Origin: a virus
Taxonomy: Duplodnaviria; Caudoviricetes
Virus record (IMG/VR): IMGVR_UViG_3300028906_000010
Location: 1 to 30,925 of that record
Length of the DNA stretch: 30,925 nt
Direction: 5' to 3' (one strand)
The position numbers were made by a program, and so were the translations under genes. Positions 1 to 30,925 of this stretch are shown one piece after another. The notes beneath the pieces were generated by a model. The model was not told where the DNA came from. It saw only the letters and a list, made by a program, of their open reading frames with translations, and ran no database searches. Positions within the stretch are counted from its first letter, which is position 1. Every line of letters begins with the position of its first letter.

Positions 1-2861
1 AACGGGATCTCGCCCGCGGCCTGATTGTCGCCGAGCACCCACATGACCGGGTCGTTGTAGGCGCTGGCCCGGGCGGTATAAATAATGTCGCCGGTCGGCC
101 GGACGCCGAGGATGGCGGGCACGGTCGAGGCGGCGATGTTGGTGAGCGACGTGGACGCGGGCTCGTTGCCGATGTCCTGGCAGGACACGACCGGTGTGGT
201 GACGTCGGGCAGGATGGCGCGCCGCCCGGGCAGCGCCCCGGCCTGCAGCAGCCGCTCAACCCGGTACGAGGCGGCCTCGCCCGCCATCGCGGTGGCCCCG
301 GCCTGGTAGTGGGTGAGGATCCGCCCGGCGGCGAGCATGCGGCCGGTCAGCGCGACGTGGGCGGTGTACCCGTTGTAGACGCCGCCGCCGACCCGGCCGG
401 CCGCGGCCCAGTTGCCGTTAAACCACAGCGCGTTGAAGTTCGCGGGCAGCGTGTGCGTCCAGGTGCCCGACGCGACCAGGGCGCCGTTGACGTACGCCGA
501 GTAGGTGGTCCGGTTGAAGGCCACGGCGACGTGGAACAGGCCGGACGGGATGCCGGGCGTGGTGATGAGGTTCACCGAGTTGACCGCCCCGGCGTTCTGC
601 AGCGACTGCAGCACCAGGTACGGGCTGGTGGTCGCGGCGTAGACGTTGAGGACGTTGCCGGTGGTGTTCATCAGCGACAGCAGGAACCCGATGATCGGGC
701 TGCCGCCGGCCCACTGGAACCAGCCCTCGACGGTGACCCCGTTGGTGATCGACGGGTAGCCCGCGTCGGTGCAGGACAGCGAGTACCCGTTCAGGCCGGT
801 GGACGGCACGCCGGTCTGCGCCCACATGGTGCCCTGCGTGGACAGCCGCTGGGTGGTGGTGACGGTGGTGATCGTGTCGCCGGGCAGGGCACCGGAGTTC
901 TGGCCGAACTCCTGGATCGCGGTGCCGCCGGTGCCGTTCTTGGACAGCACCACGTTCAGCGGCTTGCTGTTGCCCGGCGCGATGTTGGACGCCCCGGTGG
1001 TGGCGCGCAGGTTGATGCCGGATTCGAGCGGATCCGAGCACGGCCAGTAGGCGTACGGGCTGTCGTTGAGCACCTCGGTGCGCAGGATCGACGCCAGGTT
1101 CGTGTTCGCGTAGCCCCATATGTCGGTGGTGGAGGCGACGGTCTGCCCGCGGAGCATCTCGCCGGGCCACGACGGCGGCCACCGCTGGAAGTAGCCGGCC
1201 GAGTCCACGTACCAGGGGGTCACGTTCGGCGCGCCGCGGGAGTCCTCGCGCCACGGGGCGAGGATCGAGGAGGTGGCCGAGTTCTGCGCGGTCCAGGCCA
1301 CGGCGGGCGGCGGCTGCAGCCAGGCCGTGCCGGGCGGCGCCGCGGCGCCGGTGAAGACGGTGGCCGCGGCCGGGGTGCCCCCGGCCTGGATGAGGATGTT
1401 GGCCTGCGTCGCCGTGGCCGGGGCGACCCCGCTGGCGGTGGCGAGGACGGCCGCTGCGGTGGTGACCGAGGCCGAGGCGGTGCTGGAGATGAGGGTGCCG
1501 CCGGAGGTGCGCCAGACGATGAGCAGGGCGGCCCCGGACGCCCAGGCGGGCGTGCACGCCAGCCACGCCGACGCCGAGTAGGTGACGCCCGCGGTGACGG
1601 GGAAGATGATGCCGGTGGTCACCTGCGGCTGGGCGGTTGACCCGTTCCCGGAGAACTGGACCTGCCAGGCCCCGCCGGGCCACGCGGCGCGGGTGCGGAA
1701 CGGCGTGCCGCTGTCGATGCCCGCGAACGCGCCGGACCCGGGCGGGATGAGGGCCTGGTCGGGGTTGTCGAGCGTGAGGGTGCCCTGCCCGGCCTGGAGC
1801 TGGCCGAGGGTGTACCCGCGACCCTGGGTGAACCCGGAGGCGAGCGTGCGGCCCGTCAGCGGCACCCACGTGAGCTGGTCGGGCGGTGTGCCGGGCCCGG
1901 CGCCGGGCGCGATCTCGGTGACCGTGTAGGGCTGCTGGGAGCTTTTCAGCGTGGGCTGGGTGCCGGTGACGGCGATGGCGGCGATGACGCCGGAGAAGTC
2001 GAGCGCCCCGGTGGAGCTCCACGCGGCGGTGGTGGCGCCCGTGGTGACCTGGGTGGCGGCGTTCACGGTGATGTCGACGGTGTGGTCGATGCCGTTGCTG
2101 GCGGATTCGGCGGTGACCGACGACCAGCCCCCGGCGGCGAGGGACACCGTGTCGGCGATGTTGTCCGACCCGGCGACGGCGAGCACGACCGAGTTCCCGG
2201 CGGGCGCGGCCAGCGACAGCGACAGCGCCGTCGCGGCGTTCGCGAAGCCGGCGGCGATCAGCTCCAGCGCCGACCAGGGCGAGATCCCGGACACGTCGTA
2301 GATGACGGCGCCCAGGCCGGTGACGAAGCCGGTGGGGGCGATCATGACCTGGCCCTGCGGCGGCAGGCGGGCGGCCGGGGCGGCCCAGATGGCGCAGCGG
2401 GTGACCCCGGCGGCGGAGCTGGTGCCGGACGGCTGGCCGAGCGGGTCCCACCAGTTGGCGCCGTCGGCGACCGAGCAGGTGACCCCGGCCTGGGTGACGG
2501 TGTCGCCGGTGGCCATGATCACCTTGGCGGACGGGGTGAAGAACACGTTGACGAACCCGAACGCCGGGGCGGACAGGCTGGTCACGGTGAACACGACGCC
2601 GGGGTTGAACGTGTCGGTGAACTGCTGGCCCACCATGATGGCGGACGCCTGGGCGGCGGAGACGGTGAAGTAGGCGGCGACAGGGGTGCCGGACACGGCG
2701 AACGTCCACACCGACCCGGGGGGCTGGCGCCAGGTGATGCAGGCGACGAGCCAGTCGCCGGGGGTCATGACGACGGGGACGGCCAGCGACTGGGTGGCGG
2801 GGTAGATGCCGCCCGGGTAGCACTGGGCGTTCCCGCCGGCGAGGGTTGCCTGGACAGCCAT
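1..2861 (-). CDS. Large minor tail/baseplate-hub-like protein with a LamG/ConA-like domain; runs off the window edge (at least 953 aa)
   Basis: Absent from the ORF track because it has no stop in the window. ATG at 2861 gives MAVQATLAGGNAQCYPGG and stays open to position 3 (...DNQAAGEIP). Contains TQGRGYTLGQLQAGQGTLTLDNPD and AGEAASYRVERLL typical of actinophage tail proteins, and SPYAYWPCSD...VTVEGWF...FHVAVAF...AYVNG (LamG-like). Confidence 0.85.
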   Translation of the reverse strand, partial: MAVQATLAGGNAQCYPGGIYPATQSLAVPVVMTPGDWLVACITWRQPPGSVWTFAVSGTPVAAYFTVSAAQASAIMVGQQFTDTFNPGVVFTVTSLSAPAFGFVNVFFTPSAKVIMATGDTVTQAGVTCSVADGANWWDPLGQPSGTSSAAGVTRCAIWAAPAARLPPQGQVMIAPTGFVTGLGAVIYDVSGISPWSALELIAAGFANAATALSLSLAAPAGNSVVLAVAGSDNIADTVSLAAGGWSSVTAESASNGIDHTVDITVNAATQVTTGATTAAWSSTGALDFSGVIAAIAVTGTQPTLKSSQQPYTVTEIAPGAGPGTPPDQLTWVPLTGRTLASGFTQGRGYTLGQLQAGQGTLTLDNPDQALIPPGSGAFAGIDSGTPFRTRAAWPGGAWQVQFSGNGSTAQPQVTTGIIFPVTAGVTYSASAWLACTPAWASGAALLIVWRTSGGTLISSTASASVTTAAAVLATASGVAPATATQANILIQAGGTPAAATVFTGAAAPPGTAWLQPPPAVAWTAQNSATSSILAPWREDSRGAPNVTPWYVDSAGYFQRWPPSWPGEMLRGQTVASTTDIWGYANTNLASILRTEVLNDSPYAYWPCSDPLESGINLRATTGASNIAPGNSKPLNVVLSKNGTGGTAIQEFGQNSGALPGDTITTVTTTQRLSTQGTMWAQTGVPSTGLNGYSLSCTDAGYPSITNGVTVEGWFQWAGGSPIIGFLLSLMNTTGNVLNVYAATTSPYLVLQSLQNAGAVNSVNLITTPGIPSGLFHVAVAFNRTTYSAYVNGALVASGTWTHTLPANFNALWFNGNWAAAGRVGGGVYNGYTAHVALTGRMLAAGRILTHYQAGATAMAGEAASYRVERLLQAGALPGRRAILPDVTTPVVSCQDIGNEPASTSLTNIAASTVPAILGVRPTGDIIYTARASAYNDPVMWVLGDNQAAGEIP

Positions 2862-2868
2862 CAGCGGC

Positions 2869-4413
2869 TCACGCGCATGCCAGGTACCCGGCGAGCATGT
2901 CGCCGATGGCCTGGTGGCCGAGGTTGGACGGATGGACGTTGTCGCCGCTCTGCCAGAATCCGTAGGCGTCGGTGTCGGCGCCCGGGATCCGCGGCCCCAT
3001 CGTGAAGTCCATGACGCTGACGAGGCTGGTGCCGCCCGGGCCGGAGGTGTCGGCCGCGGCGATGGCCCACGCCTGGGTCACGTACTGCGCCCACGGGTAG
3101 GTGTAGGTGCTCTGGAGCGTGCGCGGCGGCAGCATGGCCAGGATGAACGCCGGGTACGGGGCGGTCAGCGCGGCTTTCAGGCTGGTGATGATCTGCTTGA
3201 GGTTGGCGGCGTAGGTGGCCGGGGTGACGTTGACGTCCTGGTCGTTGGTGCCGAGGCAGATGACGATGGCGGCGGGGTTGAGCGCGGCGATCGCGGCGGC
3301 CGGCCCGGCGGTGCCGGTGGCGAGGACGCCGGTCCAGTTGCTGGTCTGCCAGCCGAAGTGCCCGGCGTCGTGGACCTGGATGCCGCTGGTGTAGTCGCCG
3401 TTGTACTCGGTGACGCCCGTGATCGAGGTCGTGGCGCCCGACACCCACGAGACCTTGAGGGTGTGCGCGCCCGCGCTGCCGAGCGGGACGTGGGTGACCT
3501 TCCCGTCGACGGTGCCGCCGCCCCCGGTCGCGACGTTCGTGACCGACCCGCCGTCCACCTGCCAGCCGAACGTGCCGCCGCCGAATACCTGCACCCAGTT
3601 GATGTCGGCCGAGTCGCCGTTCAGGTTCCAGGTGACCGTGGTGGCGCCGGAGGACAGGTTGACGAACTGGCTCTTGGGTCCGAGCGTGGCGCCGCTGCCC
3701 GGCGATCCGGCGATGGTGGACGGCCAGGTGAACGAGGTCTCGCCGGAGCTGGCCACGCCGAGGAACCCGCGGCCCCCGCCGGACAGGCCCGGCGTGGGGA
3801 ACCGGGTGCGGAGCACGTCGCGGAGCCGGCCGAGGTAGCGGTTGTCGAATGCCGTGACGTGCTGTCCTTCGGTGATCGAGTCACCGAGGCAGACGATGTT
3901 GCAGCGGGCGAACTGGCGGTTGCCCAGCGCGGCGGCCAGCGGGGTGAGCGCCTGGTAGGACTGCGCGAACGCCCACGCGGTGCCCGTGGCCGCCTCGTTG
4001 ACGACGGGGAACTGGCCGGGCTGCGCGGTCCCGGACGGCAGCGGCATCACGCCGGTCACCTGCGTGGCCGGGACATAGGCGGCGAGGCCGGAGATGTCCT
4101 GCGTGGCGCCGCTGGCGAAGTTGAGCACCACGTTCTGCGTCCACAGGGCGACGCCGCTGATGCCCTTGACGGTGAGCACCCAGTAGGTCCCGGCGGGGAT
4201 GTCCGCGTTGTCGTTGGCCATCAGCCCCGGCAGGCTGAACGTGCCGCAGGCCACGCCGTTCACCGTCGCGTTGGCCAGCGTCACCGGATCCGGCACCGGC
4301 GGGATGAGCAGGTCGTCCGTCGGGTCGGCCACCCAGCCGGACAGGGCGGCGGTCAGCACCGCGCCCCCGGCGCCAGGCAGCGTGCCGGTCAGGGTGATGT
4401 AGTTCAGGCTCAC
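2869..4413 (-). CDS. SGNH/GDSL hydrolase with N-terminal tail-protein-like domain (514 aa)
   Basis: GTG at 4413 overlaps the tape measure stop (GTGA). Blocks GDSITEG, DAGHFG, CLGTND and DNVHP are all present in order. Confidence 0.9.
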   Translation of the reverse strand: MSLNYITLTGTLPGAGGAVLTAALSGWVADPTDDLLIPPVPDPVTLANATVNGVACGTFSLPGLMANDNADIPAGTYWVLTVKGISGVALWTQNVVLNFASGATQDISGLAAYVPATQVTGVMPLPSGTAQPGQFPVVNEAATGTAWAFAQSYQALTPLAAALGNRQFARCNIVCLGDSITEGQHVTAFDNRYLGRLRDVLRTRFPTPGLSGGGRGFLGVASSGETSFTWPSTIAGSPGSGATLGPKSQFVNLSSGATTVTWNLNGDSADINWVQVFGGGTFGWQVDGGSVTNVATGGGGTVDGKVTHVPLGSAGAHTLKVSWVSGATTSITGVTEYNGDYTSGIQVHDAGHFGWQTSNWTGVLATGTAGPAAAIAALNPAAIVICLGTNDQDVNVTPATYAANLKQIITSLKAALTAPYPAFILAMLPPRTLQSTYTYPWAQYVTQAWAIAAADTSGPGGTSLVSVMDFTMGPRIPGADTDAYGFWQSGDNVHPSNLGHQAIGDMLAGYLACA

Positions 4414-6854
4414 GAGCGCCTCCCGGGCAGGAACAGGCCGGAGCCCTGATTCAGTTGCGTGTAGCGCAAGATGGCTTCCTGGACGACCTGCTGGAGCTGC
4501 TGGAGCTGCTGCGGGCTGGCGAGGGCCGCGCCCCCGGTCAGGGTGACCGGCACCGTGATGTGCACGGGTGCCGCCGAAGCGCCGCCGGCGATGCCGAGCG
4601 GCAGGCCGCCGAGCACCGACGTGACCGCGCTTTTCACCAGGTGGGCGTTGTCGATGATGCCGTTCGCCCAGCCCTGGTCCATCATCCGGCCGTGCTCCCA
4701 GGTGACCCGCGACGGGGAGCCGATGTGCAGCAGGTGCTCGGCGGCGCTGACCGCGTCGCCCACGACGCCCTCGGCGGCGCTGACCAGGCTGCCCGCCTCG
4801 TCCCGGATCCCGCTGATCATGCCCTCGATGAGCCGCTCGCCCGCGCTGACCAGCAGGCCGCCGATGTTGCCGAGCGCGCCGAGGATCCGGCCGGGGATCG
4901 ACCGGGTGTACGACACGACCGCCGACCAGGACCGGTCCCACGCCGCCTCGATCTGGTGACCTGCGGAAACGATGTCCGATTCGACCCGTGAGCCGAACCG
5001 GGACACGTCGGTGTTGATCGCGTCCGTGGCCGAGGAAATGTCGTGGCGGATCCCGTCCCAGGCGCCCGCCACGGCATGCCGGGCGTCGTCGAAGTCGCGG
5101 CGGGTGTCGTTCGCCCAGTTCGCCTCGTCGGTGCCCATCTGCTTGGTGACGTCGTTGAAGTCCCTGCCGAACACGGCCACGGCGTGCCGGGTCTCGTCGA
5201 ACCAGTTGCGGGCCGACTTGGCCCCGGCCGAGATCTCGTCCCAGAAGTTCATGGCGTTGTGCGCCATCCGGGTCAGCCCGCCGAGGGTGAACGACAGCGC
5301 CTCGAACGCGATGTTGACCGCGTTGATGTAGTCCTGCTTGGAAAAGGACTCCATGATCTTCGCGAAGTCGCCCGCGAGTTTGCCCAGGTCAGTCCCGATG
5401 GTCGTGATCACGGCGGGCGAGATCTTCGACAGGTAGGTGATGAACTCCTGGAACCCGCCCGACCCGGACCCGGGGCTGACCCCGCCGAACAGGTGACCGA
5501 GCCGCTCGACCCCGCCGGGCACGATCCGGATGGCCTTGTCTAGCTGGCCGAGCAGCCCCTCGACCGCTCCGGCAGCGCCCTTGGCCAGCGGTTCGAGCGC
5601 GGGCAGGAGGTCGTCGGCTACCTTGAGCCCGTCGTTGAAGATCTTGAACGCGTCCGGCTCGAACGCCTTGACCATCTGGCCGTACTCGGTCTTCAGCTCG
5701 TCGAGCGAGCGCAGCGCGGGCCGGACCGCCGGGGGCACGTCCTCCCAGGCGATCTTCAGCTTCGCCGCGGCGGTCGCCTCGGCCTCAAGGTTGTCCTTGG
5801 ACGGGTCCGTCCGCTCGAGCTGCACCGCGGCCCGGTAGGCGGCCTGTGCCTGCGAGATGCCCGTGTAGCTGCTGGCGATCTTCTCCAGAGACGGGACGGC
5901 CAGCGCGGCCAGCGCGCCGATCCCGGCCCCGGCGGCGAGCCCGGCGCCGACGAGGCCGCCGAGCTCCACCACGACCCCGGCTATGGCCGGGGCGACGACG
6001 AGCAGCCCGGCGGCCAGCGCGCCGACGTTGCCCAGCAGGGCGCCGACAGACGCCTCGCCGCCTTCGCCGCCGCCGGCGAAGAAGTTCAGGATGCGCAGCA
6101 GGCCGCCTCCGCCTCCGCCGCCCTCCCCGGCGCCCACGATGCCCTCGAGGTCGCGCGCCACCCCGGCCGACACGGTGTCCAGGTCTTCCAGATCCACGGC
6201 CAGGGCGTGAAGCTTGGCCCGGTAGTCGTCGATCGCGGACGCGCCGCCCGTGAACGCCTCGGACGCTTCCAGGCCCGTGGTGCGGATCTGGTCGCCGGTC
6301 ACCTCCGCCTCTTGCCGCGTGCGGCCGAGCGCTCTGGCTTCCTCCTCGAGGTCCTGCGTCCCGGCGACGATGTACTCGTTCATCCCGGACCGGGTGATCG
6401 CGACCGTCTCGCCCTCGGCCAGCGCGCCCAGCTCGGACCGCAGCGTGGTCAGGGTCTGCTGGAGGCCGGACGCCTCGAAGTTCGACTGGCTCAGCGAATG
6501 GTCGAGGGCCTCCATCGAGACGTTGTCGGCGTCGGCGGCGGCGGCCATGGCGAGCAGGCTGGCGGTCGCGTCGTCGATGCCGGGGTTGGCTTCGTAGATT
6601 TCGTCGCGGAACCGGGCCACGGTCTCGGCCAGGGTCTCGGTGGACGCCGCGTCGTCGTCAGCGGACGCGGCCATCTCGTCGAGAGCCCCGCCGGTCTCGG
6701 CAGCCTTGTCCCGCAGCGAGCCGAGCCCCTCGCCTGCCTGCTCGACGACATCCGCGAAGCCCTCGGTCTTGGCCGCGGCGTCGTCGATCGGCTCGATATA
6801 ATCGGACATATCGGCTATAAAAGCCTGCTGCACCGGCTCCAGCTCGTCGGCCAT
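4410..6854 (-). CDS. Tape measure protein (814 aa)
   Basis: ATG at 6854 (TGATG overlap; MADELEPVQQAFIAD). Ala/Gly-rich helical composition, hydrophobic mid-section, periodic W/F repeats, C-terminal LHIGSPSRV motif, located downstream of tail chaperone. Confidence 0.92.
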   Translation of the reverse strand: MADELEPVQQAFIADMSDYIEPIDDAAAKTEGFADVVEQAGEGLGSLRDKAAETGGALDEMAASADDDAASTETLAETVARFRDEIYEANPGIDDATASLLAMAAAADADNVSMEALDHSLSQSNFEASGLQQTLTTLRSELGALAEGETVAITRSGMNEYIVAGTQDLEEEARALGRTRQEAEVTGDQIRTTGLEASEAFTGGASAIDDYRAKLHALAVDLEDLDTVSAGVARDLEGIVGAGEGGGGGGGLLRILNFFAGGGEGGEASVGALLGNVGALAAGLLVVAPAIAGVVVELGGLVGAGLAAGAGIGALAALAVPSLEKIASSYTGISQAQAAYRAAVQLERTDPSKDNLEAEATAAAKLKIAWEDVPPAVRPALRSLDELKTEYGQMVKAFEPDAFKIFNDGLKVADDLLPALEPLAKGAAGAVEGLLGQLDKAIRIVPGGVERLGHLFGGVSPGSGSGGFQEFITYLSKISPAVITTIGTDLGKLAGDFAKIMESFSKQDYINAVNIAFEALSFTLGGLTRMAHNAMNFWDEISAGAKSARNWFDETRHAVAVFGRDFNDVTKQMGTDEANWANDTRRDFDDARHAVAGAWDGIRHDISSATDAINTDVSRFGSRVESDIVSAGHQIEAAWDRSWSAVVSYTRSIPGRILGALGNIGGLLVSAGERLIEGMISGIRDEAGSLVSAAEGVVGDAVSAAEHLLHIGSPSRVTWEHGRMMDQGWANGIIDNAHLVKSAVTSVLGGLPLGIAGGASAAPVHITVPVTLTGGAALASPQQLQQLQQVVQEAILRYTQLNQGSGLFLPGRRS

Positions 6855-7327
6855 CAGAGCATTCCCTCGACGGCGTTCTTCGCGGCGTTGTGGCAGGCCG
6901 ACCGCGCGGCCGGGGACATCACCATGTAGGGCCGGGGCGGCAGGTAGACGTGCTGGCTGAAATGCACGCCGCCCGGCCCCTCCCACCGCAGGTAGCCGAG
7001 CCGTCCGGACGCCGTGGTGTGCTTGGGCCGGATGTGGCCGCCGAGCTGCTGTATCCGCGCGTAGACGGTGTGCGGGGCGACCGACACCCAGAACGCGTAC
7101 GGGCCGACGGGGTGGCCGCCGCCGCGGCGGATGGACCGGGCCAGGGTGCCGGTGACCCGGGCGGGCGGCGTGCCGGGCGGGCTGGGCGACCCGCCGTGCA
7201 TCGAGGAGACGACGACGCGGATGTAGGCGTCGCCCATGGCGTGCGCGGCGCGGATCGGCGCCTCGGCTTTCAGCTCGTCCGCGATCCGGTGCAGGTAGCC
7301 GGGCAGTTCCGCCACGGTGATCGGCAT
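6854..7327 (-). CDS. Tail completion/virion morphogenesis protein (HK97 gp10 / Mu gpG-like)
   Basis: PSPPGTPPARVTGTLARSI and VYARIQQLGG motifs; GGGAGG Shine-Dalgarno upstream. Confidence 0.8.
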   Translation of the reverse strand: MPITVAELPGYLHRIADELKAEAPIRAAHAMGDAYIRVVVSSMHGGSPSPPGTPPARVTGTLARSIRRGGGHPVGPYAFWVSVAPHTVYARIQQLGGHIRPKHTTASGRLGYLRWEGPGGVHFSQHVYLPPRPYMVMSPAARSACHNAAKNAVEGML

Positions 7328-7341
7328 GCCCGGCCTCCCTT

Positions 7342-7554
7342 CTACTTCCCGGCCCGGATGTGGTCGAGGGTGATGGCCGCGGGCAGCAGCCAGGCCGCCA
7401 CCCCGGCCGGCAGCTCGGCGCGCGCCTCCCGGGTCATGGTCGGGAACCGCAGCAGGTACTGGATGTCCTCCCAGTCGTCGGCGCTCAGTCCTTCAGGGAG
7501 GCTGCCCTGGCCCTTGAGCGCCCGTTCAAGCTGGAGGTAGTCGTCTCTTTTGGG
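7342..7554 (-). CDS. Tail assembly chaperone T segment reached by -1 frameshift (GT fusion about 193 aa)
   Basis: The -1 frame reads PKRDDYLQLERALKGQGSLPEGLSADDWEDIQYLLRFPTMTREARAELPAGVAAWLLPAAITLDHIRAGK* and fills the gap to the next gene; lambda gpG/gpGT arrangement. Confidence 0.85.
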   Translation of the reverse strand, partial: PKRDDYLQLERALKGQGSLPEGLSADDWEDIQYLLRFPTMTREARAELPAGVAAWLLPAAITLDHIRAGK

Positions 7555-7922
7555 TCCGGCCGCCGCAGCTTGGCCAGGTAGGGCGCGAGGATCTGCTCGA
7601 TCTCGTCCTCGTCGCCGAGCGGGTAGTCGCCGATCACCTCCGGGTGCGCGATGCGGCCCAGCTCGTCAAGGCCGGGCACCGGCAGCGGCTCGCCGCCGCT
7701 CTCGAACGACCAGCCGGTGATGAAGCAGGCCATGGCCGCGTTGCGGCGCATCTCGCGGCCGTCGAGCCGCTCGGCCACGGCGCGGATGGCGTCCAGGTCG
7801 CCGCCCTCGGTGAGCGGCAGCGCGAACCGGATGACCTTGTCGAACCGGTCGCGGTCCTTGCCCTTGAGGTCGGCCAGGGGCGTGATCTCGATCCACGTCC
7901 CGGATTCCAGGTCATGGCGCAC
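7485..7922 (-). CDS. Tail assembly chaperone, G product (145 aa)
   Basis: GTG at 7922 behind GGAGG (7930-7934); VRHDLESGTWIEITPL...ITGWSFE...LPVP; directly follows tail tube gene; ends just past a slippery site. Confidence 0.85.
   Translation of the reverse strand: MRHDLESGTWIEITPLADLKGKDRDRFDKVIRFALPLTEGGDLDAIRAVAERLDGREMRRNAAMACFITGWSFESGGEPLPVPGLDELGRIAHPEVIGDYPLGDEDEIEQILAPYLAKLRRPDPKETTTSSLNGRSRARAASLKD
7548..7554 (-). other. -1 ribosomal frameshift slippery heptamer C CCA AAA
   Basis: X XXY YYZ heptamer in correct phase with the chaperone frame (GAC CCA AAA GAG). Confidence 0.85.
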
Positions 7923-7933
7923 AGGGGTGCCTC

Positions 7934-9235
7934 CTAGTAGCTCGGGACCGCGTTGACCAGCGTGATCTTCGTGGCGGACTTGCCGCCGGACGCGCCGGTC
8001 AGCGGCCCGGTGAACGGGGTGCAGGTGAAACTCGCCGCGGTGTGCGGCGCGTTGCCGGACACGTCGTAGCCGAACAGCTCCGAGGAGTCGTTCAGGTCGG
8101 CGGCCAGGTAGGCGCCGAACCCGATGTCGATGGTCACGGAGACGAGGTTGGCTCCGGACAGGCCGTTGCCCGCGATGAACTCGAGCTGCGGCTGGACGTT
8201 GGTCAGCATGTTCGTCAGCGCCGTGTCGTCGATGCTCGGCGAGAACGTGAGCTTGAACGGGATGTCGTCCTGCTTGCCGCGGCCGATGACGAACGGGGGC
8301 TGGGTGCCGTCGTTGGTGTTGTACGCCTTGACCGCGCGGGGGATCGTCACCGACCATTCGGCGGTGTTCTTGACCTGGGTGCCGGAGGATGCGACGCCGC
8401 CGACGCCGACCGCGGAGCGCCACGACGGGTAGGGCAGCACCGAGGAGACGTTGGTCGTGGCCACGGCCGAGCCGGGAACGGACCGGGTCTGGCAGACGGC
8501 CTTGCCGGTCCAGGCGAGCAGCTTCTCGGAGTTTCCGGTGATGGTCAGCTCGGACAGGCACGAGTACGAGTACTGGTCGGCCAGGCCCGTCGCGGGGATG
8601 CCGGTCCGGTCGGTGATGGTGTGCGTGGGCGGCTGCGCGGCCTGCCCGGCGTAGGGCGCGCCGACCAGGCCGTTGAGCAGCGAGAACGAGTGGGTGTACG
8701 GGGCGGTGGTGTTGTTCACCGTCATCGTCGTGGCGTGGGCGAACCGGGTGGCCTGCCCGGCCGCGAGGACGATCGACGTGGCCGTCGACCCGGAGCCGAC
8801 CTGCACGATCTCGGGCGCGGCGGGCGAGCCGGTGTCGACCAGCTCGACCCACATGCCGTTGGTGAACGACGCGCCGCCGGAGACGACGGGGATGGCGGTG
8901 AGCCCGGCGGCCATGGTGCCGGACGTGGTCGCGGTGGGGCTGGCGGTGGTGCCGGTGACGGTGTAGTCGCCGAGGATGTTGTACAGGAAGTGGCCGAACG
9001 TGTCGCCGAACACGCTGCCGCCGATGTCGTACCCGGCGATGAGGGGACCCTGGTAGACGCCGTAGCTGCCGCCCATGGACCCCTGGAAGCTTTCGTCCTT
9101 GAGCCAGATGGGCTTGTTGGACGGCTTGAGGCTGGTGAACGGGACGGGCACGCCGACGGTCGCCGGAGGGGTGCCGGGCGTGGCTTCCTTGATTATGTAG
9201 AGTTCCCGTTCCTGGACCGGAAAGAGCGCGACCAC
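7934..9235 (-). CDS. Major tail (tube) protein with inserted beta domain (433 aa)
   Basis: N-terminal IIKEATPGTP, PYTHSFSLLNG, AQPPTHTITD; position between terminator-like gene and chaperone. Confidence 0.88.
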   Translation of the reverse strand: MVALFPVQERELYIIKEATPGTPPATVGVPVPFTSLKPSNKPIWLKDESFQGSMGGSYGVYQGPLIAGYDIGGSVFGDTFGHFLYNILGDYTVTGTTASPTATTSGTMAAGLTAIPVVSGGASFTNGMWVELVDTGSPAAPEIVQVGSGSTATSIVLAAGQATRFAHATTMTVNNTTAPYTHSFSLLNGLVGAPYAGQAAQPPTHTITDRTGIPATGLADQYSYSCLSELTITGNSEKLLAWTGKAVCQTRSVPGSAVATTNVSSVLPYPSWRSAVGVGGVASSGTQVKNTAEWSVTIPRAVKAYNTNDGTQPPFVIGRGKQDDIPFKLTFSPSIDDTALTNMLTNVQPQLEFIAGNGLSGANLVSVTIDIGFGAYLAADLNDSSELFGYDVSGNAPHTAASFTCTPFTGPLTGASGGKSATKITLVNAVPSY

Positions 9236-9238
9236 GGG

Positions 9239-9499
9239 TCATTCCCCTTGCTTGGGTGCGGGCGCCGCGGCGGCCGGCGGCGGTGGCTTCGGCCCGTCGG
9301 GCGTGATGACGACCGGCGTGGCGGGCGGTGGCGGGCTCTTCTCGTCCGGCGGGGTGACGAGCCTGGGCTCGTCCGGCTCGATGAGCCGCCACGGCCCCCA
9401 GTCCGGTTCGGTGTCGAACTCGCGGACGTCGCCCGGGCGGACGGTCCCGCCGTCGCCGTCGTCGTGCGGGCCGGGGCCGGTGTACTCGTACTCAGGCAT
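9239..9499 (-). CDS. Small Pro-rich protein preceding tail tube (86 aa)
   Basis: ATG in TGATG overlap with upstream stop; MPEYEYTGPGP...VRPGDVREF. Confidence 0.75.
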   Translation of the reverse strand: MPEYEYTGPGPHDDGDGGTVRPGDVREFDTEPDWGPWRLIEPDEPRLVTPPDEKSPPPPATPVVITPDGPKPPPPAAAAPAPKQGE

Positions 9500-10089
9500 C
9501 ACGCCTCCACCATGGTCATGCAGTCGAAAGTGGCCGCGATCCCGCCCTTTGTGCGGCCCCGGTTCATGACGATCCACTCGCCGGATTCGCCGATGTCGAT
9601 GCCCTGCGTGCCCTCACCGGCCTGCATGATCAGCCGGCCACCCTGCGCGGCATACAGGACGGCATTGGTCGTGCCGAGCGTGCGGTCGAGGTACAGCAGG
9701 TTCAGCCACGCGTCGATGAGGTTGTCGAGGGCCTGCTCGGCGGTCTCCAGGTGCGGGAACTCGGAGATGGCCTCGAAGCTGCACCGCGTGGTGTAGTGCC
9801 GCGAGCGCCAGCCGGACACCGGCCCGCCCATCGCGCCATCGGGCCGGCGGGCGATCCGGACCGGGCCGAGCGCCACCGTCATCACCGCGCCCCAGGCCAC
9901 GCCGTCCGCCATGCCCGCGGTGTAGTACTGGTCGGGCGCGGACTTGGGCATGTACGGGTAGGCCGTGCCGAGCCCGCTGCTGACCAGGCTTCCGCCCTGG
10001 TAGCAGATGCCCGTGTCGGTCGTGACGAGCGAGCCCCCGAAGTAGGCGGCTACGGCCTCGCGGACGAGCTGGCGGTCGCCGGCGGTCAC
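9499..10089 (-). CDS. Putative tail terminator/completion protein (196 aa)
   Basis: RQLVREAVAAYF start and LDNLIDAW...DRTLG segment; position before tail tube. Function is positional inference. Confidence 0.7.
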   Translation of the reverse strand: MTAGDRQLVREAVAAYFGGSLVTTDTGICYQGGSLVSSGLGTAYPYMPKSAPDQYYTAGMADGVAWGAVMTVALGPVRIARRPDGAMGGPVSGWRSRHYTTRCSFEAISEFPHLETAEQALDNLIDAWLNLLYLDRTLGTTNAVLYAAQGGRLIMQAGEGTQGIDIGESGEWIVMNRGRTKGGIAATFDCMTMVEA

Positions 10090-10097
10090 AGCGCACC

Positions 10098-10103
10098 TAC
10101 CAT
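10098..10103 (+). promoter_or_regulatory. Putative -10 element TACCAT of a leaderless promoter for the plus-strand gene
   Basis: TANNNT hexamer followed by 6 nt and then ATG at 10110; no Shine-Dalgarno; no clear -35. Confidence 0.55.
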
Positions 10104-10109
10104 CGGGGC

Positions 10110-10430
10110 ATGAGCCTTGACCCGGTTGACCTGGAAGCGCCCGCGAAGCTGCTGCTTCCGCCGGGCACCAGCCCCGCCGCCCGGAACGGCCGGTACATCG
10201 CTGGCCCGCAGCCAGAGGGGACAGTGCGCGTCGTGCTGCACGCGAGCAGCTACGAGGAGCCCGCCGAGTGCCGCCCGTACGACAGCTACCCCTTCGCCCC
10301 GATGGCCTACCAGGTCTATGACCTGCCGGCGGAGACCGTTGAGCGCTGGAAAGCGGCCGCAGAGGCGTTCGACGCCATGCAAGAGGAGATCGAGGCGACG
10401 ATCAGCGCGCGGGCCCAGCCGCCCGCCTAG
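10110..10430 (+). CDS. Small protein with N-terminal MCP-like peptide (106 aa); only plus-strand gene
   Basis: High GC at third codon positions; fills the gap between two minus-strand genes; stop overlaps the convergent stop (CTAG 10427-10430); LDPVDLEAPAKLLLP matches MCP residues 128-142. Confidence 0.85.
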   Translation: MSLDPVDLEAPAKLLLPPGTSPAARNGRYIAGPQPEGTVRVVLHASSYEEPAECRPYDSYPFAPMAYQVYDLPAETVERWKAAAEAFDAMQEEIEATISARAQPPA

Positions 10431-10984
10431 CACGCCAGCCCCCAGTCCAAGGCCCACGCTTCCTCGACCACACCGCGCGCGGGGATGAGGCCGCCCCACG
10501 ACACCATCAGGCCACCGCCGGCCAGCAGCGCCGCGTGACTGCCCTCCTCCAGGTCCAGACCGAGCACCACGCCTGGCAGCACGCTGTCAACAGGGAAGAA
10601 CCCGGCCAGCCGGATGCCGGCCAGCCCGTCGCACGCCGCCGCGTTGAGCGCTTCGGCGATCGTCAGGCCCTCGCCGTGGCGGAGGACCGCCTCGTCGGCC
10701 ACGCGCAGGCCAGTGGTGAACAGCAGGCTGTTGGCCACGGCCGTCATCGCGCACGTCTCGAAGAGGTCGTTGCCGCCGGCCACCCACCCGCCGGAGCACG
10801 GCGCGGCGAGCTTGCGCGCCTTCTTGGCCTTCGCCGTCTTCGCCGGGTGGCGGCGGACGTAGCGCAGGTACTGGGCGTACTGCTTGGCCGACATCTTCGG
10901 CTTCGTCGTGGTCTTCGTCGTGGCGGCGGTCTTCATCACGCCGCCGGGGTTGACCTTCGCCGTGGCGGCAGTCTTCTTGCTCAT
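10427..10984 (-). CDS. Protein with basic Lys/Thr/Ala N-terminus and putative papain-like cysteine peptidase domain (185 aa)
   Basis: GGNDLFETCAMTAVAN ... GSHAALL ... VSWG gives the Cys/His/SWG order of papain-fold enzymes; ORF is secure, function tentative. Confidence 0.55.
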   Translation of the reverse strand: MSKKTAATAKVNPGGVMKTAATTKTTTKPKMSAKQYAQYLRYVRRHPAKTAKAKKARKLAAPCSGGWVAGGNDLFETCAMTAVANSLLFTTGLRVADEAVLRHGEGLTIAEALNAAACDGLAGIRLAGFFPVDSVLPGVVLGLDLEEGSHAALLAGGGLMVSWGGLIPARGVVEEAWALDWGLAC

Positions 10985-11112
10985 GACCGGCTCCGTGGCA
11001 GCATGGACCGCAGGTGGCGCGGCGTGCAGGCGCGGCGGGCTGATCCGGGCCGGCCGGCCGGGGACCTATGCGAACTCCTGCTGCCCTTCGAACGGGTCGT
11101 CGCGCCGCTCAT
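10981..11112 (-). CDS. 43-aa Arg/Ser-rich basic peptide
   Basis: MSGATTRSKGSRSSHRSPAGRPGSARRACTPRHLRSMLPRSRS*; ATGA overlaps with both neighbouring genes; below ORF-track cutoff. Confidence 0.55.
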   Translation of the reverse strand: MSGATTRSKGSRSSHRSPAGRPGSARRACTPRHLRSMLPRSRS

Positions 11113-12071
11113 GACCGCCACACAGGCGCATAGGGCTTGAGGTACTCGTAGGCGTCGTTGACGAGGCCGCCGGACTGCCCGTGGTGGCCGCCGGAGGTGC
11201 GCGCGGCGGGCCCGAACCCGGACGCGGGCTCCTCGGCCGAGACGTCGTCGCGCATGAGCAGGGAGACGGTGTACGCGATCACCGCCTGGATGATCTTCCG
11301 GGGGAAGCCGGTTATGCCGGTCTGCGCGGCGTGCGCGAACTGGGTCGGCGCGGCGAGCGGGATGCTCGTCACCGCCGGCGGGATCGCCGGCGTAGCCGGG
11401 ACATAGGTACTGGCCACGGTCAGGGCCTCGCTCGCGCCCGTGGTCGGGTTAGTGTCGCCGACGTCGTAGATCCGCAGCACGTCACCGGGCAGGATGCCCG
11501 TGGGGTCGGTCACGCTCACCGACGCGGCGGCAGAGGTGCACGACGCCGACAGAACAGTGTTCGGGAACCCGGCCACGTACGACCAGGTGACGTACACCGG
11601 CTGCGACGGGCGCACCCTCGGCCCGAACTCCAGCGCCGGGCCGGTGAACTGGCCCAGGCCGCCGCCCGGGCGGAAGGAGACCTGCCGGCCGTCCTCCACC
11701 CACATTGTGGAGTCGGGCAGCGTGTCGGCGCTCATGCTCTCCGGGCTGGAACCCCACGACAGCGACGTGATCGCGCGCACGGGGATGTGCCGCGGCTTGA
11801 TGTACACCCGGCCGCCGCCGCCGGGCCGGGTGCGCTGGTTCTCGCCCTGCACCCAGTGGGCGTGCAGCGGCATGTTCTCGCACGCGCTGATGGCCCAGTC
11901 CGAGGCGGCGAGGAGCGCCTCGCCCAGCTCGTCGACCTGGAGCGCGGCGACGCCGCCGGGTACGAGGTTGTCGAGGTCGAGCCAGGTGGGGTAGGCGGCG
12001 AACCCGGCGGGGGTGAGGTAGGGGACCGCCAGTTCAGACTGTGTCGGCGGGGTCAGGACAGGGATCGTCAC
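11109..12071 (-). CDS. Putative head-to-tail adaptor (320 aa)
   Basis: PYLTPAGF start, LLAASDWAISAC, YVTWSYVAGF, PRKIIQAVI, LKPYAPV end; GAGGAGG Shine-Dalgarno; downstream of capsid genes. Confidence 0.78.
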   Translation of the reverse strand: MTIPVLTPPTQSELAVPYLTPAGFAAYPTWLDLDNLVPGGVAALQVDELGEALLAASDWAISACENMPLHAHWVQGENQRTRPGGGGRVYIKPRHIPVRAITSLSWGSSPESMSADTLPDSTMWVEDGRQVSFRPGGGLGQFTGPALEFGPRVRPSQPVYVTWSYVAGFPNTVLSASCTSAAASVSVTDPTGILPGDVLRIYDVGDTNPTTGASEALTVASTYVPATPAIPPAVTSIPLAAPTQFAHAAQTGITGFPRKIIQAVIAYTVSLLMRDDVSAEEPASGFGPAARTSGGHHGQSGGLVNDAYEYLKPYAPVWRS

Positions 12072-12085
12072 CAGCGGTCACCTCC

Positions 12086-12343
12086 TCAGGTTTCCTTGTG
12101 GGCGGCGCAGCGCCGGTCCGGGCCCGCCCGGCCCTTGCACGGCTTGCCTGCCTTCGTGGTCTCCGAGCAGGACCACGACATCCCGGCGTCCGGGCCGGGC
12201 TCTTCGGGATTCGCGATTCGCGAATCTGCGGGCTCAGGCCGCCAGCCGGGGTCGGGAACGCCGGCGCCTGCCTCATGGACGGGCATGGGCACCTCGCCGG
12301 GATAGGGCCGGGCCGCGGCCGGGTACTGGACGATGCACCTCAT
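12086..12343 (-). CDS. Small protein with C-terminal CCCH Zn motif (85 aa)
   Basis: ATGA overlap with upstream stop; CSETTKAGKPCKGRAGPDRRCAAH. Confidence 0.7.
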   Translation of the reverse strand: MRCIVQYPAAARPYPGEVPMPVHEAGAGVPDPGWRPEPADSRIANPEEPGPDAGMSWSCSETTKAGKPCKGRAGPDRRCAAHKET

Positions 12344-12609
12344 TCGCGCTCGCATTCCGCGCCGCACCGCGAGCAGGTCTTCACGAACGACCCGAACTGG
12401 CACTCCGGGCAGCGCCAGCCGATCGAGCGGCTCGTCGTCCCGGCCTCCGAGGCGATCGCGCCGCCGATCTTCACCGCCTGGCGGGCCGCGGCCGGGGACA
12501 TGTCGAAACTGCCGCCCTGCATGTAGCCCTTCTGGCCGCCGCGGGCGTAGTGGCGGACCCCGTCGAAGTCGACTTCGCGGCAGCCCTCGGCGATGATGAC
12601 GCGCGGCAT
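12340..12609 (-). CDS. Small Zn-ribbon protein (89 aa)
   Basis: RCPECQFGSFVKTCSRCG; start abuts upstream stop. Confidence 0.8.
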   Translation of the reverse strand: MPRVIIAEGCREVDFDGVRHYARGGQKGYMQGGSFDMSPAAARQAVKIGGAIASEAGTTSRSIGWRCPECQFGSFVKTCSRCGAECERE

Positions 12610-12843
12610 TCAGTCGTCCTGCTGGGCGACGACCGGCGTCGTGGCCGCCGCCAGGGTCGCCTCGTCGGTCTCGACCTGGACGGCGTCGGCCGACAGCGAC
12701 GTGTCGCCCGCGGCGAGGATGTCCTGGGCGACGCTCGCGGACGCGTCGGACGCGGCGGCCTCGTCGGCGGCCAGCCCGGACGCCTCGGGGTCGGTGCCGG
12801 GGACGGCCTGGCCGGACTGCTGCTCTGGCCCGCTGATGCTCAT
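12610..12843 (-). CDS. Acidic Ala-rich hypothetical protein (77 aa)
   Basis: Strong AGGAGGAGG Shine-Dalgarno; tiles the operon. Confidence 0.75.
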   Translation of the reverse strand: MSISGPEQQSGQAVPGTDPEASGLAADEAAASDASASVAQDILAAGDTSLSADAVQVETDEATLAAATTPVVAQQDD

Positions 12844-12855
12844 GGCTTCCTCCTC

Positions 12856-13272
12856 CTACACCGGCTGGCCGGACAGCCAGCCCGGCAGCGGCGTGTTCAG
12901 GTTCGCGTAGCACTGGCCGGCGAACGACGCGAGGAACGCGCCGCCCGCGGCCACGGTGTCGGTCAGCGTGCTGGCGCCGGTGTTCCAGGTGGCCAGGCCG
13001 CCGGACACGCCCGCCGCGGACCACGCCCAGGTGGGCGTGGCCACGGTGTAGGCGATCGAGATGGAGCCGTACGCGGGCACGGTGTAGGTCCCGGCCGCGG
13101 TCCCGGCCGTGACGCCGTTGACCGACACGTTGCTGATCGTGGCGCCGTTCGCGCCGATGACGACCTGCACCGGGTAGGCGTTGACGTTCTGCGCGGCCAC
13201 TGTCGTGGCCGGCACGGCAGGCGCTGCGGGAGCCGGCGCCCCGTAGCTGAAGGACTGCGTCGGGGGCGCCAT
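12856..13272 (-). CDS. Putative virion structural/decoration protein (138 aa)
   Basis: TGATG coupling; Ala/Thr/Val/Gly beta-rich composition; two genes after MCP. Confidence 0.65.
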   Translation of the reverse strand: MAPPTQSFSYGAPAPAAPAVPATTVAAQNVNAYPVQVVIGANGATISNVSVNGVTAGTAAGTYTVPAYGSISIAYTVATPTWAWSAAGVSGGLATWNTGASTLTDTVAAGGAFLASFAGQCYANLNTPLPGWLSGQPV

Positions 13273-13658
13273 CAGGTGCCGACCGGCCCGGAGTTGCCCC
13301 CGGTGTTCAGCGCCGTCGCCAGCGTCGCCGAGAACGAGGTCACGTCGGCCGAATGCACGCTCAGGCTCACCGTCGTCGAGGTCACCAGCATCCGGACCTG
13401 GCCTATCTGCGCCTTCTTCAGCGCCGACAGGGAACCCAGGTAGGTGGCGTACGCGGTGCAGACCGCGGCGACCCCGGTGATGGTGAGGCCCTGCGTGTTC
13501 GGCGCGGCCGAGCCCGCCGTCACGGTCACGGCGGACGCAGCCGCAGCCGCGGCGCCGGCCGCGTCGCCCGCGTTGGGCAGCGGCACGGCGGCGACGAGGG
13601 CGACGAGGGGATGCCCCGCGCTCAGCGGGGTGACCGTCTGTCCCATGCCAGTGCTCAC
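13272..13658 (-). CDS. Putative virion structural protein (128 aa; alternative ATG at 13646)
   Basis: GTGA overlap with MCP stop; Ala/Thr/Val-rich. Confidence 0.65.
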   Translation of the reverse strand: MSTGMGQTVTPLSAGHPLVALVAAVPLPNAGDAAGAAAAAASAVTVTAGSAAPNTQGLTITGVAAVCTAYATYLGSLSALKKAQIGQVRMLVTSTTVSLSVHSADVTSFSATLATALNTGGNSGPVGT

Positions 13659-15613
13659 GGCACCAGCCCGACCAGGGCGCCGCTCCAGGCCGGGGCGTAG
13701 AAGATCAGCGTCCCGAGCTGGTAGGTGGACGCGTCGTAGGTGAACTGGATCTGCGGCCACATCTGGTACAGGTAGTCCTGCACGTTCTTCGCGACCACGG
13801 TGTTCGTGATCTCCGAGTCGGGGAACGGCAGGGTCTTCGTCCAGATGATCGACGCGCCGACCGGCATGTACGGGTGGACGTCGAAGTCCACCATGTCGCC
13901 CGTGACCTGGTTGGCGATCCCGTTGACGATCGCGCCGACCTCCATGCCGCCCGTGGCTTCCTGGGTGGGCATGGTGATCCGGTAGGCGGTCGACCCGCCC
14001 GCCGCGGTGCGCACGAACTGGCCCATCGCGGCGCGCACGGCGCCGTCGACGTACACGGTCTGCGGCCGGGCGAGCAGCTTCTGCCCGTAGGCGGTGCCCG
14101 CGGTCCACGGCCAGGCGGTGGCGGGCAGGCCGCCGGTCGACATGGCGTAGTTGCCGGGCTGGGTGCTCGCGCCGTACAGGGCCGCGAACGCGGCCTGCCA
14201 CGGCTTGTCACCGACCGGGGTGGGCGCGGTGCCGCCGATCAGGGTGCTGCCGCCGATCGAGTTCTGCGTGACGGCCGCGGACGCGCCGATCGCGTACGTG
14301 CCGACGTAGCCGGACAGCGACGGGTTGAGGAAGGTGGTCAGCATCCCGTCGTAGCCGTTGGGGTTGGCCGTGGTGTCGGTGATGGTCGCGATCGACGGCA
14401 GTGTCGCGCCGGCCAGGGTGACCGACGTCAGGGTGAGCAGGTTCGACGCCGCGGTGACGCCCGCGTAGGCGGCGGGGACGAAGAGCTGGAAGTAGAACGG
14501 CCCAGCGGTCGCGGAGACGTTGCCGACGTAGATGTTGAAGCCGGTCGCGCCGGACGGCAGCGCGGGCAGGCCGATGGACAGGCACTGCGGCGAGGTGATG
14601 GCCTGGGTGGCCGCGGCGGGTGCCGTGGTCTCGCCGCCGGACGCGACAGCGGTGATGACGACGAAGTAGGTGCCGGTGGTGATCGACCCGCCCGTGGTCG
14701 GCGTCGCGGACGTGGTCGCCGCGGCGGCGGGGGCGGACACCGGGCCGGTGTACCCGGCGGCGGTCGTGCCCCGGCCGTACAGCATGGCGCGTTCCTCGCC
14801 GCCCTTGTGCGCCCACAGCAGCGCGGTGGCGGAGAGCTGGCGGACGTCCTGGTAGCCCTGGCCGATGTAGTACGCCTTGGTCGACACGATGTCGGACAGC
14901 GACAGCTCGGTGTAGGTCACCTGGTGCGCGTCGGCGGCGTAGGTGATCTTCTGGCCGCGCCGCAGGCCCAGGCCGGACGACTGGCCGCCGGTCGTGTTCG
15001 CGTACCCGCCGAACTGCGGCAGGTTGTTCGTGGACTGCGCGGCCGGGTACTCCGACGCCATGAACGGCAGCAGGTCCGGGACGCCGCCGACGCCGGAGTT
15101 CGACCAGCCGAGGATCCGCCGGTACTGGATGGCGGAGCCGATGCCGTCGTTTTCCCTGGGCATGGCGTTGAGGATCGGCGTCTCGCGGGGCACCAGCAGC
15201 TTGGCCGGGCCTTCGAGGTCGATCGGGGCGAGCTGCGCGGGCACGGTCAGCGACGTCGACTCGGGGAAGCTGGCGTCCCAGTCCTTGACCAGCGACTCGC
15301 GCATGGTCTCGATCTGCGCCGACATCGCGGCGAGCTGCTCGGAGCCCACGGACTTGGTGAGCTGCTCGAGCGCGTCGAGGTTGGCCTTGCGGGTGTCCTC
15401 CCAGCCCTTCGGCGGCCGGACACCCTTCATGATCTTCCCCTTGCCGGGGAAGTAGTCGCGGCCCTCGTCGGCGCGCGCGATCGACTTGGCGATGCCGTCG
15501 TCGCCGTTGATGTACTCCTCGAACGCCTTCGTCAGCTCCGTGCTGGAGCGGTACTCAGGCTCCCAGGACACACCGCGTCGGGAACCGCCGAACAGGTCTT
15601 GCTTGGTGGGCAT
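13655..15613 (-). CDS. Major capsid protein (652 aa; probably HK97 fold, SU10-like family) with inserted Ig/Fn3-like domain
   Basis: IDLEGPAKLLVPRETPILNAMPR, EERAMLYGRG, VHPYMPVG, APAWSGALVG; insertion GGSITTGTYFVVITAV...GATGFNIYVG; follows protease and scaffold genes. Confidence 0.9.
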   Translation of the reverse strand: MPTKQDLFGGSRRGVSWEPEYRSSTELTKAFEEYINGDDGIAKSIARADEGRDYFPGKGKIMKGVRPPKGWEDTRKANLDALEQLTKSVGSEQLAAMSAQIETMRESLVKDWDASFPESTSLTVPAQLAPIDLEGPAKLLVPRETPILNAMPRENDGIGSAIQYRRILGWSNSGVGGVPDLLPFMASEYPAAQSTNNLPQFGGYANTTGGQSSGLGLRRGQKITYAADAHQVTYTELSLSDIVSTKAYYIGQGYQDVRQLSATALLWAHKGGEERAMLYGRGTTAAGYTGPVSAPAAAATTSATPTTGGSITTGTYFVVITAVASGGETTAPAAATQAITSPQCLSIGLPALPSGATGFNIYVGNVSATAGPFYFQLFVPAAYAGVTAASNLLTLTSVTLAGATLPSIATITDTTANPNGYDGMLTTFLNPSLSGYVGTYAIGASAAVTQNSIGGSTLIGGTAPTPVGDKPWQAAFAALYGASTQPGNYAMSTGGLPATAWPWTAGTAYGQKLLARPQTVYVDGAVRAAMGQFVRTAAGGSTAYRITMPTQEATGGMEVGAIVNGIANQVTGDMVDFDVHPYMPVGASIIWTKTLPFPDSEITNTVVAKNVQDYLYQMWPQIQFTYDASTYQLGTLIFYAPAWSGALVGLVP

Positions 15614-15662
15614 GGCCGGGTCACTCCAGAGGTTTCAGGGCGCGCCCGGCGGGGCGAGAGTG

Positions 15663-16733
15663 TCAGGCCGTGAGCTTGGCGGCCCTCTCATCGGTTTCGC
15701 GGGCGAGCTGGCGGTAGCCTTCGCGGTCCCCCGGGTCCGTGGCCGCGTCGGCCTTGGCCCGGTAGAGCGCTGCCTTGGCGGCCAGGTCCTCGCTGCCGGC
15801 GCTCGCGCTGCCGGAAGGGCGCGCGTTCGCGGACATGACGGGACCGCCGGGGATTGCTGTCGACTTGATCAGCTCTCTGAGCTGGCCGACTTCCGCCTTA
15901 GCCTCTGCCGCCTGAGCCTCGGCCTGCTTGATGCGGCCCTCTGAGGCTTCAGTGGCCTTCGCCACAGCGTCTTCGACGGCCTTCGCGATAGTGCCGTCCG
16001 GGTCAGTTTGCACGCTGGTCTCGCCTTCCGCAACCGCGGACTTGCCCGCGTCGTCGCTCACATCGATGCCGAACTTCTTCGCCGCGGCGTGAACCTTGGC
16101 CTTGGCCTTGTCACCGAACGGGCTGGACGGCAGCCGGGCCAGCGCGTTCTGCGCGTGCGCCTTGTCGTGGACGGGGAAGTGGCGCTTGGACCGCGGCGTG
16201 GTCTTGCCGTCGGCGTCTTTCTTGCCGCCGTCCTCGATGTAGGCGAACGCCGAGTCGGGCAGGTCGTCCTGGTCGGCCGACGACATCGCGGCCTTGACCG
16301 CGTCGGCCAGCGCGGTGCTGGCCATGACGACGCCGTCCCACGCGCCCTGCTGCGCCGGGGCCGACTCCCGCGAGATCCAGCAGTTGATCATGCTGGCCGC
16401 GTCGTTGAGCAGCCCGACGTCGCACGTCTCGCCGTACGACCCGGCGGCGATCTCGTCGGCCTCGTTGGCGATGGCCTTGCCGAGCAGCACCATGATCTGC
16501 TGGCCCAGGTCGATGTCGGGGGCCTCGTCGATCTTCCCGCGGGTGACGGCCTTGACGGCCAGGTCCACGGCGGACGGCTCGGCCGGGTCAGCGGCGGCGG
16601 CTGGGGCGTCCTCAGCCGCGACACCCTTCATGATCAGGTGCGGGAAGCCGTTGGCGCCCATCGGGACGCCCTTGACCGACTCCACGTCGATGATCTCGAA
16701 CTCCGTGACCTCGTCCTCAGTGGCGGTGTCCAT
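15663..16733 (-). CDS. Putative scaffolding/head maturation protein with DUF6582-like domain (356 aa)
   Basis: ATG at 16733; DLPDSAFAY...RHFPVHDKAHAQNALARL...AAAKKFGI; C-terminal coiled coil; between protease and MCP. Confidence 0.7.
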   Translation of the reverse strand: MDTATEDEVTEFEIIDVESVKGVPMGANGFPHLIMKGVAAEDAPAAAADPAEPSAVDLAVKAVTRGKIDEAPDIDLGQQIMVLLGKAIANEADEIAAGSYGETCDVGLLNDAASMINCWISRESAPAQQGAWDGVVMASTALADAVKAAMSSADQDDLPDSAFAYIEDGGKKDADGKTTPRSKRHFPVHDKAHAQNALARLPSSPFGDKAKAKVHAAAKKFGIDVSDDAGKSAVAEGETSVQTDPDGTIAKAVEDAVAKATEASEGRIKQAEAQAAEAKAEVGQLRELIKSTAIPGGPVMSANARPSGSASAGSEDLAAKAALYRAKADAATDPGDREGYRQLARETDERAAKLTA

Positions 16734-16735
16734 GT

Positions 16736-17275
16736 TCAGTCCCTCAGGTTCGCTAGAGATTCCTTCGACGGCTTGCGCCGCTTCGCACCGCCCTCGACGG
16801 ACACGCCGCCGATCTTCCCCGCCTTGATCGCGTCCCACGCGGGCTCGGTCCAGATGAACCCGCCGAGCCAGTCACCCGCCTTGATCATCACGTCGTCGGA
16901 CACCTGCCAGTCCGGCCCGCGGTAGATGTACGACTCGACGAGGTCGGCCGCGCCCTGCTGCAGCAGCTCCGTGCCGACGCTGGCGGCCTGCTCGGGGGTG
17001 TGGCACAGTCCGACCGCGCGGTGGTTGCGCATGTAGTTCCACGCGGCGTCCTCGACGACGGCCTTGCTGGCGAAGTCGCGGTGCTTGTCCATCGCGCGGA
17101 CCACGTCGGCCTTGTCCGCCGGGTAGATCACGTTCAGGGTAAAGCGCCGCTCTGGCTCGGCCTTGGCCAGCGCGCCGATACTGACGGTCTCGCCGTCCCA
17201 GGTGGCCGCGCTCTTGGCCGCGCCGGTCTCAACGGTGACGGTGCCGTCCGGCTTGACGGTGGTCTTCGTGCTCAC
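16736..17275 (-). CDS. XkdF-like putative prohead serine protease (179 aa)
   Basis: GTGA overlap; ERRFTLNVIYP...DKHRD...EDAAWNYM...VGLCH...LVESYI...WDAIKAGKIGGVSVEG. Confidence 0.85.
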   Translation of the reverse strand: MSTKTTVKPDGTVTVETGAAKSAATWDGETVSIGALAKAEPERRFTLNVIYPADKADVVRAMDKHRDFASKAVVEDAAWNYMRNHRAVGLCHTPEQAASVGTELLQQGAADLVESYIYRGPDWQVSDDVMIKAGDWLGGFIWTEPAWDAIKAGKIGGVSVEGGAKRRKPSKESLANLRD

Positions 17276-17544
17276 ATGCGCTCCTTCGGCTTGGCCGGCG
17301 GCGCGAGGTGGTGCGCGTGCCCGGTGTGGTGCTCGAACACATCGGCCGCGATCTGCCGCGCGTCCTCGGCCACTTTCTTGATGTCCCGCAGGTCGGCCTG
17401 CGCGCCGAAGTGCCTGCGCCACCATGCGGCGATGGGCTTGCGGAACACGACGGTGAACGTGACGGCGAGCGCGCCGCAGACGGGGGTGGCGGCGACGTTC
17501 CCGCCGATGTAGTCCCAGTACGCGGACAGCCAGTGAGGGATCAT
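17272..17544 (-). CDS. Small single-pass membrane protein (90 aa)
   Basis: ATGA overlap; hydrophobic NVAATPVCGALAVTFTVVF followed by RK. Confidence 0.7.
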   Translation of the reverse strand: MIPHWLSAYWDYIGGNVAATPVCGALAVTFTVVFRKPIAAWWRRHFGAQADLRDIKKVAEDARQIAADVFEHHTGHAHHLAPPAKPKERM

Positions 17545-17753
17545 CGTTTGCCCCCGAACCCGAACGGGCGCTCGTGCGCGGCGACGGCCGGGCTGCGCTT
17601 GTCGTGGTCCCACGACGGTGCCCGCTCGGTGTCGGCGGCGGTGACGCTCGGCAGTTGCGCCGGGCCGTCGTCAGCAGGCACAGCGGTCAGCCTGCGGTAC
17701 TCGGTGATGATGTCGTTCGCGACGGTGGCGGCCAGGCGGCCGAGCAGGCTCAC
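17541..17753 (-). CDS. Hypothetical protein (70 aa)
   Basis: GTGA overlap with MuF stop; VSLLGRLAATVAND...ERPFGFGGKR. Confidence 0.7.
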   Translation of the reverse strand: MSLLGRLAATVANDIITEYRRLTAVPADDGPAQLPSVTAADTERAPSWDHDKRSPAVAAHERPFGFGGKR

Positions 17754-18526
17754 GACACACCAGCCAGGGCAGGCAGTGCGGCCGGGATCAGCGCGCACCG
17801 GCAGCGAGGATGGCCGGGCGGCATCAGGTTCCCCGACGGGAACGCCGTGTGGATCGGCACCGGCCCGGCCGCCTCGTCCGCGTCGCACGCCGGGCACACC
17901 TTCGCGTCCTCCGCCGTCGACCACTCCACCCGCTCAACCGCCGACTCGGCGTACTCCCGCAGCGCCGCCGACGACTGAGCCCGCGCGATCTCCGTCTGCG
18001 CCACCAGCTCAGCCCGCGACGGGTTGTCGAGCACGTCGCGGAGCTGGTCGGCGAGGGACTGCACCGAGAGCGTGATGGGCTTGGGCTGGTCCATCTCCCG
18101 CGTCACCTCATCCGAGGCGAGGGTCTGCTCGAGCACGGCCGACAGTTCCTCAAGCCGCGAGTCCGCGATCGACTTGATCCGGATCCCCGCCTCGGCCAGG
18201 AGCTGGCGCAGGCCCGGCCCGGCGATCTCCTGCGCCGCCTCGTAGTCGCCCGGCGTCCACGTCCCCCAGTCAGGGGTCTCCAGGCCCGCTGTGAGCGCCT
18301 CAGCGCTCCGCTGGCCCAGCACCCACGCCTCCGGCCACAGCCGGTCGAGCACGCGGCGCAGCGCAGCGGTGATGGCCTCACGGGCCCGGCTCAGGAACTG
18401 CGCCAGCGCGGGCCGGCTGACACTGCCCGTGCCCTTCGGGTGCAGCGCGATCCACGCCGCGGCGAGCGCGGCCGGGTCGAACGCCGCCGCCAGGGCGTCG
18501 CGGAGCTGCTTCGCGTAGATGGCCAT
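17750..18526 (-). CDS. MuF (SPP1 gp7-like) minor head protein (258 aa from ATG 18526; also reachable from portal by -1 frameshift)
   Basis: RAELVAQTEIARA, EWSTAEDAKVCPAC, PPGHPRCRC motifs; TGATG overlap with portal stop. Confidence 0.92.
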   Translation of the reverse strand: MAIYAKQLRDALAAAFDPAALAAAWIALHPKGTGSVSRPALAQFLSRAREAITAALRRVLDRLWPEAWVLGQRSAEALTAGLETPDWGTWTPGDYEAAQEIAGPGLRQLLAEAGIRIKSIADSRLEELSAVLEQTLASDEVTREMDQPKPITLSVQSLADQLRDVLDNPSRAELVAQTEIARAQSSAALREYAESAVERVEWSTAEDAKVCPACDADEAAGPVPIHTAFPSGNLMPPGHPRCRCALIPAALPALAGVS

Positions 18527-20559
18527 CAGCTCGAGGTCCCAGCGCCAGCCAGGCCAGCCCTGGCCGCCTCTTTTGGGCCGCCGCTGGCACCGTCCTTGAA
18601 CAGCACCCGCTCGTCGGCGGCCATGTCCGGGGCCAGCGCCGGGGCGGCGGCCTTGGTGACCACCGCGCACGCGAACCGGCCGCGCTGGCCGCCCTTGCGG
18701 GCCCACCGCCGGTAGGCGGCCACCTCGGCGGCGGCCGAGCCGGGAAGCTCCTCCTCGGTGGCGGTCATGGCCCGGGCCAGGATCGCGGCCTGGTGGGCCT
18801 GGTAGCCGAGCGTCGCGCCCGTGGCCTTGGCCGTGCCCGGCTTCGGCTTCTGGCCGGGCTTCTGCGCCGGAGGCTCGTCCTGGTCCTCGCCGTCGTCCGG
18901 CTGGCCAGCCTGCCCGGGCGGGCCGTTCTGGCTCGCGCTGTCCCCCGGGTCGCCCGGCTTCACCGCGGCCGGCTGGATCAGCGTCCCCGGCGGCGCCAGC
19001 TCCGACGCGCCCTCGATGAACACGATGCCGCGGTCCCCGGTGATCATCGGCATGTCGGCCTCGGGGAAGTCGTACGCGGGCTCGCCGCGCCGCGCCCGGT
19101 CCTCGTTCAGCGTCAGCCGGCCACTGCTGGCCTGCGCCGCCGCCACCGCGTCCGCCGCCGCCTCGTCCTCGGACTCGAGGCCCAGGATCTTCACCATGAG
19201 CTGGCCGGGCATGGCCAGGTGACGGCGGGCCAGCTTCGTCGCGATCCGGCTCACCCACTGGCTGTCCGGGATGCGCGTGATCCGGTTGAGAACGTCCTCC
19301 TCGCCTTCGTGGAACGACGCGCCCAGGCTGCCGACCTCGGGGAAGCCGAGCTCGGTGGCGGTCATGCCGAAGTCGCCCGCGATGAGCTTGACCAGGAACA
19401 TGTCATATTCCGGCTTGTACTGCTCGGGGATCGTCGCGGACTGGACCGGCTTGGTGCCCGGCGGGAACAGCGGGAACTTCAATCTCTCGCTCGTGTTGCC
19501 GCCGAGGTGGTCGTTCAGCGCGGCCTGCCACGCCTCCCACATGCCGACGTCCCAGTCGGTGGCGCCGTCGACCTCGACGTGCGCGGCGGGCATCACGCCC
19601 TCCGTGTACTCCGACAGGATCCAGCCCATGCGCCGCATCCACACGATGCCGTCGAGCAGGGCAATCTCGCAGGCGCTCATGCCGTACGGGGTCTTGGGCC
19701 GGTAGACCGTCCGCTCGTACAGCAGCTCGTCCGAAGCGAAGCCGGGCACCACGGGCTTGCCGTCCGGGCCGGGCACGGTCGTCGCGGAGAACTCGCCGCG
19801 GGGGAAGCCGTACAGGATCTGCTGCGCGAACGGGAACGGCGGCGCGGGCCGGGCCCCGTACTCGTCGAGCAGCGGCTTGATCGTCGAGCCGTCGACCACG
19901 CGCAGCGCCAGCAGGTCACCGCTGTAGGACACCTGCGGGTAGACGGCGACCGCGTCGTAGACCAGGCGGTTCTCCATCAGCGCCTTGGTCCACGCGGTCC
20001 AGTCCTGGTCGTTCTGCGCGTCGGGGGTTTCCAGCCAGTCCGAGATGCGGACGATGTCGGCGGCGTACTTGTCCCGCAGGCCGGCCTCGACATCCTTTTC
20101 GTGCTGGCCGGCGGCCGCCGCTTCCCGCGCTACGGCCTTCGGGTCGACGACGACCTGGAAGTCCAGGTCGCAGATGCCCTTCCTGCGCTCGATGCACTTG
20201 CGGAACAGCGGCATATCAGCCGCCTCGGACAGTACGCGCCAGGGGACGTACGGGGCGGTGCCGATGTTGATGTTGGAGCTGATGGGCAGCTCGAACAGGC
20301 GGGGCTCGGCGCGGCCGGTGTCGGCGCGGCGCCGGTTGATGGGGGCGGGGACGAGGGGGCTGCCGGGCGGGAACGCGTCGGCGGACCACTGGGCCGGGCG
20401 GGGCATGGGTGCGGCGAGCTGGCCGGCGCGCTGCTGGGCGAGGAGGATCCCGGCGAGCTGGTCGCCGGTGAGGGTGACGCCGCCGGGGTTGGCGGGCGGG
20501 CGGCGTGCCTTCACGGCAACGGTGCCCCGATGCCGGTTGCGGTTGCTGCGCCTGCTCAC
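18526..20559 (-). CDS. Portal protein (677 aa)
   Basis: ALRVVDGSTIKPLLD, PYGMSACE, YTEGVMP, LTLNEDRARRGEP motifs; between terminase region and MuF. Confidence 0.93.
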   Translation of the reverse strand: MSRRSNRNRHRGTVAVKARRPPANPGGVTLTGDQLAGILLAQQRAGQLAAPMPRPAQWSADAFPPGSPLVPAPINRRRADTGRAEPRLFELPISSNINIGTAPYVPWRVLSEAADMPLFRKCIERRKGICDLDFQVVVDPKAVAREAAAAGQHEKDVEAGLRDKYAADIVRISDWLETPDAQNDQDWTAWTKALMENRLVYDAVAVYPQVSYSGDLLALRVVDGSTIKPLLDEYGARPAPPFPFAQQILYGFPRGEFSATTVPGPDGKPVVPGFASDELLYERTVYRPKTPYGMSACEIALLDGIVWMRRMGWILSEYTEGVMPAAHVEVDGATDWDVGMWEAWQAALNDHLGGNTSERLKFPLFPPGTKPVQSATIPEQYKPEYDMFLVKLIAGDFGMTATELGFPEVGSLGASFHEGEEDVLNRITRIPDSQWVSRIATKLARRHLAMPGQLMVKILGLESEDEAAADAVAAAQASSGRLTLNEDRARRGEPAYDFPEADMPMITGDRGIVFIEGASELAPPGTLIQPAAVKPGDPGDSASQNGPPGQAGQPDDGEDQDEPPAQKPGQKPKPGTAKATGATLGYQAHQAAILARAMTATEEELPGSAAAEVAAYRRWARKGGQRGRFACAVVTKAAAPALAPDMAADERVLFKDGASGGPKEAARAGLAGAGTSS
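18571..18577 (-). other. Putative -1 frameshift slippery heptamer C CCA AAA at the portal/MuF junction
   Basis: In X XXY YYZ phase with portal (GGC CCA AAA GAG); the -1 frame is the MuF frame; identical 10-mer to the tail chaperone site. Confidence 0.7.
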
Positions 20560-20717
20560 AGGTAGCCGCCGGGTGCGGGCTGGGCATCCGCCTTCGGCGT
20601 CGCCGTGGTGGTGACGGTGACCGTCTCGGTGACCAGCGCGCCGTCAGCGTCGTACTCGCGGGTGATCCACTCGGTACGCTGGCCTTGCGGAGGCGGCTGC
20701 GGCGGCGCGTCAGCCAC
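20556..20717 (-). CDS. Hypothetical protein (53 aa)
   Basis: GTG 2 nt after upstream stop; stop overlaps portal start (GTGA); EWITREYDADGALVTETVTV. Confidence 0.65.
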   Translation of the reverse strand: MADAPPQPPPQGQRTEWITREYDADGALVTETVTVTTTATPKADAQPAPGGYL

Positions 20718-20719
20718 GG

Positions 20720-21211
20720 CTAGCCGCCGCTGCGGACGATCGGCCGGCCGTCCGGCGCGAACAGCCCCGTCGGCTTCGGCCCGTCCGCCTGCACCTGCAC
20801 GTGATCCCAGCACGCCGGGACCGCGCACGTGCCCGGCACCGGCCCGGCCGGGGTCTGCACAAGCTGCGTGATGGGCACGTGGGTGATGGCCTTCGCCACG
20901 GCGGGCGGATCGGGAGCGTCCGGCACCGGCTCACCGGCCTGCTGCGCCGTCTGCACCAGCACCTGGTAGGCGCGGACCCGCTGGCGTGCGTCGACCACGC
21001 AGAACCAGCACTCCGGCTGCCACGGCATCTGCGGGAGGAGCTGGCTGAGCATCTGCGCCAGGTGCAGCGCGACTGTCTCGCCGATGACCTGGGCGAGGGT
21101 GTGCTCCGCCGCGCCGACAGCGCCGGGCATGGGCGTGTTGTTCTGCACGCGGCGGCGTTCGGCGCGGGTGCCGTTGACGGTTGGCGGTGCGGTGCCGTTG
21201 CCACTGGCCAA
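20720..21211 (-). CDS. Hypothetical Zn-binding protein (163 aa)
   Basis: TTG start behind GGGGAG; CWFC ... CWDH. Confidence 0.75.
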   Translation of the reverse strand: MASGNGTAPPTVNGTRAERRRVQNNTPMPGAVGAAEHTLAQVIGETVALHLAQMLSQLLPQMPWQPECWFCVVDARQRVRAYQVLVQTAQQAGEPVPDAPDPPAVAKAITHVPITQLVQTPAGPVPGTCAVPACWDHVQVQADGPKPTGLFAPDGRPIVRSGG

Positions 21212-21219
21212 GACGTTCT

Positions 21220-21279
21220 CCCCGCTGTTTGATGCGAACCGTAACAGTGGTTTGATCGTAGCCGCAACGATCAGCGGGG
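21220..21279 (-). promoter_or_regulatory. Intergenic control region with putative -10 TACGAT (21255-21260) and inverted repeats
   Basis: AT-richer gap; TGATCGT-N7-ACGATCA palindrome over the -10; CCCCGCTG/CAGCGGGG arms at 21220-21227 and 21272-21279. Confidence 0.5.
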
Positions 21280-21290
21280 CGGGGCGCTCG

Positions 21291-21680
21291 CTACAGCCCT
21301 GCGGACAGGTCGATCACGTTGCCCTCCTCCAGCACCTGCGAGAGGACATCCGTGAAGCCATCCGGCAGCCGGAAGGCGGTACCCGTGGCATAGGGAACCA
21401 GCCCGCTGCCAGCAGGCAGGTTCGGGTCGACGGTCACATCGATGGGCTCCTGGGGCTGGCGCCGCAGCGCAGCCGCCTTGCTCCGCAGCGAGATGGCGAT
21501 GTCGCGCACCTCGACGGGATGCTCCGCGTGAGCGGTCAGGCTGCTGGCCATCTGGTCGAGGAAGTAGTCGATCCCGCGCATGGCCACGTTCTCGCTCTCG
21601 ACCACGCGCCTCAGGCTGTCCTGGAGCGCGGCAGCAGCGGCCTCGTACTGCTCGCGGGCCCGGCTGATCTCGTCGCTCAC
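21291..21680 (-). CDS. Hypothetical protein with helical N-terminus and MCP-like motif IDVTVDPNLPAG (129 aa)
   Basis: GTGA overlap with upstream stop; motif aligns with MCP VDFDVHPYMPVG. Confidence 0.75.
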   Translation of the reverse strand: MSDEISRAREQYEAAAAALQDSLRRVVESENVAMRGIDYFLDQMASSLTAHAEHPVEVRDIAISLRSKAAALRRQPQEPIDVTVDPNLPAGSGLVPYATGTAFRLPDGFTDVLSQVLEEGNVIDLSAGL

Positions 21681-21931
21681 AGCGCTGGCAGGCCTGTCAC
21701 GAACTGCAACGGTGGTGGCCTCAGCACCGCCAGCCCCGCATAGCAGCGCGTGACCAGCTCCGCCGAGTGCACCTCCAGCCGCCCGCCATGATCCACGGCC
21801 AGCATGCCCTGCGGCATCCACGGGTGGTACTTCACCTCGAACTCGTCATCGAGGCCGTCGCGGGTGATCTGATCCTGCACGACGCCCGCGGTCTCGGAGT
21901 CGGTGTAGATGACGAGCCTGGTGTCGCTCAC
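21677..21931 (-). CDS. Small MCP-fragment-like protein (84 aa)
   Basis: GTG at 21931; VIYTDSETAGVVQDQI...FEVKYHPWMPQGML. Confidence 0.8.
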   Translation of the reverse strand: MSDTRLVIYTDSETAGVVQDQITRDGLDDEFEVKYHPWMPQGMLAVDHGGRLEVHSAELVTRCYAGLAVLRPPPLQFVTGLPAL

Positions 21932-21946
21932 CCCCTCAGCTTGCCA
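21926..21946 (-). repeat. 21-bp direct repeat, copy 1 (TGGCAAGCTGAGGGGGTGAGC) covering the gene start
   Basis: 20/21 identical to 22254-22274. Confidence 0.9.
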
Positions 21947-21980
21947 TGAGCCACATCTGGCCAGCGCCTTTGGAGGATTG

Positions 21981-22259
21981 CTACAGCGGCATGAGGATCT
22001 CGTCGGCGTCGTCGGCCGACTCCGCATGCTCGGCAGCGACCTGCAGCGACGCGAGCGACGTCAGCGCGAACACCTCGTCCGGCGGCATCCACGGGTGGAC
22101 ACGCAACTCAACGTCGCTGCGGCCCGATGCGTCGATAACCGACCGCACGACGCCGGCCAGCTCACCGTACGCACAGACGATGCTGTCTTCCGGCAGGCGG
22201 CCGATCCACCAGGTGATCGCATCCACTGGCGTCGCGCCCGCAGGAACGCCGAAGCTCAC
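21981..22259 (-). CDS. Small MCP-fragment-like protein (92 aa)
   Basis: GTGA overlap with terminase stop; IVCAYGELAGVVRSVI...VELRVHPWMPPDEVFAL. Confidence 0.8.
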   Translation of the reverse strand: MSFGVPAGATPVDAITWWIGRLPEDSIVCAYGELAGVVRSVIDASGRSDVELRVHPWMPPDEVFALTSLASLQVAAEHAESADDADEILMPL

Positions 22260-22274
22260 CCTCTCAGCTTGCCA
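22254..22274 (-). repeat. 21-bp direct repeat, copy 2 (TGGCAAGCTGAGAGGGTGAGC) at terminase 3' end
   Basis: 20/21 identical to 21926-21946. Confidence 0.9.
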
Positions 22275-23719
22275 GACGTCATCGCCTCGAAGTAGCTGCC
22301 CATCGGGTCATGCGGCACCACGTACGCCAGCAGCAGCGCCTCAGCCCGGTCCGGCGACCCGCCCGTCCGCTCCCGGATGTCGTCCTTCGGCTCGATCTGC
22401 ACCCGGCCCTTGATGTCCTCGAAGTACCGCGGCTGCAGCAACTGCGCGATCGTCCGCTCCGAGTCCTCCATCTGCGACAGGTCCCACTCGCGCCGCTGGC
22501 TGCCCATCCGGCCCACGGTCCACCACAGGTCAGCTCTCCGGTTAACGAACTTCACCGGGTCGGTCGCGGCCTCCGCCACGTTGATGCCGTGCACCTCCGC
22601 GTGGTGGTCGCCTCTGGTGCGCATGTTCCGCAGCTCGCCCACCACGTTGAAGCCGACGCCGATCGAGTCGACCTTGACCGCGGTCGCGCCGGTCTCGATG
22701 ATCGCCCTCAGGATCAGCGGCGCGATCTCCTCTGGCCGGTCCGACCGCAGCGTCCACTGCCGGCCCGCCCGGATCCCGCGCCGCTCACGCACCACCGTCT
22801 CGTCACCGCCGCCGCCGACATCGACGCCAAGCTCGACCGGCAGCAGCGCGCTCGCGGGCTGCACGTCGGGGAACTGGCAGGCGAGCAGGTCGGCCACCGA
22901 CACGACCTGGCGCGGGTGGTCGGACGGGAACTCGGCCAGCACCTTCGAGATGTACTTGTAGTCGTCCTCGCCCCACTCGTCGCGCCGGTCGGACTCCCAC
23001 GCTTTCGTGACCAGCGCGCCGCTGACCTGCGGCGGCACTTTCTCGCCGGTGAAGTTCGGGCTGTCAAACACGCTGATCTTGTGTTTCGCCCAGCCGGGAT
23101 GGCCAGGTGCGCACACCTTCGCGAAGTGCGACCCGGGGTTGTCCGGGTTGCCGATCGCGAGGATCCGGCAGTTGTCGGTGGTGGTGACGGTCTCGACCGC
23201 GTTCCACAGCCACTCCGGCACGCCGCTGGCCTCGTCGAGGATCACCAGGACGCCTCCCGCACGGTGATAGCCCTGGAACGTCGCCGGGTCGAAGTCGGAG
23301 CCCTTCGCGTTGTCCGGCGGCTTGCGGCCGATGCCGACCTGACGGCCGCCGATCTTCCACTCGTCGGTGGCCAGCGCCGCGCCGGGCAGTTTCAGCCGGC
23401 CGTGCAGGGCCCGGATCTCCTCCCACAGGATGCCGTGGACCTGGTCGTAGGTGGGCGCCGTGGTGATGAACATCGAGTTGGGCCGGGTGTCCACCCACCA
23501 GCACGCCAGCACCGCCGCGGTGAAGCTCTTGCCCACGGCGTGGCCGGCGCGCACCGTGGTCCGCTTCACGTCCTGCACGCTGGAGGCGATGGCCCGCTGC
23601 GCCGACCAGAAGTCGATGCCGTGGCGCGCCGCCCACTCTTCCGGCCCGGGCGGCGGCTCGATGGCCTTGCGCAACTGGGCGCGGGCCGCGGCCCAGGTGC
23701 GCGTTTCGAGCGTGGTCAC
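22256..23719 (-). CDS. terL: Terminase large subunit (487 aa)
   Basis: GTG at 23719; Walker A AGHAVGKS, Walker B VLVILDEA, IGNP coupling motif, nuclease LGVDVGGGGD and SPDRAEA. Confidence 0.95.
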   Translation of the reverse strand: MTTLETRTWAAARAQLRKAIEPPPGPEEWAARHGIDFWSAQRAIASSVQDVKRTTVRAGHAVGKSFTAAVLACWWVDTRPNSMFITTAPTYDQVHGILWEEIRALHGRLKLPGAALATDEWKIGGRQVGIGRKPPDNAKGSDFDPATFQGYHRAGGVLVILDEASGVPEWLWNAVETVTTTDNCRILAIGNPDNPGSHFAKVCAPGHPGWAKHKISVFDSPNFTGEKVPPQVSGALVTKAWESDRRDEWGEDDYKYISKVLAEFPSDHPRQVVSVADLLACQFPDVQPASALLPVELGVDVGGGGDETVVRERRGIRAGRQWTLRSDRPEEIAPLILRAIIETGATAVKVDSIGVGFNVVGELRNMRTRGDHHAEVHGINVAEAATDPVKFVNRRADLWWTVGRMGSQRREWDLSQMEDSERTIAQLLQPRYFEDIKGRVQIEPKDDIRERTGGSPDRAEALLLAYVVPHDPMGSYFEAMTSGKLRG

Positions 23720-23721
23720 GC

Positions 23722-24246
23722 CTACAGGATGACGCCTGCCTGCCGTGCGAACTGCTGATCGGCGGCCCGGATCACCGCGTCGCGCTGCGCGCCTTCGACT
23801 CCGCCTTCGTCGAGGGCGGTGAGGAACACGGCGATGATCGTGGTGGCCCGGGTCTCGGTGATCTTCGCGAGGCGCTCGTCGATGTCGAGGCGGGCCATGG
23901 CGGTGAGGAACTTCTCGCACCGGTCGAGGGCGCGTTCCCAGACGGCGATCTCGGCGCGGAGCTGCTCGCCGCCCTCGGTCTCGTACCGCATCGAGTCGAG
24001 GGCGTTGACCTTGGCGGCCCAGGAGTCTTTCCAGGCGAGGACCTGGCCGGTTACGGCGGCGAGCTGGGTGAGCGGGTCCTCGACGGGGGGGACGTCGAGG
24101 CGGGCGAGCTGGTCGCGGGCCTGCTGTTCGAGCTTGACGATCGCGGTGCGCCTGCCGAGGTGCATCCGGCACTTGTCAGCGCCGCGGAGTGGCGCTCCGC
24201 CGCACGGCTGGCCGTCCTTGCGCCTGGCGGTGCAGGTGCGGCGCAT
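23722..24246 (-). CDS. terS: Probable terminase small subunit with N-terminal CCCH motif (174 aa)
   Basis: Immediately upstream of terL; CTARRKDGQPC...CRMHLG then helical region LDIDERLAKITE. Confidence 0.8.
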   Translation of the reverse strand: MRRTCTARRKDGQPCGGAPLRGADKCRMHLGRRTAIVKLEQQARDQLARLDVPPVEDPLTQLAAVTGQVLAWKDSWAAKVNALDSMRYETEGGEQLRAEIAVWERALDRCEKFLTAMARLDIDERLAKITETRATTIIAVFLTALDEGGVEGAQRDAVIRAADQQFARQAGVIL

Positions 24247-24278
24247 CGGGTCAGCGGTTCAGCGGATGGCGCATGGGC

Positions 24279-24656
24279 TCAGGTTGCCGCGCCGCCGACG
24301 GTGGGCCCGGCGGCGACAGGCTGCGGGACCTCGGCCGGTGCGTCCGGCTCGGCGGGCCCGGCCGGGGGCTCTCCGTCGCTCTCAGCGCCGTCAGCGGCGG
24401 GCACGCCAGCCGCGGCGAGGTCGGCGTCGGCCTTGGTGATCACGGCGGCGAGCGTGGTCAGCAGCTCGGGGGACAGGTGGACGGCGGACAGGGCGGCGTC
24501 GACGAGCGGGTTGCCCGCGGCGGTCTTCGCCACGCTGGCGAACTCGGGGAGCTTGTCCTCGGCGAGCGTCTTGAAGTGCTCGAGGAGGTCCTCGGCCTTG
24601 CCGATGCCGTCGTGGATGCCCGTGGTGATGTCTGCCTCGATCGTGGCCAAGCTCAT
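24279..24656 (-). CDS. Hypothetical acidic protein (125 aa)
   Basis: ATG at 24656 behind GGGAGGG; MSLATIEADITTG. Confidence 0.8.
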   Translation of the reverse strand: MSLATIEADITTGIHDGIGKAEDLLEHFKTLAEDKLPEFASVAKTAAGNPLVDAALSAVHLSPELLTTLAAVITKADADLAAAGVPAADGAESDGEPPAGPAEPDAPAEVPQPVAAGPTVGGAAT

Positions 24657-24685
24657 GGTTCCCTCCCGGGATGCTGCTGGGGCCG

Positions 24686-24691
24686 ATGGTA
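24686..24691 (-). promoter_or_regulatory. Putative -10 element TACCAT ahead of the packaging/structural operon
   Basis: GGC-TACCAT-CGG in the intergenic gap, within a tandem CCATCGGC repeat (24682-24699). Confidence 0.45.
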
Positions 24692-24712
24692 GCCGATGGC
24701 GGCCGGCCGCGC

Positions 24713-24898
24713 TCACCTGACCGGCTCGCAGTACCCGCCGCGGAACTCCCCGGTCCGCCGCGGCGGCGCGAGCGGGCAGGTGACGTGGCCGAACACGATC
24801 ACGTCGGCGAAGCATCCGCACGGCCGCGGCGGTGCGGGCGGCTGGAACGCGGTCAGCCAGCGGTCGCGTGCGGCGGCCGCGTAGTCCACGAGGCTCAT
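24713..24898 (-). CDS. Small Cys-containing hypothetical protein (61 aa)
   Basis: ATG behind AGGAG; MSLVDYAAAARDRW...CGC...HVTC. Confidence 0.65.
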   Translation of the reverse strand: MSLVDYAAAARDRWLTAFQPPAPPRPCGCFADVIVFGHVTCPLAPPRRTGEFRGGYCEPVR

Positions 24899-24912
24899 GG
24901 TGATTCTCCTGG

Positions 24913-25533
24913 TCAGTAGAGCGGCAGGAACCGCCGTTTCGGGTCGGGGTCGTTGCGGATGGCCTTGGCCACATAGGCGGCTGGTGAGCTGGTGACGCGG
25001 CGGCCGATGACCTCGTTGGCGATGCGGTCGGCCCATTCGGGCGTGATATGGCGGCCGGTGACTTCGAGAATGGTTTGCGTAATCGCATCGATCACGTCGG
25101 GACTGGCGCGGGTGCTACTGCCGTTACCGAGATTGACTACATCAACCACAGGATGAGGATCAGGACTGGATCCAGGAGACGCCCGTGTAGACGCGTCTAC
25201 AGACTGTCTACGCTGGCTCTCTCGCCAGCGTCTTTGTCTCTCTGCCTTGGACTTCCTTGCGTTGTCCACAGTCTCTGTGGACGGTATTTTGCACAAGCCT
25301 TCCTGCTGGAACCTGTAGCCGCCGCGTACCCGTTTCCATACCCGGGCCGCCGCCAGCTCCTTCGTCAGCTCTGGGGTGCCGCCGAGTGACGCCACAACAT
25401 GATCTGGCACGACATCGGTGAGATTCGCGCTCGACCATGCTCCTGCCGTCACCCATAGACCCCTTGCTGCCAGCGAGGTCGCCAGGACGCCGGGGTGAAT
25501 AGGGTAGCTGTCGCCTACGAGGAACCAGGGCAC
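24913..25533 (-). CDS. Putative phage replication initiator protein (206 aa)
   Basis: MPWFLVGDSYPIHP...ARGLWVTAGAWSSANLTD N-terminus of actinophage Rep-like proteins, AERQRRWRE helix, low-complexity linker with DNA palindromes. Confidence 0.75.
   Translation of the reverse strand: MPWFLVGDSYPIHPGVLATSLAARGLWVTAGAWSSANLTDVVPDHVVASLGGTPELTKELAAARVWKRVRGGYRFQQEGLCKIPSTETVDNARKSKAERQRRWRESQRRQSVDASTRASPGSSPDPHPVVDVVNLGNGSSTRASPDVIDAITQTILEVTGRHITPEWADRIANEVIGRRVTSSPAAYVAKAIRNDPDPKRRFLPLY
25141..25295. other. Putative intragenic replication origin
   Basis: Lower GC; palindrome TGTAGACGCGTCTACA (25186-25201); inverted repeat GTCCACAG-N3-CTGTGGAC (25264-25282); DnaA-box matches TTGTCCACA (25262-25270) and TTTTGCACA (25287-25295). 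Confidence 0.55.
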
Positions 25534-26025
25534 TCAGGCACCGTCCGGCAGGATGCCGTTCAGCCTGGCTATCGACGCGGTGTCACCGTGGCTGAGCGCC
25601 ACCTTGCGCATCCTGTACAGGCCGGTGACCCACTGCCTCTCGGTCATCGGCACCCATTCCCTGCCGCTCAGCCAGCCCTGGGCCGGCTCGTTCACGGGCA
25701 GCACCTTGAATGCCCATATGCCAGGCCAGTACCGGGCGATGAAGAATGGCAACTGCTCGCCGCGCTCGTTGTAGAGGCTCGACAGTGCCTTGAATGTGAA
25801 GCCGTTGGTGTTCCCAAGGGTTGCTCCCTGCCACTTGTAGTCGACGAGCACAACCGGGATTCCGCGGTTGAACTCGCACATGAGGAAGTCGAGGTCCACG
25901 GCCGGGCAGTTCTGGCCCCAGGCGTAGTGGCGTTCTGACAGCTCACGGTCATGAGCCATGCGGGCATCGGCGTTGACGCGCGAACCCCAGCTCGCATTCC
26001 TGCCGCCGATCGCTGAGGCGGTCAT
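25534..26025 (-). CDS. Putative PD-(D/E)xK nuclease-fold protein (163 aa)
   Basis: AVDLDFLMCE...PVVLVDYK; ATGA-coupled to the methyltransferase; function tentative. Confidence 0.55.
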   Translation of the reverse strand: MTASAIGGRNASWGSRVNADARMAHDRELSERHYAWGQNCPAVDLDFLMCEFNRGIPVVLVDYKWQGATLGNTNGFTFKALSSLYNERGEQLPFFIARYWPGIWAFKVLPVNEPAQGWLSGREWVPMTERQWVTGLYRMRKVALSHGDTASIARLNGILPDGA

Positions 26026-26804
26026 TGCAGCCGGCCTGCGGCGGTCTGGTAGTCGACGGCGCTTATTTCGCAGCCGATGAACTGACGGCTGAGCGAGAGC
26101 GCGGCGACGCCGGTCGTCCCGGCACCCATGAACGGGTCAACGATCAGTTCCCCGGGGCGGGTGAGCCGTTTCACGAGGTCGGCCATTCCTGATTCGGACT
26201 GGCCCCAGTGGTGCAGCCGCTTGTCGTTGTCGTTGACATCGCTCTTGGCCACGTCGCCGAACCACTCGGGCTGCGGGCCGTCGCCGTTGCGGTAGATCAG
26301 GACTGGCTTCCAGAACGTGTTGACTCTGCGCGGGAACACCTGCACGGCCTGTCCGCCCGGCGTGAGGTAGGCGAGCGTCCACCAGTAGTCGAGATGCTCG
26401 CCCAGGCGCGAGACGACCTCGGGCAGGTGGATCTGCCCGGACATGGCGGCGAGGACGCCGCCGGGCTTCAGCCACTTCGCCGCGTGCTCCGCAAGATCGC
26501 TCCAGAGCGGGAGGAACTCGCGCGGGTAGGGCGGGTCGGTGATCACCGCGTCGGCCGAGCCCGGAATCAGGTCACAGAGGGTGGTGCGAAAGTCACCAAT
26601 ACGCACATCTGCTGTAACATTCTGACCCGCTTTTTGTGACACCATGGATGCCGGTCTTGGGTGCCTTTCGTACCATTCCGCAAGATCTCGCTTGACGGTC
26701 ATGTGGCTGGCTTTGAGTTCCGCGGCGATCTGGCGCAGCGACCATCCTTGTGCGTCAAGCTCTGCCGCTCGCCGTCGACGCGTGGTAACGCGTTTCGCTG
26801 TCAC
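26022..26804 (-). CDS. HTH-fused N4/N6 DNA methyltransferase, beta class (about 260 aa; start uncertain)
   Basis: HTH GWSLRQIAAELKASHMTVKRDL; motif IV ITDPPY precedes motif I VDPFMGAGTT. Confidence 0.88.
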   Translation of the reverse strand: MTAKRVTTRRRRAAELDAQGWSLRQIAAELKASHMTVKRDLAEWYERHPRPASMVSQKAGQNVTADVRIGDFRTTLCDLIPGSADAVITDPPYPREFLPLWSDLAEHAAKWLKPGGVLAAMSGQIHLPEVVSRLGEHLDYWWTLAYLTPGGQAVQVFPRRVNTFWKPVLIYRNGDGPQPEWFGDVAKSDVNDNDKRLHHWGQSESGMADLVKRLTRPGELIVDPFMGAGTTGVAALSLSRQFIGCEISAVDYQTAAGRLQ

Positions 26805-26825
26805 GTCCTGGCGGCCGGTAACGCT

Positions 26826-26951
26826 CCGGCCTGCGCTCTGTGCGCCAGGTAGGGCCCCGCAGGCCGGGGACTCCAGTTCCGGCCTGCGGGGCGCAGCCCG
26901 GCGGGGGTCCGGGCTGCCGTGGGGGGCTCTTCCGCTGCCTGCTCTCAGCGG
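26826..26951. other. Cluster of GC-rich hairpins in an intergenic gap (terminator or structured RNA)
   Basis: 14-bp stem 26854-26867/26879-26892, 9-bp stem 26893-26901/26909-26917, 6-bp stem 26932-26937/26946-26951; no U-tract. Confidence 0.55.
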
Positions 26952-26967
26952 TGGCCGCGCCGCACGT

Positions 26968-27141
26968 CTAGGGCTGGTGGTCTCTCCAGCGGCCGAACGC
27001 TGCCCAGCCGTCCTCTTGCAGCCAGTCCCTGAACTGCTCGGCGTCGCTGTCACCGTTGAAGACGAGGAGGACTTCGTGGTCGGGCACGGTCTCGGTGAGA
27101 GTGCGCTGGGTGGGCATCTCGGGGAACGGGATCTCGGTCAT
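26968..27141 (-). CDS. Hypothetical protein (57 aa)
   Basis: Not in ORF track; ATGA overlap and GGAGG; MTEIPFPEMPTQRTLTETVPDHEVLLVFNGDSDAEQFRDWLQEDGWAAFGRWRDHQP*. Confidence 0.8.
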   Translation of the reverse strand: MTEIPFPEMPTQRTLTETVPDHEVLLVFNGDSDAEQFRDWLQEDGWAAFGRWRDHQP

Positions 27142-27467
27142 GTGGTTCCTCCGGTTGGTATGGCTGGGTCAGCGAGCGAGGCCGTGAGGCTGGCGACGAC
27201 GGCGCGGGTCTGCCACATCGACACCGTGTCGCCCTCGCCGCGCTCGACGACGCTGCCGGGGTCGCTGAGCGCGCGCAGGATGACGGCCTGGTCGAGGCCG
27301 CCGTGCAGGGCGCAGGTGCCGCCGAGGTACGGGTAGGCGGCTTCGAGCGCTTCCCTGGCCGCGCGGTCGTGCACGCCTTCCGAGACGCATTCGTCAAGGT
27401 CGAATTCGCAGGTGGCGATGTGGATGGCTTCGCCTGCGGCAGCGATGGCCGCTTGGGGTATGTCCAT
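27138..27467 (-). CDS. Hypothetical protein (109 aa)
   Basis: ATG behind GAGGAG; MDIPQAAIAAAGEAIH...AREALEAAYPYL. Confidence 0.78.
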   Translation of the reverse strand: MDIPQAAIAAAGEAIHIATCEFDLDECVSEGVHDRAAREALEAAYPYLGGTCALHGGLDQAVILRALSDPGSVVERGEGDTVSMWQTRAVVASLTASLADPAIPTGGTT

Positions 27468-27478
27468 GCGTGGTCTCC

Positions 27479-28324
27479 TCACGGTGTGCAGGTCTCCTCG
27501 AGGTCGAGGGTGGCGGCGAGCTGGAACGGCCGGTTGGACCACAGCACCTCGGTGCGCTCTTTCTGGGCGACCGCGTTGCCGGTGAACGCCTTCAGCTCGA
27601 CGCGGTCCCACGCGCTGTACAGATCGTCGTAGAGCGGGCTGTGGTAGCCGGACAGGACGACTGCGGCCCGGGCCGCGTGCAGGGCCTCGGCTAGCTCGAT
27701 GTGCTCGGCGGCGGTGCGCATTTCGCGGCTGTAGACCGCTCCGTGGCCACCGTGGGATCGGGTGCTGTCGAGGTAGGGCGGGTCAGCGTAGATGAGGACG
27801 CTGGGGTGCTTGCCGTAAGCGGCGATGACGTCGAGGGCCGGGCGGCACTCGAGCGAGACGCGGGAGATGCGCTGGGCGGCTGGCGGGATCCGGGCGGTGT
27901 AGGCCTCGAGGTACTGGGGCCGGCCCGCGCCGTTTTGCTTGGCCTCGTTGAAGCACCAGCCGGTGCGCTGGCCGAGCATGCCGCCGCGGCCCTGGGTGAG
28001 CCGCACCCAGATGCGCCGGGCCCGCTCGAGGTCGTCTAGCGGGTCGACGAGCGGTTCCAGGGAGACCTGGTGCTCGGCGCGGGAATGCGGGGTCAGCGCG
28101 CAGACGCGTTCCAGGTCCTGAGACCGGTCGCGGAGGACGCGCCAGAAGTTCATCAGCTCGTGCTCGAGGTCGTTGACCGTCTCCATGTGGCTGCGCGGCT
28201 TGGCCAGCAGCACGGCGAGCGAGCCGGCGAACGGCTCGACGTAGTGCTCGTGCGCGGGCAGCAGCGACACGATCTGCGGCGCGATCGAGGTCTTGCCGCC
28301 GAAGTAGGTGAACGGCGGTTTCAT
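27479..28324 (-). CDS. DNA adenine methyltransferase, Dam/D12 class (281 aa)
   Basis: MKPPFTYFGGK, YVEPFAGS, ETVNDL, YADPPY, VVLSGY, TEVLWSN. Confidence 0.93.
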   Translation of the reverse strand: MKPPFTYFGGKTSIAPQIVSLLPAHEHYVEPFAGSLAVLLAKPRSHMETVNDLEHELMNFWRVLRDRSQDLERVCALTPHSRAEHQVSLEPLVDPLDDLERARRIWVRLTQGRGGMLGQRTGWCFNEAKQNGAGRPQYLEAYTARIPPAAQRISRVSLECRPALDVIAAYGKHPSVLIYADPPYLDSTRSHGGHGAVYSREMRTAAEHIELAEALHAARAAVVLSGYHSPLYDDLYSAWDRVELKAFTGNAVAQKERTEVLWSNRPFQLAATLDLEETCTP

Positions 28325-28518
28325 GACCGCCGCCGTCCCCGGTAGCCTCCGTGCTGGCAGGCCCAGCGCGTGCACGGGCACTCGCCGCACGACGATCCTT
28401 CGCCGCCGAAGTGGCCGTGCATCGGGTGGTCGCAGTTCTCGCACGGGGTTTCGAGCGGGCAGGGCTCGAACGTGCCGAGCTGGTCCTGGTAGGGCGCTGG
28501 CGGCGCCGGGGCGCTCAC
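28321..28518 (-). CDS. Small Cys/His-rich Zn-binding protein (65 aa)
   Basis: Overlapping start/stop on both sides; CENCDHPMHGH...CGECPC. Confidence 0.75.
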   Translation of the reverse strand: MSAPAPPAPYQDQLGTFEPCPLETPCENCDHPMHGHFGGEGSSCGECPCTRWACQHGGYRGRRRS

Positions 28519-29054
28519 AGTGCCGGCCAGTTCACGGCGGCGAGCGCGGCCTTGTGGTCCGCGGGGACCTGCGCGAGCGGGTCGCCGTAGTGGTCGGCGG
28601 CCATCGCGGCGAGGACGAGCGCGTCGGCCTGGTCGTTGCCGTCGACGGGGATGTCGGCGTAGCGGCGGATCACGGCGGCGAGCACCTTGTCCTTGCCGGA
28701 CTTCGGTCCGGCGCCGGCCCCGGTGGCGTACTTCTTGACCTGCGACGGCGTGACGACGGCGTACGGGGTGCTGGTGCGCCACAGGCAGTGGGCGATGAGC
28801 CACCACAGGCCGGCCCGCTCGTGCGCCTTGCCGTAGTCGGAGCCGTACGACGGTCCTTCGATGACGACGAGGTCGGCGGCGAAGGCGCGGTTGCAGATCT
28901 CGTCGAACAGGTACTCCAGCCGCTCGTGGCCGGCGCGCTTGCCGGGGGTGATCGTGGCGAGCTTCACCTCGGTGCCGCACGCGCAGGCGTGGCGGATCTC
29001 GGCGAAGCCGGTCGAGGTGAGCGACAGGTCGAGGCCGGTGATCTGCTCAGGCAT
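28515..29054 (-). CDS. RuvC-like Holliday junction resolvase (179 aa)
   Basis: ITGLDLSLTSTG, VVIEG, VTPSQVKKYATG, DQADALVLA. Confidence 0.9.
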   Translation of the reverse strand: MPEQITGLDLSLTSTGFAEIRHACACGTEVKLATITPGKRAGHERLEYLFDEICNRAFAADLVVIEGPSYGSDYGKAHERAGLWWLIAHCLWRTSTPYAVVTPSQVKKYATGAGAGPKSGKDKVLAAVIRRYADIPVDGNDQADALVLAAMAADHYGDPLAQVPADHKAALAAVNWPAL

Positions 29055-29346
29055 TGTCGTCGAACGGGAGCGTGTGCTGGCCGGTGCGGACGTTGTGCGC
29101 CTCGAGGAGGATCTCGCGCGCGGTGATGATCGACCCCGCGCCGGTGATGGGCTCGATGTGGAGGATGGCCGCGGTGGGCACGACCTCGTCCCCGTCCTCG
29201 CTGGGCGTGGTGGTGATGGTCTTGGTGCGGATGATGGCGATGACGAAGTGGTTCTCGCCGGGCTCGTCGATGAGCTGCTGCTCGATGAGGGGCAGCCCGT
29301 TGGAGGTGATGGTGATGGGCAGTTTTGCGGCGATCTTGACGGTCAT
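29047..29346 (-). CDS. Hypothetical protein (99 aa)
   Basis: ATGA overlap and GAAGGA upstream; MTVKIAAKLP...TGQHTLPF. Confidence 0.8.
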   Translation of the reverse strand: MTVKIAAKLPITITSNGLPLIEQQLIDEPGENHFVIAIIRTKTITTTPSEDGDEVVPTAAILHIEPITGAGSIITAREILLEAHNVRTGQHTLPFDDNA

Positions 29347-29678
29347 GATGTGTGTTCCTTCCGGTATTCGTCGAGGTAGGCGACGACGTCCTGTGCGGCG
29401 GCGCGCTGGCCGTCTCCGTCGCGGGCGGGTGCGCACCGTGGTGATGTGGCCCAGTGCGGCATGAACCGCTTGTCGGGGAAGACCAGTGGCTCGCCGGGTG
29501 GTGAGGAGCGGGCGCGCCATCCGCCGTTGGCTTCGTGGCGGGCGGCGACGTTCCCGGCGGGGTCGGGCTGGTAGTTGAGGGCCTGCCTGGCGCCTTTGGC
29601 GGTGATGGCCCAGAGGATGCGGTCAAGGCAGGTGGGGCATTCGCTGTAGGCGCTCTGGCGGGCGCGGCGGGCGGTCAC
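29343..29678 (-). CDS. Zn-ribbon-like phage protein (111 aa)
   Basis: CPTC...ILWAIT...PDPAGNV...PHWATS; coupled on both sides. Confidence 0.78.
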   Translation of the reverse strand: MTARRARQSAYSECPTCLDRILWAITAKGARQALNYQPDPAGNVAARHEANGGWRARSSPPGEPLVFPDKRFMPHWATSPRCAPARDGDGQRAAAQDVVAYLDEYRKEHTS

Positions 29679-29860
29679 GGGTCGGCCGCGTACTCGGTGG
29701 TGTGCTCGTAGCGCACCTGGGTCGGATGGCCGGTCTCGCGCGTGTGCCGCCGCGCGCGCTTGCCCGCCTGCTCGGACCAGACGCCGTCAGCGCGGAACGG
29801 GCACCTGTCACACCAGGCGAGGGCTGGGCCCTTCCAGACGGTGCGCCGCAGGTCATCCAT
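29675..29860 (-). CDS. Small C2H2-type Zn protein (61 aa)
   Basis: CDRC...HTRETGH; overlaps neighbours. Confidence 0.75.
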   Translation of the reverse strand: MDDLRRTVWKGPALAWCDRCPFRADGVWSEQAGKRARRHTRETGHPTQVRYEHTTEYAADP

Positions 29861-30398
29861 CTGGCAGCACCCCGCCCGCCTGCTCGTAGTCCGCGAGCGT
29901 GCGCGGCGGGTGCGGCGGCGCGTCGTCCACCGTGATGAAGACCGGGCCGTCGTCGTAGCTCATGACCGGCTCGAACAGCACCGTGTTGAACCGGCCCTCG
30001 ACCCCTTCGAAGGTGAGGTAGGACGTCGAGTGGCCGACGTGCAGGCTGCTGACGGTGTAGACCTCACCAACGGTCAGGGCCTGCGCGGCGGTCTTCTGGT
30101 CGCCGTCCCATCCGTTGTCCGGGTAGGCGTAGCGGGCGTGTATCGGGAACACGGCGTGTGCCTGCGTGCCGCCGCCGTCCGCCTCGTCGACCTCGGCCGC
30201 CATCTCGCCTGCCTGCCGCGCCGCCTGCCAGACGGCCGACACGTAGAGCTGGGCGAACTCCTCGTTCGCGGAGCTGTCCAGCCGGATCAGCGTCTCCCCG
30301 GCCTTGATCGTGACCGCGTCGTGGTCGATGCCGACCTCGACCGGCAGGCCGTCGAGGTCGTAGAGCGTGCCGACGGGGCGGACGCGCGGGTCAGCCAT
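29853..30398 (-). CDS. Hypothetical protein (181 aa)
   Basis: Good codon bias; overlaps neighbours; SH3-like segment LTVGEVYTV...FNTVLFE. Confidence 0.78.
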   Translation of the reverse strand: MADPRVRPVGTLYDLDGLPVEVGIDHDAVTIKAGETLIRLDSSANEEFAQLYVSAVWQAARQAGEMAAEVDEADGGGTQAHAVFPIHARYAYPDNGWDGDQKTAAQALTVGEVYTVSSLHVGHSTSYLTFEGVEGRFNTVLFEPVMSYDDGPVFITVDDAPPHPPRTLADYEQAGGVLPDG

Positions 30399-30925
30399 CG
30401 GCCGGCCTGTCCTGGGTGGCCAGCAGCGCGATCAGCCGTCCCCGGTCCTTGCACCTGGCCAGCGTGTCGATCACGGCTTTGGCCTGGTCGGGGCTCAGGT
30501 CGCTGCTCGACGCGAGGTCGCCTTCGATCCCGGCGATGACGGCGGTTGCGACGAGGCGGTCGGCGCGTTCGTCGTCGCCGAAGCCGAGGCGCTTGAAGTG
30601 CTGGTGGATGATGCCGACCTGGCCGCTACTGGCGCGGCCGGCTGCGGAGCCATCCGGCGAACTCGGCGACGACGGCGAGGTCTCCTGCGGTCGGCGGTCT
30701 CGGCCCGCAGAGGAAGACTCCCCGCGGGAGCCGGTAGGGTCCGGCTCGTCCTCACCCGGCAGCGGCGGCAGCCCGGACGGGGCACTCTGCCCGGTCGCAG
30801 GGCCGACCGTGGGTGCCGAGGCGGCTGCAGGAGCCGCAGCGGTAGGGACCGGCTCTGCGGGCTTGTCAGCGGCGGTCCTGCGGCGGGCCGTGCGCTGCGC
30901 TGGCGCGGCCGCGGGTGCCTCGAGC
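30391..30925 (-). CDS. C-terminal part of a probable recombination/ssDNA-annealing protein (start outside window)
   Basis: Open frame from 30924 to TGA at 30391: Pro/Ala linker, LPPLPGE, then ASSSDLSPDQAKAVIDTL helical tail seen in actinophage RecT-like proteins; catalytic domain not visible. Confidence 0.55.
   Translation of the reverse strand, partial: LEAPAAAPAQRTARRRTAADKPAEPVPTAAAPAAASAPTVGPATGQSAPSGLPPLPGEDEPDPTGSRGESSSAGRDRRPQETSPSSPSSPDGSAAGRASSGQVGIIHQHFKRLGFGDDERADRLVATAVIAGIEGDLASSSDLSPDQAKAVIDTLARCKDRGRLIALLATQDRPADG

Follow-up and report, generated by a model that had tools for sequence, protein, structure and literature searches.

Small genes resembling pieces of a phage family's capsid protein in accessory slots of a late operon

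Why would a phage that encodes its own major capsid protein (MCP) also carry small genes resembling pieces of one? The question is raised by a 30,925-nucleotide stretch of an uncultured virus (IMG/VR record IMGVR_UViG_3300028906_000010; Duplodnaviria; Caudoviricetes; positions 1 to 30,925), the whole of which we call the window. The phage likely infects Actinobacteria and is likely temperate; a tyrosine integrase-family gene was present in all five related virus records, and a scan of 42 ORFs in this 31-kb fragment revealed no integrase. Pfam and PHROG scans revealed terminase, portal, MCP, tail tube and tape measure genes within the window. The MCP was assigned to the HK97 fold from its predicted structure and its place after the protease and scaffold genes. 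Besides the HK97 fold, its AlphaFold model (pTM 0.69) shows an N-terminal region of helices and an insertion rich in beta structure, and its best Foldseek matches were phage capsids (E values down to 3.6e-9); phmmer found no match among PDB sequences. Two parts of this protein are relevant here, namely a motif named the N-arm because it precedes the E-loop strands in the model, and the A-domain region, which holds a hairpin and an HPYMP turn (residues 560–587). The original prediction had placed four small genes, here A to D, in this operon, and their positions and coordinates were borne out.

22256–23737, minus strand: terminase large subunit (PHROG 2, E 5.9e-33; start codon uncertain)
18526–20559, minus strand: portal protein, a context gene
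13655–15613, minus strand: MCP, 652 aa
15176–15232, minus strand: MCP N-arm motif, residues 128–146, copied by gene A as judged by sequence comparison
13775–14212, minus strand: MCP A-domain region, approximately residues 468–613, copied by B, C and probably D
10110–10430, plus strand: gene A, 106 aa, with a copy of the MCP N-arm motif; an antisense insertion in the late operon
21981–22259, minus strand: gene B, 92 aa, predicted to be an A-domain in miniature; overlaps the terminase stop at its start (GTGA)
21677–21931, minus strand: gene C, 84 aa, a paralogue of B carrying YHPWMPQG
21291–21680, minus strand: gene D, 129 aa, probably derived from the entire A-domain with strong divergence; overlaps the stop of C at its start

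Genes B, C and D share the minus strand with the late genes, and A lies antisense on the plus strand. All four have intact frames and a host-like codon pattern, with a third-codon-position GC fraction of 0.86–0.89.

Given that all 33 matches to the pattern DLEAPAKLL and all three matches to ..VHPWMP in viral contigs fell inside MCP genes, the N-arm and A-domain motifs can be treated as capsid signatures. Motif profiles were ranked against 11,088 non-MCP six-frame segments from the window and 68 related loci, a set that includes a few near-duplicate pairs and one locus, L014, retrieved with B as the query; L013, which is identical to the window, and 69 MCP ORFs were excluded before counting. 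Gene A ranked first with the N-arm profile (20.2 bits; next segment, 8.5). Its segment LDPVDLEAPAKLLLPPGT is identical to the MCP segment LAPIDLEGPAKLLVPRET at 12 of 18 positions, and an equally good alignment arose in 1 of 2000 shuffles. With the A-domain profile, the first three places went to B (16.7 bits), its homologue in L014 (15.4) and C (10.3), followed by a segment at 4.9. Full-length profiles, for which no window was chosen, gave the same top-ranked small genes, and profiles built in the reciprocal direction retrieved MCP genes. Moreover, hhalign matched B and C to distant MCPs with a probability of 94 (E 1.3e-7), so that homology of both to the MCP-family A-domain is significant by family profiles; a profile restricted to the first half of the A-domain did not single them out. 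B and C also align with each other (score 66; 0 of 2000 shuffles as good), and both are devoid of the long internal loop of the A-domain. Together, these comparisons indicate that A, B and C derive from conserved pieces of the capsid protein of this phage family.

The fourth gene is probably capsid-derived as well, although not firmly so. A local alignment of D was matched by 453 of 2000 shuffles and hhalign gave a probability of 7.6, neither of which is significant. Aligned end to end with the whole A-domain, D outscored all 500 shuffles and all 3160 control segments, a result that varies with scoring (0 to 12 of 200 shuffles across three scorings); in global alignment the best distant MCP scored 43.5 and the resident MCP 0. 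D also scored 71 against the MCP N-terminal region of L050 (1 of 300 and 0 of 300 shuffles as good), but it ranked between 19 and 234 in four MCP N-terminal profiles, which does not uphold that origin, and we prefer to read D as a putative A-domain copy. Thus, of the four capsid-fragment mimics originally proposed, the profiles uphold A, B and C, and D stands as probable from its end-to-end alignment. The literal VHPYMPxG ascribed to B, C and D occurs in none of them; B carries VHPWMPPD at the hairpin motif, C YHPWMPQG and D VDPNLPAG.

In gene A, an N-terminal copy of the MCP N-arm (residues 3–22) is joined to a conserved C-terminal carrier region. Within the A family, this MCP-like tail is less conserved than the carrier (invariant at 6 of 20 as against 39 of 74 positions), and all three family tails independently fit variants of the MCP N-arm. 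A recent DNA duplication from the resident MCP gene is not supported for A: the two share only 44 nt at 75%, a similarity that protein identity would explain. For B, a capsid-like stretch of 28 codons (22083–22166, minus strand) differs from L014 at 8 synonymous and 0 non-synonymous sites (dS ~0.5), and the remainder of the aligned block has a dN/dS of 0.82 (Fisher p 3e-4 for the contrast). This test uses one sequence pair and a stretch picked after the alignment was seen; it indicates purifying selection concentrated on the part of B that appears copied from the capsid. Homologues of A and of B retain MCP-like motifs, as the original prediction required.

The model of B, built by AlphaFold from four small-gene rows containing no MCP, has a helix-strand-helix-strand-strand order. 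It aligned with residues 136–288 of the phiCD508 capsid (Z 5.1, rmsd 3.0, 76 residues aligned, rank 2 of 48,161) and with residues 244–383 of HK97 (Z 4.6, rmsd 3.7, 76 aligned). Matches to capsid A-domains were weak overall (Z 4.5–5.1, rmsd 3.0–3.7, 72–76 aligned); of the top 50 rows, 10 were capsids or encapsulin. The capsid match is middling, and FliH, V-ATPase subunit E and DapB tie with it. Foldseek with this model found nothing at E ≤ 0.001 in PDB or BFVD, and a second comparison, confined to Foldseek's top 1000, placed no capsid among its best 50 rows. The fold expected of B is seen in alignments to HK97-type A-domains that are weak and equalled by non-capsid proteins, and B is predicted to fold as a miniature A-domain without the shell-building parts.

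All four mini-genes are optional inserts in accessory slots of the late operon. A relative's contig joins 10083 directly to 10434 across gene A, and others join 21202 to 21953 across C and D and 21270 to 22265 across B to D; A, C+D and B–D accordingly show the discrete insertion and empty-site allele of a moron, and the proposed accessory positions are confirmed. An A-like gene occurred in 0 of 40 related loci covering its slot and a B-like gene in 1 of 35 covering the terminase–portal slot, where the homologue of L014 occupies the same place. These counts, together with the joined contigs, imply that the mini-genes are dispensable.

The original prediction further held that hexamers resembling a -10 element, 6 nt before three of the start codons, could free these genes from late expression. 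The hexamers exist and lie as follows.

10098–10103, plus strand: TACCAT, -10-like, 6 nt before the ATG of A; candidate promoter
22254–22274, minus strand: terminase 3' end and start of B, containing CAAGCT
21926–21946, minus strand: duplicate, ~21 nt, of the terminase-end/B-start stretch, ahead of C

TACCAT is the sole TAnnnT at that spacing among the 2155 start-type triplets of the window. It may function as a promoter giving a leaderless or near-leaderless transcript, and A alone among the mini-genes has a credible promoter candidate. Own promoters for B and C were rejected as unsupported. The hexamer ahead of both is CAAGCT, which at B is terminase coding sequence, kept in L001 and L011 although both are without B and replaced by GAGGCT in L014, which has B; the copy at C is a duplicate of this stretch. 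Independent expression survives as a candidate for A and is unsupported for B and C.

The fragments were also supposed to mirror the phage's own MCP. Among 166 family sequences, 36 scored above the resident MCP for A, 92 for B and 20 for C, and the best distant MCP outscored the resident one for B (74 vs 43) and C (65 vs 45). A to C thus match the MCPs of other phages better than the resident MCP; the likeness to capsid fragments holds, the word "own" is only partly right, and tracking of the resident protein by the motifs is not supported.

None of the four proteins matched a Pfam, PHROG or PADLOC family, the ESM Atlas held nothing usable for A or B, and INPHARED phages gave no significant match to A, B or C. 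Among 401 sampled genomes of the order that includes G001, none matched the profiles of A and of B/C, and the B/C profile matched none of five prophage-bearing genomes. No relatives of A were found in the viral contigs searched and no additional MCP-fragment genes in five related virus records (18 stretches); for terminase, tube, scaffold and protease, neither the window nor the loci yielded a convincing fragment gene. The literature searched yielded no comparable panel of capsid-fragment mini-genes, in agreement with the original prediction.

In phage T4, the vertex protein gp24 is a capsid paralogue that, unlike A to D, is full-length and essential, and the Gol peptide is a short segment of gp23, not a separate gene, that is recognized by host defense and activates Lit. 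Like B in predicted fold and in its hairpin-HP[WY]MP motif is the HK97 A-domain (gp5 244–383, PDB 1ohg/3qpr; phiCD508 9gay); unlike this domain in situ, B stands alone with no P-domain, E-loop or spine helix. Ccm of SaPIbov5, in the available text of PMC8569155, is a non-essential HK97-fold capsid homologue acting on the head assembly of another element, but it is a complete protein that forms pentamers, satellite-encoded and 24% identical to the helper capsid protein. A to D are phage-encoded fragments of 84–129 aa with homology confined to one motif or domain, in a window with its own structural genes, and without P-domain, E-loop or spine helix they do not fit the Ccm-like redirection once suggested. 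DSAD1 of SPbeta/phi3T phages resembles the arrangement we propose in being a small phage protein set against a structural trigger at a sensor; the trigger is the tail tube, of which the available text of PMC11087589 does not describe DSAD1 as a fragment. A to D differ in being sequence homologues of capsid pieces, and DSAD1 was not among the top structural rows for B.

We propose, with a probability of roughly 40%, that A to C and probably D are soluble capsid look-alikes serving as putative decoys for host capsid sensors. They would occupy capsid-sensing immune proteins without triggering them; B to D would be expressed as part of the late set, immediately before portal and capsid, at the time such sensors would fire, and A could be expressed from its own promoter. 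Excerpts of published work provide precedents: CapRel-SJ46 binds an MCP and is predicted to touch its P-domain and A-domain loops (PMC9712102), Thoeris senses Mhp (PMC12578639), and DSAD1 blocks DSR2 by taking the site of the trigger (PMC11087589). Furthermore, stand-alone portal-fragment ORFs, copying a segment near portal residues 485–525, were found in 4 of 68 related loci (20–35 bits; next non-portal segment, 6.5), extending the mini-gene pattern to two head proteins. Against this, a self-protecting decoy should perhaps resemble the resident MCP most closely, which instead ranks mid-pack.

We regard as less likely that the fragments are dominant-negative poisons of other phages' head assembly. 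A-domain minis would enter and cap capsomer rings and the tail of A would compete for N-arm sites, sparing the carrier because its own MCP has diverged. The best matches of B and C are foreign MCPs, A-domains pack around capsomer centers and N-arms touch neighboring subunits (available text of PMC8569155), and A may plausibly be expressed in a lysogen, given its antisense candidate promoter and the integrase-family gene of all five related records. Yet no integrase was found in the 42 ORFs scanned here, the start-stop overlaps of B with terminase and D with C point to expression late in the lytic cycle, at which stage only co-infection would bring in a competitor, and closer foreign matches may simply reflect the source of capture.

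A position between terminase and portal with apparent translational coupling, together with retention of B at the same slot in L014, would also be natural for proteins that assist head assembly in the phage itself or for minor virion parts (chaperones, capsomer plugs or size modulators). Actinophages do have such proteins: in the available text of PMC11965321, gp4 of Patience and Adjutor (54–102 aa) likewise contacts the MCP, but as a conserved virion component bridging split hexamers and not as an MCP fragment. This explanation seems improbable given that 34 of 35 loci spanning the terminase–portal slot and all 40 spanning the slot of A are without the genes, and given the weak match to the resident MCP and the antisense orientation of A. 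About equally improbable, in our estimate, are captured fragments that drift or have been co-opted for a function other than mimicry, the likeness of D perhaps being chance. The slots attract insertions, an HNH-type gene and unrelated small ORFs among them, C came about together with a duplication of the terminase end, the tail of A varies among homologues, and the selection test covered B; against drift stand the intact frames and host-like codons, the 28 codons of B free of amino-acid change, the independent fit of three A-family tails to N-arm variants, and the recurrence of portal fragments in four loci.

If decoys are the correct reading, they would answer a particular problem. Because capsid and portal proteins tolerate mutation poorly, they suit the role of immune triggers; decoys made of fragments would counter this without any change to the capsid, and each mini-gene could be ready bait for pulling down capsid sensors in Actinobacteria. 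Were foreign assembly poisoned instead, they would arm one phage against another and could double as natural probes of HK97 assembly contacts. A broader view, for which we would give somewhat less than even odds, is that this family captures the most conserved head-protein segments from other phages (capsid N-arm, capsid A-domain, a portal segment) as a modular panel of late-operon mini-genes that blind pattern-sensing bacterial immunity or jam the assembly of rivals; the copied segments would then map surfaces read by actinobacterial immune sensors. A stand-alone A-domain would bear on the modular construction of the HK97 fold. Published escape mutations, in excerpts of PMC9712102 and PMC12578639, lie in the P-domain, P-loop and E-loop, regions that differ from the pieces copied here, which speaks against the decoy reading.

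The minus strand of this 30.9-kb piece of a high-GC tailed phage carries all of the terminase, portal, protease, tail tube and tape measure genes. The gene at 13655-15613 matched no named family; because the Foldseek matches of its AlphaFold model (100-row alignment, pTM 0.69) are phage capsids, it is, by predicted structure, an HK97-fold major capsid protein (MCP). Relatives of this MCP at 39-42% identity occur in Nonomuraea, Actinomadura, Sphaerisporangium, Streptosporangium, Acrocarpospora and Amycolatopsis genomes, and a tyrosine integrase-family gene was present in 5/5 related virus records, which together suggest that the phage is temperate and infects actinobacteria. Family MCPs also lie on Nevskia- and Saccharimonadales-labelled contigs (L062, L065), possibly misbinned, the other matches being actinobacterial. 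The features concerned are as follows.

13655-15613 (-), MCP
14430-14720, MCP residues ~299-395
10110-10430 (+), gene A, 106 aa, copy of the MCP N-arm motif
21981-22259 (-), gene B, copy of the A-domain hairpin; capsid-like stretch of 28 codons at 22083-22166
21677-21931 (-), gene C, copy of the A-domain hairpin
21291-21680 (-), gene D

All four small ORFs of the original prediction are present, with a coding-like GC pattern. Their proposed resemblance to MCP fragments was borne out for A, B and C, which family profiles show to be homologous to pieces of the MCP; for D the local tests failed and only end-to-end alignment sustains it. In 2000 shuffles, the local score against the resident MCP was equalled once for A, 42 times for B, 6 times for C and 453 times for D. 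Family profiles discriminated far better: over the window and its 68 related loci, which gave 11,088 non-MCP six-frame segments, A ranked first with the N-arm profile (20.2 bits; next 8.5), and B (16.7), its homologue in the related locus L014 (15.4) and C (10.3 bits; next 4.9) led with the hairpin profile; these profile windows were picked post hoc, and whole-protein profiles kept the same leaders at modest E-values. In the reverse search, small-gene profiles retrieved MCP genes, and the single stretch confirmed among 37 candidates from the B/C alignment against viral contigs was the MCP of another phage. The copied motifs are capsid signatures, with 33/33 and 3/3 matches of the pattern scans falling inside MCP genes. 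The phage's own MCP is a poorer model than had been supposed: foreign MCPs fit better, with 36 (A), 92 (B) and 20 (C) of 166 beating the resident, and the HPWMP hairpin-turn variant of B and C also occurs in the MCPs of L012, L089 and L091.

Gene A is a clean 350-nt insertion, antisense in the late operon; a contig of a relative in sequencing run X2 joins 10083 to 10434. Its two homologues are 51-57% identical, and 39 of 74 positions are invariant in the C-terminal region versus 6 of 20 in the N-terminal tail. The three tails nonetheless scored 68, 61 and 66 against MCP N-arm variants, where the best of 60 shuffles, run with 26 of the 166 MCPs, gave 57, 55 and 55. Since the C-terminal region is conserved and the looser tails still fit the N-arm, A looks, on these alignments, like a carrier displaying an N-arm peptide. 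A profile from the two homologues alone retrieved mostly MCP genes, weakly. The -10-like hexamer proposed 6 nt ahead of the start codons stood, as a candidate promoter, for A, where it is the sole TAnnnT at that spacing (1/2155 start triplets). The counterpart of B, CAAGCT, is terminase coding sequence, present in L001 and L011, which lack B, and altered in L014, which has it; it was dropped as B's own promoter. The adjacent 185-aa gene (10427-10984), with a lysine-rich N-terminus, is missing from most related loci; X2 holds a relative with this gene and without A, and L004 has a short ORF of similar repeats in the same place.

B and C are paralogues (0/2000 shuffles), and both open with the same ~21 nt, which are the 3' end of the terminase gene. 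Of the two homologues of B, one lies immediately after the terminase in L014. The N-terminal extension of the B homologue P0005 resembles the start of C, so this terminase-end/start unit seems to have been duplicated more than once. The motif of B is under selection: relative to the L014 homologue, its 28 capsid-like codons carry 8 synonymous and 0 non-synonymous differences, in contrast to a dN/dS of 0.82 over the remaining 40 aligned codons (Fisher p 3e-4), and the second homologue retains 26/28 residues of the stretch. The B model (4-row alignment, no MCP; pLDDT 78-85 over residues 11-60) is predicted to be A-domain-like, with its elements in the same order. Its matches among 48,161 chains include the phiCD508 capsid (Z 5.1, rmsd 3.0) and residues 244-383 of HK97 (Z 4.6, rmsd 3.7), each over 76 residues. 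Capsid or encapsulin entries made up 10 of the best 50; because the scores of FliH, V-ATPase E and DapB are just as high, the predicted fold only supports the sequence evidence. The start codons of B and D overlap the preceding stop codons, and late co-expression of B-D would therefore be the simpler reading.

In end-to-end alignment to 27 A-domain segments chosen as representatives, D averaged 8.6 (shuffles -19.4 +/- 6.0), a score reached by 0/500 full shuffles, 0/500 local shuffles and 0/3160 control segments, and its motif order matches. Slid along ten distant MCPs, D found its best window in the A-domain under three scorings (0-4/200 full and 0-12/200 local shuffles). D probably represents the entire A-domain in worn form. 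A competing match to the MCP N-terminal region was not upheld by profiles.

The presence of these genes is optional. Of 35 loci spanning the terminase-portal slot, 1 has a B-like gene; of 40 spanning the slot of A, none has an A-like one; some relatives' contigs lack C and D, others all of B-D, and sequencing run X10 yielded short C-like and D-like DNA pieces. Other passengers occupy the slots, including, behind the terminase, an endonuclease-like gene that we take from its motifs to be HNH-type (L001:2570-3016 and L011:2694-3140, both minus strand). L004:4115-4360 and L006:4709-4930 share a small terminase-portal gene (73-81 aa) unrelated to B-D.

When other virion proteins were screened for fragments in the related loci, stand-alone ORFs (~43-125 aa) copying one conserved portal segment turned up in four of them (20.1-34.9 bits; next non-portal segment 6.5), each accompanying a separate portal gene.

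L012:5003-5380, portal-fragment ORF
L061:919-1284, portal-fragment ORF
L004:4821-4988, portal-fragment ORF
L006:2461-2592, portal-fragment ORF

One of them matched the PHROG portal profile (E 8e-4); a 668-aa match is probably a diverged portal. Given these four loci, keeping conserved head-protein pieces as mini-genes is a recurrent habit in this phage family. Avs systems sense the portal. The two short portal-fragment ORFs have an arginine-rich stretch ahead of the motif. In the L004:4670-6859 portal, the N-terminal 86 residues match in another reading frame, which points to a frameshift or an error in the sequence.

Timing and function of A-D we infer: because the copies come from two different head proteins and from their most conserved segments, the genes are dispensable and B-D are placed for expression with the late genes, we favour immune decoys, at a probability of about 0.4. 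Without P-domain, E-loop and spine helix, the fragments would build no shell, unlike Ccm (PMC8569155), and could act only by competing for binding partners. Published work documents MCP sensing by CapRel-SJ46 (PMC9712102) and Thoeris (PMC12578639), with a review in PMC13728456, and competitive block of a structural-protein sensor by DSAD1 (PMC11087589). Against decoys, the escape sites known from the CapRel-SJ46 and Thoeris reports fall in other parts of the MCP than those copied, and tracking of the resident MCP by the fragments is not seen. The latter favours, above all for A, poisoning of foreign phages' head assembly, which we nevertheless consider rather unlikely. That A-D serve as accessory factors of the phage's own head assembly appears somewhat more doubtful, and relics or co-opted fragments about equally so.

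In mode of working A-D would most resemble DSAD1 or a truncated Ccm; they probably belong to neither family. Full-text literature searches, covering mainly openly available papers, listed no published description of phage mini-genes made of capsid fragments.

Elsewhere in the window, the tail tube family (7934-9235) and a 320-aa head-tail region family (11109-12071) have a similar internal beta segment (cross matches <=22 bits), and a tail protein carries a GDSL lipase/esterase domain (2869-4941). GC falls to 0.61-0.64 at 25001-26000, against ~0.71 elsewhere, across a replication-initiation-like gene and its neighbour; two DNA methyltransferase genes lie at 26022-27053 and 27479-28444, one with a fused HTH-like region.

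Follow-up and report, generated by a model that had tools for sequence, protein, structure and literature searches.

The window, by which we mean the whole stretch of DNA analysed here (30,925 nucleotides), is the record IMGVR_UViG_3300028906_000010, a 30.9-kb phage record that is 65% complete and has a GC content of about 71%; from the GC and gene content we infer an actinobacterial host. Its minus strand carries the terminase, portal, XkdF protease, phrog_13692, tail tube, neck and tape measure genes. The plus strand carries a gene, designated X, which an earlier note on this DNA had described as the sole antisense gene. It was indeed the only solid plus-strand gene among 44 codon-model gene calls; a second plus-strand call (24696-24884) scored 8, compared with 27 for X. 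The GC values at the three codon positions of X (0.72/0.51/0.89) follow a coding pattern. The features of the locus are as follows (MCP, major capsid protein).

10110..10430, plus strand: gene X, 106 amino acids; a capsid N-arm-like peptide joined to a small domain
10116..10160, plus strand: X residues 3-17, copy of MCP residues 128-142 (box 1 and part of the helix), from alignment
10194..10415, plus strand: conserved core of X, residues 29-102, from alignment and structure model
10098..10103, plus strand: TACCAT, -10-like box of a predicted leaderless promoter, 6 nt before the ATG; also present in loci L013 and L021
9499..10089, minus strand: late gene, 196 amino acids, head-to-head with X and marking the insertion slot; conserved in 8 of 11 related loci
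10427..10984, minus strand: neighbouring late-strand gene, 185 amino acids, basic N-terminus; its stop overlaps the X stop
13655..15613, minus strand: MCP gene, 652 amino acids, phrog_13692 (E 2.9e-60), from profile match and structure comparison
15188..15232, minus strand: MCP residues 128-142, the copied N-arm segment, from alignment

Predicted promoter and genomic setting of gene X

The TACCAT-N6-ATG signature reported earlier was present at 10098-10103. An xAxxxT box 6-8 nt before the first start codon was found in all 10 antisense units, compared with 9 of 127 late-strand genes, the latter being a rough count based on automatic starts. A sigma-70 promoter scan, which requires a -35 box, returned no sites. 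On the minus strand, the divergent late gene that starts at 10089 has a purine-rich ribosome-binding site, with which TACCAT overlaps; a single 20-nt stretch thus holds both the -10 box of X and the ribosome-binding site of the divergent gene in the window (10090-10109), L013 (2159-2178) and L021 (8206-8225). At its other end, the stop of X overlaps or abuts the stop of the upstream late gene in the same three loci.

The X loci numbered 17 (the window, which is also L012, together with L013 and L014-L028), with near-duplicates among them (L017/18, L019/20 and L023-26). X was antisense inside the virion operon in 15 of the 17 (the window, L013 and L014-L026); the distant L027-L028 were the only loci in which it was co-oriented. 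The slots of the antisense copies varied: L021 shares that of the window, and elsewhere X lies directly behind or ahead of MCP genes or between tail genes, usually within a few genes of MCP. The distribution of X is patchy: none of 11 records related to the window through MCP carried it, and X was found in none of the eight related loci spanning the slot beside 9499-10089, while L021 has X there. Tyrosine integrase genes were found in two of five X-carrying records and in three of four relatives of the window's clade (a fifth record in this second search, G023, belongs to an unrelated phage and had none); no integrase was found on the window record, which is 65% complete. The likeness to a moron drawn in the earlier note holds for an accessory antisense insertion behind a -10 box and fails for an own terminator and a lower GC content, because 9400-11200 contained no terminator-like site in a scan that requires a T run and the GC of 0.716 in 10001-10500 was the same as in the rest of the window.

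The neighbouring gene at 10427-10984 was considered as an anti-X gene and rejected, being missing beside X in L013 and L021 and hence no obligatory partner; the neighbours of X differ between loci. A weak relative of it occurs in G009, a record without X. No conserved anti-X gene was found beside X among the X loci.

Several further observations were made on these regions. The slot between 10089 and 11109 holds unrelated late-strand insertions in L004, L006 and L007 and is an insertion hot spot; the insertions in relatives are a lysine-rich repeat gene, cysteine-rich small genes and a 1.3-kb block. In L014-L026, the late region is interspersed with several small antisense operons, each preceded by a -10 box of the leaderless type; some of their genes match phrog_6326, and fusions and splits are frequent. 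The 72-kb record G009 (L067, L069-L070) seemingly contains two head-tail gene sets and may be two prophages or a chimera. Elsewhere on the minus strand of the window, 2869-4413 encodes an SGNH/GDSL hydrolase fused to a tail-region protein, and 26022-27053 and 27479-28324 encode two DNA methyltransferases (PF01555 and PF02086).

The core of X

The structure model of X (mean pLDDT 84.8, about 55 for residues 1-20) shows a core in which three short strands (38-44, 53-56 and 69-73) precede a single long helix (74-102). This core was assigned to no family in Pfam, PHROG or PADLOC, and 61 X members gave single weak PADLOC and PHROG matches only (PADLOC version of 2023). A fold search with the model (VIA) returned nothing clear, the best match being a PWWP domain (Z 4.0, rmsd 3.9, 67 aligned). 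A fold search of BFVD (0 of 485 matches at E≤0.001), a sequence search of the PDB (none under E 0.36) and an Atlas feature search (no usable match) were negative as well. Species genomes, two of three viral scans and a search of phage isolates (best E 0.4) yielded no confirmed relative of X.

The major capsid protein and its N-arm

The MCP model (mean pLDDT 60) matched HK97-fold capsids by Foldseek (SU10, E 4.5e-5), and VIA aligned it with the SPO1 capsid (Z 16.7, rmsd 6.0, 268 aligned) and with HK97 1ohg (Z 13.2, rmsd 4.9, 247 aligned; model 117-652 on chain 104-383). Upstream of the MCP gene are the portal, XkdF protease and terminase genes, and the protein thus has the characters of an HK97-fold MCP. 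Residue K110 was invariant in 124 MCPs and is likely the maturation site, as predicted; D132, L133, L140 and V141 were at least 90% conserved in 35 MCPs. The earlier note had placed the motif in the N-arm after the predicted maturation site, in agreement with residues 128-150 of this HK97-fold protein lying between K110 and the E-loop. On the basis of this position and of the structural alignment range (modelled contacts play no part), MCP 128-150 is assigned in the model as the N-arm plus a short helix before the E-loop; the model has a pLDDT under 50 over 103-143.

In addition, a beta-sandwich is inserted behind the spine helix of MCP, at residues about 295-410; its sequence weakly matches the phage structural proteins 26fb_K (E 0.08) and 8jov_A (E 0.37). 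The head protease may be split between XkdF (PF14550, 16736-17275, minus strand) and the N-terminus of the next gene (15663-16733, minus strand), which presumably resembles the last strand motif of HK97-type proteases. AK-type sites recur in the window MCP, the split-protease candidate and the portal.

X begins with a likeness to the capsid N-arm

Alignment of X residues 3-17 with MCP residues 128-142 gave 11 identities in 15 residues and 33 in 45 nucleotides, the same counts as before. The mismatches had been listed as conservative V/I, A/G and L/V, which they are; a fourth, D/A, had not been listed. The match extends to X residue 20, and the window member is faithful to MCP in box 1 and the helix while its box 2 is degenerate. 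Pairwise BLASTP of X against MCP gave E 7.5e-5. The raw score of 60 was reached by none of 3000 shuffles, and by 2 of 300 shuffles when all window proteins served as targets; the next-best scores among the 528 real pairs in the window were 59 and 57. Because shuffles reach the score and other real pairs come so near it, the likeness from the window alone is suggestive and not decisive.

The X family was decisive for removing the chance reading. Of 3735 candidates screened with a profile, 63 proteins were retrieved, and 61 of these reached E≤3e-14 (hereafter close homologues). The X profile was composed of 46 members with the N-terminal extension; two locus proteins were added, and the window protein and 16 short or divergent proteins were left out. 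Against a profile of 35 MCPs it gave a single match, at MCP 126-150 (E 1.2e-5, probability 81). The rest of X had been called unrelated to MCP, and the comparison agrees, matching the N-arm only over 25 columns; for the same reason, we rejected the idea of X as a whole being a reduced MCP (E-loop and spine helix). An MCP-motif HMM, applied with no selection for the N-terminal extension, gave at least 5 bits in 23 of 60 homologues compared with 6 of 3050 shuffles. Among 271 called proteins it ranked seven MCPs first and, directly after them, five X proteins. MCP residues that are missing in the window X are present in homologues, namely LVPRLT (L013), VPRATPLR (L021) and TPFRD (L016).

Different codons are used at 5 of the 11 identical residues, as had been noted, and the 6 identical codons compare with 6.1 predicted by codon usage alone. 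Since the shared codons are as expected from usage, the likeness is at the protein level and bears no trace of recent duplication. Together with the family profile match, this bears out the earlier proposal of selection on the peptide as opposed to a recent DNA duplication. Judged from these sequence comparisons, the mimicry of the capsid N-arm by X is real, selected and family-wide.

Two boxes of the motif and the match of box 1 with MCP clades

Two boxes are kept in the motif, one ending in DL (box 1, MCP 127-133) and one of the TPxR type (box 2, MCP 142-149). Box 2, the tracking of MCP clades and the reuse by other proteins described below are additional to the earlier description. The box spacing is 14-15 in MCPs and 10-23, most often 15, in X, and in most X members box 1 is followed by Pro-Pro, at a position that is helical in the MCP model.

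Box 1 of the window X scored 22.0 with its own MCP clade compared with 5.6 with clade 2, the window being the single cognate case for its clade. For X genes from clade-2 contexts, clade 2 scored best with box 1 in 6 of 6; one of these records (that of L016) is without MCP and another (that of L022) holds the MCP C-terminal part only. When both boxes were scored together, three of the six (L014, L022 and L023) scored best with the non-cognate clade. In these scores, the clade signal is confined to box 1. On a core-only tree of X, built from 66 rows and 76 columns and with rough support values, 7 changes are required to explain the motif type of the window, at least 4 of them being forced by well-supported branches. 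These changes indicate that the peptide has been swapped or retuned independently of the core.

An exhaustive search returned 93 proteins, of which 79 were new and more distant and one, of 1251 amino acids, was dropped. Both boxes scored above all 30 own shuffles in 14 of the 79 more distant members, in a search whose motif-containing query profile favours such matches; most of the remainder were core-only proteins without the motif. Some members lack or have lost the motif, and a few hold it internally after long fusions. Homologues devoid of the peptide, the counter-evidence named in the earlier note, did not turn up among the close relatives, although the distant core-only relatives are without it. 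A distant relative in L027-L028 is co-oriented and has a RusA gene beside it in a replication region; L028 comes from G023, a 99%-complete record of an unrelated phage that has no member of this MCP family and matches the X core only. On account of the core-only relatives and of G023, an older accessory domain has probably gained a capsid peptide in this lineage.

These data also bear on the possibility that recombination long ago joined a piece of MCP to a small accessory gene and that the peptide is its functionless remnant. In favour of such an origin, core-only relatives are numerous, and recombination is frequent in the antisense clusters (L019 and P0190-P0197 contain fusions, L015 a split). 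Against it, the linkers change but both boxes are retained in proteins that are only 30-60% alike, synonymous differences are saturated, and the variants match different MCP clades. We consider this explanation highly improbable.

Reuse of the motif by portals and other antisense genes

The two MCP boxes were also found on three antisense genes unrelated to X, all on the plus strand: L015 9591-10025, L014 17080-17394 and L019 18419-18847. The first has a zinc-finger-like, cysteine-rich insert between the boxes, and the X gene adjacent to it has lost the first box. In a motif scan of 727 called proteins from ten records, a score of at least 36 was reached by 15 proteins compared with 3 of 2181 shuffles. 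The 15 were nine MCPs, two X proteins, L014 17080, the twin portals of G003 and G004, and a portal fragment of G001, whose score is probably due to chance. The L015 and L019 genes fall below the mark of 36 and were assigned by inspection.

Furthermore, in 3 of 3 distinct clade-2 portals the tail contains a copy of the mature MCP N-terminus, in which a GIT..TG.Y.YD stretch comes after an AK site. These portal genes are as follows.

L059:4712-7201 (G004): clade-2 portal with a C-terminal copy of the MCP N-terminus between two AK sites
L058:9780-12269 (G003): clade-2 portal with the same copy between two AK sites
L052:17324-19999 (G001): further clade-2 portal with a tail copy between two AK sites
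L065:14431-17559 (G005): further clade-2 portal with a tail copy between two AK sites

In the G004 portal, a NUDIX domain directly follows the copy. No tail copy was evident by eye in the window's portal or in 7 of 7 clade-1 portals. The reuse of the motif by portal tails and by three unrelated antisense genes suggests, from sequence, that it is a portable head-assembly docking peptide that would act in trans on an assembly partner.

Such a peptide could be a capsid-loading tag: X would be made early, dock on the scaffold, portal or MCP, and be packaged and delivered to the next host. The presence of the motif on several unrelated bodies, the copies in the clade-2 portal tails and the NUDIX domain after one of them are in line with this explanation, as are the internal proteins of T4, which are diverse small bodies sharing one short conserved prohead-addressing tag (PMC3012670). 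On the other hand, a box spacing of 10-23 residues is loose for a housekeeping tag, the clade-1 portals show no evident copy, and by eye X has no predicted protease site before or after the tag. The account of the T4 tag in that source makes no mention of copying the capsid protein, and encapsidation of X is hypothetical. We regard a loading tag as unlikely, while placing it second among the readings.

A search for antisense genes mimicking other virion proteins, with 54 plus-strand against 182 minus-strand called proteins, gave 14 weak matches at E≤0.5, of which 6 were the MCP motif. Many other antisense genes in these phages show no capsid likeness, and antisense orientation alone is therefore not specific to defence.

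Discussion

The capsid N-arm binds the scaffold in proheads and the E-loop of a neighbour in mature heads (PMC11922011, PMC5644958). The reading that we favour, tentatively and with a little less than even confidence, is that X is a prophage-expressed decoy N-arm that blocks the head assembly of related superinfecting phages. A leaderless X transcript would be made from the prophage by host RNA polymerase, and the X peptide would occupy the site of the true N-arm on a neighbouring capsid subunit or on the scaffold or portal. Because X lacks a body that could form a shell, and most members have Pro-Pro or a longer linker in place of the MCP helix, the intermediate would be capped or mis-assembled. 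On induction, strong opposing late transcription would silence X, and excess MCP would titrate the remainder; we propose that no anti-X gene is therefore needed. All steps of this mechanism beyond the sequence likeness are conjectural.

The restriction of the profile match to the N-arm, the cognate box 1 and the fast turnover of the motif on the core tree argue for such a blocker, as do the antisense position in the virion operon, the -10 box, the patchiness, the integrases in some relatives and a layout like that of Tab. Less favourable are the window record without integrase, the lack of a conserved anti-gene, the restriction of the clade signal to box 1 and the several members without the motif; moreover, the reuse in portal tails fits a loading tag equally well.

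Tab, made by the Pseudomonas prophage JBD26, prevents closely related phages from assembling their virions (PMC10884400). Like Tab, X is a small opposite-strand gene inside a late operon with its own promoter (predicted for X), and both carry a risk of self-targeting. Tab interferes with tail assembly by way of the tape measure protein and is paired with a dedicated anti-Tab, whereas X points at the head, copies its likely target and has no conserved anti-gene, so that its self-protection rests on inference. The main text on Tab never uses the word 'mimic', and within the scope of PADLOC and PHROG searches the X family showed no detected sequence in common with Tab. Tai proteins, like X as proposed here, are small mobile-element proteins interfering with virion assembly, but their targets are the central tail fibre or the tail needle, and their description in PMC11364771 includes no capsid N-arm copy.

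Among proteins that act on capsids, CpmB of SaPI competes with the scaffold for a capsid-protein site involving the N-arm (PMC5644958), and SaPI Ccm is a capsid-protein homologue that interferes with helper head assembly (PMC8569155). Both are encoded by satellites, whereas X is encoded by a phage and copies only about 25 capsid-protein residues. X as a Ccm-like capsid homologue was ruled out by the 25-column match and a predicted core of three strands and a helix. In the noncontiguous Tha/Ith operons of S. aureus prophages, an antisense gene with its own promoter is switched between lysogeny and lysis by opposing transcription (PMC11087260). There, the antisense gene is an inhibitor of a HEPN toxin and is located in the lysogeny region; X has no HEPN-related domain and is located in the late operon. 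It is in view of the N-arm roles, the Tab layout and the opposing-transcription switch that a lysogen-expressed blocker is ranked first and the loading tag second.

Expression before the late genes, as the predicted host-polymerase-type promoter would give, could instead serve counter-defence. X would then soak up a host sensor or protease that recognises the MCP N-arm and thereby protect its own MCP. In the Gol/Lit system, Lit exclusion is set off by a short conserved peptide located in the first quarter of gp23 of T4 (PMC3014915), and the match of box 1 with the own MCP clade and the quick turnover of the motif would suit a decoy of this kind. Nevertheless, a faithful copy of a trigger peptide might activate the sensor rather than block it, the portal-tail reuse points to a partner inside the assembly pathway, and a capsid sensor in these hosts is hypothetical. 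This explanation is also unlikely, slightly more so than the loading tag.

The cognate box 1 and the closeness of X to MCP in most loci would likewise be expected if X tuned assembly, delaying or chaperoning its own MCP until late expression is high; the N-arm does control maturation (PMC11922011). Yet the absence of X from all 11 related records and its movement between slots are unlike a core assembly gene, and the antisense position predicts that X is shut off just when heads are built. A role as assembly tuner is accordingly quite improbable, below that of a counter-defence decoy.

Returning to the lysogen-expressed blocker, its wider form would be a phage-versus-phage defence, as yet undescribed as a class, by self-mimicry at the head: an antisense family carrying a retunable copy of the N-arm, which is also native in portal tails, would poison the head assembly of relatives. 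We think this possible, and hold it somewhat more loosely than the blocking role of X itself. In the reports cited, Tab and Tai act on tails, and the interferers with capsids are satellite proteins that replace the scaffold or are capsid homologues. A literature search covering mainly openly accessible papers found no report of a capsid N-arm mimic.

If the blocker reading holds, X would represent a new variant of assembly interference and a new route to superinfection defence. X names its own target site in its own sequence, which makes the proposal directly testable, and the natural variants, with two fixed boxes and a free linker, may map the N-arm residues that dock in trans. A short peptide inhibitor of HK97-type head assembly would also be a useful tool. 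Under the rival reading, the X motif would be a capsid-loading tag for these phages.
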